A stretch of DNA of 64,000 nucleotides, from IMG/VR virus record IMGVR_UViG_3300009180_000025, one strand, 5' to 3'. The notes under the pieces were generated by a model, which did not search any database, had not been told where the DNA came from, and saw nothing but the letters and a program-made list of their open reading frames with translations. The first letter of the stretch is position 1. The number at the start of each line of letters is the position of its first letter. Positions 1-64,000 of the stretch are shown here, piece by piece. Origin of the DNA: an uncultured virus (IMG/VR IMGVR_UViG_3300009180_000025) (Duplodnaviria > Heunggongvirae > Uroviricota > Caudoviricetes). A program made the position numbers and the translations under genes.

Positions 1-40
1 CTTCTGCCCATTCCCGAACCACTGTAGCTTTCAACATCAT
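1..40 (-). CDS. Partial hypothetical early protein (MMLKATVVREWAE...), runs off the window edge
   Basis: ATG at 40 preceded by GGGAGA SD and a consensus promoter. Confidence 0.55.
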   Translation of the reverse strand, partial: MMLKATVVREWAE

Positions 41-80
41 CTGTTCTCCCTTGCTCATACTACTCATACCTTACAATATT

Positions 81-109
81 ACTATAACCCATCTAGATAC
101 AAATGTCAA
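81..109 (-). promoter_or_regulatory. Sigma70-type early promoter TTGACA-N17-TATAGT
   Basis: Read directly; followed by the GTAAGGTATG leader motif shared with other cassettes. Confidence 0.75.
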
Positions 110-157
110 CAACTATTTTCACTCAATCGCACTTTTTCTAGAAACAAGCTCGATATC

Positions 158-233
158 TGGCGAAGGTGCAGAGAGTCGAACTCTGGCTTGCGGAGTTTTG
201 GAGACTCCCGCTCTGCCAATGAGCTACACCGAT
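158..233 (-). tRNA. trnW: tRNA-Trp(CCA) with mismatched acceptor pairs 1-3
   Basis: D arm GCTC/GAGC, anticodon arm GGAGT-CTCCAAA-ACTCC, T arm CAGAG-TTCGACT-CTCTG, encoded CCA. Confidence 0.85.
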
Positions 234-571
234 ATATTTCTTAAGACACCATTGCGATCTATGTATCGCTTAGGTTGCCTCGACGGATTCTTGCGATTTC
301 TTGCAGCATACGTCTTAGTTTGACTATGACAGTTAGGACACAAAAAACACAAGTTTTCTATTCTGTTATCATTACTCTTACCGTTAATATGCTCTAACTG
401 TAAGACTATCGACTCTCCATTCCAAATTCCATGATTTCCACATGAAGAGCATTCATACTTAATGATTTGCTCTTTAATAATTCGTTCCTTTAAACGATGT
501 CTAGGGTATGTCGATTCCTCGACAAAAATTTCGACATTCGTCTTTTTTTCACCAAACTGGTTTACCGGCAT
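224..571 (-). CDS. Free-standing HNH (homing-type) endonuclease
   Basis: CSSC...LQLEHINGKSNDNRIENLCFLCPNCH HNH/zinc motif; GAAGGAG SD. Confidence 0.85.
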   Translation of the reverse strand: MPVNQFGEKKTNVEIFVEESTYPRHRLKERIIKEQIIKYECSSCGNHGIWNGESIVLQLEHINGKSNDNRIENLCFLCPNCHSQTKTYAARNRKNPSRQPKRYIDRNGVLRNISV

Positions 572-598
572 TTGATCATCTCCTTCACGATTCTTACT

Positions 599-606
599 TA
601 TTTATA
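599..606 (-). promoter_or_regulatory. T4-type late promoter TATAAATA upstream of the HNH gene
   Basis: Exact gp55 consensus. Confidence 0.7.
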
Positions 607-662
607 TAAGAGCGGTTCTAAGAACCGCATCGTGAAGTGCCATAACACTTCACCGACATATT

Positions 663-738
663 TGGCTCCCTGACTTGGGCTCGAACCAAGGACATTTTGA
701 TTAACAGTCAAACGCTCTACCAACTGAGCTATCAGGAA
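663..738 (-). tRNA. trnN: tRNA-Asn(GTT)
   Basis: Cloverleaf, anticodon loop CTGTTAA, CCA end. Confidence 0.95.
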
Positions 739-755
739 ACATTCTTCTTACTTAC

Positions 756-784
756 ACAATACTATGTATATAGCCTTATGTCAA
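756..784 (-). promoter_or_regulatory. Sigma70-type promoter TTGACA-N17-TATTGT inside the tRNA cluster
   Basis: Read directly. Confidence 0.5.
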
Positions 785-793
785 GCATTATTT

Positions 794-879
794 TGGCGGA
801 TCGTGTGGGAATCGAACCCACTCTACGTTTCCGTAGTACGGTTTAGCAAACCGCTGCCTTACCATCCGGCCCACGATCC
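794..879 (-). tRNA. trnS: tRNA-Ser(GCT)
   Basis: Long variable arm, loop TTGCTAA, CCA end. Confidence 0.9.
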
Positions 880-886
880 GATGTAC

Positions 887-970
887 TGGTGTCCATGGGG
901 AGAATCGAACTCCCACGACTTGCGTCACTAGCACCTCAAGCTAGCGTGGCTACCGTTACACCACATGGAC
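887..970 (-). tRNA. trnL: tRNA-Leu(GAG)
   Basis: Acceptor GTCCATG/CATGGAC, loop CTTGAGG, long variable arm. Confidence 0.9.
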
Positions 971-975
971 GTAAT

Positions 976-1067
976 TGGCGGAAGAGGTGAGATTCGAACT
1001 CACGGAACGCTTTCACGTTCGTCCGCTTTCAAGGCGGGTGCATTAAGCCGGGCTCTGCCACTCTTCC
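976..1067 (-). tRNA. trnS: tRNA-Ser(TGA)
   Basis: Loop CTTGAAA, long variable arm, CCA end. Confidence 0.9.
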
Positions 1068-1073
1068 ATGTTT

Positions 1074-1148
1074 TGGTTGCAGGAGCGGGACTTGAACCCG
1101 CGATTTACTGGGTATGAGCCAGTCGAGATGCCTCTTCTCTACCCTGCA
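1074..1148 (-). tRNA. trnM: tRNA-Met(CAT), initiator-like
   Basis: Loop CTCATAC; A11-U24 pair in the D stem. Confidence 0.85.
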
Positions 1149-1159
1149 AAACTCTGTTT

Positions 1160-1540
1160 TCATTTATCATAAAAGTCAATAGAATACTTTTGACCATTTT
1201 GAGTAAATGTGATTGTACTATACGTATACACTTGAATTGTCTCAGTCGTATATGTAGTCTCTTCCCAACACTTACGACCCGCTTTATCAGCGCCAATCAC
1301 TCCACCTAGAACAGCACCAGCAGCAGCGCCTTGGTCATCACCAGTGATACCTTTACCAAGCAATCCGCCAATGATCATACCCTCTAAAGCACTCTGTCCA
1401 GCAGAACCTTGCCTACAATATGTCTGGGTAATTGGAGTGTTAATGTCCTGCCATTCGTAATGGTCTTTGATAGTTGCGCTAACTGTCTCCGCAGAAGCAG
1501 AGGTCGCGAACAATAGTGCGATAGCTACGAGAGTTTTCAT
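1160..1540 (-). CDS. Secreted glycine-zipper protein
   Basis: Signal peptide MKTLVAIALLFATSASA; GMIIGGLLG...GAAAGAVLGGVIG; start trimmed to 1540. Confidence 0.7.
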   Translation of the reverse strand: MKTLVAIALLFATSASAETVSATIKDHYEWQDINTPITQTYCRQGSAGQSALEGMIIGGLLGKGITGDDQGAAAGAVLGGVIGADKAGRKCWEETTYTTETIQVYTYSTITFTQNGQKYSIDFYDK

Positions 1541-1731
1541 TTGAACAATCCTGCAATAGTTGCTATGATGAGGAAGATGGTAATGGCTGCAACAAAGCCA
1601 ATCCAAAGTGGTGAAAGAACCCACCACCACGACCACGTGATGTAACCTGTCAACTTCAACGTGATGAACACGATAGTCAACAGACCCAAGAAGTTAGGTC
1701 CGACTTGGACGGATACGTTTTTATCAGCCAT
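1537..1731 (-). CDS. Small two-TM membrane protein
   Basis: LTIVFITLKLTGYITWSWWWVLSPLWI, a common phage membrane family. Confidence 0.7.
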   Translation of the reverse strand: MADKNVSVQVGPNFLGLLTIVFITLKLTGYITWSWWWVLSPLWIGFVAAITIFLIIATIAGLFK

Positions 1732-1943
1732 CAGTTTAGCCTTTCATTCCAAAACATTGCAATTACGTCTTTCATATCCACACCACTCAACTTGATTGGG
1801 GTAGGTGCAAGCAAAATCCAGTCGATGATTTCACCACGGACATTATCTTCAAAGTCACTCTGAACATCGTATGCGTTGATACGAGCGACCTCATCAATGA
1901 CCATTCTATCCATTCTTCCACTCACGTCCTTCATTAAGCGCAT
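1731..1943 (-). CDS. Hypothetical protein
   Basis: ORF coupled to the next gene, downstream of a promoter. Confidence 0.55.
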   Translation of the reverse strand: MRLMKDVSGRMDRMVIDEVARINAYDVQSDFEDNVRGEIIDWILLAPTPIKLSGVDMKDVIAMFWNERLN

Positions 1944-1961
1944 CGGTTACTGCATGAATAT

Positions 1962-1990
1962 AGTATATATCTTGTACGTTAGAATGTCAA
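1962..1990 (-). promoter_or_regulatory. Sigma70-type promoter TTGACA-N17-TATACT
   Basis: Read directly. Confidence 0.7.
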
Positions 1991-2007
1991 CAACTATTTT
2001 ACTACTA

Positions 2008-3387
2008 TCACGTAATAAAATCCTTTAGTCTTTTTTTACGATCATCTTCAGCTGATCCAAATGAAGATTTATTGAATACTGGCGTATCGTCCATGATATC
2101 ACCCTGTGCTGACTCCTCTACGTTGTATAGCCTCATCTTAGCACGATCAATCCCAACCACGAAGCGCCGATGAATCGTTGGGTCGTTATAACGATTCTTG
2201 AGTTGCTTAATCATGATCTGATTCAGATCTTCCATTTGTTCACTGGAGATGAGCGCGAACATTAAGTCAGCAGTCGCCGGTAGGCCGAAAGACTCAGCGG
2301 TGTCTGTCAATTCGACGTCAGAATTACCGTATCCAGATCTAGTAGTCTGAGTAGCAGAAACCACAGGAACGTTAAACTCAACGGCAAGACCACGTAGTTC
2401 TTCAGCAATCGACTTAATGTAAGTATACGAATTGATGTTTGAACCCGCTTTGATGCGACTAGAAGAGCATATGTTGAGATAGTCAATGTAGATAATATCA
2501 GGAACAAAATTTCGCTTGATACGAAGTTCATTGATAAGATGACGGAAGTTTGCAGAGCCAGCAGAAGCGGTAGGGTATTCTTTAACGATAAGCTTTCCAA
2601 TAGTCTTCTCCTTTACTCGACTAAGCTTCTTGTCATACGAGTCTTTTGGAAGAGTAGAAAGTTCGTCAACAGTAACATTCAAAAGGTTTGCATCGATGCG
2701 CTCAGCAATCTTTTCCTCTGACATCTCCATCGTAATGTAGAGTACGTTCTTGCCTTGTGTCAGATTATAAGATGCACAGTGACACATGAATAGTGACTTA
2801 CCCACGCCAGTTCCGGCTAGAGCGATATTGAGAGTCTTTCTAACAAGTCCACCCTTCGTGATTTTATTCAAATAATCAATATCGAATGGAATGTGTTCTT
2901 CCTTACGATGATAGAACTCATATCGATCGTCTGAGTTTGCAAAATAGTCGTGACCGATGCTTACATCAAAAGAAACACCTAAAGCTTCACTAAGAAGTGT
3001 TGGGATGGCTCCCGTCGATGAAGCACCAGTTTTATCATCGATGATCTTAATCGAAGCCATGATGGCATTATAGATCGCCTTCTCTTGACAGAACTTCTCA
3101 GTAGAGTCGAGAAGCCACTTGAGCTCGGTGTTATCTATTTGCAAGTCTTCAATAAGTCGTTTAGACTCTTTGAACGCATTCTCGTTGAGACCATCACGAT
3201 TGTTGAGCTCAATCATCAACACCTCTTTAGTTGGGGTGCTATTGTACTTTTTAACATAGTCATCAATCAGACTATAGACTACTTTGTCAGATAGGTTATG
3301 GAAGTATTCATTCTTAAGGAAAGGAAGACTTTTTCTTGCATACGACTCATTGAATACTAAGTGTGATAAGATAGTCTTTTCAATCAT
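2008..3387 (-). CDS. gp41: Replicative DNA helicase (T4 gp41-like)
   Basis: Walker A AGTGVGKS, IDYLN, SATQTTR, ESFGLPATAD, KQLKNRY. Confidence 0.97.
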   Translation of the reverse strand: MIEKTILSHLVFNESYARKSLPFLKNEYFHNLSDKVVYSLIDDYVKKYNSTPTKEVLMIELNNRDGLNENAFKESKRLIEDLQIDNTELKWLLDSTEKFCQEKAIYNAIMASIKIIDDKTGASSTGAIPTLLSEALGVSFDVSIGHDYFANSDDRYEFYHRKEEHIPFDIDYLNKITKGGLVRKTLNIALAGTGVGKSLFMCHCASYNLTQGKNVLYITMEMSEEKIAERIDANLLNVTVDELSTLPKDSYDKKLSRVKEKTIGKLIVKEYPTASAGSANFRHLINELRIKRNFVPDIIYIDYLNICSSSRIKAGSNINSYTYIKSIAEELRGLAVEFNVPVVSATQTTRSGYGNSDVELTDTAESFGLPATADLMFALISSEQMEDLNQIMIKQLKNRYNDPTIHRRFVVGIDRAKMRLYNVEESAQGDIMDDTPVFNKSSFGSAEDDRKKRLKDFIT

Positions 3388-3414
3388 TTTTAACTTTCAT
3401 CTGTGTTGTATTTT

Positions 3415-4461
3415 TTATTCTTCTGTTTCATTTTGATTTACCAAAGATCCAGAAGCAATCGTGTATTTATTCTTGATCCATTCAGCAAAATCAGTAGTCT
3501 TCAATAATGTTTTCCAAGCTTCACCATTATCTTCAATCTCAGAAGCTTTCATCTTTGCACCAATGAGTTCGCCAGTTGTTCTATCAACAAACTGATAGGA
3601 TTGAGATGTAGGTTTCGAAATGTAACCTCCTTCGAGAGCTAAGTCGAGTAGGCCTGACCACTTTTTGATACCACCCTCATAAGAGACAGTGATTGGGATC
3701 TTAGACTTTTCTTTAACATAACGAGACTTTTCAACATTAATAACAAAGTTATAGCCAGTGATCTCCTTGCCATCTTTCTCCTGTTGACGACCAAGGATCC
3801 AAATGGTGTCAGCAGAATAATAGATACCAGTACCACCTGAGACAATATCACGTGGATAGAGAGCCATCTCTTTGTAAGTGTGGTTGACTACAATGAGTGG
3901 AATATCTTTGATTGTCAGATGCGGTGTTACCATACGGAAAAGTGATTTAAGTGCTTTAGCTCGGGACATATCAGCAACTGACTTACCTTCAAGAGCATCG
4001 TCAGTTTCTTTCTTCGATGCCAAGTTACCGACCGAGTCAATAACAATCACCACCTTATCGTCGCGTCCGATTTCTTCAAGTTGTTTGACGATATCAAACT
4101 TGAGTTTTTCGATGTCGGTGATTGGCGTATGAATTACGCGATCCATGTCAATGTTGAAAGACTCGAAGTAACTTTTTGGCGTACCAAACTCAGAGTCATA
4201 GAATAGAAGAACACTCTCTGGGTACTGCTTCATATAAGCGCCAGCCATAAGGAGAGAAAAGGCTGACTTGAAGTGCTTCGACGGACCAGCCATAATGGTT
4301 AGTCCTGGAGTTAATCCACCGTCGATGCGACCCGAGAGCGCTACGTTCACCATTGGAACGCTAGTTGTAATCATATCTTTACGATTATAGATCTTACTTT
4401 CAGTGAGTACTGAAGATAGTTCGATCGTAGAATTCTTGATAAGGCGATTGATAAGAGACAA
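3415..4461 (-). CDS. uvsX: RecA-like recombinase
   Basis: AGPSKHFKS, FYDSEFG, IDSVGNLASKKE, VSGGTG. Confidence 0.97.
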   Translation of the reverse strand: MSLINRLIKNSTIELSSVLTESKIYNRKDMITTSVPMVNVALSGRIDGGLTPGLTIMAGPSKHFKSAFSLLMAGAYMKQYPESVLLFYDSEFGTPKSYFESFNIDMDRVIHTPITDIEKLKFDIVKQLEEIGRDDKVVIVIDSVGNLASKKETDDALEGKSVADMSRAKALKSLFRMVTPHLTIKDIPLIVVNHTYKEMALYPRDIVSGGTGIYYSADTIWILGRQQEKDGKEITGYNFVINVEKSRYVKEKSKIPITVSYEGGIKKWSGLLDLALEGGYISKPTSQSYQFVDRTTGELIGAKMKASEIEDNGEAWKTLLKTTDFAEWIKNKYTIASGSLVNQNETEE

Positions 4462-4506
4462 TGTGATACTCCATGTTCACGATCTAAGTATATCTAAATA
4501 TAATAT

Positions 4507-4535
4507 AGTATACAACTTTTTGGTATATATGTCAA
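4507..4535 (-). promoter_or_regulatory. Promoter TTGACA-N17-TATACT for uvsX
   Basis: Read directly. Confidence 0.7.
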
Positions 4536-4556
4536 TCTTTTTTATGCAGTATTCGT

Positions 4557-5198
4557 TTATTTTTTTAGTATCCAATGACAAGATTTATCATTAATATGAT
4601 TACCGTGTATCAAAGTGCACCCCAATTCAGCTGCTATATTTCTAACTAAAAGAGTCATTTTTGGTTTGTCTGATTCAACATTTCTTCTAGGATAATAATT
4701 TCTACCAAAAATCATTCCATTAGGTTTTAATAATGGCAAAAGCTTTCTTATTAAACTATAGAACAATTTGTCATATCCATTAAAGCGATTTGTAGCGATA
4801 TCGCAATAGATGAAGTCCCATTCTTTAAAGATTCTTTTATCATCAGAGGTTTCATTTAATTTTATGTTTATTATTTCAGCGTCAACGTTGTACATCTTTA
4901 AGAAAAATTCTAGATTTTCTTCATTATTTTCAATATTATGAACGCTCGTGTAGGGCAGACATTTTTCCATAAGAAAAGAAAAGATGAAGGCATCTACAAT
5001 GACTATGTTTGGTGAGTCAGCAAACTTATTAACAATTATGGCTTCAGCTCCAAGACCAACACCCAGCATAAGCACATCTGCATTGGATGGAAGCTGAAAA
5101 CTCTGTTCAACTATTTCAAGGAGAAATTCTTTTTCGCATTGTGTTGGAACCGTAGAATGAAGATCATCTATAAATTTCATTTTTTTCTTATAATCCAA
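4557..5198 (-). CDS. Class I SAM-dependent methyltransferase-like protein
   Basis: VLMLGVGLG motif I, WDFIYCD, LKPNGMIFG. Confidence 0.7.
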   Translation of the reverse strand: MDYKKKMKFIDDLHSTVPTQCEKEFLLEIVEQSFQLPSNADVLMLGVGLGAEAIIVNKFADSPNIVIVDAFIFSFLMEKCLPYTSVHNIENNEENLEFFLKMYNVDAEIINIKLNETSDDKRIFKEWDFIYCDIATNRFNGYDKLFYSLIRKLLPLLKPNGMIFGRNYYPRRNVESDKPKMTLLVRNIAAELGCTLIHGNHINDKSCHWILKK

Positions 5199-5830
5199 TA
5201 AAGATTTTCACTTTTATTATCAAAATCAAATTCAATAGCATCATTCAATTCATAGAATAATGATTCTACTATTGGAGTCATCTTAAAATCTGGTTTTGTA
5301 AAATAAAAGAAATCGTCTCCCATTAGAATTCCACCATTATTTAACATATTCCACAATTTCTTAAGCATTTTTTTTATCATATAGAATTGTGGAATAGCTT
5401 CTCCATTGTCTTCGCAGTCATAATATATGAAATCCCAGTTAGCGCCAATCTCGTCAATGATTTTAGTTTCATAGATATTTTTATCAAATACATCATCTAC
5501 ATATACATCAAAGTCTTTGCAATGTTTCAAATAATCTTGACGAGTGTTACTTATTTCGCCGCGGTCTTCAAATTTTATTTTAAATTTCCCTTTAGCTAAT
5601 CCTCGAGCCCGATCTTCAAATTCGTTTTCATACCATACGTCAATCGAGGTTATCTTACAAGTCGGACACATTTTTTTTATTACTATAGTTTCTGCGCCTT
5701 GACCTGGACCAAGGATTAAAACTTTGGAGAAAGGCTTTAACTTCGAAGCCTCTTCTCCTATCTTTAGTAGATCTTTTTTATGTTTGTAAGTCGGAATTGT
5801 TTTTAGAATTTTTTCAATCAAGTCTTCCAA
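5177..5830 (-). CDS. Class I SAM-dependent methyltransferase-like protein (paralog of neighbour)
   Basis: VLILGPGQG, SIDVW, WDFIYYD, LNNGGILMGDDF. Confidence 0.72.
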   Translation of the reverse strand: MEDLIEKILKTIPTYKHKKDLLKIGEEASKLKPFSKVLILGPGQGAETIVIKKMCPTCKITSIDVWYENEFEDRARGLAKGKFKIKFEDRGEISNTRQDYLKHCKDFDVYVDDVFDKNIYETKIIDEIGANWDFIYYDCEDNGEAIPQFYMIKKMLKKLWNMLNNGGILMGDDFFYFTKPDFKMTPIVESLFYELNDAIEFDFDNKSENLYWIIRKK

Positions 5831-6473
5831 ATGCCCATTTCCTTTCTACACACCACCAACATTTTCCGCAATGAGGTTGAGTAAAATGTGTTTTTCTACT
5901 TTCACAACTTCTCGTGATTGGAAAAAGCGTATCAGTTAATCCATAATAGTTATACAATTCGGCGATAGCTTTCTTATTCACATTAGCAAAAGGAACATAT
6001 GAGTTCTTTCTTTTGATGGGCTTTATGCCTAAAGATTTTTCTCTATTAGCCATGCCATCCCAGCCATTGTCAAGTACAAGTTTGACGTCAGCATCTGGGT
6101 TTTCAGTTATTCCAGTGAAGTGAGTTTGTATAATGCCGTTATTTCTCAATAGTCTTGTATACTCAGTTAGTTCTTCGGCATAAGTGTCAGGATTAACTAA
6201 TTCAGGTTTTATTTGGTGAATATAGAATTGCACTCCAACTTGTTTTTCGATAAATCCAATTACTCTGTGAGCAAAAATATGTTGGTAAGGTTTGGCCGCA
6301 TTAATGGCTGTGAATGGAATCAGATCTATGTCTCGCACATCTCTTTTATACAAGGCTAACATGTACGACAGGATCGCGCTGTCTGCTCCTCCTGAAATCT
6401 TTATTCCAACTTTAGAATATTTCTCAGGAACATCGATGATTATTTCACCCTGAGACGTTTCAACTTTAATCAT
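5814..6473 (-). CDS. QueC-like PP-loop ATPase
   Basis: ISGGADS PP-loop; TRSC...HCGKCWWCVER zinc site. Confidence 0.8.
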   Translation of the reverse strand: MIKVETSQGEIIIDVPEKYSKVGIKISGGADSAILSYMLALYKRDVRDIDLIPFTAINAAKPYQHIFAHRVIGFIEKQVGVQFYIHQIKPELVNPDTYAEELTEYTRLLRNNGIIQTHFTGITENPDADVKLVLDNGWDGMANREKSLGIKPIKRKNSYVPFANVNKKAIAELYNYYGLTDTLFPITRSCESRKTHFTQPHCGKCWWCVERKWAFGRLD

Positions 6474-8977
6474 CCAAAGAACCCTTCAATAGATGCTTTC
6501 TTTTCAGTCTGCCATCCAATCGCATCGAGGATCGTCTTGAGAGGATCGACGAAAGTTTTAGCATATTGCAGCTCATAGTCTATATATGTTTCAAGACCAA
6601 GCTCAGGAGGTAGAGCGCCAAGTGTTGCAATAACGTTTTCGCGGATTGGATTAGGAAGTTTCATATAGCAGAACTTAATCTTGTCGCCTTCTTTGATTAG
6701 TTCATAGCGATTATTGAGTTTCTTTTGCTTGATGAAGTGATTGTACAGAAGAGCACCACGAACTTGAATAGGCGTGCCTTTCCTATAAATTCCATCACGA
6801 TCACCATATTCGCCGAGACCTTTGCAGCCACGAGGGAACGCGACTTCTTCGTACGGGAGCTTATAGAACTTCTTACGGAATTCATCGATGAATTCTACTA
6901 CGTCTCGTTCAGACTTTTCAATGATAATCTTGATACACTTCTTGATGTTTTCGCGACAGGCTTGAGGTGTCGATGATCTTACTGCTTCGATTCCAACAAT
7001 CTTAATCTTAGGTTCAGAGTAAGCAACACCTTCGTTGTTCCACACATTCAAGATGTAGTGCTTCTTCGCGGTCCATATACCTTTATCGGCGATGGCTTCA
7101 CGCTTCATCTTCATCTTTTGAGAGTAGGCATTAACATATCCGCTAAGGCGCCCATAGCATAACTCAATATAAGGTTCAAGCTTCCCATCAATAGCCTCGT
7201 CCAAGAATTTGACGATTTCAGGTGTAGGATGCTTCTCGAGGCCGCATTTATTGACCAACGAGTCAAGCGTAATGTACATAGAATCCGTATCGCATGCAAT
7301 GACATAGTCTTTGTCTTTCGTTTTAAAGAGTTTGTTTAGATACTTATTCATATCGCGCGCGATCCACATAATCGCCAACTGACCAGAAAGAGTGATAGAC
7401 TCAGCAAGAGTGTCATCATACCAACGAAAATATTTATTCGATAAAGCACCATAAGCTGAGTTCAATTGGATCTTTCGCGCAAGTTGCATATTGTGGTTCT
7501 GCGCAATGATCTTTTCAAGTTCAGGAGTAGGTGTCTTCTCGTATTGTTGTTTTGCTTCGAGCATTCTATTCTTATACACGACGCGATCGTTATACATTTT
7601 TTCCATGAGCTTAGGAAGAAATCCTTGTTTACTGCGATCAAACATAACACCTGAACCAGTAACCGCTACGTTTCTGGCAATAATCTCATTCTTAATTTGT
7701 GGTTCGTCGAGGTAGCCATCCATGATCCTTTCGACTGAGGTTTCTTCACTGAGTGGAAGTCTGCCGGCGAAAGTTTCAGGAGAGATGTTGTATTGCATAA
7801 TTAGATGAGGGTAGAGAGAATTCAAGTCGAATGACACAACCCACTTGTGCATGCCTAAGATAGGATCTTTAACGTAGCCACCAACAATGTTCTTGTCTTT
7901 CTTTGACTGTTTAGTTTGTGGAATGACGACGTGTTGACCAATTAGATAGTTGTGAATGATCACATCCCAGATGCGAACGGATCCAAAAACATCTTGGTAG
8001 TTTACCTTTGCGTCGTAGGCAATAGCAAACACCTGCTCAATTAACTTAAGCTTATCGTCGAGCTTTGCAACGATCTCGACATCGCGGATGTTATACTCAA
8101 TAAACTTTTGGAAGTCATTCCTGTAAAGCTCGAGCAAAGAACCGTGTTCCGAATAGTCGATCTTTTGAATGCCGAGTTCAATCTGACCGATATAGTCGAG
8201 ACGATAAGACTCTTGGTTCGTGAATGAAAACTTTTTGTAAGCTCGCATATAGTCGAGCGAAGTGATACCCATGATGTCGTAGAACTTAGTTCCCTGATCA
8301 TCTCGATCCTCCACCATATTCCATGGCGAAAGCTTTTTGTACATCTCACCGCCAAGAATTCGTTGAACTCGGTTAACGATATATGGAATATCAAACCCAT
8401 CGATGTTCCAACCGGTGACTACGTCAGGCGATAACCAATCTGATCGCCATAGATCTAGAAACTTGAGAAGAAGCCGCATCTCATCTTCACACTTGAAGTA
8501 CTTAATCTTCTCGTTATCAGTTACAAACTCGCCACAACCCAATACAATGTAGATGTCGTTTTTCTTTATGGTGATCGCCGTGATAGGTTTTTCGGCTGTA
8601 TAAGGATCTGGAAATCCATCGTCAGAAGCAACCTCAATGTCGATGTTAACGACTGACACCATCTTTGGATCATAGTCGATCTCGCCGGTGTAGTAATCAT
8701 TGAGGAAAGGATATAGCCATTGCGTCATACCGCAGATTTCAAACCCATCTACGTTTGCGTATTGACGAGCAAAGTCTCGAGCTTCATTTGGACGATCGAA
8801 GTAGATCTTATCCATAGCCTTACCCTGCAGAGTTTTAAACTCTGCATCTGTTCGCTTTGAATTTACGAAGAGATAAGGCTTGCATGGAATTTTGCGCTGA
8901 ATTCTTTCACCGTCTTCAAATCCACGGAGAAAGATTGTGTCATAATGTAAGAATGCGTTTGTATAGAACTTTGTCAT
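6470..8977 (-). CDS. gp43: Family B DNA polymerase (T4 gp43-like)
   Basis: DIEV exonuclease motif, SFDLNSLYP, KIQLNSAYG, CDTDS; start trimmed to MTKFY. Confidence 0.98.
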   Translation of the reverse strand: MTKFYTNAFLHYDTIFLRGFEDGERIQRKIPCKPYLFVNSKRTDAEFKTLQGKAMDKIYFDRPNEARDFARQYANVDGFEICGMTQWLYPFLNDYYTGEIDYDPKMVSVVNIDIEVASDDGFPDPYTAEKPITAITIKKNDIYIVLGCGEFVTDNEKIKYFKCEDEMRLLLKFLDLWRSDWLSPDVVTGWNIDGFDIPYIVNRVQRILGGEMYKKLSPWNMVEDRDDQGTKFYDIMGITSLDYMRAYKKFSFTNQESYRLDYIGQIELGIQKIDYSEHGSLLELYRNDFQKFIEYNIRDVEIVAKLDDKLKLIEQVFAIAYDAKVNYQDVFGSVRIWDVIIHNYLIGQHVVIPQTKQSKKDKNIVGGYVKDPILGMHKWVVSFDLNSLYPHLIMQYNISPETFAGRLPLSEETSVERIMDGYLDEPQIKNEIIARNVAVTGSGVMFDRSKQGFLPKLMEKMYNDRVVYKNRMLEAKQQYEKTPTPELEKIIAQNHNMQLARKIQLNSAYGALSNKYFRWYDDTLAESITLSGQLAIMWIARDMNKYLNKLFKTKDKDYVIACDTDSMYITLDSLVNKCGLEKHPTPEIVKFLDEAIDGKLEPYIELCYGRLSGYVNAYSQKMKMKREAIADKGIWTAKKHYILNVWNNEGVAYSEPKIKIVGIEAVRSSTPQACRENIKKCIKIIIEKSERDVVEFIDEFRKKFYKLPYEEVAFPRGCKGLGEYGDRDGIYRKGTPIQVRGALLYNHFIKQKKLNNRYELIKEGDKIKFCYMKLPNPIRENVIATLGALPPELGLETYIDYELQYAKTFVDPLKTILDAIGWQTEKKASIEGFFG

Positions 8978-8983
8978 AACTTT

Positions 8984-9012
8984 ATAATAATCCAAACTCA
9001 CCAATTTGTCAA
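8984..9012 (-). promoter_or_regulatory. Promoter TTGACA-N17-TATTAT for gp43
   Basis: -10 box lies 6 nt before the ATG. Confidence 0.6.
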
Positions 9013-9014
9013 CT

Positions 9015-9040
9015 AAAAAGAGGGGGAAAATCCCCCTCTT
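9015..9040 (-). terminator. Rho-independent terminator
   Basis: AAGAGGGGGA-TTT-TCCCCCTCTT followed by a T-run. Confidence 0.8.
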
Positions 9041-9067
9041 AATCACTTTAGTTATAGACTATAGTCT

Positions 9068-9250
9068 TCAGTTACCGGCCGTTTTAATCGACCAAGAACT
9101 ATGTCTGGAGATGCGGTCGATGTCATAGCGGCTAAGACCGATGTCTTGCAAGTCTCTATCCGATAAAGAATTCAACTCTTTGCGAGTACGATTTTCTTTT
9201 TCTTGACGCTGAAACCAGTTATCGATGTCTTTAAAGATTCTAATGAGCAA
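9068..9250 (-). CDS. DUF1127 (YjiS-like) small protein
   Basis: RTRKELNSLSDRDLQDIGLSRYDI; probable TTG start at 9250. Confidence 0.85.
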   Translation of the reverse strand: MLIRIFKDIDNWFQRQEKENRTRKELNSLSDRDLQDIGLSRYDIDRISRHSSWSIKTAGN

Positions 9251-9251
9251 C

Positions 9252-9746
9252 TTATTTTCCTTCAGATAGGAAAGTCTTTTCAGACTTTGATTCTTCAGTC
9301 GGTTCATCAATCTCAATCTTCTTCGACTTCTTTGAATCTGGGATGATGTTCTCGAGCCAGATCTTCAGCATGCCATTCAGAAGTTGAGCGTTTTTGATTT
9401 CTACCGTGTCTGATACGTTAAAGGTTCTTGAGAAAGCGCGGTCGGCGATTCCCTTATAAAGATAGTGACCACCTTCTTGATCGGATTCAATCCTACCCAT
9501 AATCGTAAGAGTTCCATCGTTAATCTCGACGTCGAGGTGTTGCTTACCAAAACCTGCTACTGCAATTTCGATAACGTACTTGTTCTCGTCTAACTTAACA
9601 ATGTTGTATGGCGGGTAATTGGGCAGAGACCTGGAGATTGATTGAGAAATCTCATTAAATCTTTTTACGATTGGCTCATAGCCAACAAAGTATCTAGAAT
9701 CAAAGAATTTAGTGTGAAGCAAATTAGATGCATTGATGTCAGTCAT
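9252..9746 (-). CDS. hsp20: Small heat-shock protein (Hsp20/IbpA-like)
   Basis: NYPPYNI, IAVAGF, YLYKGIADRAFSRTF, A..NGML. Confidence 0.95.
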   Translation of the reverse strand: MTDINASNLLHTKFFDSRYFVGYEPIVKRFNEISQSISRSLPNYPPYNIVKLDENKYVIEIAVAGFGKQHLDVEINDGTLTIMGRIESDQEGGHYLYKGIADRAFSRTFNVSDTVEIKNAQLLNGMLKIWLENIIPDSKKSKKIEIDEPTEESKSEKTFLSEGK

Positions 9747-9750
9747 ATAG

Positions 9751-9800
9751 ACCTCCTATTAAGCAAGGTTGATGTTTCAGTGGTTCCATTAGGCAACCAC
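9751..9800 (-). promoter_or_regulatory. ROSE-like RNA thermometer in the hsp20 5' UTR
   Basis: Two hairpins; the 3' one is ACCTTGCT-TAAT-AGGAGGT and pairs the SD. Confidence 0.7.
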
Positions 9801-9806
9801 TCGTTA

Positions 9807-9835
9807 TATATAATACCTTTTGGTCAAAATGTCAA
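9807..9835 (-). promoter_or_regulatory. Promoter TTGACA-N17-TATATA for hsp20
   Basis: Read directly; predicted +1 falls at the start of the first hairpin. Confidence 0.55.
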
Positions 9836-9844
9836 TAGTAACCA

Positions 9845-10333
9845 TTAATTTTTTGAATACCGCCATGTCACTACGTCGTCGTAATTCTTCTGAGGCCAGT
9901 CTTTATAATAGCCCTGCTTAGTGAGTTGTTCAGACGCTCTGTTTAATTTTGATAGTTTCTGTATAGCAATAAAACCCCATTTGCCGTGATTCATATTTTC
10001 GCCAAATAGAATCTCATCTTTCTCTGGATGGTCTTCAAGAGCTACTAAGTCGCGCGGCATCATTTCAGCATTTGCTTCTTTCGTAAGATTCTCTAGAACA
10101 TCGAATGGAATTGAACCTTTCGAGAATCCAATGACAGAAACTTCTTTCTCTAACTTGAAATCACTATAAATCTCAATCAGTTCATCGACTGAGTTTATAA
10201 AATACCATTCTATATTGTCACTAATTAAAGCACTCTTTGCAAATGGACACGGGATAGCTTTCATATTTTCATTGTAAACGCTAACCCAATCAATTATCCA
10301 TTTACCAATATCTTCTTTAAATTCAGTAATCAA
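9845..10333 (-). CDS. DUF1415-like hypothetical protein
   Basis: IPCPFAK and EDHP motifs. Confidence 0.55.
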   Translation of the reverse strand: MITEFKEDIGKWIIDWVSVYNENMKAIPCPFAKSALISDNIEWYFINSVDELIEIYSDFKLEKEVSVIGFSKGSIPFDVLENLTKEANAEMMPRDLVALEDHPEKDEILFGENMNHGKWGFIAIQKLSKLNRASEQLTKQGYYKDWPQKNYDDVVTWRYSKN

Positions 10334-10436
10334 TTTGTGATCCTTTTAGATAAATACATTTGTGATGAGATTTGATTTTATAGATCATGTTTAGTTATAC
10401 TATAACAAATATGATTTAAATCAAAGGAATGATTAA

Positions 10437-10772
10437 ATGACTAAAGCGCTTGAAAAAGATTCAAAATATAACAAACACGATGCTAATGGCGACGGTATTG
10501 TTAGCGATGAAGAAATGACAAAAATAGAAAAGTTAGTTGAGTTTGAGGAAAAGATGGCTGAGTTTGAAAATAAAGACAAAAAAGAAGACCAACTTCGCCA
10601 TATGGCTTGGATGGCAATGGCAAGCATGGTTTTATTTACCGGTATTCTTTTCTCTCCAATCATATCTATCGAAAAACTTGACGCTCTTGGTGCTATCATT
10701 CAAATGTTCTACATCGCCCAAGCCGGCGTAGTAGCTACATTCTTTGGTGCTAATGCTTACATCAGTAAGTAA
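10437..10772 (+). CDS. Membrane protein with EF-hand-like loop (holin-like topology)
   Basis: DANGDGIVSDEE, two TM helices, AAGGA SD, GATAAATA at 10349. Confidence 0.6.
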   Translation: MTKALEKDSKYNKHDANGDGIVSDEEMTKIEKLVEFEEKMAEFENKDKKEDQLRHMAWMAMASMVLFTGILFSPIISIEKLDALGAIIQMFYIAQAGVVATFFGANAYISK

Positions 10773-11813
10773 TCACCGTACGAATTGCTTCTCGAAGTGG
10801 TCATGATTTACTGAACAGGTCTTGGCGCACATCATCAACTTTCCTTCGGCAATTGATGGTGCGCCCCAAGATTTTTCAATCTTTTCGAAGAAACCGCTTT
10901 CAAAAACTCCCCTGATGCCATGAACTTTGGCACTAATTTCATCTTTATCATCGATGATATGTTTGAAAAGTGGACTGTCTTTATAGTTTTCAACTTCTGA
11001 ATCATACATCGCAGGTCCGCCTAGCCAACAGCATGGGACCACTAAACCTTCGGCGCTGATATACAGAGACTTCTGTTTAACAACTTTACAGCCAATCTTA
11101 GTATTGTCTAAGAACTCATCCCAACTTCCAAATTTTTCTATTGCTTGATTTTTAAATTCGTTTACTTCATGAACGAATTCTTTCTTCTGTGGTTGACTCA
11201 GGTTCTTATAAGACATCTTTCCAGCAGGCCAGCGATTTGTACGCTTGGGGATGAAAGACTTAACACCAAGTTTTTTAGCTAATTCTCGTGCTTCTTCAAC
11301 CTGGTGTTCGTTGTGCTTAAAGACAAGAAAGTGCCATTCGGCGTTTCCACCGGCACCAATAAAAGATTCCATAGCATTAATAACACGATCCCATTGAACG
11401 TTTTCACGATAAATGTGATTGGTGTCTTCGAGTCCATCTACAGAAAAAGTTACTCCTCCTCTGTATAATACGGAGGCTAAGTCTTTCCACCAGTCTGAGT
11501 TGCGCGCACCACCATTCGTAAACATACTTAAATTCATCGATGGATTGGTATACCTGAAGTGTTCGAACACTTCAAGCGTATCTTTAGCCATGATAGGATC
11601 GCCATAGTTGCCGCACATAAACATTATTGAAAGTTGCTTAATGAAATCTTTTTCAAAGATATCTTTGCAATCTTGAAGTGTCAGTTCGCTGTTCGTAAGA
11701 TGCTGCAGCATAGAACCATTAGGCCCACGATTTCTAGCGCACATTGAACAACCTGCCTGACACTTCTCAGTTATCTCGAGGTGCAGTGTTTTTATGTCTT
11801 CATACTTATACAT
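10773..11813 (-). CDS. Radical SAM protein with SPASM/twitch-type C-terminus
   Basis: CQAGCSMC, CGNYGDP, TNGG, SVDG, PCCW, CAKTC. Confidence 0.9.
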   Translation of the reverse strand: MYKYEDIKTLHLEITEKCQAGCSMCARNRGPNGSMLQHLTNSELTLQDCKDIFEKDFIKQLSIMFMCGNYGDPIMAKDTLEVFEHFRYTNPSMNLSMFTNGGARNSDWWKDLASVLYRGGVTFSVDGLEDTNHIYRENVQWDRVINAMESFIGAGGNAEWHFLVFKHNEHQVEEARELAKKLGVKSFIPKRTNRWPAGKMSYKNLSQPQKKEFVHEVNEFKNQAIEKFGSWDEFLDNTKIGCKVVKQKSLYISAEGLVVPCCWLGGPAMYDSEVENYKDSPLFKHIIDDKDEISAKVHGIRGVFESGFFEKIEKSWGAPSIAEGKLMMCAKTCSVNHDHFEKQFVR

Positions 11814-11825
11814 TAACGGTCAAAT

Positions 11826-12011
11826 TCATGCTGCCTTCACGTTAAAGTTAAAGAATTGACCATCGCGGTTTAGCTTACTAACCGCAGCAACCCAATCGTT
11901 TGCATCTCTTTCAGAGATAAAGTGTAGTCGATCCTTAATGGTCAAAGCTTTCAAGTTTCCTTTGTTAAAGTACTTTTCGAACTCTACCACGTACTTATAA
12001 GTAAGCATCAA
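11826..12011 (-). CDS. Hypothetical early protein
   Basis: GGAG SD, consensus promoter upstream. Confidence 0.6.
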   Translation of the reverse strand: MMLTYKYVVEFEKYFNKGNLKALTIKDRLHFISERDANDWVAAVSKLNRDGQFFNFNVKAA

Positions 12012-12041
12012 GTATCTCCATACTGTATTTCTATATATCTC

Positions 12042-12070
12042 ATTATACTGCAGTGAGATATAATTGTCAA
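12042..12070 (-). promoter_or_regulatory. Consensus promoter TTGACA-N17-TATAAT overlapped by an inverted repeat
   Basis: TATATCTCA (12034-12042) / TGAGATATA (12054-12062). Confidence 0.8.
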
Positions 12071-12078
12071 CTAAAAAA

Positions 12079-12154
12079 TGGTAGACGGGGTAGGATTTGA
12101 ACCTACGATCGAGGCGTTATGAGCGCCCAGCTTTTACCACTAAGCTACCCGTCC
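12079..12154 (-). tRNA. tRNA with CAT anticodon (elongator Met or Ile2)
   Basis: Cloverleaf, loop CTCATAA, CCA end. Confidence 0.9.
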
Positions 12155-12167
12155 AAAGATTTTCAGT

Positions 12168-12410
12168 TTACCGTCCGGGTGGGAAAGACGCCATGTAACT
12201 GGCGTATTGTTCTTTAGTCATGAAATATTCAATAATTTTTTCAAAAGCCACGATCATACTATCCAACTCTTCTTGAGTGTCATATACTAACTGCAGATCG
12301 CGTCGATCTTCGCGAAGGTGATCATAAGATCGCTTGAGTTCATCCAAAACGATTTCATCAATTTGATCATAGTTAAGTTCAAATGTAAGTTTAGTCATCA
12401 TTTGCTCCAT
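12168..12410 (-). CDS. Hypothetical protein
   Basis: TAATG coupling to the upstream gene. Confidence 0.6.
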   Translation of the reverse strand: MEQMMTKLTFELNYDQIDEIVLDELKRSYDHLREDRRDLQLVYDTQEELDSMIVAFEKIIEYFMTKEQYASYMASFPPGR

Positions 12411-13375
12411 TAAGCTGCTTCTGAAAAGTTTGCAAATTCTACTGCAGATTCAAGCGCTTTGATCTTGCGCTGGCGATTCTGTCCGTACCAAGCCGACTTG
12501 AGTCGTGAGTCTGCTGAGTGACCAAGGAGGTGGTCAGTGGTGTAAGTGACTGCGTTGAAAGCCTGCCACCAAGAACCGGCGCCATATTCGTGGCCAGGTT
12601 GAGTCTCAAGAATTTCTAGAGCCTGAGAAGCGGGGCGCGAAAGAGGAATATCAGCGCCATATTCCTCTTTAATATCATTCTTAGACATCGATGGGAAGAT
12701 CTCACGCAGATATTCAGTCACGGTGTCAGTAGTAATTTTCTTTGTCGAGAGGTATTTTGCTACATCGACATAGGTACCCATTTGCTTACTAGCCATGCCA
12801 AGTGTATTCTTGACCATCTCAGCGTCAAACTTGCTGCGGTGGTTCAGGCGAACCATCATATCAGAAGTGCCTTTAAGAGCCATAGTCAGTGTGTTATTGC
12901 AGACTACTCGAATACCAGTAAAGCGAATGTCCACACACTTCCCGTAAGTGTGCGGGTTCGAGAACAAGAGGTAGGGTTCTACACGATCGCCGCTGACAAT
13001 CTCAAAAGACTCTTTGATTTTAGCAAGAGCCCAGACGCTTTTGCCGCCATCGAGCGAACCAGCCGTATGCATCTCCATGCCGCCTTCCATAACGAAGTCG
13101 TTGAAGAATTCGAAAGCCTGATGGTTCTGAACAGGTTCCCATTCGCCTGAAACTGTTGTCAAGACTTTATGGTCTGACGAACGAATGAGCGCGTAGTCAG
13201 ATGTTGGGATAAGTTCGTCTTTATACTCACAGAAGGTTGGAACCTTCTCAACAGTCCAGTCAAGACCAGCTTTCTTAAGCATCATGTCAGGCGTAAGCTC
13301 ATTATGCACAGGAACTCCAAGTCCGTGCCAGGGGGTTTCGCCAGCATATGCCATAGTTTCTACTAGGTGTGCCAT
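12410..13375 (-). CDS. DUF932 family phage/plasmid protein
   Basis: ETPWHGLG, TAGSLDGGK.VW, IRVVCNNTL, FNAVT. Confidence 0.9.
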   Translation of the reverse strand: MAHLVETMAYAGETPWHGLGVPVHNELTPDMMLKKAGLDWTVEKVPTFCEYKDELIPTSDYALIRSSDHKVLTTVSGEWEPVQNHQAFEFFNDFVMEGGMEMHTAGSLDGGKSVWALAKIKESFEIVSGDRVEPYLLFSNPHTYGKCVDIRFTGIRVVCNNTLTMALKGTSDMMVRLNHRSKFDAEMVKNTLGMASKQMGTYVDVAKYLSTKKITTDTVTEYLREIFPSMSKNDIKEEYGADIPLSRPASQALEILETQPGHEYGAGSWWQAFNAVTYTTDHLLGHSADSRLKSAWYGQNRQRKIKALESAVEFANFSEAA

Positions 13376-13436
13376 TATGTATTTCCCGTGTATGATGTTT
13401 TGTTGTCGACGTTAACGTATGATTTTTCGAAATACA

Positions 13437-13715
13437 TTACGCTGCCTCCAACATTTGAAGTGGAACCGTATAGTTGATGCGCTTCGGGCTGGTGACCTCG
13501 ACAGTCGCTTTTTTGATTTTGATGGCTTTGATCACACCGGCATAAGTGATGCCACCATGTGAAAACTTAACTTGCATTCCAGGTGCCATGGCACGCTTTG
13601 CTGCTTGAGCCAAGGTATCACGGCGAGCAGCCGTTGCATCGTAAATCTTGTGAAGATCTTCGTTGGAAGCTTTCGACAAGATGTAGGAGATAGCGAGCGC
13701 GAGATCTTTATTCAT
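13437..13715 (-). CDS. Hypothetical early protein (SH3/KOW-like C-terminus)
   Basis: Follows the conserved leader; start trimmed to the second Met. Confidence 0.6.
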   Translation of the reverse strand: MNKDLALAISYILSKASNEDLHKIYDATAARRDTLAQAAKRAMAPGMQVKFSHGGITYAGVIKAIKIKKATVEVTSPKRINYTVPLQMLEAA

Positions 13716-13775
13716 GGTGGTTTCCTTTTCCATACCTTACTCTTAGATACTATCAAAGTTTCAACAGAATGTCAA
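13713..13775 (-). repeat. Early promoter/leader cassette copy 1 (TTGACA-N17-TAGTAT-CTAAGAGTAAGGTATGGAAAAGGAAACCACCATG)
   Basis: Near-identical to 30482-30544; related to the copies at 14328 and 18991. Confidence 0.85.
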
Positions 13776-13797
13776 CCATTATTTTTGAAAAAAATGA

Positions 13798-14073
13798 TTA
13801 TGCGGTGTTTTTTTCAAAAGCAATGTCAGGATGATTGTAACCATAAGTATCACGAGTACCCATCAAATCTTTCTGTTGTATATGTGACTTCATGGCCCGC
13901 GCGGTACCAAATATTTTACGCACGATCTGAGGCTGTGTCACAGTCAAATTCATCACGGAGTTTTTCAGCACATCTCGGTATTCTTTCGGAAGTGCATCAT
14001 AGAGTTCCATAGTACGTTGTAGAGTAGATTTTTTTACTATATACTCAGATTTTCCGTTATTGTTCACAGCCAC
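13798..14073 (-). CDS. Hypothetical protein
   Basis: ORF within an early operon. Confidence 0.55.
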   Translation of the reverse strand: MAVNNNGKSEYIVKKSTLQRTMELYDALPKEYRDVLKNSVMNLTVTQPQIVRKIFGTARAMKSHIQQKDLMGTRDTYGYNHPDIAFEKNTA

Positions 14074-14330
14074 GATGATTGGTTCCTTTTCAAGTTCTTA
14101 TACATTGCTTCGCGACGTTCTTTTTCTGCTTTCACCAATTCGTGGGGGTAAAAGTCTTCGCGAACAAAATGATCATACCAGATGCGATCCTCATCGCGGT
14201 CGGTCTCATCCATGTAACCTACTAGTTCACCTTTATGATATAGGCAATTGTCACCATGAGCAGTGAAGTCGTTCTTCTTCTGGACCACGTAAAGTTGATA
14301 TCCAGTCACTAGTAGAAATTTCTTTTCCAT
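14064..14330 (-). CDS. Hypothetical early protein
   Basis: GGAG SD inside the cassette leader; start MEKKF. Confidence 0.6.
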   Translation of the reverse strand: MEKKFLLVTGYQLYVVQKKNDFTAHGDNCLYHKGELVGYMDETDRDEDRIWYDHFVREDFYPHELVKAEKERREAMYKNLKRNQSSWL

Positions 14331-14417
14331 GGTTTCTCCATATACCTTACTTCTAGATACTATCAAACTTTTGATAGATTGTACACAGAAAAATGTAGTT
14401 CTAACAAAAATATTTTA
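14328..14417 (-). repeat. Early promoter/leader cassette copy 2 (TGTACA-N17-TAGTAT)
   Basis: Shares the leader and ~40 bp of upstream sequence with 18991-19076. Confidence 0.8.
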
Positions 14418-14547
14418 TGCAATAGAAACAATAGTTTATATGTTCATTTTTTTACAGAGACCAAAAATGATAAATATCAATGGCATGATGGGCTTGTCAT
14501 CATTTCAAGTACTTTGCGATGAATATTATTCAACAATGAGGAAAGAC

Positions 14548-15090
14548 ATGAAAAAAATACTTCTAGCAATTACTATATCAATATTGGGTTCAGCTGCGCT
14601 TGGTCAGGCGAATGATCCAATAGTTACTGAGTCTACTTCAACTGTCGACTCAACTTCACAAACTACTGTTAACTCCCCTCCCCCGACTGCTGCTTCACCA
14701 TCGATAAACTCGACTAATAGTGACCTTTGCCTTACTGGAACTTCAGGTGCTGTACAGACTCAGATTCTAGGCGTCTCAGGTGGTTCTACAACAATCGACC
14801 CAACCTGCGAACGTTTAAAGATATCTAAAACCCTGTATGACATGGGTATGAAAGTGGCAGCTGTAGGTGTTATGTGTCAAGACCCACGGGTGTTTGAAGC
14901 CATGATCAATGCAGGTACGCCCTGCCCAGTCAATGGCATGATTGGTCCAGAAGCTTTGGCTGCATGGAATGAGAAGCCTGAGATGAAGCCAGAAACAATT
15001 GAGGGAGCGATAAAAAGAAATGAAGGCAGTTCAAAACTACTTCTTCCTATTCTTGCTATTGTGGTTGCTGCCGCTCTCGCAACCAACTAA
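14548..15090 (+). CDS. Exported Cys-containing protein with C-terminal membrane anchor
   Basis: Signal peptide MKKILLAI, Ser/Thr-rich linker, CERLKISKTLYDMGMKVAAV...AGTPCP. Confidence 0.7.
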   Translation: MKKILLAITISILGSAALGQANDPIVTESTSTVDSTSQTTVNSPPPTAASPSINSTNSDLCLTGTSGAVQTQILGVSGGSTTIDPTCERLKISKTLYDMGMKVAAVGVMCQDPRVFEAMINAGTPCPVNGMIGPEALAAWNEKPEMKPETIEGAIKRNEGSSKLLLPILAIVVAAALATN

Positions 15091-16810
15091 CGCTCAGACT
15101 ACCGTCGATCCAATCACAGGGCAGGTATCGATTGTTATCGATCCTGCCACTGGCCAAACTCTGAACATTACTCAGAATCAGCCTTTAGATGAAATCAAAA
15201 ACAATCCTACAGCAACCAACGTTAGTCCGTGGTTAGGAGACGATGGTAGAATAAATTTAACTCTGCCATTTCAGTTTGAATATTACGGTGAACAATTCAA
15301 TCACGTCTGGATGATGTCTAATGGCGTTCTTAGCTTCACCGGCAATGGTGGTGGTTATTGTTGTAATGGTGAAGATATATCGGCGATGGCAGACGCTGGT
15401 CAGACGCAACACAACTATATTATCGCCGCGGCTTGGAGTGATTTATTCACTTTAGGACAGAATGCATATTATCTGGGCACACAAGAAAGCGCTACCTTTG
15501 GTTGGTATGGCGTATTCGAATATTACGATCCGAATAATCTAAACAGTTTCGAAATAGAACTATATAGTTCTGGTAACATAGACTTGCGTTATGGCGGCAT
15601 AGATATTGTTAATCATAATGTGTCAGCCGGAATCACAGGTGACTTATCACAGGGCGAATACGTTGATCTTTATTATGGTCAGGGATTCAGTCTTGGAAGT
15701 CCTATTAATCCAGATTCAGGTGAAGGACCCGATCCATGTGATTCGAATCCTTTATCATCACCGTCCTGTTCTGGTTATCAACAGGCGTACTATAGTCAAC
15801 AATGTTCGATAAGTGCACTATATGACACGGGCTGTCCTGGTTATCAGGCGGCCTATTACAACCAACAGTGCTCAATTAGTCCATTGTATGATGTTGGTTG
15901 TCCTGGTTATCAATCAGCATATTATAACCAACAGTGCTCACTCAACGCTCTATACGATTCTGGTTGTCCTGGTTATCAGGTGGCCTATTACAACCAACAG
16001 TGCTCAATTAGTCCATTGTATGATGTTGGGTGCGATGGATACGAACAAGCATATTACAACCAGCGGTGTTCGAATAATGCTCTCTATGATGTTGGTTGTA
16101 CTGGTTATGCAGCAGCGCTTTTCCAACAAAATTGTTCTGCAGATCAATTGTTTGATTCAGAGTGTCCTGGATTTTCTATAGCTATGGCAATGAAAATAGC
16201 TCAAGAACAGCAGGAGAAAATGTTTGAACAGGAATTTGCAGTTAGTTTAACTGCAATAGAAAACGTTGCAGAAACTACTGGCGATCCAGTACTCGATCAA
16301 CTATTATCTATACTTCCAGAACCAATTGAGTTAGCTTCTATGCAAGATGAAATTGTTCAAACCATAGTCGTAGAACAAATAGCCGCATCTGAACCTATGG
16401 AAGAACCAACCTCAGAAGATCAAGTTGCTGCGGAAGAAATGATGGCAGAACTTGTTGGTGAAAAATCTTCAGATGGAGAAGACAAATCAACAACTGGCGA
16501 AAAGCCAAGCGCTGAGAAGCAAAAAGCTGCGGTTGCTGCTAAAATAGCTGAGTTGAAAAAAGAAATGGCGAGTGGTGAAATGTCAGCTAAAGATGTTGCT
16601 GCTATCCAAGCTCAAATATCGATGCTTCTGGCTTTCGTCCCTGGTTTCGATCAATATTATATAGTCATGCCCGATTCCCCGTTCTATCAACAAGAACAGG
16701 CGTATAAGAATGTAACTATACCGGATAGCAAAAACTCTGCCCGTCTTGGTTTAGCATCTGAAATGAAATTCAATGAAATGGTTCAAATGCAATACAACAG
16801 GAGAAAATAA
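15020..16810 (+). CDS. Exported protein with NIDO-like domain and 22-aa Cys repeats
   Basis: Signal peptide; LPFQFEYYG..F...WMMSNGVLSF; seven C-x9-C repeats. Confidence 0.75.
   Translation: MKAVQNYFFLFLLLWLLPLSQPTNAQTTVDPITGQVSIVIDPATGQTLNITQNQPLDEIKNNPTATNVSPWLGDDGRINLTLPFQFEYYGEQFNHVWMMSNGVLSFTGNGGGYCCNGEDISAMADAGQTQHNYIIAAAWSDLFTLGQNAYYLGTQESATFGWYGVFEYYDPNNLNSFEIELYSSGNIDLRYGGIDIVNHNVSAGITGDLSQGEYVDLYYGQGFSLGSPINPDSGEGPDPCDSNPLSSPSCSGYQQAYYSQQCSISALYDTGCPGYQAAYYNQQCSISPLYDVGCPGYQSAYYNQQCSLNALYDSGCPGYQVAYYNQQCSISPLYDVGCDGYEQAYYNQRCSNNALYDVGCTGYAAALFQQNCSADQLFDSECPGFSIAMAMKIAQEQQEKMFEQEFAVSLTAIENVAETTGDPVLDQLLSILPEPIELASMQDEIVQTIVVEQIAASEPMEEPTSEDQVAAEEMMAELVGEKSSDGEDKSTTGEKPSAEKQKAAVAAKIAELKKEMASGEMSAKDVAAIQAQISMLLAFVPGFDQYYIVMPDSPFYQQEQAYKNVTIPDSKNSARLGLASEMKFNEMVQMQYNRRK
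15737..16172 (+). repeat. 66-bp (22-aa) tandem repeat, about 7 units, with a 132-bp higher-order duplication
   Basis: Identical 48-mer at 15850 and 15982. Confidence 0.9.
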
Positions 16811-17346
16811 TGTCCATAGTGCCCGACGAAGATATTTCTTTAGAAGAAAAAGTTGCTAACACTGAGTTTAGCATCGGCAAATACAAAATGACCCCGATGA
16901 AAATCATCGGAGTCATAACATTCATTTCAACTATACTTGGTTTCTTGTATGGTGCGTTTGAAGTTTATAAAGACTATACGAATATGAAAGAACAGATCCA
17001 GAGTTATGTTGCTCCAGATCTGTCTTCATTTCAAGAACAAATCTCTGTGCTCGATGCCAATATGAAGAAGTTACAGGAGTCTGTGATTGAAGCCCGTGAC
17101 TACACCCGTGACATTAAAGTTGACTTGAAAGGTGACATCGACCGTATCGAGTCAGTGGTTGACAAGACTGAACAACGTGTTAAAGATTCAGAAGCTGACG
17201 TAAGAGCTATGATTGACCTTGCAGAGACTCGCTTTGATACTAAGCGCGATCAACTCTCGTCTCAGACTGAAAGCAAACTGCGTTCAATTGAAGACGATCT
17301 GAATAACAAGATTCAGACTGCTTTAGATAATCCTTTAGCGCAGTAA
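16810..17346 (+). CDS. Single-TM coiled-coil protein
   Basis: TM IIGVITFISTILGFLYGAF followed by a heptad-rich region; TAATG coupling. Confidence 0.7.
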   Translation: MSIVPDEDISLEEKVANTEFSIGKYKMTPMKIIGVITFISTILGFLYGAFEVYKDYTNMKEQIQSYVAPDLSSFQEQISVLDANMKKLQESVIEARDYTRDIKVDLKGDIDRIESVVDKTEQRVKDSEADVRAMIDLAETRFDTKRDQLSSQTESKLRSIEDDLNNKIQTALDNPLAQ

Positions 17347-17667
17347 TCAATATTTAAGATAAGGGTGGACTTCCTCTTCATCACTAAGTTTGAAGCGAAC
17401 TCGATTTTTCAAAGCGTCTTTAGCTTGCTTGTGTTCATATGCTACTTCTCTTACATCAGGATGTAAAGATATAATCAGTGCCATAAAAGCAGCAATCAAT
17501 GCCTCTGCTCGTATCGCAAGCCAAAATATCATAACAAACTCATGCGTGAACAAAAACTTAATATCCCAAAATAGAAATGCAAATGCCAATGGAAACATCG
17601 CAGACATTAAAGCTATCGTACCAAAGATTGCAGAAAATACCATTAAGAAAGTTTTTACTCGAGTCAT
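17347..17667 (-). CDS. Hypothetical membrane protein
   Basis: Hydrophobic segments; AGGAG SD. Confidence 0.55.
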   Translation of the reverse strand: MTRVKTFLMVFSAIFGTIALMSAMFPLAFAFLFWDIKFLFTHEFVMIFWLAIRAEALIAAFMALIISLHPDVREVAYEHKQAKDALKNRVRFKLSDEEEVHPYLKY

Positions 17668-17677
17668 TCTATTTCTC

Positions 17678-17806
17678 CTATACGCTAACACGAACCCAAT
17701 AATGGGTCTTTGAAGTTAATTCTACCCACCAGTCATTCAATAGGTCATTCATGTGTGTGTAGTGAGCTTCTGTGAAACTCTTATCTTTGGTTCTTACGGC
17801 AAACAT
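17678..17806 (-). CDS. Small hypothetical protein (MFAVRTKD...)
   Basis: GGAG SD before the ATG at 17806. Confidence 0.45.
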   Translation of the reverse strand: MFAVRTKDKSFTEAHYTHMNDLLNDWWVELTSKTHYWVRVSV

Positions 17807-17807
17807 T

Positions 17808-17978
17808 TTACTTCTCCGTAGCAGGGTGCAAGTGTATAGAATCAACGCGGTACGCATAATCATCGTACATTTTATCGAGTTCGTCAACATACTTACTAGC
17901 ATCGACGTGGTTGTCAAATGCGGCGACCGCATTAACAAATTGTGTTTGGCGGTAATACCGCATTACTACATAGATCAT
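17808..17978 (-). CDS. Small hypothetical protein (MIYVVMRYY..., 56 aa; not in ORF track)
   Basis: Manual translation; ATGA overlap with the upstream gene. Confidence 0.55.
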   Translation of the reverse strand: MIYVVMRYYRQTQFVNAVAAFDNHVDASKYVDELDKMYDDYAYRVDSIHLHPATEK

Positions 17979-18181
17979 TTTTGTAAATCCTCGTAATCAG
18001 TTCCAGTAGTTACTATAAGATCTGGAACATCTTTGCCAGTAAAGTAGTCATGCTGTCGAACTATGTATTCACGTAGTCGTTTGATCTCGTCAGCGGCTTC
18101 AAGGAGTTCGGCGCAGATTGGCGTCATGTCATACGGGCCGTTTGCTGCATCCTGTAGCCGCTTGATCAGATCGTCACTCAT
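17975..18181 (-). CDS. Hypothetical protein (MSDDLIKRL...EAADEIKRLR family)
   Basis: Common small phage ORF motif. Confidence 0.6.
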   Translation of the reverse strand: MSDDLIKRLQDAANGPYDMTPICAELLEAADEIKRLREYIVRQHDYFTGKDVPDLIVTTGTDYEDLQK

Positions 18182-18414
18182 TCCTTGTCCTCCTCGGTCA
18201 TAGTCATTTCTTCTAGGATCATGAAAGTGTAGCCACCAAAGCCGTAATGCTTGACATAGCGCGCCACTGCCTCAGTAGCCTGCACTCGAGTCTCATACCC
18301 GTTGCGACTGACTAGGACTGTGGTGTTATAGTAAGGCCCGACTTCTTCATGGGCGATCTTCAACAGACCGTCCTCGGTGCGCTTAGCGACGTAATATCGG
18401 TATTCTAGTTTCAT
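18178..18414 (-). CDS. Hypothetical protein
   Basis: ATGA-coupled ORF. Confidence 0.55.
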   Translation of the reverse strand: MKLEYRYYVAKRTEDGLLKIAHEEVGPYYNTTVLVSRNGYETRVQATEAVARYVKHYGFGGYTFMILEEMTMTEEDKE

Positions 18415-18623
18415 CCATTCACTCCTACTTTAACGAACCGCGAAGCCCACACTATTCCATCGGGCGCCATCATGGTCATCTGACGGGGGTGCACTGACCT
18501 GGTCGGTTTTGCGTCCCACCAAGCCCAAGCCTCGTCAGCGGTTTCAAACTCGACAGAAGACCAGTTCCCATGCTCGAGGGGGGTCTCTGTCACGAACTCG
18601 GTCTTCATAACCCATCCGGTCAT
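18411..18623 (-). CDS. Hypothetical protein
   Basis: GAGG SD, coupled ORF. Confidence 0.55.
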   Translation of the reverse strand: MTGWVMKTEFVTETPLEHGNWSSVEFETADEAWAWWDAKPTRSVHPRQMTMMAPDGIVWASRFVKVGVNG

Positions 18624-18634
18624 CTTAGTCCTCT

Positions 18635-18823
18635 TTAAATTGCTATTGCTTCTGCGGTCAACTCAATCCGCTCATACCAAGCCTTGACCGTTTCTTTATA
18701 GGTCAAGCAACGATCGACGGCGCGAATTGCTTTTGATTTTTCAGCCACGAACCATGAGTCACGGGAGATTGGTGAGCGCGCGTGGTCTTTGCTTTCGACT
18801 ATAATTTTATAGCGTACTTTCAT
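18635..18823 (-). CDS. Hypothetical protein
   Basis: ORF within an early operon. Confidence 0.5.
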   Translation of the reverse strand: MKVRYKIIVESKDHARSPISRDSWFVAEKSKAIRAVDRCLTYKETVKAWYERIELTAEAIAI

Positions 18824-18825
18824 TC

Positions 18826-18984
18826 TCAGTAAGCCCTTTCTCTGAGCATCTCTTCCTCGCGGAGCTTTGCTTTAGCGAAGACGGCAACGTAAGTGCCTGC
18901 GCGGATACAACTTCCAATGCCACGCCGACCCAGCCAAATGCCATTTACATTCCAGAAAGTCCAATTTTGTTCCCAGTTTTCCAT
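18826..18984 (-). CDS. Small hypothetical early protein (MENWEQNW..., 52 aa; not in ORF track)
   Basis: Manual translation; first gene after the cassette promoter. Confidence 0.55.
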   Translation of the reverse strand: MENWEQNWTFWNVNGIWLGRRGIGSCIRAGTYVAVFAKAKLREEEMLRERAY

Positions 18985-18990
18985 CTCATT

Positions 18991-19076
18991 CACCTTTTCT
19001 ATACCTTACTCTTAGATACTAACACACCTTCCATGGATTGTACACAGAAAAATGCAGTTCCAGCAAAATATATTTT
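18991..19076 (-). repeat. Early promoter/leader cassette copy 3 (TGTACA-N17-TAGTAT)
   Basis: TAGTATCTAAGAGTAAGGTAT leader. Confidence 0.8.
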
Positions 19077-19085
19077 GTTAAAAAA

Positions 19086-20156
19086 TTAGAAAAAAGACTG
19101 TCTTTGGCCTTCACGGTGTAGTTCAGCAGTAACACAATGAGTACCACCATCCCAGAAGAACCTATGTCTCATTGGAGCTATATGTGGAGTTATGCCATAA
19201 CGTTCAAATGCTTTAAACGCCTGTTCGTTATAGGATCCTACGATGACGTTTTTTGGATCTACCATTAGAACGTTAACATCGAAGATAGTTTCCTCAACGT
19301 ATCCGACCCAGTCTTTAAGCCAGTGCTCAACATATTCTATGATATCATCATCTTCAGATACTCCTGGGATAAACCACTTTCCATGGTTTTTCGACTTAAG
19401 AGTCATCCATTCGCGCATTGAATTCATTCTATTTTGTTCAAAATAAACTACTTCCCAATCTGGAAAAGTCTTGTCATACGCGTCTGCGTCGTACGCGCTG
19501 AAAATAAGTCCCGGCTTTAGAGGACTAAAGACCCCATCAATATGCCCACCCGTGGTAACAGCATGCGTATTATAGTCTTGGAGATAGGTATTCTTCATTA
19601 TGTCAATGGAATCTAAGACACGCCAATCAGTCATCTTATGTTTAGTACCAAAGAATAGGTCTTTACCAATCCTGAAAATACCGTTAACCTTGATCCAGGC
19701 TAAGTCTTCGTCGCTCTGATTGTTAATAACCGTATTACCTTTTGAGGCTACGTAGTCTAAGATACCCTGCCAACATACGTCAAAGTTTACAATTTTATCA
19801 TGATTTGACCAGTTGTTAACTTTCTGATTCACTCTAAAGTAAGGAAAAAGAAAGAACTTATCGCCAATCATAATCATTTGATCGCGTGGAATAGAACTTA
19901 CTGGCGCTGGAATGGGAATATTCTTATCGATGTATTCCTGTGGTACTACGTTTGGAACATCTGGCCGCAATACTTCTACGTCAAAAGACTTTAATACTTT
20001 GATTAGAGATTGATAGTCTTCTTCGGTTTCAGTAGCTATCTTTTCGAAAAGATTCCTCATCTTCGAATTCTTCATAAACGAATAAAATTCTGGAGGATAG
20101 TTTTTACCGACTACGCAAACTTTTAGCGGATCCCATTCCTGGTGTACACTGAGCAT
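19086..20156 (-). CDS. Amidinotransferase (glycine/inosamine-phosphate amidinotransferase-like)
   Basis: EWDPLK, PRD, GHIDG, DVN, WDGGTHCVT catalytic motifs. Confidence 0.85.
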   Translation of the reverse strand: MLSVHQEWDPLKVCVVGKNYPPEFYSFMKNSKMRNLFEKIATETEEDYQSLIKVLKSFDVEVLRPDVPNVVPQEYIDKNIPIPAPVSSIPRDQMIMIGDKFFLFPYFRVNQKVNNWSNHDKIVNFDVCWQGILDYVASKGNTVINNQSDEDLAWIKVNGIFRIGKDLFFGTKHKMTDWRVLDSIDIMKNTYLQDYNTHAVTTGGHIDGVFSPLKPGLIFSAYDADAYDKTFPDWEVVYFEQNRMNSMREWMTLKSKNHGKWFIPGVSEDDDIIEYVEHWLKDWVGYVEETIFDVNVLMVDPKNVIVGSYNEQAFKAFERYGITPHIAPMRHRFFWDGGTHCVTAELHREGQRQSFF

Positions 20157-20160
20157 ATTT

Positions 20161-20928
20161 TCAATTTCCTTGAATCTTAATTATTTCCCACGTACCATCG
20201 TATTTTTCAACTAATGCGGTGCAGCTTTCGACCCAGTCCCCGCAATTCATATACTCAGTACCATCAAACGTAGTTATATTAGCGTGATGTATATGCCCAC
20301 AGATGATTCCATCAGTGCCACAGTTTTTTGCATAAGTTGATAGAGTCTCTTCGTAAGATCCGATGAAGTTTACAGCAGACTTAACTTTGTATTTCAACCA
20401 AGCGCTGACAGACCATCTAGGAAGATTTAAAAAATCCATGAGCCTATTGAACATAACGTTCATAACTATCGATGTATCGTAAGCCCAGGATCCAAGATAC
20501 GAAAGCCACTTTGCGTGGTTTATCACAACATCAAATTGATCGCCATGAACTACTGAGTATGTTTTACCATTAAGTGCCCAATAAACATCAGAAGATACGA
20601 GTTTGATTTTACCGAATTCGTTTCCACAAAATGGTTTAAGAAACTCATCGTGATTTCCTGGGATGAAAACTACATTCACCCCTTTACGCGCTTTGCGAAG
20701 GAGTTTCTGAACTATGTCATTGTGTGATTGTGGCCAGTACATCTTAGATTTCATGGCCCAGCCATCTACTATATCACCAACCAAATATAAATTTTCACAT
20801 TCGAACGTTTTCATAAAGTTAAGGAACTCGTCGGCCTGAGACATACGAGTTCCTAAATGAATGTCGGATATGAATACTGACTTATACTTTACCGATTCCC
20901 GATAGTGTACTTTGTCACCAGGTTCCAT
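20161..20928 (-). CDS. Metallophosphoesterase, LpxH/UDP-2,3-diacylglucosamine hydrolase-like
   Basis: SDIHLG, VGDIVD, PGNHD, HGDQFD, CGHIH, NCGDW. Confidence 0.85.
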   Translation of the reverse strand: MEPGDKVHYRESVKYKSVFISDIHLGTRMSQADEFLNFMKTFECENLYLVGDIVDGWAMKSKMYWPQSHNDIVQKLLRKARKGVNVVFIPGNHDEFLKPFCGNEFGKIKLVSSDVYWALNGKTYSVVHGDQFDVVINHAKWLSYLGSWAYDTSIVMNVMFNRLMDFLNLPRWSVSAWLKYKVKSAVNFIGSYEETLSTYAKNCGTDGIICGHIHHANITTFDGTEYMNCGDWVESCTALVEKYDGTWEIIKIQGN

Positions 20929-21281
20929 TGCGACTTTTCCTTGTACGCTATTATCTTCACTTGGTTTATGGGTGCTAGAGGCTCTTGAATTTTAGATTTA
21001 TCGATGATCTCGATTAGCGCCCATTCGTCAAGAAGCAATGCAATCCTGTTTCTACGGGACATATCAGTCTCAGAAAAGTCAGCTGGTTTACCATCGAGCA
21101 TGAATAGTTCTTTGAAGTGAACGATGTAATATCGTCCCTGCTTATGGAATATATGGCACGATTGATAAAGAGTGTTGTCTTTTTTGGAAGCGAGACCAAT
21201 TCTGGAAAGTGTTTCTTTAACTTTGAGAAAATCTTCCGGAGATCTAAGTCGAACTTCGACCAGTTGGCTTAGATTGAACAT
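20889..21281 (-). CDS. regA: Translational repressor RegA
   Basis: DFLKVKETLSRIG, LYQSCHI, YYIVHFKELF. Confidence 0.96.
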   Translation of the reverse strand: MFNLSQLVEVRLRSPEDFLKVKETLSRIGLASKKDNTLYQSCHIFHKQGRYYIVHFKELFMLDGKPADFSETDMSRRNRIALLLDEWALIEIIDKSKIQEPLAPINQVKIIAYKEKSQWNLVTKYTIGNR

Positions 21282-21666
21282 TGAGACCGCCCTTTATTAG
21301 TTTTTGTTTTATAAGGTCGATATGTTCTTTTGTAAGGATACTACATGCTTCAAGAGCACGCTTGTAACTTATGTTGTAGTATTCCTGCACGCACTGAACA
21401 TCAGGTTCTTCAATGGTTTTTGACCATTTAGAGAACCTTTTACCTTTTCTAATACTATTTATAAGATAATCATTTTGCAACTGTTTTTCAACGGTGTTGT
21501 TAACGTTCATCTCATTGGCATACAGAATAGTATCGATAAAGTAAGACAGTGCGCGGTTGACAAGGAATGGATTATACGACTTCTCCGCGAGCTCAGGATT
21601 TTCTGATTCGCGGATCATGTCTTTCTTAGACATGTTTATAGCATTGACGAAGTCAAAAGGACTCAT
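21244..21666 (-). CDS. gp62: Clamp loader small subunit
   Basis: YNPFLVNRALS, ANEMN, KRFSKW. Confidence 0.93.
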   Translation of the reverse strand: MSPFDFVNAINMSKKDMIRESENPELAEKSYNPFLVNRALSYFIDTILYANEMNVNNTVEKQLQNDYLINSIRKGKRFSKWSKTIEEPDVQCVQEYYNISYKRALEACSILTKEHIDLIKQKLIKGGLNVQSKPTGRSST

Positions 21667-22604
21667 GTGAACTCCACTGACATCATGACTTCAGTTAGAA
21701 AGGCTGCCGTATTGATCTCATGATCGGCTACAAACGCAGCTTGATATTGATATTTGGCAATAGTAAGTACGAGTTCGGGGATCGACTTTGGACCAACTTT
21801 CTCATAGGCAGTATCATAGAATTTGCGGAAGAGTGTAGAAGAATCCATATCGGAGTTCTCACCAACCCACTTACGCATCTCGCCAAACTTTTTCTGTTTT
21901 AGAATGTTAATCAGATCAGAAAAAGCAGATTCGCTATAATTAGCAAAAATACCGGTATCGATAGTCCCATTTACAGAATAGCGCTGTAGTTCGTTAAGGA
22001 CGCGGCGCCAGTCGGGAAGGTAACGCTGAATGAGTTCGGCGATTACAGTCTTATCATACTTCACTCCATTTCCATCGAGAATTGAAAGTACGCGTTTGAA
22101 GAATTGTGTTGCGAGTCGAGGAAGATCCGCTTTGGAAATTTTGAACTCGACCACGGAACAGCGAGAGTGAAGGGGTTCAATGATTCTGTTTTTAAAGTTA
22201 CAGGTAAGTATGAACCCACAGTTCCTTGAATATTCTTCCATGAAATTACGTAGAGCCGGCTGTGTTGAGTTTGCATTAAGGTAGTCGGCTTCGTCCAAGA
22301 TGACGTATTTTCTTCCGCCAGTAAAAGATACTGAGGAAGCAAATTGCAGGATTTCGTTACGGAGTGTGTCGATGTTTCCATTCATACTACCATTAATTAC
22401 AATATAATCGGCCCCGATCTGCTCGAGCATAGCCCGAGCGACCGTAGTTTTACCAACACCAGCGCCACCCGTCAAGAGTAGATTTGGGATTTCTTTATTC
22501 TCCACGAATTTCCGGAAGGTATTTTTCAATTCTTCCGGAAGCACGCAGTCTTCGATAGTCTTTGGTCGATATTTTTCTACCCAAAGAAACTCTTCCATGA
22601 TCAC
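21663..22604 (-). CDS. gp44: Clamp loader large subunit
   Basis: WVEKYRP, GVGKTT, DEAD, SRC. Confidence 0.97.
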   Translation of the reverse strand: MIMEEFLWVEKYRPKTIEDCVLPEELKNTFRKFVENKEIPNLLLTGGAGVGKTTVARAMLEQIGADYIVINGSMNGNIDTLRNEILQFASSVSFTGGRKYVILDEADYLNANSTQPALRNFMEEYSRNCGFILTCNFKNRIIEPLHSRCSVVEFKISKADLPRLATQFFKRVLSILDGNGVKYDKTVIAELIQRYLPDWRRVLNELQRYSVNGTIDTGIFANYSESAFSDLINILKQKKFGEMRKWVGENSDMDSSTLFRKFYDTAYEKVGPKSIPELVLTIAKYQYQAAFVADHEINTAAFLTEVMMSVEFT

Positions 22605-23263
22605 CCCTGATATTTGCTATTGGACTCAGTAGCTACATAATAACTAATTTTATCGGAAGTGTACAGGGCTAATCCTTGCGATGAGATCTTTACGTTGTAG
22701 TTTGCCGGAATAAGCTTAGTAATATTATCGGCTTTAAAGAACATATCGAAGTGCTTGTCAGTTTTACCAACATCGATGCTAAAGGTATCGCCAGTCGAGT
22801 TCTTAGGGTTCAGGGCGTATACGCGAATAACCTCTTCATCTCCTTGAACACTAATATCTGGAACTTGAAGAACGCCAGTAGCTCGTACGACTTTCTGAAG
22901 TTCTTCCTGAGTAATGTTGAAGTCGATCTCAGGTTCTGGAAACCCAATTTCTTTTTCAGGAGGAGCAACAATCATAGTAGGCTCAGCATATGTGTAACTG
23001 AGTTGTTGATTGCCGGATTTGATAAGCATAGACTTTTCTTCGAACTCAATTTCAGGATCATTGAAAAGCGATAGAACACCGAGAAACTTTGTGAGTTCAT
23101 AGATGGCGAACTCACGCGGGAATGTTTCTGTTACTATAGCTTTCGCAAAAATTGATTTGTGTTGCGAAATGGTAGATAGTGTCGATCCTGGACGAACCAG
23201 GATCGACGGGTTAATAGTCGCGAAGTTTTTTAAGATCGCGATTGTATTGTCACTTAGTTTCAT
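22601..23263 (-). CDS. gp45: Sliding clamp
   Basis: MKLSDNTIAILKNFATINPS; synteny. Confidence 0.95.
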   Translation of the reverse strand: MKLSDNTIAILKNFATINPSILVRPGSTLSTISQHKSIFAKAIVTETFPREFAIYELTKFLGVLSLFNDPEIEFEEKSMLIKSGNQQLSYTYAEPTMIVAPPEKEIGFPEPEIDFNITQEELQKVVRATGVLQVPDISVQGDEEVIRVYALNPKNSTGDTFSIDVGKTDKHFDMFFKADNITKLIPANYNVKISSQGLALYTSDKISYYVATESNSKYQG

Positions 23264-23279
23264 AATGTATAGTCTCCTG

Positions 23280-24146
23280 TTATTTCTTTACTTTTGAAGA
23301 TGCGATTTGTGATGGATCGGCCGTAGCAGAAGCACCAATTGATGCTAGAGCTGAAAGCTTTCCGCCGAAGGTATAGAAACCTGCGTGTTGCAAGTGCATC
23401 CATGGGCACATCCAGACTTTCATCCCGGTTTTACGGGTATTCTGACAGAAGAGATAATCTTCAGACAGGTAGCGCTCAGACTCAGGATCAATTTCAGCTT
23501 GGAAATACATGCCAATCTTACGTGTGCCGTCGAACTCAGCTGTACGTACATGATCAGGTTTATACATGATAAGCGGGAACTTCCTTGCATATTCTTCAAA
23601 AGTTTCGCGCCGGATCATCATGAAACCCGTACCAATCTCAAGAACTTCAGCAGGTTCGTCTAGACGAATAGATTTTGAACCTTCGCCATTCTCCATGACC
23701 GGATTGAAAACAAAGTCACCAACAAAGTCTTCAAGAACAGATGGATTCTCGTCAGCCACACCTTTGTCAACGGCCATCTTGATCTTTTCCCAAGTGATAC
23801 ACTTCTTAGGATAAGCACCACCGATGATGTCATAAGGAGACTCGTCGGTCTGAAGGGCCAATAGTGCAAGCACGTCTTGAGGATTAAATCCAATGTCTGA
23901 GTCAACAAACAAGAGATGAGTATAACCTGAACGCAGGAATTCGTCAACACAATAATTCCGTGCGCGAGTGATAAGCGATTCGTTAAACAGGAAATACGAA
24001 CGCATTTCGATGCCGTACTTTAGACACAAAGCTGTCAAGTCACACATCGACCGAGCGTACAAACCATTACACTGCCCGCCATACATTGGAGTAGCTACGA
24101 ATAGCTTTTTCTTCTGTAGTTCCTCGATTTTAATTTGGATTTCCAT
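23280..24146 (-). CDS. GT-A fold glycosyltransferase-like protein
   Basis: FVATPMYGG, ESLITRARN, FVDSDI (DxD), GTGFM, LSEDY. Confidence 0.75.
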   Translation of the reverse strand: MEIQIKIEELQKKKLFVATPMYGGQCNGLYARSMCDLTALCLKYGIEMRSYFLFNESLITRARNYCVDEFLRSGYTHLLFVDSDIGFNPQDVLALLALQTDESPYDIIGGAYPKKCITWEKIKMAVDKGVADENPSVLEDFVGDFVFNPVMENGEGSKSIRLDEPAEVLEIGTGFMMIRRETFEEYARKFPLIMYKPDHVRTAEFDGTRKIGMYFQAEIDPESERYLSEDYLFCQNTRKTGMKVWMCPWMHLQHAGFYTFGGKLSALASIGASATADPSQIASSKVKK

Positions 24147-24148
24147 TA

Positions 24149-24340
24149 TTACCACCTTTCATCGTCTATATAGACACAAATTTTAATCGGCCCCACTCTG
24201 AGTACCGCATCTAGTATTAGTCCAGGATCAGATTGGCTTTCAGTCACCTTATATGCGTAAATCTTCCACCACTTAAGAGGATTTAGAAATAAGGTGACTA
24301 TGACATCCGATTGCTTTATATATGATAAAAGCTTTTTCAC
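24149..24340 (-). CDS. Hypothetical protein
   Basis: Coupled ORF. Confidence 0.55.
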   Translation of the reverse strand: MKKLLSYIKQSDVIVTLFLNPLKWWKIYAYKVTESQSDPGLILDAVLRVGPIKICVYIDDERW

Positions 24341-24618
24341 TTATCATCCTCGTGTGTTGTATCGTGCACATAGAGCTGAATGATTGCATAATGAATTACT
24401 TTCATCAGATCTTTTCTCCAGTCGTCAGGATTACCTTTTCGACCATAGCGCTGAGCGTATTTTAAAACATTACCAACGCAAAAACCAGAACCATGTCCGG
24501 AATCGATGATGAACTCAGTCGCTTGAAACTTAGTTCGCGAGTAGTGTTCACCGTACGTATTATTAATATAATCCGTAATTTCTGAAATGTACAGGGCTTC
24601 TTTATACTTATATTCTAT
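24337..24618 (-). CDS. DUF3310-like protein (start codon uncertain)
   Basis: HYS, GFCVGNVLKYAQRYGRKG, DLMKVIHY. Confidence 0.65.
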   Translation of the reverse strand: MEYKYKEALYISEITDYINNTYGEHYSRTKFQATEFIIDSGHGSGFCVGNVLKYAQRYGRKGNPDDWRKDLMKVIHYAIIQLYVHDTTHEDDK

Positions 24619-24619
24619 A

Positions 24620-25819
24620 TTAGAAGAAAGCTTCGAGTCCTGCTGTAGCTGATTTTGTGTAATTGAATTCGTTTGTTCTTGAGAAGTTATATTGGAATCC
24701 AAGTCTTGCGTCAACAAGCTCGCGCTTTCCTTCGAGATATTGTAGGACTTCAGTTGCCATGTCATGTGCGGTGCTCACTGGTACGTTTTGACAGATGTGG
24801 TTAACGCTCTTCTTTGGATCGAGCAATTCGAAATCTTGGGGAAGACCCATAATAGTCATCGCTTCCCTATAAGTTATATAGCGGTCTTCAATCGGGTGCG
24901 TCAGCATCATTGGATAGTGACCGACAAATGCACCGATGTAGTCTCGTGGAACAATGGTTCCTCGACGCATGATATTTCCGCCTGCAGCTAATTTAGCTTT
25001 GCGTCCTTTACATCTGTCGACTTCTTTCGTATATCCATTATTACCCATCCATTTAGCTACTTCATCGTAATCAATTCCCATTCTTTCTATATATGATAAA
25101 ACATCTTGGCCACGAGCTTTTGCTGGTTCAACAGTTTTGCAGAATTCGCGGTGTGTAATTCCACCGTGAATATGCTCGAGGATAAACCGATAGTATGGAT
25201 CGTCTTTCGATGGAGTTTTCGTATTGATAGGTTCCATCTGAAAGTTTGATGTTACGCCTAAAATCGTGTCTTCAATTGTCGGGCGTTCACGTTTATAGAA
25301 GTTCAACACCGGAATTTTGTTACCTCTCCAAAAGAAGTAAAAAGCTCGTTCGCGAACTTGGGCTACACCATGAAGCAGCGACCTCGTACGGTATACTGAC
25401 ATACTATAACCATTATCTAAACCAATCTGATGAAGTTGGTTGCGAACGTTTTCACCGATTTTACCAGCAAATCCAGGAGCATTCTCGCCCCAAAACACTT
25501 CAGGTTTAAGCTCGCCGAGAACGTAGTTTGCAGTCTCAGTCATCCATCTATTATTGGGATTGTGATCTCCAAAGCCATGCGACAATTGGGATAAACCTGC
25601 ACAGGGACACACGGTACTGATGACATCGACTTTAGTCTTTGGAAAGTCTCCACGATCAATCAGGTGATATGGCACTTCATTATTATAGTAATTAACGATG
25701 TGTCTATCATTAGCCTGAAAAGGTTCGTAAGAAGCTAACCACTCAGGGCGAGACCCAAACGCTTTCTCAGAAGCAAGAGTTTCACCCCCGATAAGTGGTA
25801 CGATTGTAGCGTGTTTCAC
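24620..25819 (-). CDS. DNA cytosine-C5 methyltransferase-fold protein
   Basis: Motif IV CPC, VI ENA, VIII QVRER, IX REAMTIMGLP; motifs I and X atypical. Confidence 0.8.
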   Translation of the reverse strand: MKHATIVPLIGGETLASEKAFGSRPEWLASYEPFQANDRHIVNYYNNEVPYHLIDRGDFPKTKVDVISTVCPCAGLSQLSHGFGDHNPNNRWMTETANYVLGELKPEVFWGENAPGFAGKIGENVRNQLHQIGLDNGYSMSVYRTRSLLHGVAQVRERAFYFFWRGNKIPVLNFYKRERPTIEDTILGVTSNFQMEPINTKTPSKDDPYYRFILEHIHGGITHREFCKTVEPAKARGQDVLSYIERMGIDYDEVAKWMGNNGYTKEVDRCKGRKAKLAAGGNIMRRGTIVPRDYIGAFVGHYPMMLTHPIEDRYITYREAMTIMGLPQDFELLDPKKSVNHICQNVPVSTAHDMATEVLQYLEGKRELVDARLGFQYNFSRTNEFNYTKSATAGLEAFF

Positions 25820-27048
25820 TTAACTTTTCCGATCATATTGAATATGCTGTCAAAGACTGCATCTGCATCTTGGTGTGATTTATAGAACTCGTATGCTTTC
25901 TCGCGATACTCGTTACGCATCCCGTCGTCTTTATTTAGCGCGGATATCAAGTCTGCAGATTGCTGCATGTTCTCACTAGATAGCCAGATAGTACCACTAT
26001 CTGCGCATTCTGTCAAGGGTATACCTAGTACTCGATGGGTACATGCATCACCATAACCTTGGTGAAATACTGGAATTGTACCAGTAGCTACAACCTCACA
26101 GTGCGTATACTCAATTGATTTTTCGATGAACCTTGGATCTAGAAGAGAGAGTTGATACCCGTATCCAGATTTAGACATGCGTTCAAGGATTTCATGGTTT
26201 TTAAAGAATGAGAAAACTACTGGTTTGTTTCCGTACCAATCTGTAAAGTCAGTCTTGTCTGGACTAACATTGTTTAAGTAATGGAATGAATACTTTTGCT
26301 TGAGTTCAACATAAGCTAGTGATTTCTCAATACCCTCAAGAATCGTGAGTGCATTCATCTGGCGTAAGTGCTTCTCATGGAAGTCCATCATCAATCGTGG
26401 GCCCTTCCATAGAGCCATTCGACCAATCCACCTATGACACATTTTATCGATTTGTTCGATGGGTTTCCAGTACTTCTCGCGAACTTCATCGAAGTACATT
26501 CCAGGCTGGAAGTTTAAGATTTGCTTCTTTGGAGCATCTCCACCAAAGAATCCCATGATGCCGCCAGCTTCAGACATACTCTCTACTACACCAGCAAAAT
26601 CACCAGTTGGAGAATGAGCAAACAAAACTTTAGATTTATCGATAGATTCTTTCAAACAATCGTTACGTATGATGGAGATCTTATTGTGATCGTGTTGAAA
26701 TAACACCGATGGTGCGGATATCTTATTGAGAATTTTACGGAAGTTTTCAGCAACCTTAAGATCGTAATTCTGATTCTTCTTATGTGCGAAAGGTGGAAGC
26801 GAGTTAATGATCACTAGATCACATGAGTTGCAAGCGTCTGCTACACTATCGATATTAACATCTTCTGCAAATTTTACGTACATGAGATTTGGCATGACGT
26901 GTGAGTTAACACGAGACCATGTTTTATCTTTAGAAGCAATCACTGTACATTCATGGCCGTTCTTCTTTAGATACTTTGTCATCTCAATAGTAAATTTTGA
27001 GACGCCGCATCCTTCAATGCCGCGCCCCATAAGGATAGCCACTTTCAT
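25816..27048 (-). CDS. agt: DNA alpha-glucosyltransferase (T4 a-gt-like)
   Basis: RGIEGCGVSKF, QHDH, RWIGR..WKG, ERMSKSGYGYQLS, EYTH, GTIPVF, REKAYEF match T4 AGT as recalled. Confidence 0.9.
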   Translation of the reverse strand: MKVAILMGRGIEGCGVSKFTIEMTKYLKKNGHECTVIASKDKTWSRVNSHVMPNLMYVKFAEDVNIDSVADACNSCDLVIINSLPPFAHKKNQNYDLKVAENFRKILNKISAPSVLFQHDHNKISIIRNDCLKESIDKSKVLFAHSPTGDFAGVVESMSEAGGIMGFFGGDAPKKQILNFQPGMYFDEVREKYWKPIEQIDKMCHRWIGRMALWKGPRLMMDFHEKHLRQMNALTILEGIEKSLAYVELKQKYSFHYLNNVSPDKTDFTDWYGNKPVVFSFFKNHEILERMSKSGYGYQLSLLDPRFIEKSIEYTHCEVVATGTIPVFHQGYGDACTHRVLGIPLTECADSGTIWLSSENMQQSADLISALNKDDGMRNEYREKAYEFYKSHQDADAVFDSIFNMIGKVK

Positions 27049-27115
27049 TTTATAATATACCTCTTTGGTGTCTGATTACGCTCGTTAATTATATATGAAA
27101 GAAAAATAGTCAGTT

Positions 27116-27574
27116 TCATCGTAATTCGATATTTTCATAATACATATACTCAACACCAGCTTCTTTCAGCATATTTTTGGTAGTTTCAAAAGAGTCTTTC
27201 CATTTGTTATCTACATAAGAAGGATAACACATGAATACGCGTTTAACACCGACCTGAATAACACCTTTAGCGCATTCAGAACAAAGAGGTAGTCCCCAGA
27301 TATACAGGTCAGAACCAGCTAGACTTACGCCATTCAGTGTTGCATTGTATATACAATTCTGTTCAGCATGAACAATATACTTATACTTTTGCTCTCGATC
27401 ATTAAGCCTAACGTCACTGTCATCAATTCCACGAGGAAAGCCATTATACCCTTGCGAAAGGATTTGGCCTCTAGCTCCTACTGCAACAGCACCCACTCGG
27501 GTGCTCGGATCTTTAGACCAAGTCGATACCTGCTTGGCTAGGTTAAAATAGTTTTGTGTCCAGTTATTTGACAA
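27116..27574 (-). CDS. cd: dCMP deaminase
   Basis: SKDPST.VGA, GYNGFPRG, HAEQN, PLCSECAK; probable TTG start. Confidence 0.93.
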   Translation of the reverse strand: MSNNWTQNYFNLAKQVSTWSKDPSTRVGAVAVGARGQILSQGYNGFPRGIDDSDVRLNDREQKYKYIVHAEQNCIYNATLNGVSLAGSDLYIWGLPLCSECAKGVIQVGVKRVFMCYPSYVDNKWKDSFETTKNMLKEAGVEYMYYENIELR

Positions 27575-28211
27575 GATCAAAGTGCCTTTCATATACGTGA
27601 AGTGATGCAACGTTCCAATAAATGTGTCCCGGCTCATAACCCAGGCTTTCACACATCAAGCCCAAAACATATTTCTGCCAAGCGTAATCGTTCTTATACC
27701 CAAACACAACATCGTTTGATCGCATGTATACTAGAGCGTGAAGACGATTCTCGCGGATCATATATTGTACGGTGTTTGTGCACATGAAATCGCTGCGCCC
27801 AAAAGCATTATAATCATTCCACATATTTGGTCGTGTATAGATCATCGTAGCCCGTCGAGACTCAGGGTTCTTCTTGAGTTCTTTTACTACGTTATTATAT
27901 TGTGAGGAATTTTCCTTCGACCAAATACACCAACCATAGTTTGAGTTGATATATCCACTTGGGTCTGCCACCTGTCGCCAGATAGCGGGAGGACCACCTG
28001 GAATATCGTTAACATTAAGAGACATCGACTCATACCATTCCAACTCTCGTTGAATGTAGTTTTTATCAATGGTGCCAAATATAGTCGGTTCATCTGCAAT
28101 GAAACTGGCATTCATGATCTCAAGCATCTTAACGCCTGATTTATCATTAACAAACACGCCATCTTTTAAGTGCTGCTTAAAGAACAAACGAATTTGATTA
28201 AGTGTCATCAT
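27564..28211 (-). CDS. gp42: dCMP hydroxymethylase (T4 gp42-like)
   Basis: INSNYGW, DFMCTNTVQY, MRSNDVVFGYKNDYAWQ with the cytosine-specifying Asp, SLHVYERHF. Confidence 0.9.
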   Translation of the reverse strand: MMTLNQIRLFFKQHLKDGVFVNDKSGVKMLEIMNASFIADEPTIFGTIDKNYIQRELEWYESMSLNVNDIPGGPPAIWRQVADPSGYINSNYGWCIWSKENSSQYNNVVKELKKNPESRRATMIYTRPNMWNDYNAFGRSDFMCTNTVQYMIRENRLHALVYMRSNDVVFGYKNDYAWQKYVLGLMCESLGYEPGHIYWNVASLHVYERHFDLVK

Positions 28212-28594
28212 TTATTGCGATCCACATCGTAGAAGAAAATGGACTTAGCATCTGGGTTAGCATCCTGGTTAGGCTCGTACTTATTATTAAAGATGTCGCG
28301 CGCGGGATCTTGACCTTCGATTTTACCACGGAGCCAAGATACAGCGAAAGAAGCGTAGTTAATGAGATCTTTATAGGTATCTTCAAGAGACTCAAAGTTT
28401 GCTTGATCAGCTCGGCCAGACTCAAGAAGAGACTGAGCACGATACATTTTACCCTGCATGGTATCGTGGATCGTATCTACCCCACGACGATAGTGCATGG
28501 CTTGAACTACGTTTGAGTTTGGATTTTGATAGTCTTGGGACTTCTTGAGTTGTAGGTCGATGCATCCTTGAAGTACTTTTACTGATTCTTTCAC
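28208..28594 (-). CDS. Nucleotide-modification-associated domain protein (Nmad1/DUF1599-like)
   Basis: KKSQDY, ESLEDTYKDLINYASF; gene context. Confidence 0.7.
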   Translation of the reverse strand: MKESVKVLQGCIDLQLKKSQDYQNPNSNVVQAMHYRRGVDTIHDTMQGKMYRAQSLLESGRADQANFESLEDTYKDLINYASFAVSWLRGKIEGQDPARDIFNNKYEPNQDANPDAKSIFFYDVDRNK

Positions 28595-29037
28595 GCTACT
28601 CTCCTGAGTTTGATCGAGTTCTCGTACAATACACGAGACCTGTCTTCTGATATATTACAAATTTTCAAACAGTTTGTCAATGGATAATTTCGGCACTTTA
28701 CTCCATTATTCGTAGATACCATCGTATAAGAGTTCACATGATTTACTGACAAATAGAGTTCAGCCAAATCATTCTCAGTCTCAGGTACGCGTATGAAAAA
28801 TAGAAGGGGAACTGAATCAACATTCTTCCACATAATCTTTGTATAGTTGTCGCTCATCCAAAATCCGCGTGTCGATTTATTTAGCCGAAACGTTTTGACG
28901 GCGTACTTCATTTCATTGATGTAACCATCTTTCTCGGAGTCGTACTTATAGATACTTCGAGTAGAATCGAAAAATTCTTGAACGACAACTTCACCGATAT
29001 CACCAATGATTTCGGCGTTAGTATTAGACATTGTCAT
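28591..29037 (-). CDS. Hypothetical protein, possible PD-(D/E)xK nuclease fold
   Basis: GDIGE...DSEKD...AVKT. Confidence 0.45.
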   Translation of the reverse strand: MTMSNTNAEIIGDIGEVVVQEFFDSTRSIYKYDSEKDGYINEMKYAVKTFRLNKSTRGFWMSDNYTKIMWKNVDSVPLLFFIRVPETENDLAELYLSVNHVNSYTMVSTNNGVKCRNYPLTNCLKICNISEDRSRVLYENSIKLRRVA

Positions 29038-29290
29038 AATGCTTCTTCCATGCTGAACCAACTGTGCCGAGACCAATACCCGATAGGTAAACCTGATACA
29101 TAATCCGAGATACTTCCACAGGTGTTCTTGCTTTATGTAAGTCGTGTTTGATGCGATTAACTGAAGTTGCTTGATTAATAGACTTCTTGGGCATCTTTTC
29201 AACAAGACTATTAGCAGTTTCGCGAGATTGATGGATAGGCATTTTATCCAGACTTTGAAGGATCTTGACGTCAAACAATTCTTTTTTCAC
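29024..29290 (-). CDS. Hypothetical protein
   Basis: GTG start overlapping the upstream stop. Confidence 0.55.
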   Translation of the reverse strand: MKKELFDVKILQSLDKMPIHQSRETANSLVEKMPKKSINQATSVNRIKHDLHKARTPVEVSRIMYQVYLSGIGLGTVGSAWKKHYDNV

Positions 29291-29457
29291 GTGTTGTCAC
29301 TTTCTTTTTGCTGTGAATAGACGAAGTCAATGTGTTCTTCAATCTTATCCCACGCTTCTTGAATCGCGGGAGTGCCTTCTGATCGAATAGCTTTACGTAA
29401 GGCGTTGATCTGATTAAACATCTTTACTACTTTACGATTTCCGTATCTTTCAGTCAT
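29287..29457 (-). CDS. Small hypothetical protein (MTERYGNRK..., 56 aa; not in ORF track)
   Basis: Manual translation; overlaps neighbouring genes at both ends. Confidence 0.6.
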   Translation of the reverse strand: MTERYGNRKVVKMFNQINALRKAIRSEGTPAIQEAWDKIEEHIDFVYSQQKESDNT

Positions 29458-29609
29458 AGCACACCAGCAACTTTAAGACCAATCATTACAATATCGTGAC
29501 CAGCGCGAAAAGCACCATAGATAGCAAAAATAATGACTACTATAGCAGTAAACGTAATAATAGGTTGAACCTTTACTGCAAACATTTCGTCATTGTCATG
29601 ATCACTCAT
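29454..29609 (-). CDS. Small membrane protein
   Basis: Start MSDHD; one TM helix. Confidence 0.5.
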   Translation of the reverse strand: MSDHDNDEMFAVKVQPIITFTAIVVIIFAIYGAFRAGHDIVMIGLKVAGVL

Positions 29610-29793
29610 TCTCTTTCCCCTTTTCCAACGCAGCCCTTGCAGCCTCCAACTTATCATAAGCAGCAGCACGAGCAGCATAAACAGCCATAGCAGCAGCACG
29701 AGTAGCCTTAGCAGCCATAGCAGCATCAGCAGTAGCCTTAGCAGCCTCAGCCTCAGCTACATCAGCTTCAAGTTCTTCTAGGGTTTTGGTCAT
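29602..29793 (-). CDS. Ala-rich low-complexity small protein
   Basis: GCT-rich repeats. Confidence 0.55.
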   Translation of the reverse strand: MTKTLEELEADVAEAEAAKATADAAMAAKATRAAAMAVYAARAAAYDKLEAARAALEKGKENE

Positions 29794-30140
29794 TCCTTCC
29801 CCACCAGTTCAGCCAGCACGGCAGCGGAATCATCCAACAACTGCGCCCACCCAGTATGATCCTCTGCATCAGGTGCAGCGTTAAGTATGCGCTTGATAAT
29901 ATCCATAGCCTTGGCGAGTTTTTCCTCTAGCCCATCTTTTACTTGCCCATAGAGTTCGTTTATCTCATACAACTCTAACTCCAAATCTTCGATATAAGTA
30001 ATGGCTTCTGATGGTGTCTTACTACCAGTACCATAGCCTAAGTCAAACAGTCTCTGCTTTAGTGAGTCAGTCATCTCGTCCACTTGGTCAAACGTTGGCA
30101 TATCGTAAACGTCACTCATTTTTTGCCCTAAGGAAATCAT
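29790..30140 (-). CDS. Hypothetical protein
   Basis: AGGAG SD before MISLG. Confidence 0.55.
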   Translation of the reverse strand: MISLGQKMSDVYDMPTFDQVDEMTDSLKQRLFDLGYGTGSKTPSEAITYIEDLELELYEINELYGQVKDGLEEKLAKAMDIIKRILNAAPDAEDHTGWAQLLDDSAAVLAELVGKE

Positions 30141-30154
30141 TTTATTTTCTCCTA

Positions 30155-30484
30155 TCAAAAGTTGAAATCATAAAATTTGCGGGGTTCACGGGCAATACGG
30201 TGTTTGCCATAGTATGACCAGAAGTAACCGTCAGCGCGCTTACGAGCTTTGATTACAGGATTAGCTTCATTTGATTGGATGATCCACTTCTGGTCTTCTT
30301 GGTTAGCGCAGTTAGCAGTGAAACCACCTGCAACAAAATCCGGAACCCAAGTTGGGTCGCGCTCAGCGTCCATCTCACGAATGAGGATTTGCTTGCCGGA
30401 CTTAGTCACAGACAAGATTTCAAAGGGTTTTACGTCGCTATAACCAATCTGGTTCGCGTAACTAGTGGGAAGAGCATTAGCCAT
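30155..30484 (-). CDS. Hypothetical early protein
   Basis: Follows the cassette leader; C-terminal REPRKFYDFNF. Confidence 0.65.
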   Translation of the reverse strand: MANALPTSYANQIGYSDVKPFEILSVTKSGKQILIREMDAERDPTWVPDFVAGGFTANCANQEDQKWIIQSNEANPVIKARKRADGYFWSYYGKHRIAREPRKFYDFNF

Positions 30485-30544
30485 GGTTGTTTCCTTTTCC
30501 ATACCTTACTCTTAGATACTATAACATGGAGCGAGAAATGTCAA
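30482..30544 (-). repeat. Early promoter/leader cassette copy 4 (TTGACA-N17-TAGTAT)
   Basis: Near-identical to 13713-13775. Confidence 0.85.
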
Positions 30545-30561
30545 CTAAAAAATGCATTTTT

Positions 30562-30960
30562 TTAAAATATTTTGCGTAGAAGTCCTGGATTATCAGAGTG
30601 ATCTGGACCAACCCAACCTTCTGGTTTAATCAGGTCTGGTAGACCAATAGGATTAGGACGACTGGCTTTAATGCCAGTTTTCTTAGCCATATTAGGCTTT
30701 AGAACTGCATCCCAGGCTTTGTATGAGTCAACCGCAAATCCATCTAGGGTTCCAATAGCCACGACACATAGATCGATTAAAGCATCTACTACGTCTTCAG
30801 GATTTTCTGCGTCTTTAAGTTCATTAAGTTCTTCCATTAAAAAGTCAATGCGAAACTGCAGAAACTTCTTGAGAGTTTCGCCATCCATCTTTTCGATGAT
30901 GGGTCGAACTCCATAGTGCTCGTGCATATCGTAGATGTCTTTTACCCAGTCTTTACTCAT
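30562..30960 (-). CDS. MazG/PRA-PH-like nucleoside triphosphate pyrophosphohydrolase
   Basis: EELNEL...DVVDALIDL, NMAK, DLIKPEGW. Confidence 0.8.
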   Translation of the reverse strand: MSKDWVKDIYDMHEHYGVRPIIEKMDGETLKKFLQFRIDFLMEELNELKDAENPEDVVDALIDLCVVAIGTLDGFAVDSYKAWDAVLKPNMAKKTGIKASRPNPIGLPDLIKPEGWVGPDHSDNPGLLRKIF

Positions 30961-31490
30961 GCTATCCACTCCGGTATTTGGCGATTTGTCCATTTATGCA
31001 TTCTCTGCTTCGCTACGCGATAGTAGTTGCGATAAGACGTAACAGAGTCGTGTTCTACTTTATACTCATCCGGCATAGCCGGTGTTACTGGCGTTAGGTA
31101 TCCTACATGGATATTATGAGGAGTAGAGCGCAAAGAGTCCACTAGAGTGGCACACTTATGGACTTTACCATATCGGTAGGTGTATTCATCTAGCAAGGCA
31201 AGAAAATGAGCATAGAGCCAGTTGTAATTGTTATTCGAATTCCTGCACCACACAGCAGATGGGTGGTTAATATGTGTTGCCTGATAGAGAACGGCGTCGC
31301 GAAAGTCTGGAAGACGCCAGCGCTTAGCTTTACGGCCAGATAGAGACTGGCCGACAAACTCTTCGCCATCAATGACACGATGGGCTGTAGAAAGGAGTTG
31401 CGCGGTTTCTAGGATCATTTTGACAACATGTTTGTCAACCATCATCCGCGCGGCTTCGAATGGATCTTCACTGATATAGAAGATGTTCAC
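30957..31490 (-). CDS. Pyrimidine-dimer DNA glycosylase family protein
   Basis: MNIF...DKHVVKMILETAQLLSTAH, HINHPS, EYTYRYGKVH, AMPDEYK. Confidence 0.8.
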   Translation of the reverse strand: MNIFYISEDPFEAARMMVDKHVVKMILETAQLLSTAHRVIDGEEFVGQSLSGRKAKRWRLPDFRDAVLYQATHINHPSAVWCRNSNNNYNWLYAHFLALLDEYTYRYGKVHKCATLVDSLRSTPHNIHVGYLTPVTPAMPDEYKVEHDSVTSYRNYYRVAKQRMHKWTNRQIPEWIA

Positions 31491-31771
31491 TTGTTTTTTG
31501 TTCCTTGTTCTTTTTCTGCTTCTTCGATAGCACGGGTTAGAGCTTCATTAATCCAAGCTTCGATGTGAATTTGAAGATCACTGAATTCTTCTTGATCCAT
31601 CTTCTCTTGATCCACTGCTATCATGTTATTATTACCATCTATCTTGAAAATGTCAATAGACATTTGCATAGTTCCGTCATCATTTTCAAAAAGAAAGTCT
31701 TCATGAATTGGGATGCTGATGAAGTAGTCTTTGATCCTGAATCCAGGACGCTTATGCTGATCTAGTTCCAT
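31487..31771 (-). CDS. Hypothetical acidic protein
   Basis: Coupled ORF. Confidence 0.55.
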   Translation of the reverse strand: MELDQHKRPGFRIKDYFISIPIHEDFLFENDDGTMQMSIDIFKIDGNNNMIAVDQEKMDQEEFSDLQIHIEAWINEALTRAIEEAEKEQGTKNK

Positions 31772-32255
31772 TTAAGTACTCCTTCTGCTTTTTGAAAGCT
31801 TTCTCACGATGATATGCATTTGCTCGGCTATAGAAGATGGTGCCATCCAGGTGATCCATCTCATGCTGAATTACTCTAGCAGTAAGACCTGCTACGTTAA
31901 TCGTATCGATTCCTCCTGATGGAGTCTGAAACCGCAACCTTACTGTGTTCCAACGCTTCACCTTTACATTGATTCCTGGAAACGATAAGCAACCCTCTTC
32001 CAATAAATTCTGTTCGTCACTGTGACTGACGATTTTTGGATTGAAGCAGGCGTAGTTCTGATTCTCTCCTCGCATTACAAATACACGTAAAGGATGGCGA
32101 ATTTGATTTGCAGACAGTCCAATAGACTTATGATCATTCATAGTCTTCAACATCTCTTCAACCAATTCAAACTGGTTAACTTGCGGGTTAGTAAAATCAA
32201 ACTTAGCCGTAGGAATAGTTAGTACTGGATCAGGAAATTTTACTATCTGTGTCAT
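31752..32255 (-). CDS. def: Peptide deformylase
   Basis: GLSANQI, EGCLS, QHEMDHLDG. Confidence 0.95.
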   Translation of the reverse strand: MTQIVKFPDPVLTIPTAKFDFTNPQVNQFELVEEMLKTMNDHKSIGLSANQIRHPLRVFVMRGENQNYACFNPKIVSHSDEQNLLEEGCLSFPGINVKVKRWNTVRLRFQTPSGGIDTINVAGLTARVIQHEMDHLDGTIFYSRANAYHREKAFKKQKEYLNGTRSA

Positions 32256-33967
32256 GCTGCGATCCTGCTAAAGTTTTTGTGCTTCTCAAACTTAATCACA
32301 TTAGCGAACTTATCAACCATCTGGTCTACTTTGTGACTGATGATAAAAGTGTTCGTGTCTTGCGTCAAAGTTCCAATAATTTTGAGGAACTCATCAGTGC
32401 CATTAGAATCGAGAGACCCATCAAGCACTTCGTCCATAATCAATAGGTTCGTCGATGCACTATTACGTAACCGAGCAATAGCCCTCCAAGTGAATAGGAT
32501 CGATAGATTAATCCTCATCTTTTCACCTTCTGAGAACGATGAGTAACTGAATTCATCGCGAAATCGTGACTTGATCTTTTCTTCAAAGTTCTCATCCATC
32601 TCAAAGTTAACGAAGAAGTCCATAGCAGACAGATACTTATTGATTAATTTATTTATGACTGGCACGTATTGCTTGATGATTTTAGCTTTGATACCGGTAT
32701 CTTTGAGGATAATAGCCGATACACTGAGCGCGTCTTTATCTCGAAGAAGTTCTGCTTTTTCATCCGAGAGTCTACCAATCATTTTTTCAAGCTCTTTCAT
32801 CTTATCATCATCGACTTCAAGCTTATTGCTACTATCTTGAATATCTTTAATTTGCTTTACTAGATTCTTACACTGATCCATAAGACCATTAATGGAAATA
32901 TTCTTAGCAACGATATCGATGTTTAGCGAATTAATGTTAGACATCACATCGGAGATAGACTTAAGGCGTTCAAAGACTCGAGTTATTTCTTCTTGAAGTT
33001 GACTATTAGCTTCATTGGTTTCTTTAGCCTGATTTTGTTTATGGGCTATTGTATCACACTTAAACTCTTCATCGATGTCTTGCTTACACGTAGGACATGC
33101 ATCATGAGAAGAAAAGAATTCTATTTCAGACTCAAGTTTAGAAACTTTATCTGACAATTGAACTTCAAGTTTCTGCAAACTATTCTGTCTTTTGGCGATG
33201 GATTCTTGATCTCCAATCTCAGTTCTAAGCAATTGAATTTCATCACCAAGTTGCTTGACTAAGTTTCTTTCATCGAAGATGCGAGTTGTGTTTTTATTTA
33301 ATTCGGCTTTGAGAACTGTAACCCGTTCTTCATTATTACGTTGGATCGCAGAGATGTATTCATTCTGCATTCGTATCTTTTCAGATGTCAAACTGTGCTC
33401 ATACTCAACGTTTACTAGAGTAGACGAGTTTAAACTTATCTTTTCTTTCAAGAGTGAGTTCATCACAGAGAAGATTTGAATGTCAAGAAGGTCTTCAATA
33501 ACTTCTCGCCGTTGACCTCCAGGAAGTTCCATAAATGGAACGAAAGAAGCTGAGCCGAGAACTACTACCTGACAGAAACTTTTATGATTAAGCTTGAGGA
33601 TTTGCTTCTCGAGCACAGTCTGATAATCACGGTCAGCCGCTTCTTGGTTGAGAAGCTTACCATTCTGATAAACTTCAAATAAGTTTGGCTTCATGCCACG
33701 CTTGATGTGATATTGATTCAAACCAATACTGAAGTCAATCTCGACCAAGACGTCTTTCTTATTGATCGAGTTTATGAGTTGTGGCTTATTGATTTTACGG
33801 AATGGTCTGTTATACAACACAAACAATAAAGCATCAAGAAGAGTAGACTTTCCTGCTCCGTTCTCACCTACAATGAGAGTGGAATCAGTTTTATTTAGTT
33901 GTATTTCAGTGAAAGAGTTTCCGGTAGATAAGAAGTTTTTCCAACGGATCGCTGTAAAATATATCAT
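32252..33967 (-). CDS. gp46: Recombination endonuclease ATPase subunit
   Basis: GENGAGKS, CPTC hook, FSEGE, MDEVLD. Confidence 0.96.
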   Translation of the reverse strand: MIYFTAIRWKNFLSTGNSFTEIQLNKTDSTLIVGENGAGKSTLLDALLFVLYNRPFRKINKPQLINSINKKDVLVEIDFSIGLNQYHIKRGMKPNLFEVYQNGKLLNQEAADRDYQTVLEKQILKLNHKSFCQVVVLGSASFVPFMELPGGQRREVIEDLLDIQIFSVMNSLLKEKISLNSSTLVNVEYEHSLTSEKIRMQNEYISAIQRNNEERVTVLKAELNKNTTRIFDERNLVKQLGDEIQLLRTEIGDQESIAKRQNSLQKLEVQLSDKVSKLESEIEFFSSHDACPTCKQDIDEEFKCDTIAHKQNQAKETNEANSQLQEEITRVFERLKSISDVMSNINSLNIDIVAKNISINGLMDQCKNLVKQIKDIQDSSNKLEVDDDKMKELEKMIGRLSDEKAELLRDKDALSVSAIILKDTGIKAKIIKQYVPVINKLINKYLSAMDFFVNFEMDENFEEKIKSRFRDEFSYSSFSEGEKMRINLSILFTWRAIARLRNSASTNLLIMDEVLDGSLDSNGTDEFLKIIGTLTQDTNTFIISHKVDQMVDKFANVIKFEKHKNFSRIAA

Positions 33968-35034
33968 TCTATCTCGTGTGCTTCAATGTATAGTGATTGG
34001 ATGATGTTCTCAACGCGCTTCTTGTCTGTATTTACGTTCATCGTATCGATGTATTTGCGGATGATTGTGATTGTATCTTCAGCTTCATTGACGATATCTG
34101 AATCGTCTTCTAGGTTTAAGTTGAAGTGATCTTCGACTATCTGAATGTCAGCTGGTCCAGCTTTCTCAATCTTGTCAATCACCAGATCAAACCAATAAGG
34201 ATTAGTCTTGTTCTTGACGATTACTTTAACATACGTATTCTTGTATTGTTCAGCATCGAAGATTAGAACGTCATCCATATTTTTTTCAGTATCGTCGTAG
34301 TGAAACTTAAAGAATATAGTATACGGGTTTTCGATAAATGTCAACCCCCTAGTTTCAGTATCTAAGATATAAAAACCTTTGGTGTCTCCATAATCAGACC
34401 AAGTGTATTGGGCTGGGGTTCCGAGATAATTGATGTTCGAACTAGAAGAACGAGTGTGATAATGACCAGAACAGACAAGATCAAATTTATCAAAAAGCTT
34501 AGGATCGTCACCATGTTCATTTATTTGCCCCCTATACATTTCAAAACCATTTAGCTCCAAGTGTCCCATTAAGATTGGAGCAGTTGTTTCATCAATAGCT
34601 TTCATGCACTTATCGCGATTCTCATCGCAAATCCATGGAAGCATAAAAATCTTTGAGCCATCGGCAAAATCTATTTCGCCAGCGGTGTTATCATATATCT
34701 TAAAATTGTTATATTTACCATCAAGAAGTTCACGCAGACTATTGACTTGATTCGTATTCTTAAAATACGTGTCGTGGTTTCCAGCAATGATATGTACATC
34801 GATGTTTCGCTGGCGAAGTGGATCGAGAAAATCGTCGCGAAGGCGTCTTGCTGTTACGTAATTGATGTACTTACGACGATCAACGAGATCGCCAAGGTGG
34901 ATCACAGTAGTGATATTATCTTTATCAATTACTGGAAAAAAAACTTCATCGAAGAACTTCTTCATCTGATTCAACATCACTGGAGAATCGTTTCTGATTC
35001 CCCAGTGCGTATCTGTAATTAATGCAATTTTCAA
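33964..35034 (-). CDS. gp47: Recombination endonuclease nuclease subunit
   Basis: DTHWG, GDLVD, GNHD, GHLE, SGHYH. Confidence 0.96.
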   Translation of the reverse strand: MKIALITDTHWGIRNDSPVMLNQMKKFFDEVFFPVIDKDNITTVIHLGDLVDRRKYINYVTARRLRDDFLDPLRQRNIDVHIIAGNHDTYFKNTNQVNSLRELLDGKYNNFKIYDNTAGEIDFADGSKIFMLPWICDENRDKCMKAIDETTAPILMGHLELNGFEMYRGQINEHGDDPKLFDKFDLVCSGHYHTRSSSSNINYLGTPAQYTWSDYGDTKGFYILDTETRGLTFIENPYTIFFKFHYDDTEKNMDDVLIFDAEQYKNTYVKVIVKNKTNPYWFDLVIDKIEKAGPADIQIVEDHFNLNLEDDSDIVNEAEDTITIIRKYIDTMNVNTDKKRVENIIQSLYIEAHEIE

Positions 35035-35621
35035 TCAGTGACCTCACCAAAGTATTTGTCTAAACTTCCTGCATTCTTCTTTGCTTTATTTTTAGCTTTC
35101 TTTTCTGCCTGTTTAGCATCATAACTAGCTACTAAATTCTGCATATAGTCATTGTCTAAGTCTACGCTGACTGGGCGATCATCACCAATGATTGATTGTT
35201 CAGCAAGCATTCCTTCAAAGTAAAAGTTCTCGAGAGTCTTTTGCTTTATATAAAGATGCTTCTTCTCACTATTGATCCTTGCGAGAAAGGCAAAATAGAT
35301 GATCTGTGTAAAATATGCGAATGGATTACTTGATTTATCGGGATCGAAGTTATTAAAATATGTAATGCACTTCTCAAGCCCATCAGCAACCATATCTTCG
35401 CGAAACGTGTAATTCACGAAGTTTGGCATAAGAGATAATCTGAATGCGATCTTATAGAGACATTCGCCAAGATATGGTGGAATTCGCGGTCTGTCTTTAT
35501 TAAGACTCGCGTATTCAGCACATTTTGCTTTATAGAGCATGATCTCCGTAAAGAATTTCTTATTATCAACATAGTGAATAGGTATCTTTTTAGCAGTTCC
35601 AATTGGTGGGAGTGTTTTCAT
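35031..35621 (-). CDS. gp55: Late sigma factor
   Basis: HYVDNK, PNFVNYT, NPFAYFTQI. Confidence 0.95.
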   Translation of the reverse strand: MKTLPPIGTAKKIPIHYVDNKKFFTEIMLYKAKCAEYASLNKDRPRIPPYLGECLYKIAFRLSLMPNFVNYTFREDMVADGLEKCITYFNNFDPDKSSNPFAYFTQIIYFAFLARINSEKKHLYIKQKTLENFYFEGMLAEQSIIGDDRPVSVDLDNDYMQNLVASYDAKQAEKKAKNKAKKNAGSLDKYFGEVTD

Positions 35622-37069
35622 AGGTTTACCGTATATATTTTATATTCAAAATCTTCTGAGTTGTAGATCTCCATGCGCTCCGTAAGATGCTGGAGTGTAT
35701 AATTAGTCCTATCGCCGTGACGAAGATCGTCTCCGATATCGTATACCGCAACAGAGTCTTTAGTGTCTGAGAGTCTCAAGCCGCGACCGATTGATTGTAG
35801 TGTTCGAACACGAGATTTTGTGGGAGAAGTGAATACCACATTATGAAGATTGCGTATGTTAACGCCGGTTGAAAATGTTCCATAGCTTGCCACGATAACT
35901 GCATTATTTTCTTTCTCAACAATTTTTCTTACATTTTCTCTATCCACTGCATCGATGCCGCCATGAATAAAGAATACTTTTCGATCTGGATCTTTGATCT
36001 TGATACTATCATATAACAGTTTACCATGTTTGTCAACAAATTGAAACAGTAAAAGTGTATTTCCAGTCAAAGAAAGTGTTAAGTTTCTCAAGAATTTGTT
36101 TCTAACTGGATTTGTTACTATCCAATTGATTTCGTCTTGATAGTCCATCTTTGAACAGAACTTTTTATCTTCTTTAGTGTGATTCAATACAATGACTTTG
36201 ATGTTAAGCTTTGCAACCTTTCCCTCATCCATCAAAGACTTAGTAGTTGTGACTTGGTGAACTGGACCAAATAGACCTTCAAGAGTAATCTTATTCGTCA
36301 GTGACCCATCAAGAGTTCCAGTGAATCCAAACCTAAAAGCAGTTTTAGTCATCTTCTCCATGATCGTAGTGAGAGACTTAGCTTTAAACTGGTGAGCTTC
36401 GTCTCCTATCACTACGTCATATTCTTCAAACCAAGAAGCTGGAAGCTTATAGATCGACTGCCAGGTCGATATCGTGATAGGTTTATTGTTATTCTTTTCT
36501 TGTCCACTATAGATCTGGTGAACGTACTTATCTGAGTCATACCCATAGTCTTTAAAATCAGATGAAAGTTGAGCTACGAGTGATGTAGTCGGAACGATGA
36601 TTAGGGTCTTCAGTCCATAGAATCTGGCGATTAGATAAATGATAAGAGACTTACCCGACGCAGTTGGTGAAACAAAGACTCTACGCTCGTCAGCTATAGC
36701 TTTACAGAACGCTTCGACTTGATAGTCTCGCGGCTTCATAGTCATGCCGATAGACTCTATGAACTTAAGATAATCTTCGGCTTTGAGTCGTGTTCCATGA
36801 ACTGGTTTTAAACTATCTTCTACGCTAAATTCGTAATCGCGAGCTTTACAGAATTGTCTGATCTCTTCAACTAATCCAACATATGTTACCGCGGTTAATG
36901 AATTGAGTAGGCGAATCTTTCCATCCCAATACTTATTGCGGACAGACGGCATAAACTTTGCGCCTGGAACTTCAAACGTTAGTTGATCAGACAGTTCTTG
37001 AACAACAGAAGACTCAGCTTCTACTTTAAGATATGTCTCATTAATCTTACGAAGATGTACTTTATCCAC
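35618..37069 (-). CDS. uvsW: RNA-DNA/DNA helicase
   Basis: SPTASGKS, DEAH, GFTGT, QSIGRGLR; probable GTG start. Confidence 0.96.
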   Translation of the reverse strand: MDKVHLRKINETYLKVEAESSVVQELSDQLTFEVPGAKFMPSVRNKYWDGKIRLLNSLTAVTYVGLVEEIRQFCKARDYEFSVEDSLKPVHGTRLKAEDYLKFIESIGMTMKPRDYQVEAFCKAIADERRVFVSPTASGKSLIIYLIARFYGLKTLIIVPTTSLVAQLSSDFKDYGYDSDKYVHQIYSGQEKNNNKPITISTWQSIYKLPASWFEEYDVVIGDEAHQFKAKSLTTIMEKMTKTAFRFGFTGTLDGSLTNKITLEGLFGPVHQVTTTKSLMDEGKVAKLNIKVIVLNHTKEDKKFCSKMDYQDEINWIVTNPVRNKFLRNLTLSLTGNTLLLFQFVDKHGKLLYDSIKIKDPDRKVFFIHGGIDAVDRENVRKIVEKENNAVIVASYGTFSTGVNIRNLHNVVFTSPTKSRVRTLQSIGRGLRLSDTKDSVAVYDIGDDLRHGDRTNYTLQHLTERMEIYNSEDFEYKIYTVNL

Positions 37070-37496
37070 CAACTTTAAATTTTTCAAAATCAATCGCGCT
37101 CTTAATTAAATAACCTCTGTTGCTTATCGATTTAATTATCGCTTCAAGAGTGTCTACTTTCTCTTGTTGAACAGAAATTCTTAGGTTAATCTTAATAACA
37201 TCTTGGTCTGCGTCAAGATACAATGACAGATCAGACTTTAATACTGATAGACGAAATGGCTGCCACCCGTTCGCACGAAGATCTTCTTCAGGCAGGACGC
37301 CACGATAATAGTCGATCTTGAGAAGCTTCAGGGTGTTCTTATCTTCTTCAAGTTTACGCAGCATCAGCCTCTCATCGGAGAACATCCTTAAGTATTTACT
37401 GTGTAATTTTGGGATCTTTAGAGCTTCTTCACCAAGCTCAATACGATTAATGTTGCAGTCTTGCGACCACAACTCATGGATTTCATCCAACTTCAT
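37062..37496 (-). CDS. uvsY: Recombination mediator
   Basis: IPKLHSKY, RGYLIKSAIDF; synteny. Confidence 0.9.
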   Translation of the reverse strand: MKLDEIHELWSQDCNINRIELGEEALKIPKLHSKYLRMFSDERLMLRKLEEDKNTLKLLKIDYYRGVLPEEDLRANGWQPFRLSVLKSDLSLYLDADQDVIKINLRISVQQEKVDTLEAIIKSISNRGYLIKSAIDFEKFKVGG

Positions 37497-37514
37497 ACTA
37501 TACCCTCACAGGTG

Positions 37515-38075
37515 TCAGATAGACACAATCTTCATAATATTAAATTTGAATGCAACTCTCGCCGTAACATAGCTAAGACTTGTATCAGCAGTAGTAAAGT
37601 TTATTTCACTTAAGCTATACGGAAACATATTAGTGAATTGTATTTCAGTAGTAGGAGCCATAGAGCTATTCAGAATAGTTAGAGTTCCATCAGTCACCGA
37701 CCCTTCGCCAGATCCGATAGCAGCGTTCTTCAGCGAAGCGTATTGATCAAAGTTCTCAGGAAATCCGAGTTTCATGATCCATAGGTATATCTCTAAGTAG
37801 TTTGCAAGATTTTCATCGACTTTAAAAGTAAGAGTAAAGTCACCAAAAGTTGGTTTATCGCCTGGAAACTCAATCCTTTTAAAAGGTGATGGTAAATTAA
37901 CATAACCAATTTCGAAAGATGGAATGTTTGCGTCAGTCGCAAAGAAGTTTAAATTTGGAGAACGCTTTAGTTTAAATCTAAACCCAAGCGGCGATAGAAA
38001 GTTCACATCACCAGGTTGCGTAGAAAGCATCCCAGTGTTAGAAGAACTGATTGTAGTTGTTAAGTCTATGGCCAT
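37515..38075 (-). CDS. gp3: Tail completion/sheath stabiliser
   Basis: NFLSPLGFRF, FKVDENLANY, FPYSLS. Confidence 0.9.
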   Translation of the reverse strand: MAIDLTTTISSSNTGMLSTQPGDVNFLSPLGFRFKLKRSPNLNFFATDANIPSFEIGYVNLPSPFKRIEFPGDKPTFGDFTLTFKVDENLANYLEIYLWIMKLGFPENFDQYASLKNAAIGSGEGSVTDGTLTILNSSMAPTTEIQFTNMFPYSLSEINFTTADTSLSYVTARVAFKFNIMKIVSI

Positions 38076-38094
38076 GATTTACCTCTTACTATTA

Positions 38095-38102
38095 TATTTA
38101 TA
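38095..38102 (-). promoter_or_regulatory. Late promoter TATAAATA (gp3)
   Basis: Exact consensus. Confidence 0.8.
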
Positions 38103-38115
38103 AGAGGGGAAAATG

Positions 38116-38487
38116 TTAACCCCTTCGCATCTTAGAAATATCTTCTGCATCCTGAGCACTGAAAACTGGTACCATATTTGACTTGTGCATCGTGGCGATA
38201 CCAATGAGACGAGTGCCAGTATAGACTTTGGGTTCGGGCTTTGGTGTATCTGCACTGTTCATGCCCGCGCTGTTGTACTCGGTTTTATGAGCTTTTAGCA
38301 TACTCGTATATTCGGCAAACCATTCTTTATTAATATTCTTCTTATCAATAGTCTTTCCACGAGTCATCTTGGTGATCCAAGCCTCATGATTTTCTACAGC
38401 TTCTTTAAGCCTAACGGATTTAGAAGGCTTTGTCTTTCTCTTGCTTTGTGTAGTGGTATAGTATACCGGCAACAGATGCATTGTCAC
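38116..38487 (-). CDS. Conserved phage hypothetical protein
   Basis: YTGTRLIGIATMHKSNMVPVF. Confidence 0.7.
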   Translation of the reverse strand: MTMHLLPVYYTTTQSKRKTKPSKSVRLKEAVENHEAWITKMTRGKTIDKKNINKEWFAEYTSMLKAHKTEYNSAGMNSADTPKPEPKVYTGTRLIGIATMHKSNMVPVFSAQDAEDISKMRRG

Positions 38488-38699
38488 TTCTTGATGTCTC
38501 CCATTCCAACACCTTCGCTGTACCCATAACTACCCTGAGCTTCAGCAACATATTCGTAGTCTGTATCGAATTTTTCAAGTGTCTCCATCAATTCATATAG
38601 ACTCATAGAGTTAATGTGTTCTTTAAAAGCTTCGTGGTGTAGGTCAACTGGCGCTTGCCATTCATACCACCAATTACGATATCTTACATAGTTGTTCAT
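38484..38699 (-). CDS. Hypothetical protein
   Basis: Coupled ORF. Confidence 0.55.
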   Translation of the reverse strand: MNNYVRYRNWWYEWQAPVDLHHEAFKEHINSMSLYELMETLEKFDTDYEYVAEAQGSYGYSEGVGMGDIKK

Positions 38700-38872
38700 T
38701 TTTTATACCACCTTACACCAAAAAAGAATTCCTGCATTTTTCTATTGAACCATTTTGGTTCTCTATCTTTAGGCGGTCTGTACGTCACCGAACCCATAGG
38801 TTTAGATGGATCGCCGCTGAGATAACAGACCCAATCTGAGAGCGGTTGTGGAGTACTTACCTCATATTCCAT
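38696..38872 (-). CDS. Hypothetical protein
   Basis: Start MEYEV with GAGG SD; PKWFNRKMQEFFFG. Confidence 0.55.
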   Translation of the reverse strand: MEYEVSTPQPLSDWVCYLSGDPSKPMGSVTYRPPKDREPKWFNRKMQEFFFGVRWYKK

Positions 38873-39152
38873 TTTCCCTCTCCCATTTCTCCGCTTTACC
38901 CAATAAAAATATAGAATCAATAATCTTCATTGTTATAGCACTAGGACTTTTATCTGTCGGGTCCATAAGAAAATCTAATGCTTCTCTAGTTTGTTTTCGA
39001 AATGTTTTACCTTGTTGTTCTAGCAAAAAGATGTAAAACGCCGCTGTTGCCGGGAGGAACTTATCCATAGGTTTCAGCAACTTATCAGCTCTAGGTTTAA
39101 TCTCATTTAGTATAAACTTAGCGTATTTGCCACTAGTTTCTACGTCAACCAT
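38862..39152 (-). CDS. Hypothetical protein
   Basis: Coupled ORF. Confidence 0.55.
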   Translation of the reverse strand: MVDVETSGKYAKFILNEIKPRADKLLKPMDKFLPATAAFYIFLLEQQGKTFRKQTREALDFLMDPTDKSPSAITMKIIDSIFLLGKAEKWERENGI

Positions 39153-39570
39153 CGATCACTTCCTCAAATTGTCCGTCTTTGACTTTCATGGTCTTGACAG
39201 GAGCGTGAACGTCACCAACAAGTTTAGTATATGAACGACCACCATCAATAGCAGTTCGACCAACTTGACGATAGTCATGACGGTGCTGGGAGTATTCCCA
39301 ACCATCAAGACCTTCGACCATACTGAAAGTAAGATCCTCAATCATGTCACAGTTTGTGATCATAACTTGATGGTCACCATTCCGATAGACGCCAAGGTAA
39401 CGGTTGCCATACTCAGGATGAGGTGTTTCACGATAGAAGATGTCTGCTGCATAATCGGCGTGTTTGTTTGGTGCAGAAGTACAAACATATTCTAGAGGAA
39501 CCTTATCCTTATTAGAGTAGTGTTCGCTGATGATCATAGTGTTAAAAACTGGACTGTGTTTGATGTTCAT
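39145..39570 (-). CDS. Conserved phage hypothetical protein
   Basis: ETPHPEYGNRY, YSQHRHDY, AIDGGRSY. Confidence 0.7.
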   Translation of the reverse strand: MNIKHSPVFNTMIISEHYSNKDKVPLEYVCTSAPNKHADYAADIFYRETPHPEYGNRYLGVYRNGDHQVMITNCDMIEDLTFSMVEGLDGWEYSQHRHDYRQVGRTAIDGGRSYTKLVGDVHAPVKTMKVKDGQFEEVIDG

Positions 39571-39794
39571 CGCTTTCTCAACTTCTCATAGATATCAAAA
39601 CCAAGTGTTCCAGGAATAGACCAAGAATACTTAGATAATATATCATCTATTTCTTCATTTGTCAACTCTTGAAATAGCGGTTCCCACCTTTTTTCAGGAC
39701 CAACAAACCATCCGCGACTTTCTAGTTCATCAATCAAGTCTTGATCATCGAAATCATCAAGTTCTACATCTACGTCTACGTTAACAGTTGTCAT
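39567..39794 (-). CDS. Hypothetical protein
   Basis: DVELDDFDDQDLIDELESRG. Confidence 0.6.
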   Translation of the reverse strand: MTTVNVDVDVELDDFDDQDLIDELESRGWFVGPEKRWEPLFQELTNEEIDDILSKYSWSIPGTLGFDIYEKLRKR

Positions 39795-40024
39795 TTTATG
39801 GGGTCCTCCACCACATTATCAAAAAATTCAAGTAGGTCCGCCTTGATGTCGGCGATGGGCTCGCTGGTGTCCACAAACCGTCCGTTCGTATCCCACTTTT
39901 CGTTGGTTAATCCACCTTTTAGAACGATCATGATGCCACTAGTCTCATACCACATCTGACCGACTTTAGACATCCGGCGTTTACCAAGCCACTTTTCGAA
40001 GTGAGCAACAGTAATATTAGTCAC
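39791..40024 (-). CDS. Hypothetical protein
   Basis: Probable GTG start with GGGAGG SD. Confidence 0.5.
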   Translation of the reverse strand: MTNITVAHFEKWLGKRRMSKVGQMWYETSGIMIVLKGGLTNEKWDTNGRFVDTSEPIADIKADLLEFFDNVVEDPIK

Positions 40025-40247
40025 GCAAACCCTCCCGTGGTGAATATTCAGCCAATAGATCATTGACCAAAGCAATAGCAATGTCAACAGTCTCTTGCGT
40101 TACGTATCCAAGTTTCTTTTGCATCATTCCAATCGTAATAGCATCTTCAATGTTATCGCGATTAGCTTTACCATTAACTAATGGGTGGTGAAATTCCGAC
40201 TCAAGAATACCAAAGCACAGATCACAAGCGGTCATAGTTTCCAGCAT
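40017..40247 (-). CDS. Hypothetical protein
   Basis: TAATG coupling, GGAGG SD. Confidence 0.55.
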   Translation of the reverse strand: MLETMTACDLCFGILESEFHHPLVNGKANRDNIEDAITIGMMQKKLGYVTQETVDIAIALVNDLLAEYSPREGLRD

Positions 40248-40657
40248 TACAAAAGCTCCTCCATAAGATTTTTTGAAAGTTGACGAATGGATTTTTCGAA
40301 CAGTTGCGCCATAGACAGCGGCAAGTCTTTGAGGAAGCAGATATAGTTACCACCATACATTAAATCAAACTGAGTCAAGTTCAGTGACTCAACGATCCAA
40401 CGAACTGCTACATCTCGAGAAGAAGCCCCAAGATCAAGAGCGTTTGCAACTTCAATCTCGAAAGCATTGATTGCATCAATAGTTCTGTTAGCCTCAAGAT
40501 CCATAGCATAATCGTGAGCTTCACACAGGTGATCCCAGATATGCTGTTTGTCAGCATCAGAAGAATCATTCCAGTTTGCCCAGAAATCTGCAGTGGGACG
40601 AAAGCCGTAGGTATCTTTGTGTAGATCCGAAACGATAGAGCCATCAAACGTGTACAT
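40247..40657 (-). CDS. Conserved phage early protein
   Basis: SDLHKDTYGFRP motif. Confidence 0.7.
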   Translation of the reverse strand: MYTFDGSIVSDLHKDTYGFRPTADFWANWNDSSDADKQHIWDHLCEAHDYAMDLEANRTIDAINAFEIEVANALDLGASSRDVAVRWIVESLNLTQFDLMYGGNYICFLKDLPLSMAQLFEKSIRQLSKNLMEELL

Positions 40658-40685
40658 TGTGTTTCTCCATTTACCTTATATATTC

Positions 40686-40714
40686 AATATATTCTTTTTT
40701 CAAAGAAATGTCAA
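40686..40714 (-). promoter_or_regulatory. Promoter TTGACA-N17-TATATT
   Basis: Read directly. Confidence 0.75.
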
Positions 40715-40775
40715 CTACTTTTTTCACTGTTGAGCAACTTTTTTCTCCGTATCACCTGGGCATTCACTAGACTAT

Positions 40776-40804
40776 ATCTTAACAGAGATCTTAGAAAATG
40801 TCAA
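40776..40804 (-). promoter_or_regulatory. Tandem promoter TTGACA-N17-TAAGAT
   Basis: Read directly. Confidence 0.65.
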
Positions 40805-40837
40805 CTGAAAAGTGTAAACTCCAAGAAAAAAAATAGG

Positions 40838-40865
40838 TTGACAATTTTTATAGACCGTGTATAAT
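40838..40865 (+). promoter_or_regulatory. Orphan plus-strand promoter TTGACA-N16-TATAAT
   Basis: Perfect hexamers; faces the gp23 terminator. Confidence 0.7.
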
Positions 40866-40925
40866 AGTATTATGTTGATAAAAATGGATAATCAATTATA
40901 TATTGTAGATTGTAAATTAAACAAC

Positions 40926-40962
40926 AAAAAAGGGGATCCTTTCGGATCCCCTTAGTTTATTT
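40926..40962. terminator. Terminator downstream of gp23 (probably bidirectional)
   Basis: AAGGGGATCC-TTTC-GGATCCCCTT flanked by an A-run and a T-rich tract. Confidence 0.85.
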
Positions 40963-40983
40963 TGTAGTTTCTTCTGCTTGTTA

Positions 40984-42360
40984 TTAGAGCAGGTTGGTAA
41001 CCAAAACACGACGATAGTAAACGTTCGTATCTTCTTCAAGAGCAGCAGTTGCCGAAGCAGCGGTTGCACCTTTTGCGAAGGGGTTAGGAACGATACCATA
41101 GCGAGTCTTAAAGCCAATTTTCGGCTGGAAGGTATCTTGACCAACCGCACGAACCATCTGTAGAGGAACGTAGGGGCAATAGAAGAGACCAGCGTCGAAT
41201 ACGTTGGCACCTTTATAACCAATGGTCATGTAGTTACCGGAAGTATAGGGGTCGATGTAAACACGATAGCGGCCATTCAACACACCAGCAAAGGTGTTAC
41301 CAGTATCGTCAACCTGCAGATTGTTTGAATTCAAAGCAGGAGTGTAGTCAAGAACACCAGCCATCTGAAGAGCCGAAGCAACGTCAGAAGAGCAGATGAT
41401 CACGTTACCTTTACCCCGACGAGTATCTTTAGCAATCTGGTTAGCTTCACGTTCAATCTGGAACATCAGACCTTTGAACTTTTCAACCGACCAACGGCCG
41501 TTTGAGTCGGTGTCGAGGTCGAAGATACCTTGAGTAGTTGTACCTGTGTTGGCACCACGAACAGCAGTGATGTTGATCGAACGAACAACTTCACGGTTGA
41601 TTTCAGCAAGGATTTCAGATTGCAGAATCGAAGCCAATTCAGTTTCAGCGTCGAGGCCATGAACCGCCTTAAGGTCTTGGGCGAGTTCCATGGTGTATTC
41701 AGCTTTCAGAGCGCGCGATTTAGCAGTAACAGTCTGCTTATCGATCGAGAAAGCCATTTCAGCAAAAGCCACGTTCGATGTTGAACCAAGTGCTTCGAGC
41801 TGTTGAGTGTTTGCACCACCAGCAAAGTTATAGATGTTGCTGTTAGCCAGAACTGTCGTTTGAGAAGTTGAACCAGGTGAAGTACCAACCGACTTGTTAC
41901 CGATAGTGTTAGCTTGCGAGATGCCAGGCGAAGCAAACTCGGTGTTAGCTTCGTTATACAGCGCTTCCGCAGTAGTACGAGCAGTCGAGTTAGCGTAGTT
42001 AGCACGCATTGCGAAGATCAAACCAGTAGGACCGGTCATTGGCTGAACGCCGCAGATATCGTATGCAATCAGGTTAGGCATTGCACGACGAACCAACGAG
42101 ATCAAGATAGGATCGTAACCAGCAACCCCAGTACCACCGGCGCCAGCATAACCACCAGTACCACCGGCGTTTGCTGGTGAGACTTCGAACAGAGATTGTG
42201 GGTTAAAGTTTGCTTGTTCTCTGATCGCGATCTCGGTATTCTCGAGGATCTGAGCAGTAACTCTCCGGCGGTGTGCGTCCTTAATAGATGGAAGATCGCC
42301 ATGCTCAAGCACGGGCTTCCACTTTTGGAGCAAGTCTTCTCTAATGCTAAAGGTTTCCAT
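40984..42360 (-). CDS. gp23: Major capsid protein
   Basis: LVRRAMPNLIAYDICGVQPM.GPTG, ELAQDLKAVHG, GFKTRYG. Confidence 0.99.
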   Translation of the reverse strand: METFSIREDLLQKWKPVLEHGDLPSIKDAHRRRVTAQILENTEIAIREQANFNPQSLFEVSPANAGGTGGYAGAGGTGVAGYDPILISLVRRAMPNLIAYDICGVQPMTGPTGLIFAMRANYANSTARTTAEALYNEANTEFASPGISQANTIGNKSVGTSPGSTSQTTVLANSNIYNFAGGANTQQLEALGSTSNVAFAEMAFSIDKQTVTAKSRALKAEYTMELAQDLKAVHGLDAETELASILQSEILAEINREVVRSINITAVRGANTGTTTQGIFDLDTDSNGRWSVEKFKGLMFQIEREANQIAKDTRRGKGNVIICSSDVASALQMAGVLDYTPALNSNNLQVDDTGNTFAGVLNGRYRVYIDPYTSGNYMTIGYKGANVFDAGLFYCPYVPLQMVRAVGQDTFQPKIGFKTRYGIVPNPFAKGATAASATAALEEDTNVYYRRVLVTNLL

Positions 42361-42403
42361 TTGTTTTCTCCTTTTGAGGTTTTACTAGATTATTTATTTA
42401 AAA

Positions 42404-43462
42404 CTACTTCTTAATACTTCTGGAAAGCGACTGAACATAAACTTTCATATCAGGGTCAACGTATTCAGCTTTAGCAGGCTCATCTACTGACTCACTAATA
42501 AGTTGGTCGGCATTCACTTTCACGTCGCTCTTTGTAAAATAAGTTTCTTTGATGATGTTTGCTTTTTTATTGAATTCTTCAACAGAAGAATAATCTACAG
42601 CTTCAATCAACTTTGTAAACTTTTCTTTTTGAGTGTCTGTCAAGTTTTCAGCAAGTTTAGATGCAGACTCAGACACTTCTTTTTGAGAAACGATCTTAGT
42701 GAGTTCGATATTCTTTTCAGTCGTCTCATTGATATAATCTCTGAGCTCTTCAATTTCCGTCATGAGAGATTCAACAACACCAACTTCTTCGTCGGGGATA
42801 TCAATATAATGTTCTGTAAAGAGGTTGTGAAGACCGTTGAAGAATGATTCAGCCATATCGATCTTGATGTTGCTTTGAACAGCAAGTTTGTTTTGATCCA
42901 TCCATTCAGCAACTGCGTAGTTCAAGTATGCGTCAATGTTCTCTTCCATCTCTTCTTGGAGAGCTTCGAGAGCTTCTTCGGCTTCAGCTGCAACTTCTTC
43001 TTCGATACGAACTCTTTCAATATCGACACGAGTCATTACAGCTGCTTCAAACAAAGTAGAAACTTTGTCTTTGAATTCTTCCGAAAGGTCGAGAGAATTA
43101 CCAAACACTAAAGCAAGATCTTCTTTGACTGCTGAAGGAAGACCTTTATTTGGTTCACCTGGTGCGCTCGCAGATTTGATAGATGCTTTGTTACTGGCTG
43201 AATTATCAGAAGTACCTAACGCGCTATCCATTTGAGCATTAACGTCATTGGGGGAAGTCATTTCTTCAGCCGCGCCAATACGAGAAACGAAGTCAGCCAA
43301 TTCTTCAGGCCCAAGCTTAGTAGCATAAGAAACCATGTTTCTAATTAGATCTGAACGAGAGACGGTTGGATTGCCCGCAATCGTACTTGCATTTGAAGTT
43401 TCTTCTTCGACTATTTCCGAGTCGTCAAAGATCTCTTCACGGTTATTGTAGTTCTCAGACAT
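42404..43462 (-). CDS. gp22: Prohead core scaffold
   Basis: LSEEFKDK...FEAAV, YLNY...EW; acidic coiled coil. Confidence 0.92.
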   Translation of the reverse strand: MSENYNNREEIFDDSEIVEEETSNASTIAGNPTVSRSDLIRNMVSYATKLGPEELADFVSRIGAAEEMTSPNDVNAQMDSALGTSDNSASNKASIKSASAPGEPNKGLPSAVKEDLALVFGNSLDLSEEFKDKVSTLFEAAVMTRVDIERVRIEEEVAAEAEEALEALQEEMEENIDAYLNYAVAEWMDQNKLAVQSNIKIDMAESFFNGLHNLFTEHYIDIPDEEVGVVESLMTEIEELRDYINETTEKNIELTKIVSQKEVSESASKLAENLTDTQKEKFTKLIEAVDYSSVEEFNKKANIIKETYFTKSDVKVNADQLISESVDEPAKAEYVDPDMKVYVQSLSRSIKK

Positions 43463-43486
43463 TGTGATACTCCTATTTTTCTTAAG

Positions 43487-43494
43487 TATTTATA
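43487..43494 (-). promoter_or_regulatory. Late promoter TATAAATA (gp22)
   Basis: Exact consensus. Confidence 0.8.
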
Positions 43495-43498
43495 AAAT

Positions 43499-44158
43499 TC
43501 AGAGATTTGAAACGAAATGCTTGAAGATTCGAAGTTTAGCTTCTTCTAGCTCTTTTTTGTTCACCTTCCTGGCGGACTCTTCAATCTTCTTCTTTGCTTG
43601 TTCAAGCTCCTGGGCTTTTAGTAAACCATTGTCCCAGACCCAATCGATACCTTCCATGATGCCATTAACGAAAGCATTTGGCGCAGATGGATCTGCAACA
43701 ATATCAGCAGCCGTAGCCAAATAGAAGTCATCTTGAACTATTTGAATTCCGTTAACTTCTTTTAGCGATCCCATACCACGTGTTGAGACACCTAGTTGAA
43801 CCCCAGACTCAATAAGATTTCTGGCAATCTCACCCATCGGTGTAGAAAGAATTTGTGCTTTACCAATAAAGTCGTTACCTTCAGGAATAAGAGAAACGAT
43901 TTTATGAGAAACACGATCTAAGTTTATCGATGGACTTTCGGGGTGACCAAGTTCACCGAGAGCTCTACCTTTAAGAACATATTCTTCGTTATATCTTTTT
44001 ACTTCTTTAGCAACAGACTCATTTCGATACATACGACCATTACGATTCTTCACTTCAGTCTGAATAAATGGACCATGGATGTAGAGGTTCTTTTTCCCTT
44101 CTACACCTTCTTCGGTGATGATCTTTATTGATTCGTTAAGTTCTGCCATGAGTTTCAT
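43499..44158 (-). CDS. gp21: Prohead protease
   Basis: NRNGRMY, GELGHP, GVSTRGMGS, DIVADPSAP. Confidence 0.97.
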   Translation of the reverse strand: MKLMAELNESIKIITEEGVEGKKNLYIHGPFIQTEVKNRNGRMYRNESVAKEVKRYNEEYVLKGRALGELGHPESPSINLDRVSHKIVSLIPEGNDFIGKAQILSTPMGEIARNLIESGVQLGVSTRGMGSLKEVNGIQIVQDDFYLATAADIVADPSAPNAFVNGIMEGIDWVWDNGLLKAQELEQAKKKIEESARKVNKKELEEAKLRIFKHFVSNL

Positions 44159-44168
44159 TTTAGTTTCC

Positions 44169-44699
44169 TTAGTTCGTGTACGCGACTGCTACGGCTTTTA
44201 CGTTTGTTCCAACGTCGGTGCCAAGCAATGTATCATACGCCGTGTATTTTTCAAGAACTATAGTTTGACCACCAATTAGTGTGATCGTATAATTTGTTCT
44301 AGTTAAGTTCTGACCAGATTCTGTAACACTCTTAGTTATGTTAACATTTGCACCACCGAGTGATGCAGATAACTGAATACCAGAAGTATTAGCAATTGGT
44401 CCAACGTAGTAAGTAGTATTGTTTGCAAGACCGGTAATTGCGGTGTTACCGGTCGATGTTGTGTAAAGAACCACGTCACCAACTTTAAAATAGTGATTCG
44501 TCAAAGTAATAAAATCATTAGTAGAATCAATATCTGTGTTAGAGTTGAAAGTAACCGCAGTTCTACACGTGATCGTGTTTGATACTGTTGCCGCAGCACC
44601 AGTATGTACTAAACGAATGAGACGCGAAGATGTGCTCACGGCTGTAGCCAGAGCATTAACTGACGTTTCAGTTCCGATTGGTTTGAATACTTCAGCCAT
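44169..44699 (-). CDS. Putative virion protein with an inserted beta-rich domain
   Basis: Head-module position; NHYFKVGDVVLY...GL..NTTYYV...IQLS. Confidence 0.6.
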   Translation of the reverse strand: MAEVFKPIGTETSVNALATAVSTSSRLIRLVHTGAAATVSNTITCRTAVTFNSNTDIDSTNDFITLTNHYFKVGDVVLYTTSTGNTAITGLANNTTYYVGPIANTSGIQLSASLGGANVNITKSVTESGQNLTRTNYTITLIGGQTIVLEKYTAYDTLLGTDVGTNVKAVAVAYTN

Positions 44700-47600
44700 T
44701 ATAGTTCTTGCTCCCTAGCGAAGTCCAAAAGATTCTCGATGCCATCGTCGGTATCAAGCATTGCTTCAAACTTCTCTTTATTCTGTTCAGATAAACTGTC
44801 GTATAGTTTATTTAACAAAATTTCTTCAGCAATATCCGGATGAGTTTGGGTATCTCCACCGATTGGTTTATTGCCCTGAGTAGGAGGAAGTTTGATTTTT
44901 TGTTTAGAAGCAAGTGGATCAGATTGCATCTTATCAATGCTATCCTGTTGCATGTTCCTATTTCCAACAGCCCCAAATTGAGTCTGAGTAGCTGCAGCTT
45001 TAGCAACATTCTCTGGAGTCATCTCTTCGGCTTCCTGTACTTTCTTCTTTCTCAGAAGCTTAAAGTCTTGACTATCGATCTTGCCATTTTTATTAGCATC
45101 GATCTTATGTTGATTTCCTTTAAGTCCTTCAGAAGATACGTCAATCTGTTTACGGGCTGGAGTGAAGTATCTGACTTTTGGTTTACCATCTGAACCAGTA
45201 ACCACGATAGCCTTTTTAGGGCGCATTCCTGATTCGCGTGTTTCTAAATCGGCTTCTTCTTTCATGCCGGCAAGAGAAACTTTTGAACGAGCCTTAACTG
45301 GCGCTGGTTTGCCATACTTAACTACATGCATAAAATCTTCATGCGATCGGCCAAGCGCGTTTTGCACATTTTCTTTAGCGCCTTTAGCAATTGGCGTATT
45401 TGCATGCACTTGAAGAGCTTTTACAACGTTGTTATGGTGTACTAAATGTTTTTTTCCATTTTCAAAAGTTAGCTTGTGCATACTATCAACTGGTACTTTA
45501 CGCATCTGGTTGATTATATTCTTGCTAGCTGCGCGTTCCATTTCATCATCATCTTCATTGTCGTCACTTTTCTTCTCAACTACGTATTCTTCACCCATAC
45601 GGTTCATAAAGTTTCCGTAGTTTGAAGCCATCTGACCCGATTGAGAATATTCTGATTCTTCTGGAGTCTTATGTTCACCGCTATAAGTCATATAGTCATA
45701 AACGCCATCAATTTGAACTTTGGCGTAGGAGATCTTTGACTGAACCCAGGCTTCAAGGTCATCTGAATCGCTAATCATCGAAATCAGTTTACTAGCTTTA
45801 TCTCTAATAGCTGACAACTCTGTCTTAGCCATCAGACCTTCAAAGTCATCTTCTGCTGAGCTTTCTGCATCATAAGCTTCATTACGCTGCATTGCGTAAT
45901 AGGCACCCATAGCTTGCTTCATACGTTCTTTTTTAGACTTACCAGCAAACTTAGGATTCTTACTGTGAACGAAGTCGGAAATAACGTCTCCCATAGAAGT
46001 CTTCTTGGTGATTACTTCGTCAAGTTCAACTGATTCGGTAGTTGGAATATTTGTTATACCGTGCTTTTTCCAATCTGGATGACCAGACTTTGTAAAATGT
46101 TTAACATTTGGAAATGCTTTCATAGTCTTCTTTTTTGTCTCTTCATAATCACTTTCCATTTCTTCTTTTTTCATAGAAGAACCGCGCTTAACTTTATTCA
46201 CATATTCCGAACTATCTTTGCCGTAGCCATGTCTTTGCGCCATAGATCTAAGTTCAGTTTCGGGTTTATTACCATGCATTGCAGCAAAGTCTTTATCTGA
46301 CATATTAGAGTATTTTTGCTTTGACTTTATAACTGAAGATGGCATACCAGCTTCATCGAGTTCAATTTCTTCGCTAAATTCATTTGCATCATTAGCTCTA
46401 TCTGCATTTCTGCCAGATGCACCAATTATACCTCTGAGGCGATTCTTTATTTTGCGTTGAACACGCGGATTCGATGTTGCATTGTCATTAGTCGCTTTAT
46501 TAGCAAGTTGACTCGCAGCTTTCTTGGTATATGCATGAAGTAAGTTTGGCGATAATTCGTCAATCTGTTCTACTTCTTCACCTAACGCTTTTGTTGCTTT
46601 TCTTGCGGCGTCAGCATATCTCATATCATTCATAGCCTTACCATGTAGGTCAGCAGCTGCGCGCATCGCTTTTCTTTGTGCAACGGTTAGTCCAGCAGCA
46701 GCGGCTCTGTTAATAAGATCTAGTCTTTCTGCTTTGTGGTCAGTCGGCTTGAGTTCTTCTTTAACCGGCATAGTATTTGCAAGTGACGCTTTGGTTTTTA
46801 CGTAAGCAGGTTCAGTGCGCATGCGGCGATCGTGTTCAACTTTCATTTCTGATTTGCTATAACTGCCATGTGGAAGATTATTCATAATATGAAATTTAAG
46901 CTTTGCACTCGACATATGTCGAATAGAATAAAAGTTGGTGCTTTCTTCAACTTCTTCTTTTGCATGAACTTTTACATTATAATTGCCTCGTATTTTGTCG
47001 ATTGCCATGTCAGCACCCGTTTCACGCTTGTTAGCACGACCCTGAAACGTGCGGCCCGTGTACCGGTCTTTCGCCCCAGCAATTTTTTTCAGATTGGCGC
47101 TAGCATCTTTTGTAGCCCTGCTAGCATAACGACCAAGAAGTTCTGGTGACAATTCGTCAAGTGGTTCGACTTCTTCTTTATTTAAAGTATTGAATGCATT
47201 TGATTTTACACGATTAATGTCTGCTTTACTAATCATACCTTTGCGTTTACCCATTGAATTAATGCTGGATTTTGCACGATTATTAATCGAACCATCTGAA
47301 GGTTCAGTATCTGCAGTTGATTTTAGTCTGCCTGTTGATCTAGGATTTTCATGGTGATAATCATAATCAGCCATTCCTAAATCTTTATCTGGATCAGTAA
47401 TTTTTTTCGCTGCTGAAGATGATCTCCATTTAGCTTTTTCGTCAAGTTGATTAGCTTCTTCTTTGCGCATGGCATCAGCAGTCTTCTTTGCAATAGCAAT
47501 TTTATTTGCAATGCGATCTTTCAAAAGATTTGAAGAAGTTTTAGGCTGGTGATATTTACCGTCATCGTCGCGATAGCCGCCCTTAATGACTTTTTCTTCT

Positions 47601-47830
47601 TTAACTTTTAATGTTTTGTCATAAGCCTTTGCAGACTCATCGCCTTCGTACGATGCTGTCTTAGGATCTTTTCTTTGTGGAACCCCTTTGAACAGGTGTT
47701 CCTGGTCGGTAACACCTGGAACTAAGTTTGCATAGTCGGGATTATGAAGAGCCTTAAAGTTCTTCTCACCCTGAGAAAGAGGCTCTTGAACTTCGGTGAT
47801 ATTTTTCTTTAGTTTGTCATAGAGCGTCAT
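44699..47830 (-). CDS. Large modular putative internal head/core protein
   Basis: Lies between gp67-like and gp21; repeated EEVE.(L/I)DE motifs. Confidence 0.65.
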   Translation of the reverse strand: MTLYDKLKKNITEVQEPLSQGEKNFKALHNPDYANLVPGVTDQEHLFKGVPQRKDPKTASYEGDESAKAYDKTLKVKEEKVIKGGYRDDDGKYHQPKTSSNLLKDRIANKIAIAKKTADAMRKEEANQLDEKAKWRSSSAAKKITDPDKDLGMADYDYHHENPRSTGRLKSTADTEPSDGSINNRAKSSINSMGKRKGMISKADINRVKSNAFNTLNKEEVEPLDELSPELLGRYASRATKDASANLKKIAGAKDRYTGRTFQGRANKRETGADMAIDKIRGNYNVKVHAKEEVEESTNFYSIRHMSSAKLKFHIMNNLPHGSYSKSEMKVEHDRRMRTEPAYVKTKASLANTMPVKEELKPTDHKAERLDLINRAAAAGLTVAQRKAMRAAADLHGKAMNDMRYADAARKATKALGEEVEQIDELSPNLLHAYTKKAASQLANKATNDNATSNPRVQRKIKNRLRGIIGASGRNADRANDANEFSEEIELDEAGMPSSVIKSKQKYSNMSDKDFAAMHGNKPETELRSMAQRHGYGKDSSEYVNKVKRGSSMKKEEMESDYEETKKKTMKAFPNVKHFTKSGHPDWKKHGITNIPTTESVELDEVITKKTSMGDVISDFVHSKNPKFAGKSKKERMKQAMGAYYAMQRNEAYDAESSAEDDFEGLMAKTELSAIRDKASKLISMISDSDDLEAWVQSKISYAKVQIDGVYDYMTYSGEHKTPEESEYSQSGQMASNYGNFMNRMGEEYVVEKKSDDNEDDDEMERAASKNIINQMRKVPVDSMHKLTFENGKKHLVHHNNVVKALQVHANTPIAKGAKENVQNALGRSHEDFMHVVKYGKPAPVKARSKVSLAGMKEEADLETRESGMRPKKAIVVTGSDGKPKVRYFTPARKQIDVSSEGLKGNQHKIDANKNGKIDSQDFKLLRKKKVQEAEEMTPENVAKAAATQTQFGAVGNRNMQQDSIDKMQSDPLASKQKIKLPPTQGNKPIGGDTQTHPDIAEEILLNKLYDSLSEQNKEKFEAMLDTDDGIENLLDFAREQEL

Positions 47831-47834
47831 CTGA

Positions 47835-48041
47835 TTATTCTTCCTGATTTACGTCTTCTGCGGTTTCTTCATCAGAGGAATCTTCACCTGTAGTAGCCCC
47901 AAACATGCTAGCTGAAACGTCAGCAGTAATCGCAGTGATAGCCTGTTGCGACCTTTCAATCATTGCTGCATCAACAGCAGCTTTGAGTGCGATAGCATCT
48001 TTAGTGAATGCCGAGTGAAAAATATCAGATACTTCAGTCAT
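47835..48041 (-). CDS. Prohead core protein (gp67-like)
   Basis: Small, acidic tail, directly after the portal gene. Confidence 0.6.
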   Translation of the reverse strand: MTEVSDIFHSAFTKDAIALKAAVDAAMIERSQQAITAITADVSASMFGATTGEDSSDEETAEDVNQEE

Positions 48042-48064
48042 AATTTCCTCCAAAATCTACAAAG

Positions 48065-48072
48065 TATTTATA
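48065..48072 (-). promoter_or_regulatory. Late promoter TATAAATA
   Basis: Exact consensus. Confidence 0.8.
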
Positions 48073-48077
48073 AAAAA

Positions 48078-49637
48078 TTAGTACTGTTCGCCAGTACCTG
48101 GAATGTTTGGCTTATTAGCAATAGGTGGTGGTGGAGCAGGTTGTCCCGGATCTGTTGGTGGCATCAACGGAACTTTTTCTTGTTCCATTTCATCCATCAT
48201 ATCGGAAATTTCCTGTTCATTCATCTTTAAGACATTCTTGCGAATCCAAATGTCTGAGTAGTACCTACCGATATAAGGCATTAATTGGTTCAGAATATTG
48301 ATCCTACCTTGAATGACTTCAGCATTTTTGAACTCTTCAAAGTGATTGTCTTTAGTATAATCAAAGGTGATCTGTTGCTGAAGAGACGACCAATCTTCTT
48401 CTGAACAAATTCCTTTAAGAACTAATTGCTTCTTGAGCGCTTCCAAGAATAACATCGAGAATCTGCGGCGAAGACGTCCAACAAACTTAGTGAACTTGAC
48501 TTCGTCTCTCGAGATCTCAGAAGAGCGACCCAATACGTTTGCTGTCTCAGTATTCAATCTTGACACTGGAATATTAAGAGAGCGAAATAATTTCATCTGA
48601 AAGTATTCAACATCTTCCATCTTACCAAGGTTCTGACCAGACGGAAGCGTAGTAATTTCAGTACCGCGATTACCTTCACGGCGTGGAAGCCAGTAATCTT
48701 CTAGCATCGTCATGAACTTTCGGTCATCACGAACCTCACCAGTAACAGCGTCATAGACTAACCGATTCTTGTGACGAACCATCATGTCTCTGAGATATTG
48801 TTCTGCTTTAAGTTTAGGTAGGTTACCAACGTCAATATAGAAAATACGCCGTTCAGGAGCACGAGAAATACGATAGATGACAGTAGCATCTTCAAGCGTT
48901 CTTAACTGATTTATAGGCTTAATCGCTTTTTGCAGATAAGAGTAAACCATCTGGTTATTCTTATCCATAAGACCGGATGTAACGTGGATTATAGAATCTG
49001 TTGCAATTCTCAATCCGCCAGTCGAGTTATTATCTTGCGCCATCCCAGCATTTCCTGGAGACACTTGAAAAGAGCGATCAGAATAAACAAAGTATTCTCT
49101 TTTCGTCTTTTGAACGACAATTGGACCTTTAGGTTCTTTCTTGACTTCGCGAACTTTACGAATCTTGCGAGGATCTAGATAGCGTATCTCTTGGATGCCT
49201 TCGCGGGGCGCCTTTTCATCGATGATCGCATGATAGTATAGACGGCCATCTACGTACCAGCGTTTAAAGATCTCATAAGCTTCATTATTGAAGTTAAAGA
49301 GTCTGAGAATAACTTTAAACTCTTCGCGGATCCGATTCTTTACGTCATCACCGTATTCTATTTTTTCAAGATTTATTTCTACGACTTCATTTGAGTCTGT
49401 ATCAATGGCTTCGTTGACGATGTCATCAACTGCCTTTTCAATCTCAGCTTCAAGCGAGATCTCTCTGTATTTAGAAACAAGTTCAGCCTCAGTTCTTGCC
49501 GTCCCATCTAAATCGATGTAGGTACCGTACATGCCTCCTGCGGCTACTACTACGGCACCATCATCTTTTAGTTCTGGGGCAAAAGACTCAAGAGGCTGAT
49601 CTTCTTTTCGCCTGATTTCAAATCCAAATAATTGCAT
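48078..49637 (-). CDS. gp20: Portal protein
   Basis: YRISRAPERRIFYIDVGN, EDYWLPRREG. Confidence 0.98.
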   Translation of the reverse strand: MQLFGFEIRRKEDQPLESFAPELKDDGAVVVAAGGMYGTYIDLDGTARTEAELVSKYREISLEAEIEKAVDDIVNEAIDTDSNEVVEINLEKIEYGDDVKNRIREEFKVILRLFNFNNEAYEIFKRWYVDGRLYYHAIIDEKAPREGIQEIRYLDPRKIRKVREVKKEPKGPIVVQKTKREYFVYSDRSFQVSPGNAGMAQDNNSTGGLRIATDSIIHVTSGLMDKNNQMVYSYLQKAIKPINQLRTLEDATVIYRISRAPERRIFYIDVGNLPKLKAEQYLRDMMVRHKNRLVYDAVTGEVRDDRKFMTMLEDYWLPRREGNRGTEITTLPSGQNLGKMEDVEYFQMKLFRSLNIPVSRLNTETANVLGRSSEISRDEVKFTKFVGRLRRRFSMLFLEALKKQLVLKGICSEEDWSSLQQQITFDYTKDNHFEEFKNAEVIQGRINILNQLMPYIGRYYSDIWIRKNVLKMNEQEISDMMDEMEQEKVPLMPPTDPGQPAPPPPIANKPNIPGTGEQY

Positions 49638-49669
49638 AATGATTTCCTATGAAATAGCCGTTACAGTAT

Positions 49670-49677
49670 TATTTATA
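49670..49677 (-). promoter_or_regulatory. Late promoter TATAAATA (gp20), inside an AGCCGTTA/TAACGGCT inverted repeat
   Basis: Exact consensus. Confidence 0.75.
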
Positions 49678-49692
49678 ACGGCTTTTCTAGTG

Positions 49693-50247
49693 TTAAGTAG
49701 CGCCGCCGGCATTACCGGTATTGCCACCGATGATCTCGAAGTTATCGTATAAGAAGGTTACGTTAAACTCTTCCAGCTGGTCTTGAGTGTTCCAATCAAG
49801 ACCGATGTTCGAGACTTCAACCGGGAAGATGCCATTGAATTGATAAATCCTAAGCACTTCGCCAGCTTTACCAAAGTGGGTAACAGAAGCTTGAGACTTA
49901 TAGAGCGCAGGCGCTCCAGAAGCAAGCTTATTGATGTTACCTTCATAGGCATTAATCGAGTTATTCCATTGTTCCATCGCGTTACGAATTAGGAAGTCTT
50001 CATCGTTGATGATAGTGACAGTCCAAGGAGCAAAGGTACGATCTCCGGCCACATAGATCTTGCGGCCGAAGTATGGAACAGCGATGTTACCAATGGTGGA
50101 GGCGGGAATTTCCGCCCTCACCGTTAGGAATGGAACCTTGAGATCCGCAATGGGAGCCACTGGGTTCGTTATAGTGACTTGGTTCAGTGAAAGCCGAGCG
50201 CCACCAAGAGTTAATTGCGACCTGATGTCGTTTATCGAGAAAGCCAT
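49693..50247 (-). CDS. gp19: Tail tube protein
   Basis: GRKIYVAGDRTF..WTVTIINDEDF. Confidence 0.96.
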   Translation of the reverse strand: MAFSINDIRSQLTLGGARLSLNQVTITNPVAPIADLKVPFLTVRAEIPASTIGNIAVPYFGRKIYVAGDRTFAPWTVTIINDEDFLIRNAMEQWNNSINAYEGNINKLASGAPALYKSQASVTHFGKAGEVLRIYQFNGIFPVEVSNIGLDWNTQDQLEEFNVTFLYDNFEIIGGNTGNAGGAT

Positions 50248-50263
50248 TGTTAACCCCTACCTA

Positions 50264-52288
50264 TTAGAATCTACCAACAATTTCGTCAAATTGAACACCT
50301 GAGCGTACAGCGACGAAATTAAGTTGGATGAAGTTGATTGAACGAGCCGGCTTGATGTAGATGTCACCCCAGAACTCGTTGCGATCGATACGCTCGGGTG
50401 TGTTATTAGTTTCATCGCAGACTACTTTGAAGTCATAGATACCGCGCCGCCCCTTAATGTCCCTGAGATATGGTTCAACTAGGTTGCGGAAAGTAGATCT
50501 CGTGAATTCGTCGTTAAATTCAAAGAGTGTAAAATTAGCTGAAGTTGCGATAGCTTTTTCAAGAACGATAAACAAACGCCGTACGTTGATCCTATCAAAA
50601 GCTGAAGGTTTACCAAGAAGAGTTTTATCACCATATAAAACAACACCTTCACCAGGAAAGTTAACGACTGGGTTAATGTCAGCTTTATAAATTGCGTCTC
50701 TGTCTGCTTTATCTGGATTAAAAGCTAGTCTAACAACGTTCTTAATCTGACCGCGATTGAAACCGGCCGGAGAGAACCATGGGTCTCTAGTATTATCGGT
50801 ACGAACCATAGTTCCACCAACATCACCATTAAGAGGAATATAACGATAAGTATCGTTGTATCTATCGTACATATACTTGTAACCAGAATCCATCACGGCG
50901 TATGAACTATTATGAATAGCATTTCTGAAAGATATAATAGAATCTGCTGGACTGTTACCAGCGAAGTTAACAACTAAACTTCTTTCTGGCGATATAAGAA
51001 CCATACAGTCTTTGCGAACTTCCGCAATGTTATCGATGATCCAATTAGCAAGTCCTTCACCAACAGTACCGTATTGATTCTTACCACTAAGAATTAGAGA
51101 TATATCGACTAGTTCAGTTTTCGCAAACTTTGCATACGCAGAAGCCATGTTAGCAAGAGTCTGAGTGCTTTCAGTTACACCATCATATCCATCGCGGAAT
51201 GACTGAGTGTATGGTCCAACTGTGATTGCTGTCATGTTAGCAGCGGTGTTTGAAGTTACACCAGATCTTGCGTTCGCGTAAAAAACATACCGAGAGTTAT
51301 CATTGATGACAGTCTGATAGAAGTTTGTAGCGCCATTTTCAGTTTTTGCATCAGTTGCACGGGAAAGATCTTTCCAAACTTCAAGAACTTGACCAGCACT
51401 TCCGGTGAAAACACCATCTTCGTCGACGACAGCAATATGCATCTCATCTCCGGCACCACCAGCCGTTAAAGTAAACGCAGAAGTTCCAGGAGCCGTATCA
51501 ACAAAGTTGAAGTATTCCCAATACCGTGTAACCGAGTTCGAACTAACGTTCTGAGATAAGTTATAAGTAGTGGCAAGAGAAACGTTTGCCTGAGCGGTGA
51601 AAACAGTAGAGTTAGCGGTGACTGAAGGTGCACCTATAGCAGTGATCTTGATGTTCTGAATACCGATAGTGGAGTTACCAGCTGCGATATAGTCACCAAC
51701 ATTTAACTTCCCAACTATGGTGTTTGCCATAGTATTTGCGTTAGTGTTAGCGCTAGATGAAGTAACTACGATCTGAAGAGTGTTACTATTAATCCCGAAA
51801 CTAAAAGCCGGTATGCTGTCAGTATTACCAGTAATAGAATTTGAGTAAGCGTTTGGAGATTCGCAAGTCGAGATCTTCAATCCATTACCTAGATAACCAC
51901 CATATTTTGCTACCCAATATACGTTAGCATCGAAACTAGATATTGTGCTATAATCGTCACTGTTCTTGACTAGAACGTTAGCATGAACCGAAGTACTGTT
52001 TACAGTAGCTACTGAGTTGTATGTGTTACTAGCAGTGCTACGAACAACATAAAGTTGGTTACCATAAGCTAAGAAGCTTGAAGCTGTAAACCAAGTTTCA
52101 AAGTTGTTTGCTGTAGGCTTGCCGAATGTTACGGCGAGTTCATCTTCGCTCGAAATAAGAACTCTTTCGTTAATTGGTCCCCATCTGAAAACACCTGCAA
52201 TTGCACCTTGCGTAGTTGACACAGAAGGAACAACTGTTGTAAGGTCAATTTCAGAGATGTTGACGCCAGGACTTACTTGAAATGGCAT
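50264..52288 (-). CDS. gp18: Tail sheath protein
   Basis: SPGVNISEIDLT, PWFSPAG, FDRINVRRLF, KPARSINFI. Confidence 0.98.
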   Translation of the reverse strand: MPFQVSPGVNISEIDLTTVVPSVSTTQGAIAGVFRWGPINERVLISSEDELAVTFGKPTANNFETWFTASSFLAYGNQLYVVRSTASNTYNSVATVNSTSVHANVLVKNSDDYSTISSFDANVYWVAKYGGYLGNGLKISTCESPNAYSNSITGNTDSIPAFSFGINSNTLQIVVTSSSANTNANTMANTIVGKLNVGDYIAAGNSTIGIQNIKITAIGAPSVTANSTVFTAQANVSLATTYNLSQNVSSNSVTRYWEYFNFVDTAPGTSAFTLTAGGAGDEMHIAVVDEDGVFTGSAGQVLEVWKDLSRATDAKTENGATNFYQTVINDNSRYVFYANARSGVTSNTAANMTAITVGPYTQSFRDGYDGVTESTQTLANMASAYAKFAKTELVDISLILSGKNQYGTVGEGLANWIIDNIAEVRKDCMVLISPERSLVVNFAGNSPADSIISFRNAIHNSSYAVMDSGYKYMYDRYNDTYRYIPLNGDVGGTMVRTDNTRDPWFSPAGFNRGQIKNVVRLAFNPDKADRDAIYKADINPVVNFPGEGVVLYGDKTLLGKPSAFDRINVRRLFIVLEKAIATSANFTLFEFNDEFTRSTFRNLVEPYLRDIKGRRGIYDFKVVCDETNNTPERIDRNEFWGDIYIKPARSINFIQLNFVAVRSGVQFDEIVGRF

Positions 52289-52334
52289 GATTTTCTCCTT
52301 TATATCATAAAACTAGAGCAATAAATCTTATTCT

Positions 52335-52342
52335 TATTTATA
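52335..52342 (-). promoter_or_regulatory. Late promoter TATAAATA (gp18)
   Basis: Exact consensus. Confidence 0.8.
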
Positions 52343-52348
52343 AAAAGG

Positions 52349-53956
52349 CTAGCTTATAAACCAATTATCAAATTCACTACTAGAAACTATAACCGCCTCA
52401 TCTACGGGCATACCATCGTCTTGGTAACCAAAGGGAGACATATTCTCTTCTATCTGTCTTTCATTTTCTTCAAGGATTTTTTGACGAACGTCGGTATCTG
52501 ATAACTGTTTAAAGTACTCTTGGCTAACCATCCATGAGAATAATACTAGACACATGACTAAATCGTCATGGTGACCTTCTTCTGCATTATAAGAAGTTCT
52601 ATCAGCTACATAAGTAGAAAGTTGTTGTATGATGTTAAAGTCGTTGAGTTTAATTTTATGAGACTCAACCATTGACTTAAGGTTTGTACACCCTATTCTT
52701 TTAGTAAGTTTAGTGGTTTTCATGCCTAAGCGACTCTGAGACCCGCCGGATCCAAGAGAAACACCTTTTCTGCCGCCAACCTGCGTAGTAACTACGTTTT
52801 CATATTCGAGATCTTGGTGAAGAATATTAACTACTTGAGATCCTATATTGGTTTCAATTAATACCCAAGCTTCATTAAAGTACTTAGCAACATTCATAAT
52901 AAGAGTTGGGAACAAAAGTTCCGAAATACTGGAATTCTGATAAGTAGCAACTACTTCGTAAGGAACAGTAGTAACATCTATTATTGTAAATGCTGAACTA
53001 TCCTGCCCAAGCCCTTCAGCTAAGTCAACTGTCATAAAGTATTGGTGATCTTTCTTTGGATCTGTAAATACGTTAACACCGAGTTGAATTGTAGACGGCG
53101 GAAAGAATACTAACTTTGACAAAATAGATGGATGAATAAGCGTATTAGACGATCCAAGAAACTCACACTCAAATTCCTGACGGAATTGATCGATTGAAGT
53201 GTTCTTAATCATCAACTCTTTCCAGACTTCATCACGACCTGGAACGTCTGACCAATGAACGTCTACTCTGGCATAGGTGTTTCTATCTTGTTCAGAATCC
53301 ATCCATATCTTATAGAAAAGATCCATACCATTTGGAGTTGAAGTGATGATGAGCTTTGTAGTTTCACCCGATGAAATCGTTGGAAAGACTGAAGCAAAGA
53401 ACTGGTCTTGAATGTTACGAGGAACGAACGCAAATTCGTCTAAGTAAATCAGATTGTATGATTGACCACGAACGGCCGTTGATGACGTAGAAGAAGCAAA
53501 AATCTTAGAACCATTTTCGAGTTCAATGCTTCCTTTATTCCATTCAATGATTCCTTGCTGCATCCATTTTGGAAGCCATTCGTAAGCTAATTGAACTCTT
53601 GATAAGATCTCACGCGCTTGTCTCTCTTTGTTTGCGAGGACTGCGGTGTTATAGTTTTCATTAAATAATGCTTTGTGTAAAAGATATCCTACAACACCCG
53701 TGGTTTTACCAACTTGTCGAGGCATTTTGCATATCGTATATCGATTTTCGTCGAACACGTCAAACATTTTAACTTGATACTTATAAGGCTGAAAGTCTAT
53801 CAGACCCCGATCAACGTTAACAATCTTAACGTACTTGGCGCAAAAATATTCAACATCTCTAGCACACTTTAGATATTCTTGAACTTGATCCGCGGTGAAG
53901 GGGATCTTCACATCACGTCTCTTTAAGTTCTTATTACCTAAATAAATCTCACTCAT
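52349..53956 (-). CDS. gp17: Terminase large subunit
   Basis: PRQVGKTT, YLDEFAF, TSTPNG, HDDLVM. Confidence 0.98.
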   Translation of the reverse strand: MSEIYLGNKNLKRRDVKIPFTADQVQEYLKCARDVEYFCAKYVKIVNVDRGLIDFQPYKYQVKMFDVFDENRYTICKMPRQVGKTTGVVGYLLHKALFNENYNTAVLANKERQAREILSRVQLAYEWLPKWMQQGIIEWNKGSIELENGSKIFASSTSSTAVRGQSYNLIYLDEFAFVPRNIQDQFFASVFPTISSGETTKLIITSTPNGMDLFYKIWMDSEQDRNTYARVDVHWSDVPGRDEVWKELMIKNTSIDQFRQEFECEFLGSSNTLIHPSILSKLVFFPPSTIQLGVNVFTDPKKDHQYFMTVDLAEGLGQDSSAFTIIDVTTVPYEVVATYQNSSISELLFPTLIMNVAKYFNEAWVLIETNIGSQVVNILHQDLEYENVVTTQVGGRKGVSLGSGGSQSRLGMKTTKLTKRIGCTNLKSMVESHKIKLNDFNIIQQLSTYVADRTSYNAEEGHHDDLVMCLVLFSWMVSQEYFKQLSDTDVRQKILEENERQIEENMSPFGYQDDGMPVDEAVIVSSSEFDNWFIS

Positions 53957-54339
53957 TGGTCTTTGTCGTTCTTTATCATCTTCAAGAGTTCGGCTGAAGT
54001 TAAGATCAAATTATTGTTTATTGTTTTAGGGCCACCATCATCATCTTTAGCCTGAAGTTCTTTTTGCTTCTTTGCTAAGTCAAGAAGATCTTTATTCGCA
54101 TCAACCATCGTCTTCAAAAGATTAGTAACGACTTCAAAAGCTCTAGGAGATTCCGATTGTTTAGCAACATCGAAGATCTCTTCTAAAGCATCGTTTCCTT
54201 TATTGATTAAACTATAGAGATTACCCCGCGCGAACTCATAATCGTCCGACGACGTATTTGGAGCTAAACCCATCGTTTTTATTCTTGGAAGTTCAGGAAG
54301 ATTTAAACTCTGCCCGATCACGTCTCTTCTATCAGCCAC
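53953..54339 (-). CDS. gp16: Terminase small subunit
   Basis: DYEFARGNL, ESPRAFEV. Confidence 0.93.
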   Translation of the reverse strand: MADRRDVIGQSLNLPELPRIKTMGLAPNTSSDDYEFARGNLYSLINKGNDALEEIFDVAKQSESPRAFEVVTNLLKTMVDANKDLLDLAKKQKELQAKDDDGGPKTINNNLILTSAELLKMIKNDKDQ

Positions 54340-55144
54340 TTGGGAAATCCGTTGTTGTTATGATGTAATCAAAATTATCAGTTTCATCAATCGAAGTATA
54401 TGCTATAGAATCTCCAATGACAGTAGTAGGATTTCCATTTGCATCAAGCCCAGGTTGAGTTACTATGCTTTGAAGCGCTAAGTTAGCAGTCATAGGAGCG
54501 TAAGACTTGACTGTAGCAATTTTAATCTGTTTTGCGTTTGTAACGGGACCATAAAGATAAGCTTTCATCGTGAAAGTCATAGTCCAAATTAAAGCTCTGC
54601 GCTGAGTAAAGTCACCCGAATAAAGATCTTCTATACTAACTGATCCAATCACAATTGGAATATCAGTAGTTTTCGGAAAGTCTGCTAGAAGTTGCGCTGA
54701 GATAGTCCATTCTGGAGTGAAGTATGGAAGAATCTGTTCAACAATCCTAGTCGCGTCTTCAGTCTGTTTAGCCATAATAGACATAGTGAATTCTATGTCA
54801 TATGGAACCGGTGAATATACTTTCTTTAGAACGCTATTTCCACTAACGTTTTGATTCGTATATAATGGAATAGTAGTCTGAAGTTTTCTTTCGCTAGCAT
54901 ACCGTATTCCAGTTATTTCAAAACCAATCCTAGGAAGGATTGCCGCAGCGTCAACAATACCAGTGGGATTAGCATCTACACGAGCTAAAAACTTTTCTCG
55001 TGGTCCATAAGCTATCGGAACTTTTAATGTTAAAGCAACTGTTCCATCAGAATTTAATTTTTCAACTCTGATGTTATTAAATAGAGTGCCGAATATAACT
55101 ACGTACTTGCGAAGTAATGAGTGATAAAAAGGAACTGAAAGCAT
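54332..55144 (-). CDS. gp15: Tail sheath stabiliser/completion protein
   Basis: FGTLFNNI, VPIAYGPREKF, EQILPYFTP. Confidence 0.95.
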   Translation of the reverse strand: MLSVPFYHSLLRKYVVIFGTLFNNIRVEKLNSDGTVALTLKVPIAYGPREKFLARVDANPTGIVDAAAILPRIGFEITGIRYASERKLQTTIPLYTNQNVSGNSVLKKVYSPVPYDIEFTMSIMAKQTEDATRIVEQILPYFTPEWTISAQLLADFPKTTDIPIVIGSVSIEDLYSGDFTQRRALIWTMTFTMKAYLYGPVTNAKQIKIATVKSYAPMTANLALQSIVTQPGLDANGNPTTVIGDSIAYTSIDETDNFDYIITTTDFPSG

Positions 55145-55878
55145 TACGTCCTGTTGCCCCCTGCCTTTTCGCTGAATGGATCAAACTCAGTAAAGTCTAT
55201 GAATTCTAGGCCTTCAGTTTCAAAAATCTGATTTTCGGCTTGAATATCTATATTTTCGACTTTATAACTTTCAAGTATGATACGCTCGCCGTATTGCGTG
55301 ATAATAACATTTCCATTTTCAGCAAGAATATTATAGGCATCTGATGCCAAGGAAAGCGCGTTATACTTATTGTCAATCTCAGTAATGCCAGTATTGAAAA
55401 TTTCGCTGTTTGTTTCGTAAAGCTCAACAGTTAAATCATAAGTCTGAAGTGCACCAAGTTGATAGAATATGGGTTTAACGTCAGCTTTCTTAATCTGGAA
55501 TACTGATTTAGTAAGTGGGAACCAAATAAGATCGCCTTCATTAGGACGAATCTCTGAATTATAATTTCCAACTTCAGCTAAGAACGTTCTTTGCGCCATA
55601 GTCAAGACCATTTGATCTTGAACTTGTATACCAAACTTCGAAAGAAATTCACCGTCGCCAGTAAATCCATCAACGTTTCTGATATAAGCTTCAATCAAAT
55701 AAGCCGAATTATATGAATAAGTTGAACCTTCTCTAAAAACTGCATCTTTATTATTTACAGTCCTAGGAATGTAATATACGTCAATGCCATAGATCCTAAT
55801 CGTTTCAATGATTAGGTCTTCAATAAGATTCTGTTCGGCAGAAGAATTGAAGTTATTAAAGAAGAGCGAAGTTGCCAT
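55144..55878 (-). CDS. gp14: Neck protein
   Basis: EQNLIEDL, YYIPR, SKFG, RPNEGDLIWFP. Confidence 0.94.
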   Translation of the reverse strand: MATSLFFNNFNSSAEQNLIEDLIIETIRIYGIDVYYIPRTVNNKDAVFREGSTYSYNSAYLIEAYIRNVDGFTGDGEFLSKFGIQVQDQMVLTMAQRTFLAEVGNYNSEIRPNEGDLIWFPLTKSVFQIKKADVKPIFYQLGALQTYDLTVELYETNSEIFNTGITEIDNKYNALSLASDAYNILAENGNVIITQYGERIILESYKVENIDIQAENQIFETEGLEFIDFTEFDPFSEKAGGNRT

Positions 55879-55881
55879 AAA

Positions 55882-56865
55882 TTACCCGATCATGTCATAA
55901 GACGGAAGTGAATAAGATACAGCCATCTCATTCTCGAGTTTTTCTATTTCATCGTGAGAATCGTTATAAATCTTTTCGCCATTAAATGTAACGCCGCCGG
56001 GAAGTTGCAAACCATTAAACTTGGTTAGGTTAGTTCCCCATTGCTTCTTAATTAGTGCTGATGCATATCTTTGGAGCCAACGATCGTTCCATACGTCAGT
56101 ATACTTAGCTGGATCAACAATCTGATATGCTTCGACTAATAGGTATTGACCAACTTGAATCTTATCCCAATTAACATCAATGTATAAACGATTCGTATTT
56201 CTATTGTAGCGAATTGGTTGTTTACCAACAAGTAATTGCTCAAGCAATTGAATATGCTGGAACGCCATGTAATAGGGAACCATTGACTGATAAGTAAGAC
56301 TATACAAATCGTTAAGTGCGATCTGATAACGAATGTTGAATATGTTATTTGTCGCGATGTAATCGCCAATATCAAATATGTTCACGACACCAATTATGTT
56401 TTGGGGAATCGTTACGTATCCGCCTTTAAAAGCTTCAACGCTAGCTCCAGAACCAGTGCTGGTTGTGATAGTTACGTTTGGATCGAGTCTATACCCAGAT
56501 CCAACAGCTGTTACAGTAATTGCACTAATTGTACCATTCGCATAAGTTCTAAGCGTTGCAGTAGCTGCTGAACCAGTAGTATCACCAGTCGTAGCAGTAA
56601 TCGTGACCGTATCATTATTTGAATACGCTGTACCGCCATCATAAACTTTGATTTCTTTTACGGCGTCTGGAAAGTCACTGGCTTGGAATATGTAACTATA
56701 GAATTGTTTCTCTGTACCATCAAAGTGATAATCGTAATAATACTTCAAAGCTTCGTCAATGCGGTCTTCTACTTGATCATCATCTACGTTAATCTCGATG
56801 ACGGGCTTGCCAAGTTTACGCAAGCAATATTCTTTAAATTGGTCTCGTGTAGTTAAAGTGGCCAT
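55882..56865 (-). CDS. gp13: Neck protein with an internal insertion
   Basis: LRKLGKPVIEINV, QWGTNLTKF..QLPGGVT. Confidence 0.94.
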   Translation of the reverse strand: MATLTTRDQFKEYCLRKLGKPVIEINVDDDQVEDRIDEALKYYYDYHFDGTEKQFYSYIFQASDFPDAVKEIKVYDGGTAYSNNDTVTITATTGDTTGSAATATLRTYANGTISAITVTAVGSGYRLDPNVTITTSTGSGASVEAFKGGYVTIPQNIIGVVNIFDIGDYIATNNIFNIRYQIALNDLYSLTYQSMVPYYMAFQHIQLLEQLLVGKQPIRYNRNTNRLYIDVNWDKIQVGQYLLVEAYQIVDPAKYTDVWNDRWLQRYASALIKKQWGTNLTKFNGLQLPGGVTFNGEKIYNDSHDEIEKLENEMAVSYSLPSYDMIG

Positions 56866-56885
56866 TATAAATTCCTTATTTTAGA

Positions 56886-56893
56886 TATTTATA
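56886..56893 (-). promoter_or_regulatory. Late promoter TATAAATA (gp13)
   Basis: Exact consensus. Confidence 0.8.
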
Positions 56894-56894
56894 A

Positions 56895-57185
56895 TCAACC
56901 GTAGCAGTTTACATTCCCACTTCCAGCAGAAGCAGAAGGAGCGCAATGCGCGCCACCGGGAACCGGACACAGAGCGTCAGGATCCGCCGGATCTCCAACA
57001 ACTACTACTGCAAGATTGTTTATTTTAATAGTGGAGGCAGACGGATTTAATCCACCCCCACCATCAGTATTTACATCATTATCTACTGCCCATAGAAGGT
57101 TATTAATTCGAACTGTAGTTTGACCAGATACTATCGTAGTCGCACCACAAGCTCGAGCGTCACCGTGTCTATGAGCAGCTGTCAA
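56895..57185 (-). CDS. PAAR-like spike tip protein (gp5.4-like)
   Basis: HRHGD..CG, V.INN, GD, GSGNV. Confidence 0.8.
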   Translation of the reverse strand: MTAAHRHGDARACGATTIVSGQTTVRINNLLWAVDNDVNTDGGGGLNPSASTIKINNLAVVVVGDPADPDALCPVPGGAHCAPSASAGSGNVNCYG

Positions 57186-57186
57186 A

Positions 57187-57798
57187 TTAGACCTTCAGGA
57201 TTTTCTTGAATTCGCTAGTATGCTTCTTACGATCTTCAAGGCCAATAGTTCCACCATTGATCTTTTTGGTGACCGCCGTAACGTCATCTTTATCAGCTAG
57301 AGCATTAAGACCATTCTTGTGCCAGAACCAGGCTGCTGATTCAATAGCTCCAGATGGAGTTGAGAGATAAGCAACAGCTTCGTCAATATTCACGCCGGAA
57401 TCAGCTGCGAACCCAGAATAATTGCTTTTTCCTGTAAGTTGGATAAGTCCGCGACCGCGAAACTTATAGCCGTCACCAGAAGCAGTATCACCATTACCCA
57501 TTCTCGAGGCGTAAACAACGTTCGCAATTTTTTCAGGCTTTCTAGCATATTCGTTCGGGTCCTTATCTTTGAAGTACTTTGGGAAGATCTTTGTAAGACC
57601 CTCGGCTGAATAGTTAAGATTTTCTTCAATCACACGGAAGCCGCCCGATTCATGTGCAGTCTGAGCAAGAAAGTGAGCAAGACGCAAACCCGAAATATCA
57701 TATTTGCTTTCAAGAGTTTTAAAGCTTTCGACCAGTGCTTTAACAATTTCTGGTTTTGAATTCGGGTAATCGTGCTTGATTTGTTCTTCTGTAAGCAT
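57187..57798 (-). CDS. Glycoside hydrolase family 19 endolysin
   Basis: FLAQTAHESGGF, ENLNYS, FRGRGLIQLTG, INGG..GL.DR. Confidence 0.93.
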   Translation of the reverse strand: MLTEEQIKHDYPNSKPEIVKALVESFKTLESKYDISGLRLAHFLAQTAHESGGFRVIEENLNYSAEGLTKIFPKYFKDKDPNEYARKPEKIANVVYASRMGNGDTASGDGYKFRGRGLIQLTGKSNYSGFAADSGVNIDEAVAYLSTPSGAIESAAWFWHKNGLNALADKDDVTAVTKKINGGTIGLEDRKKHTSEFKKILKV

Positions 57799-57819
57799 AT
57801 TTTTTATCCTTATGACTAA

Positions 57820-58146
57820 TTATCTAGTAACTTGAGGGGTGAGTGTTGCGATACCCTCAACTACACGGGTTACGATACCGGTATTGCTGGTGATCTCGAT
57901 ATCGTAAACGTATCTTCCTGAAGAAAGACTTGTTGTAGAATTCGATGTTAAAGAAATATTTACGTATCCAGTACTATTTCCAGTAGCCGTAAAAGACGTA
58001 CTGTTAGAGGAAGTATAATGCTTCCTAATTTGTCCGGCTACGGTGTATGTTGAAAGATTAATTGCGCTATTACTTGAATCTTTAACGAGAATTGCATTAG
58101 AATAGGTTGAACCCTGATCTATAACAAGATTTAGTTTTATTGACAT
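57820..58146 (-). CDS. Putative virion structural protein
   Basis: LVIDQGS, GRYVYDIEI, RVVEG...TP.VT. Confidence 0.7.
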   Translation of the reverse strand: MSIKLNLVIDQGSTYSNAILVKDSSNSAINLSTYTVAGQIRKHYTSSNSTSFTATGNSTGYVNISLTSNSTTSLSSGRYVYDIEITSNTGIVTRVVEGIATLTPQVTR

Positions 58147-58170
58147 GGTAACCTCAATTTAGTTTCAAAC

Positions 58171-58178
58171 TATTTATA
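58171..58178 (-). promoter_or_regulatory. Late promoter TATAAATA
   Basis: Exact consensus. Confidence 0.75.
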
Positions 58179-58181
58179 TTT

Positions 58182-58871
58182 TCAACTAAAAGCTTCGCTT
58201 CCATCATATTTAGGCCAATAAAGATAAACTTTAATATCGTTCTTTTCATAGTCTTGATAATAAACGTCCATTTCGCCTTTACTATTGACGCTATCGTGAT
58301 TGATGCCTAATGCTCGAGCTAATTCAATACTATTATGAAGTTGCAATACATCATTTTCTTCGATGAATTTCTTAATAGCTTTATTCTGAGAATCAATGTA
58401 TTTTACCATAGAGTCTATATCGCTGTAATAATCATACTTTGGATACGTGATATTAAAGTGGCCACATCTAACCCACCAACCTATGCAAGAATCGGAGTTA
58501 CGATATACTAAAACGATTGGGTCTTTCCAAGTTCTTTTTATGTGATCAAGATGATAAGAGAAGAAGTGGCTCTTTATGATCTTTATACCAACATCATTGG
58601 TAAATGGTTTATGAAATTTAGCTTCAGCTTCTTCTTTTTCAATTGAGTCTAATATATAGAAGTCACTTCCAAATTCCATTCCTGGATCAAAATAAGATCC
58701 GAGGTGCATTAATTGCCGCTTTCCGGAAGCATCATGATAATATCTGCGTTCCATAGAAAAATCGCTTTGATTTATGCTACTACTAAAATAGATATTGCGA
58801 ACCACTGAACTCCATTTAGATCCTGGTGCGCCAGTTACAAAAATATATTTCATTAGAGGACTATATTTCAT
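58182..58871 (-). CDS. P-loop/sulfotransferase-like protein
   Basis: FVTGAPGSKWS, IIKSH, LVYR. Confidence 0.55.
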   Translation of the reverse strand: MKYSPLMKYIFVTGAPGSKWSSVVRNIYFSSSINQSDFSMERRYYHDASGKRQLMHLGSYFDPGMEFGSDFYILDSIEKEEAEAKFHKPFTNDVGIKIIKSHFFSYHLDHIKRTWKDPIVLVYRNSDSCIGWWVRCGHFNITYPKYDYYSDIDSMVKYIDSQNKAIKKFIEENDVLQLHNSIELARALGINHDSVNSKGEMDVYYQDYEKNDIKVYLYWPKYDGSEAFS

Positions 58872-59476
58872 TGCGAGCTTTTCTTCATTACAAATAAGAT
58901 ATTATCAGACTCTTCTGTGTATTCTATAAGTTCATAATCATAAATGTTAACAACGTGTTGTATGAAATCTCTATCCCATTTAAAATACTGAATTAGTTCG
59001 GAGATTGGAAACGTTTCATCGATTCGTGGTTCATTTTTATTATTAACACGCCAAATCTGTAAGCCTCCAGATTGAGTAAGTTTATCTATAGCTTCAATCT
59101 CAGCTAAAATTTTAGGTTTAGGGCCAAAGTTAATAGAGTCTAAAGCTATTAGACAGTCGTATTGACGATCAGGGAAGTTTTCCTGATATTCTATAACATT
59201 CATCTTATAGTCTGCACCATCAATGTAGGGATCAATGCTCGTGAAGCGGCAAGCTAAGAATTCATATTTGAAGTGATTGTGCCCACAGCCGACATCTAGA
59301 ATATTCTTACACCAATTAGTTTCAACTGTGTGCACAATAGAATATTTACTTAAGTCTGGCACGTCTTCAAAATATGTACTAAAGTACTTATCGAGGATGA
59401 GTTCATGAACGTCTTTGGAAAACATCCAAAGAATTTCATCATTTGCTTCTTTAATTAGAGAGAAAACGTTTTCCAT
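58868..59476 (-). CDS. Class I SAM methyltransferase
   Basis: ILDVGCG, SINFG. Confidence 0.75.
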   Translation of the reverse strand: MENVFSLIKEANDEILWMFSKDVHELILDKYFSTYFEDVPDLSKYSIVHTVETNWCKNILDVGCGHNHFKYEFLACRFTSIDPYIDGADYKMNVIEYQENFPDRQYDCLIALDSINFGPKPKILAEIEAIDKLTQSGGLQIWRVNNKNEPRIDETFPISELIQYFKWDRDFIQHVVNIYDYELIEYTEESDNILFVMKKSSQ

Positions 59477-59477
59477 A

Positions 59478-60104
59478 TTAAACCTTCACATTCACATTCG
59501 TAATAACATTTTTACCATCAGAGTTATCGTAATAATATATATCATTCACCGGATCGATCTCTAAAACTTCACATAATTCCATGTTGTTTTTAACTTCAAT
59601 AGTTTTATTCTTTTTGATAAAATCATATATTCCATCGTTGCAGAGATTAATATATTTCTTAGGATCAATAGACTTATAAGATGGATAAGTTATATTTGGA
59701 CCACCTATGTGCATCCACCAATCATAACTTATTTCCATAGGCCTATGGCACATTATTATTGGACACTCAGGCCAAGTCTCTGATAAAAAATCTAATTGAT
59801 ATGAGAAGTCATGGCACTTAATAACCTTTATGCCAGAACTATTGAAAGGAAGATTCATCTCCAGTTCAATCTCATCTTTAGTCATCTCGTATAATTTATC
59901 GAATCTTTTTCCGAATTGTTGATCTGGACCAAAATATACGCCATGATGAAAGCTTTTTTCTATTTGTTTTTCATCATTTACATATGTAAAAGTACGATCA
60001 CTCGAGTAATCGCTATTATCTAGACTCGTACTTTTATATATGCTTGATGCAACTCGGCTCCAGGCAGAACCTGGAGCCCCCGTTATGAATATGTACTTAT
60101 TCAC
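59478..60104 (-). CDS. P-loop/sulfotransferase-like protein (paralog of 58182)
   Basis: FITGAPGSAWS, VIKCH, MCHR. Confidence 0.55.
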   Translation of the reverse strand: MNKYIFITGAPGSAWSRVASSIYKSTSLDNSDYSSDRTFTYVNDEKQIEKSFHHGVYFGPDQQFGKRFDKLYEMTKDEIELEMNLPFNSSGIKVIKCHDFSYQLDFLSETWPECPIIMCHRPMEISYDWWMHIGGPNITYPSYKSIDPKKYINLCNDGIYDFIKKNKTIEVKNNMELCEVLEIDPVNDIYYYDNSDGKNVITNVNVKV

Positions 60105-61570
60105 TTATCGCCATTAAAGTTTGCGTTTTGCAACTTTGTGATTCCAAGAGCCAAAGCGCCTGAACCAAAGACAGCAAGACAAGTTCCAAGTACTGCGATG
60201 TTTGGACCACCGCCGAAGTTTTGACCATAAACATAAGTTGAGAATCCAACCAAGTAAGCAATCAATACGCCCCAGAACATACCAGCTTCATTAACTAACT
60301 TTTCATTCAAAAGACTAAACATCAATGGGAACCACACAGTAGCCCTAAGAATACCAAAGAATAAAAAGATAGTGACTAGAGTCATTCCTGGCCAGTTAGC
60401 CAGAGTCAGACCAGCTGCGATTAAGAATAACATACCAACTCTTCCGATATCGATGCTAGCTTGATCGTCGCCGTGTGGTCTAATCATGTTCTTAACGTCG
60501 TGTCCAAAGATATTACTGACGCTACTAAGTTGTGAGTCAAGCACAGATACGAGGCCCGCGAACAACATAAACAAATACATGATAGCAGCCCATGCTGGCA
60601 ATAGGTTACCAACAGTAAGCACGTTAACATAACCAAGTAATTCTTTAGGAACTTCGTAATGCATACCAGCAGCAAGGAAGCCAAGAATACCAGTCATCAA
60701 TGGTGTTAGAATGAATATGAATGCTCCGCCAACAAATGCTTTAATAACACTGTCTTTCTTTACAGCAAAAGCACGTTGATAGAATGCATTATCACCCCAT
60801 GGTGCGCCCATATGACCAATAGCAGTAGAAAAGCCAAAGCCCATAAACACGCCTAGAGCAAAGTCCGTGCCAAAGATATCACGACCATTACCAGTGATAC
60901 CACCAAGGCCAAGATCAACTACACCCCAACCACCCGCGGCACTGACTGCCCAAGGCATTAATACGCCCAAGCCCAATACCAACACAGACAGTTTGAATAT
61001 TTCGGTTATAACTGATGCTTTTAATCCACCACGCAAAGTATAAGTCAATGCAATAGTTGCTAGAATCAAACTAACAAAGTGATAATCTAATCCAGTCAGA
61101 ACCTGAACCGATTTAGATCCCGCTAATACGTTAATAGCAAAGCTACAAATAGCGAGACTAAATAGTTCTACCATAAACAATGATTGAACACGTTTACCAA
61201 ACTTTTCTTTAAGATAACCTGAAATAGTAAAACCATCGGGTTTCTTATCTCTTAATCTCTTAGCAAACCAACTGAAGAATATAAGACTTAGGAAGTTACC
61301 AATACAGAACCAGAACAATCCGACTAGTCCATTCATATAAGCTTGCTGTGCAGAGATGAACATTCCAGGCGCCCACATCCAAGCAGCACCAGTACTCATA
61401 GCCCCCTGAAGTGCACCTACTTCCCTGCGGGCTACAAAGAAACCCTCTTTACTAGTGGCATAACCTTTAGCAAAAACCCATGTCAATCCAAACACGATAG
61501 CAGCGTAGATTCCTAAAACCATAATGCCGGTGTCGGGAGTAAATAATGGGAAAATTTTAGTTAGATCCAT
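60101..61570 (-). CDS. Sodium:solute symporter family transporter
   Basis: About 13 TM helices; FFVARR, YTLRGGLKASVITE, QRAFA, SVLDSQL. Confidence 0.85.
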   Translation of the reverse strand: MDLTKIFPLFTPDTGIMVLGIYAAIVFGLTWVFAKGYATSKEGFFVARREVGALQGAMSTGAAWMWAPGMFISAQQAYMNGLVGLFWFCIGNFLSLIFFSWFAKRLRDKKPDGFTISGYLKEKFGKRVQSLFMVELFSLAICSFAINVLAGSKSVQVLTGLDYHFVSLILATIALTYTLRGGLKASVITEIFKLSVLVLGLGVLMPWAVSAAGGWGVVDLGLGGITGNGRDIFGTDFALGVFMGFGFSTAIGHMGAPWGDNAFYQRAFAVKKDSVIKAFVGGAFIFILTPLMTGILGFLAAGMHYEVPKELLGYVNVLTVGNLLPAWAAIMYLFMLFAGLVSVLDSQLSSVSNIFGHDVKNMIRPHGDDQASIDIGRVGMLFLIAAGLTLANWPGMTLVTIFLFFGILRATVWFPLMFSLLNEKLVNEAGMFWGVLIAYLVGFSTYVYGQNFGGGPNIAVLGTCLAVFGSGALALGITKLQNANFNGDK

Positions 61571-62291
61571 TGTTTTTCTCCTTAAAATATTTAAATGCAG
61601 CGCGTTGAACCGGAGTTCCTTCCGGCCCAAATCCTTCAGCTATTAACTGATAGAATATTTGTTGTTTAAGTCTCATCTCTTTGATGACTTCAAGATATAA
61701 ATTATAGTCTTTCATAGGCCATCCAAGTATTCTACACATCCTGGACCATAGGTCAGACGCAAATCCGTCTAAGATATCCCCTATGATTAATCTAGTTAAC
61801 CTAGAGTCGATTATAGATGATAGTCCATGACTATCGATGTCAATACGTAATCTTTCAGCTAATTGATCATCGTTATCTACACCTAGCATATCATACCAAC
61901 GATCACGATTCATAGTTGCTTCATTTCGCAAATAACATAATATGTGTTCCTCTGCGCTATCTACATCAATGTAGATTAATCTATCGAAAGGCATCATCCA
62001 ATTTAGTATAGTCTTGATATTGTCATCTAAGTTTTCTGATGGGTTAGAAGGCCAACCAGCATATACGTTAGTATGCCATGGCTTAGTATTATTGCGAGCT
62101 TCTTCAAGTCCCGCCATAAAATCATCTATGCCTTTGACTTTACAGAAACTAGCATAACCGTGACTACTACCATCTGATAATAGTGGATTGTCTATTACAT
62201 CCGTGCGGTGTTTACTAAACCGTTCTATCATCCAGCTGATAAAACTACCATAAGCCCCCGGTGGATATACTACTATAGTAACCTGATTCAT
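61557..62291 (-). CDS. Hypothetical protein (weak P-loop/sulfotransferase-like N-terminus)
   Basis: IVVYPPGAYGSFI. Confidence 0.45.
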   Translation of the reverse strand: MNQVTIVVYPPGAYGSFISWMIERFSKHRTDVIDNPLLSDGSSHGYASFCKVKGIDDFMAGLEEARNNTKPWHTNVYAGWPSNPSENLDDNIKTILNWMMPFDRLIYIDVDSAEEHILCYLRNEATMNRDRWYDMLGVDNDDQLAERLRIDIDSHGLSSIIDSRLTRLIIGDILDGFASDLWSRMCRILGWPMKDYNLYLEVIKEMRLKQQIFYQLIAEGFGPEGTPVQRAAFKYFKEKNNGSN

Positions 62292-63040
62292 ATTTTTACC
62301 ACTAAATTCTTGCCGGTAACATTGTATACTTCATTAAGTAATTCTTTAGTTCTATCTGTTATATAACCCGTGATTTGAAGCATCGGCCTATCCCACCATC
62401 CCATATTAGCGGTGCTGTGTGGCATGTCTTTCCATTCCCAAGTAATGCAGTCGCCAGCTTTCCATTGAGTAAAGTTTGCATTACCAATCTGAAAGATCTG
62501 CCCAAGTTCCCAGTCAGCTAACATGACTACAAACCTTCGCATAATGTTTGGATTCTTATCGATGTCAATTTCTTTGAAACTGTTTTCGCGCTCGGGTCGA
62601 GCTGCAAAGTTATCTATATGTGTATGAAGCATCTGACCTGTAGTCTGATTATGAAACTTAATCATGGGTTCATCAATTCCAAGATACTCAGCAATCTTTT
62701 GAAAGATCTCAATATCTTCAGCAGCTGTTCGATGAAATACTTCTTGTTTTGGATCTGCACCAGCTTTGATTAGATCTTTCTCTTCAACGCTCGCAGAATA
62801 CAAACCCTCTTCAGCTATCTTTTCATTGAAATTATTTCGACTACTCCAATTGCTTGCTTTTGCTCGAGGCATGCACTTTGAAATAGCGTCAGTGAAGTCG
62901 GAATTAAATCTACAGACATACGTATAACTATCGGTGCCTGGAACTGGTGGTTTACTAGGATCAAAATGCCAGCTGCTCTGCTTCTTAGTAAATTCCCAGC
63001 GACTATCGCCCCAATCTTGATATTCTGTCATTTTTTTCAT
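62288..63040 (-). CDS. 2OG-Fe(II) oxygenase/cupin-like protein
   Basis: HID ... PHSTAN...R..LQITG facial-triad pattern. Confidence 0.65.
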   Translation of the reverse strand: MKKMTEYQDWGDSRWEFTKKQSSWHFDPSKPPVPGTDSYTYVCRFNSDFTDAISKCMPRAKASNWSSRNNFNEKIAEEGLYSASVEEKDLIKAGADPKQEVFHRTAAEDIEIFQKIAEYLGIDEPMIKFHNQTTGQMLHTHIDNFAARPERENSFKEIDIDKNPNIMRRFVVMLADWELGQIFQIGNANFTQWKAGDCITWEWKDMPHSTANMGWWDRPMLQITGYITDRTKELLNEVYNVTGKNLVVKI

Positions 63041-63102
63041 CCTCTAAAGAAAAATTCCTTACTAATCTATATATATAACTAGTAGGGAAAAAAATATCTT
63101 AA

Positions 63103-63852
63103 ATGGGAATTTTTATTGTGAATCGTAAAATATTTAACTTTGTATTTAAAAATTTAAAAGAGTGCTTTAATCTTCCAAAATACGCGCAAGCTCGTGAAAG
63201 CATTAGTGTGAATACTATGGTACTATCGCTTCCATGGACTCCAAAGAAACTTGAGAAGTTTATAGCTTTATTGAATGATACATTCGATGTTGATATTAAC
63301 ATTGATCTATCAGTTTCTATGCTCGTGGCTGACATTGACACCAAGTATAGTTCTAGATTCTGGGGAGGAATATGGCAGCCAAGGACTGAGGTGTATCAAT
63401 ACACTGGATGGAATATCGTAGATAGAATTAATAATTCGAATCCTAAAGCCGTACTTGACGTTGGTTGTGGTTTTAATCAGTTTAAAGCCAGAATCCAGAA
63501 TCTTATAGGCATCGATGCATTCAATAATTCAGCCGACTTCATGGTTGATATTCTAGACTATAACGTTCCCAATGAATCATACGATTATGTTATTGTTTTT
63601 GGCAGTATTAACTTTGGTGAATTTAGCGATATTAACGACAAGTTCAAGAAAGTTGTAGACTTGACTATGCCGGGTGGTACTATCTATGTTAGAGCTAATC
63701 CTGGAGAAATTCATAAGAATGGTCAGTGGGTTGATATCTATCCATGGGACTTTGAGACTGCGTATAACATAGCAGTTCTTCATAATTGTAAACTAGAGTC
63801 ATTTAAGAAAGATAATGGAAATAGACTTTACTTTGAGTTGATTAAAAAATAA
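63103..63852 (+). CDS. SAM methyltransferase with a small N-terminal helical domain
   Basis: VLDVGCG, GSINFG, GGTIYVR; paralog of 58868. Confidence 0.75.
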   Translation: MGIFIVNRKIFNFVFKNLKECFNLPKYAQARESISVNTMVLSLPWTPKKLEKFIALLNDTFDVDINIDLSVSMLVADIDTKYSSRFWGGIWQPRTEVYQYTGWNIVDRINNSNPKAVLDVGCGFNQFKARIQNLIGIDAFNNSADFMVDILDYNVPNESYDYVIVFGSINFGEFSDINDKFKKVVDLTMPGGTIYVRANPGEIHKNGQWVDIYPWDFETAYNIAVLHNCKLESFKKDNGNRLYFELIKK

Positions 63853-64000
63853 TGAAACTCATAGTATTATTTGGTCCACAAGGATCTGGCAATCATCTAT
63901 TCAGTAAAATCTTTAGTATGCATCCGGAAGTTCACGGGTGGAAAGACGCGCTTAAACCCGATGGATACTTTATCCCTCACTACAAAGAGCCTTTCAACTA
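63852..64000 (+). CDS. Partial P-loop/sulfotransferase-like protein
   Basis: MKLIVLFGPQGSGNHLFSKIF...HP; TAATG coupling. Confidence 0.6.
   Translation, partial: MKLIVLFGPQGSGNHLFSKIFSMHPEVHGWKDALKPDGYFIPHYKEPFN

What the first reader, a model, noticed from the sequence alone, without database searches (positions are those of the whole stretch)
24620..25819. C5-methyltransferase-fold enzyme with rewired SAM motifs, coupled to agt
Seen: catalytic motifs are intact (CPC, ENA, QVRER, RE...MGLP), but motif I reads VPLIGG rather than FxGxG and motif X reads CQNV rather than GN(A/S)V. The start overlaps the agt stop. C5 of hmC is already occupied, so ordinary methylation would be pointless on fully substituted DNA. 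Established: C5-MTases can activate the cytosine ring, and in vitro can remove or exchange hydroxymethyl groups. Inference: the enzyme may use a non-SAM co-substrate to modify hmC, or methylate residual unmodified C.
Basis: partly seen in the sequence, partly recalled or inferred. Interest (0 to 1): 0.75.

Follow-up and report, generated by a model that had tools for sequence, protein, structure and literature searches.

The report
Odd cytosine-methylase look-alike in hmC phages
A phage that builds its DNA with sugar-coated hydroxymethylcytosine also carries a well-conserved but unusual relative of cytosine methyltransferases, whose cofactor-binding motifs are altered, so what it does to the DNA is a real, testable open question.

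Summary
ORF 24620-25819 (-) is a 399-aa cytosine-C5 methyltransferase-fold protein (Pfam 65.7 bits; VIA Z 25.4 to M.HhaI). The catalytic Cys, ENx Glu and QxRxR are intact. Motif I reads VPLIGG and motif X reads CQNV. Its GTG start overlaps the agt stop.

These are not private quirks. In 131 sequences (130 50%-cluster representatives plus the query), PL-GG is kept in 127-129 and the motif X Gln in 129. No conserved acid sits at the end of beta-2. Sequence models do not recognise the first 50-60 residues.

The clade appears phage-only. In this sample it always sits with a dCMP-type thymidylate-synthase homologue, here with the hydroxymethylase signature. It lies at the 3' end of an interchangeable sugar/glycosyltransferase cassette. 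Agt is one option (29 of 68 loci).

The gene is accessory: a 99%-complete relative lacks it. The C-terminus copies the phage polymerase's tail, suggesting a sliding-clamp tether.

The chemistry is unresolved. I favour, weakly (0.42), methylation of cytosines that escaped replacement. Action on hmC or a non-SAM cosubstrate remains open (about 0.28). No CmoA or TET partner was found.

This scan had already noted the same clade on other DNA.

The parts
24620..25819 (-). MT-like gene, the finding: 399-aa cytosine-C5 methyltransferase-fold protein. Variant motif I is VPLIGG (7-12). Catalytic Cys73 lies in CPC. ENA is at 112-114 and QVRER at 154-158. Variant motif X is CQNV (343-346). The C-terminal tail is GLEAFF.
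25816..27048 (-). DNA alpha-glucosyltransferase homologue (agt). Its stop overlaps the MT-like start by 4 nt.
   Evidence: PF11440 247.1 bits; phrog_2888; overlap read
27116..27652 (-). dCMP deaminase homologue. The start is uncertain, because the ORF as listed overlaps the TS homologue.
   Evidence: PF00383 63.3 bits; phrog_174
27564..28211 (-). Thymidylate-synthase homologue with the dCMP hydroxymethylase signature. It has Asp at the ThyA N177 position and Asp three residues before the catalytic Cys (the L143 position). The Asp at the D169 position is kept.
   Evidence: PF00303 76.7 bits; alignment A3; residue criteria from passages of PMC13326640
28208..28594 (-). DUF1599-like ('nucleotide modification associated domain 1') gene. 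It is a conserved member of the module upstream of the TS homologue.
   Evidence: PF07659 23 bits, below the cut-off of 25; synteny
30562..30993 (-). MazG-like pyrophosphohydrolase, a candidate dCTPase. It is conserved upstream of the module.
   Evidence: PF01503 27.6 bits; synteny
24337..24765 (-). DUF3310 gene immediately downstream. The ORF as listed overlaps the MT-like 3' end by 146 nt, so its true start is uncertain.
   Evidence: PF11753 37.5 bits; phrog_480
23280..24155 (-). 291-aa phrog_1574 protein with a faint glycosyltransferase likeness. It is a backbone neighbour, present downstream in 75 of 92 loci.
22601..23263 (-). Sliding clamp (gp45-like by position and synteny with the clamp loader). 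It is the proposed docking partner of the MT-like C-terminal tail.
   Evidence: synteny; alignment A4; complex prediction gave weak support
6470..9046 (-). Family B DNA polymerase. Its C-terminus ...SIEGFFG is the model for the MT-like tail ...GLEAFF.
   Evidence: Pfam; C-termini

Best explanation
The gene encodes a catalytically competent member of a distinct clade of DNA cytosine-C5 methyltransferase-fold enzymes that appears confined to phages. The clade is an accessory add-on to phage modules that put a 5-substituted cytosine into DNA through the nucleotide pool. In this window the module is MazG-like dCTPase candidate, DUF1599, dCMP hydroxymethylase-type TS homologue, dCMP deaminase and alpha-glucosyltransferase, followed by the MT-like gene.

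Shown here: the fold; the intact catalytic residues (Cys73, Glu112, Arg156, Arg158); the conserved remodelling of motifs I and X and the missing acid after beta-2; the gene neighbourhood; and the polymerase-like C-terminal tail.

Inferred: the enzyme is tethered to the sliding clamp by that tail and works on newly made DNA. It flips a cytosine-type base out of the helix and attacks C6 with Cys73.

My committed guess for the chemistry is this. It still binds an adenosyl cofactor of the SAM type in a re-shaped pocket. It transfers a methyl group to the rare cytosines that escaped replacement by hmC. That would be a 'mop-up' that leaves no unmodified C for host restriction enzymes or for the phage's own cytosine-specific nucleases. 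C5 alkylation is chemically impossible on hmC itself, which is why unreplaced C is the only ordinary substrate.
For: Fold and family. PF00145 scores 65.7 bits against a cut-off of 22. The AF2 model has pLDDT 90.1 and pTM 0.87. VIA-align gives Z 25.4, rmsd 3.1 A over 294 residues, model 1-365 on M.HhaI 12-325, and Z 25.3 to M.HaeIII.

Catalytic residues in 131 sequences: C73 130, E112 131, N113 129, Q154 129, R156 131, R158 131.

Signs that an adenosyl pocket survives: G11 129 and G12 127 of 131; an aromatic at residue 31 in 124; Asp/Glu at residue 55 in 106. The match of these to SAM-contacting residues of canonical enzymes rests on secondary-structure register and recalled M.HhaI residue roles.

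Accessory status fits an 'insurance' role. Of 22 TS-anchored loci with at least 8 kb downstream, 16 have the gene. A 99%-complete 164-kb relative has none.

Clamp tail. The MT-like protein ends GLEAFF and the phage's own polymerase ends SIEGFFG. By eye, all 30 sequences of alignment A1 end in a like tail. In the wider clade, 32 of 131 carry a tail of this type. Another 32 of 131 end in [LIVM][FY], against 8 of 1018 background ORFs.

Complex prediction of clamp plus residues 360-399 gave weak support. The score was 0.33 and the best of 3 controls 0.00. The mark was reached by 116 of 157 solved complexes and 2 of 215 mismatched pairs. At 0.60 or under it was reached by only 18 of those 157 and by both mismatches that passed. 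The runs agree in at least 31% of contacts, and partner pLDDT is at least 38. A like clamp-peptide complex is solved (recalled), so the pass may be from memory.

One clade member (P0197) is fused to a CXXC zinc finger, PF02008 at 29.7 bits. That domain is known (recalled) to bind unmethylated CpG.
Against: The cofactor half is unlike any characterised SAM-dependent C5-MTase:
- Leu replaces the first Gly of motif I (127 of 131).
- No position from 29 to 33 carries a conserved acid; the best is 31 of 131.
- Gln replaces the motif X Asn (129 of 131). That Asn position lies next to the transferred group in the CmoX/M.HhaI comparison (PMC12783734).
- Pfam and TIGR00675 alignments start only at model positions 50-53. 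TIGR00675 scores 25 bits against a cut-off of 100.65, whereas E. coli Dcm scores 350.8 bits from model position 1.
- The first 80 residues hit no PDB chain even at E <= 10.

With a dCTPase candidate in the module, unreplaced C should be very rare, so the benefit of a mop-up is unproven. The clade was found only beside dCMP-type TS homologues, in four phage lineages. That fits a mop-up role, but it fits an hmC-directed activity equally well. No assay, no cofactor docking and no DNA chemistry was available.
Confidence: 0.42

Rival explanations
1. The enzyme acts on hmC (or glycosyl-hmC) in DNA and does not transfer a methyl group. Cys73 adds to C6 of the flipped hmC. This activates the 5-CH2-OR group for loss or exchange, by removal as formaldehyde or replacement by another nucleophile. 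The former SAM pocket is re-shaped (Leu9, Gln344, Asn345) to hold the 5-substituent or a non-SAM cosubstrate.
For: The clade is found only beside dCMP-type TS homologues. It sits directly after the sugar/GT cassette in the aquatic T4-like phages, in Pseudoalteromonas phage XG4 (TS, NTP-transferase, GT-like, unknown, MT-like) and near an AGT homologue in Bacillus phage G. The changes are conserved and lie exactly at the motif X position that selects the transferred group in CmoX. The beta-2 acid is lost. Ordinary C5-MTases form covalent complexes with 5hmC DNA and are reported to dehydroxymethylate it in vitro (passages of PMC11347137).
Against: No natural precedent was found. No cosubstrate-supplying gene is constantly linked. 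The gene is dispensable in a 99%-complete relative that keeps the TS module and a cassette. Residues that could still hold an adenine are kept. Removing hm groups would undo the phage's own protection. The synteny comes largely from one phage lineage, so the locus counts are not independent.
Confidence: 0.28
2. It transfers a group other than methyl from a SAM analogue or another adenosyl donor onto unreplaced cytosine. This would parallel CmoX, which uses carboxy-SAM, but with a neutral polar group read by Gln344.
For: CmoX shows that changing the motix X Asn (to Arg350) re-aims a C5-MTase fold to another donor (PMC12783734). Here the same position is an invariant Gln (129 of 131). The model matches the CmoX structure 8yf3 at Z 23.4, rmsd 3.7 A, 284 aligned.
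Against: The protein lacks both CmoX markers used in that paper: SPPC and the Arg. No CmoA was found. TIGR00740 gave 0 of 5 relatives' records while the controls rang in 8 of 14 genomes. No such domain appeared among the 70 window ORFs scanned with Pfam. No other donor-making enzyme is constantly linked.
Confidence: 0.12
3. It is an ordinary sequence-specific anti-restriction 5mC methylase, or a methylase of host DNA or RNA. It only travels with the hmC module because both are backbone genes of one phage lineage. The motif changes are neutral divergence.
For: Most PF00145 proteins are plain methylases. Most loci examined belong to one syntenic T4-like lineage. The gene can be lost.
Against: Neutral drift does not give 127-129 of 131 conservation of the variant residues across clusters that are under 50% identical. 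Unrelated carriers also pair it with a dCMP-type TS: the S-TIM5 group, and Bacillus phage G with an AGT homologue 2.6 kb away. A plain methylase has no substrate in fully hmC-substituted phage DNA. The 13 hits in 185,579 species genomes are all MAG contigs; 10 show the same phage TS module and the other 3 have too little upstream sequence to tell. None was looked at for a restriction partner.
Confidence: 0.1

Closest known systems
Canonical bacterial and phage DNA cytosine-C5 methyltransferases (M.HhaI, M.HaeIII, E. coli Dcm; PF00145 / TIGR00675)
   Same: Same fold: Z 25.4 to M.HhaI and 25.3 to M.HaeIII. Same catalytic Pro-Cys, ENx Glu, QxRxR and motif IX RE..G.P.
   Different: Motif I has Leu for the first Gly. 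There is no conserved acid after beta-2. Motif X has Gln for Asn. The N-terminal 50-60 residues are not recognised by Pfam, TIGR00675, hhalign against Dcm, or any PDB sequence. The variable region between motifs VIII and IX is longer and helical. There is a C-terminal polymerase-like tail. The clade appears phage-only.
CmoX, the phage DNA cytosine C5-carboxymethyltransferase (PMC12783734; PDB 8yf3)
   Same: A phage C5-MTase-fold enzyme whose donor choice is set at the motif X Asn position. Structural match Z 23.4.
   Different: CmoX has SPPC and Arg350 and depends on a CmoA carboxy-SAM synthase. This protein has VCPC and Gln344, and no CmoA was found in the window or in five relatives' records.
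Phage C5-MT + TET/5mYOX + glycosyltransferase pathway (PMC8256090, search listing only; bioRxiv 10.1101/2023.12.21.572611, passages)
   Same: A C5-MTase homologue lies next to DNA glycosyltransferases in a phage base-modification cluster.
   Different: In that pathway hmC is made after replication, by methylation followed by oxidation. Here hmC is predicted to come from a dCMP hydroxymethylase-type TS homologue, and no Tet_JBP domain was found in the window's scanned ORFs. The genome-wide search had no positive control.
T-even glucosyl-hmC system (T4 gp42, gp56, cd, alpha-gt)
   Same: A TS homologue with the hydroxymethylase signature, a dCMP deaminase and a PF11440 alpha-glucosyltransferase sit in one block.
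   Different: As far as I recall, T4 has no C5-MTase-fold gene. Here the glycosyltransferase slot is a variable cassette holding AGT, GT1, GT2, Glf plus epimerase, UDP-glucose dehydrogenase or unknown proteins.
DNMT1-PCNA tethering (recalled knowledge)
   Same: A cytosine methylase-fold enzyme carries a short clamp-binding peptide, so that it follows replication.
   Different: Here the peptide is at the extreme C-terminus and copies the phage polymerase's own tail. Binding is only weakly supported in silico.

Membership tests
DNA cytosine-C5 methyltransferase (PF00145 / TIGR00675) | Passes the curated family score | tested here: inconclusive
   Pfam PF00145 scores 65.7 bits against a cut-off of 22, which is met, but only over profile positions 50-322. 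NCBIfam TIGR00675 scores 25 bits against a cut-off of 100.65, which is not met. The control E. coli Dcm scores 350.8 bits from model position 1.
DNA cytosine-C5 methyltransferase (PF00145 / TIGR00675) | Two-domain C5-MTase fold | tested here: met
   AF2 pLDDT 90.1. VIA Z 25.4, rmsd 3.1 A, 294 aligned to M.HhaI. Z 25.3, rmsd 3.0 A, 276 aligned to M.HaeIII.
DNA cytosine-C5 methyltransferase (PF00145 / TIGR00675) | Catalytic Pro-Cys (motif IV), ENx Glu (motif VI), QxRxR (motif VIII) | tested here: met
   C73 130, E112 131, Q154 129, R156 131 and R158 131 of 131. HMMER aligns these stretches with M.HhaI and M.HaeIII.
DNA cytosine-C5 methyltransferase (PF00145 / TIGR00675) | Motif I FxGxG(G) glycine loop for SAM | tested here: not met
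   The motif reads (I/V)PL(I/V)GG. Leu is at the first-Gly position in 127 of 131, and Ile/Val is at the Phe position in 115 of 131. The register is taken from the VIA alignment, model 1 to M.HhaI 12, assuming no gap in the first 12 residues.
DNA cytosine-C5 methyltransferase (PF00145 / TIGR00675) | Motif II acidic residue at the end of beta-2 (binds the SAM ribose) | tested here: not met
   Beta-2 is residues 28-30 in the model. Asp plus Glu at positions 29-33 number 1, 1, 1, 31 and 19 of 131. The exact equivalent residue could not be fixed without coordinates.
DNA cytosine-C5 methyltransferase (PF00145 / TIGR00675) | Motif X Gly-Asn | tested here: not met
   C343-Q344 aligns with the Gly-Asn of M.HaeIII and M.HhaI. 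Gln is present in 129 of 131.
DNA cytosine-C5 methyltransferase (PF00145 / TIGR00675) | Binds SAM and makes 5mC | not testable with these tools
   No ligand docking or assay was available.
CmoX carboxymethyltransferase | SPPC motif and Arg at the motif X position (criteria of PMC12783734) | tested here: not met
   The protein has VCPC and Gln344.
CmoX carboxymethyltransferase | Phage-encoded CmoA (carboxy-SAM synthase) in the genome | tested here: not met
   TIGR00740 matched 0 of 5 relatives' records, one of them 98% complete, while the controls rang in 8 of 14 genomes. Nothing similar appeared among the 70 window ORFs scanned with Pfam. The window's own full genome is not held.
Phage MT + TET/5mYOX + GT pathway | Neighbouring TET/JBP dioxygenase | tested here: inconclusive
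   No PF12851 hit among the 70 window ORFs. The search of five records found none, but nothing rang in the controls either.
T-even-type glucosyl-hmC module (context of the gene) | dCMP hydroxymethylase signature in the TS homologue | tested here: met
   Asp at the N177 position, Asp at the L143 position and Asp kept at the D169 position, in alignment A3 against a canonical ThyA of phage G. The criteria come from PMC13326640.
T-even-type glucosyl-hmC module (context of the gene) | DNA alpha-glucosyltransferase | tested here: met
   PF11440 at 247.1 bits, covering profile 1-353 of 355.
T-even-type glucosyl-hmC module (context of the gene) | dCTPase and hm-dCMP kinase | tested here: inconclusive
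   The only dCTPase candidate is a MazG-like PF01503 hit at 27.6 bits. No kinase was identified; there is only DUF3310, which some PHROGs label nucleotide kinase.

The most novel reading that the evidence does not exclude
This clade would be a natural DNA enzyme that has turned the covalent cytosine-C6 chemistry of methyltransferases onto hydroxymethylcytosine. Riding the phage sliding clamp, it would flip hmC (or its glycoside) and exchange or remove the 5-substituent, or add a group from a non-SAM donor held in the remodelled pocket (Leu9, Gln344, Asn345). The product would be a cytosine derivative not yet described. So far this chemistry is known only as an in vitro side reaction of ordinary C5-MTases.
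Probability: 0.28. Interest if true: 0.9.

Novelty: new variant of a known kind. Interest (0 to 1): 0.6.

Why it matters
C5-MTase-fold enzymes were long taken to be SAM-only methylases. CmoX (2025) showed that one changed residue in motif X re-aims the fold to another donor. Here a large, abundant clade has an invariant change at that same position together with a remodelled motif I. It has 240 clusters at 50% identity with E <= 1e-30, and more than 546 IMG/VR contigs. It appears phage-only and lives only in phages whose cytosines should already carry a 5-substituent.

Either outcome is useful. One is a clamp-tethered 'mop-up' methylase that closes the last gaps in hmC protection. The other is a new hmC-directed chemistry, of interest for epigenetic sequencing tools.

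The question is directly testable, because three cultured phage groups carry clade members.

Tried and rejected
1. CmoX-type carboxymethylation. Rejected as a membership because the protein has neither SPPC nor the Arg, and no CmoA was found.

2. MT + TET route to hmC. No Tet_JBP was found in the window ORFs. The genome-level search had no positive control, so this is only weakly excluded.

3. A Cys/His metal site formed by the extra cysteines C71 and C343. Rejected because they are not clade-wide: C71 87 of 131, C343 56 of 131, C270 20 of 131.

4. TS homologue as a 5-hydroxy-dCMP synthase. Rejected because the D169-position Asp is kept (criterion).

5. Residue-level mapping of motifs I-III onto canonical enzymes by sequence. 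This failed. hhalign against E. coli Dcm aligned only residues 63-165. The profile search of PDB aligned only from residue 62. The first 80 residues gave 0 PDB hits at E <= 10. No model coordinates were available to my scripts.

6. Reaching distant clade members' genomic context. The alignment of distant representatives was too divergent for the search for related loci. P0226 gave no locus and P0146 gave one. Searching the phage collection with distant representatives found the same three cultured groups, plus a few records (phage NatCom_9287, Methylophilales phage Melnitz, Cellulophaga phage phi18:3) with weak partial matches at 21-24% identity that I did not examine.

7. Literature. Searches found no paper describing this clade or a C5-MTase homologue tied to dCMP hydroxymethylase modules. 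Supplements were not consulted. The SSN of 5,615 CmoX candidates in PMC12783734 required the Arg, so it should not contain this clade.

8. The megablast of 10 kb around the gene against cultured phages found only a 43-nt match.
Full report
**What is there**

Its GTG shares the bases GTGA with the TGA stop of the upstream gene 25816..27048. That upstream gene is a strong DNA alpha-glucosyltransferase homologue (PF11440, 247.1 bits).

Further upstream on the same strand lie:
- a dCMP deaminase (27116..27652);
- a thymidylate-synthase (TS) homologue (27564..28211);
- a DUF1599-like gene;
- a MazG-like pyrophosphohydrolase.

Downstream lie:
- a DUF3310 gene;
- a 291-aa phrog_1574 protein;
- the sliding clamp and the clamp loader.

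The rest of the window is a T4-like myovirus: gp23, portal, sheath, terminase, family B polymerase, UvsX, UvsW and UvsY. No cultured phage is close at the DNA level. The window's own assembly is not held.

**Family and fold**

- Pfam PF00145 matches at 65.7 bits (cut-off 22), but only from profile position 50 onward.
- NCBIfam TIGR00675 reaches 25 bits against a cut-off of 100.65, again starting at model position 53. E. coli Dcm run as a control scores 350.8 bits from position 1.
- An AlphaFold2 model built on a 30-sequence alignment is confident (pLDDT 90.1, pTM 0.87).
- The model superposes on M.HhaI (Z 25.4, rmsd 3.1 A, 294 residues, model 1-365 on chain 12-325). It also superposes on M.HaeIII (Z 25.3), DNMT1 and the carboxymethyltransferase CmoX 8yf3 (Z 23.4).

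So the fold, including the N-terminal cofactor half, is that of a C5-MTase. The sequence of that half is not recognisable. The first 80 residues hit nothing in the PDB at E <= 10. hhalign against Dcm aligns only residues 63-165.

**The motif changes are a clade character**

A scan of 1.84 billion cluster representatives found 775 relatives at E <= 0.001 and 240 at E <= 1e-30. Of the 150 best I kept the 130 that are 340-460 aa long, plus the query, giving 131 sequences. I aligned them and counted residues.

| Feature | Count of 131 |
|---|---|
| Catalytic C73 | 130 |
| E112 | 131 |
| N113 | 129 |
| Q154 | 129 |
| R156, R158 | 131 each |
| Motif I: P8 / L9 / G11 / G12 | 127 / 127 / 129 / 127 |
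| Motif X: Q344 / N345 | 129 / 126 |

HMMER places Q344 opposite the motif X Asn of M.HaeIII and M.HhaI. In the CmoX paper that Asn (M.HhaI N304) is the residue replaced by Arg350, which contacts the carboxymethyl group of carboxy-SAM (PMC12783734, Results section read).

At the end of beta-2 (residues 28-30 in the model), class I methyltransferases carry the acid that binds the SAM ribose (recalled knowledge). No position from 29 to 33 has a conserved acid; the best is 31 of 131.

What is kept:
- the Gly-Gly pair;
- Ser/Thr at residue 30 (127);
- an aromatic at residue 31 (124);
- Asp/Glu at residue 55 after beta-3 (106).

New invariants are F34 (123), N37 (123) and D/E38 (127). I read this as a cofactor pocket under strong selection whose adenine side may survive. 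Its ribose and transferred-group side has been rebuilt. I could not fix residue equivalences, because no coordinates reached my scripts.

**Context**

I collected 127 loci carrying the gene. They are not de-replicated, and several are identical contigs. Of these, 68 have at least 5 kb upstream:
- 66 have the TS homologue within 8 kb upstream;
- one has it at 8.2 kb;
- the last is cyanophage S-TIM54, whose annotated ThyA lies about 2 kb away on the other strand.

The agt homologue is detected in only 29 of the 68. In the others the space between the TS homologue and the MT-like gene holds other sugar genes. These include GT1 or GT2 glycosyltransferases, UDP-galactopyranose mutase with an epimerase, UDP-glucose dehydrogenase, or 330-400-aa proteins without a Pfam family. 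The gene therefore sits at the fixed 3' edge of a variable sugar cassette.

All 13 hits in one genome per 185,579 prokaryote species are MAG contigs. Ten of them show the same phage TS module; the other three have too little upstream sequence to tell. The ESM Atlas neighbours are 100% viral.

Among cultured phages only three groups carry relatives:
- The S-TIM5 cyanophages (32% identity).
- Pseudoalteromonas phage vB_Psh_XG4 (31%). Its gene order is TS, NTP-transferase, GT-like, unknown, MT-like.
- Bacillus phage G gp301 (26%). It is 2.6 kb from an annotated alpha-glucosyltransferase (PF11440, 41.4 bits) and near a glucose-1-phosphate thymidylyltransferase. Phage G has a second TS homologue 13 kb away. 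gp301 keeps CPC, ENAP and a Gln in motif X, but has a more ordinary motif I.

**The TS homologues**

I aligned them with the canonical ThyA of phage G.
- The TS homologues of this window, XG4, phage G (second copy), S-TIM54 and four further loci all have Asp at the ThyA N177 position. That marks dCMP as substrate.
- This window, XG4 and the phage G second copy also have Asp at the L143 position.
- All keep Asp at the D169 position.

By the criteria in PMC13326640 (two sections and passages read) this is the 5-hydroxymethyl-dCMP synthase signature, not the 5-hydroxy-dCMP one. S-TIM54 has Cys at the L143 position, so its product (methyl or hydroxymethyl) is open. bioRxiv 10.1101/2024.12.05.627091 (passages) shows that deaminase-linked Asp-type TS homologues can also make 5-methyl-dCMP.

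**The dependence runs one way**

I anchored on the TS homologue instead (80 loci). Of the 22 loci with at least 8 kb downstream, 16 have the MT-like gene and 6 do not. Two of the six keep the surrounding synteny with three unknown cassette genes. One of those belongs to a 164-kb record rated 99% complete that has no clade member anywhere. The gene is thus an accessory of hmC-type modules, not a required step. I found no clade member outside such modules.

**The C-terminal tail**

I tested that here.
- The protein ends GLEAFF. The phage's own polymerase ends SIEGFFG.
- The last 10 residues of the model are of low confidence.
- By eye, all 30 sequences of alignment A1 end in a [LIV]xx[FY][FLMIV] tail.
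- In the wider clade 32 of 131 have such a tail, against 103 of 1018 background ORFs, so that pattern is loose.
- Another 32 of 131 end in [LIVM][FY], against 8 of 1018. This recalls the C-terminal bacterial beta-clamp motif (recalled knowledge).

A complex prediction of the clamp with residues 360-399 gave weak support:
- score 0.33, best of 3 controls 0.00;
- the mark was reached by 116 of 157 solved complexes and 2 of 215 mismatches;
- at 0.60 or under it was reached by only 18 of the 157 and by both passing mismatches;
- the runs agree in at least 31% of contacts, and partner pLDDT is at least 38.

A clamp-polymerase-peptide complex has been solved (recalled), so the pass may reflect likeness only. 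I regard clamp tethering as likely but unproven.

**What it does**

Shown: a DNA-type C5-MTase fold with every residue needed to flip a cytosine-type base and attack C6; a conserved, re-shaped cofactor site; and obligate company with 5-substituted-dCMP synthesis.

Not shown: the substrate and the cofactor.

Alkylation at C5 needs a C5 hydrogen, so hmC cannot be methylated in the ordinary way. Three readings remain.

(a) SAM-type methylation of cytosines that escaped replacement. I put this first (0.42) for these reasons:
- the prior for the fold is strong;
- adenine-side residues seem kept;
- the gene is dispensable;
- a replication tether suits a sweep of new DNA;
- one clade member is fused to a CXXC finger.

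(b) Action on hmC or its glycoside, using the covalent intermediate to remove or exchange the 5-substituent (0.28). Passages of PMC11347137 document covalent complexes with 5hmC and refer to dehydroxymethylation by C5-MTases in vitro. The position of the conserved changes fits this reading. So does the clade's restriction to hmC-type phages.

(c) Transfer of another group from a SAM analogue, as in CmoX (0.12). The CmoX markers and CmoA are absent.

A plain hitch-hiking anti-restriction methylase (0.10) fits poorly with the conservation of the variant residues. It also fits poorly with the recurrence of the pairing in unrelated phages.

**Comparison and novelty**

The protein works like, and is a divergent member of, the C5-MTase superfamily. 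It meets the fold and catalytic-motif criteria. It fails the canonical motif I, motif II acid and motif X criteria and the TIGR00675 cut-off. It is not a CmoX.

My six literature searches found no description of this clade. I did not open any supplements. The same clade has been noted before by this scan on other genomes. That does not raise or lower my score.

I rate it a new variant of a known kind, with interest 0.6. The structure of the problem is clear, cultured carriers exist, and either answer is informative. For now only the anatomy is established.

Noticed in passing
L064:10001-11215 and L064:11232-12422 (record G002): Two clade members lie in tandem in one phage contig. They are 37% and 50% identical to the window's protein and sit between the TS homologue and the phrog_1574 gene. 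This suggests duplication with divergence in specificity or chemistry.
   Followed up: partly
protein P0197 (598 aa, representative): This clade member has a C-terminal CXXC zinc finger (PF02008, 29.7 bits, residues 558-584). Other long members (P0177 at 768 aa, P0180 at 653 aa, P0192 at 1462 aa) have extensions without any Pfam family.
   Followed up: no
representatives P0163-P0262: Many distant clade members end in ...K-x-L-F or similar. In all, 32 of 131 end in [LIVM][FY], against 8 of 1018 background ORFs. This looks like a bacterial beta-clamp-type C-terminal motif rather than the T4-type tail.
   Followed up: partly
L161 (record G004, 164,428 bp, 99% complete); also L168: A close relative of the module (TS homologue 69% identical) keeps three unknown cassette genes, DUF3310 and phrog_1574. 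It has no MT-like gene anywhere in the record.
   Followed up: yes
window 24620-24765: The DUF3310 ORF as listed (24337..24765) overlaps the last 146 nt of the MT-like gene in another frame. Its Pfam domain starts only at residue 72, so the true start is unclear.
   Followed up: no
window 5814-6473 and 10773-11813: One protein has a partial QueC-like match (PF06508, 24.2 bits, residues 159-216 only). Another is a radical SAM protein (PF04055, 33.9 bits). Both lie in the replication region next to unknown ORFs 4557-5198 and 5177-5830. Whether they point to a second (purine) DNA modification was not examined.
   Followed up: no
window 60101-61630: A 509-aa sodium:solute symporter family protein (PF00474, 88.6 bits) is encoded in the phage window. 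This is an unusual auxiliary gene.
   Followed up: no
window 19086-20156: A 356-aa protein without any Pfam, NCBIfam or other family ends in ...QRQSFF. It is found only in the nearest relatives (83-100% identity) in the synteny table.
   Followed up: no
L063:6231-7913 (cyanophage S-TIM54): A 560-aa protein with no Pfam family lies between the dCMP-type 'ThyA' and the MT-like gene of S-TIM54. No recognisable glycosyltransferase is nearby.
   Followed up: partly
window 9252-9746 and 31752-32255: An HSP20 small heat-shock protein and a peptide deformylase are encoded by the phage.
   Followed up: no
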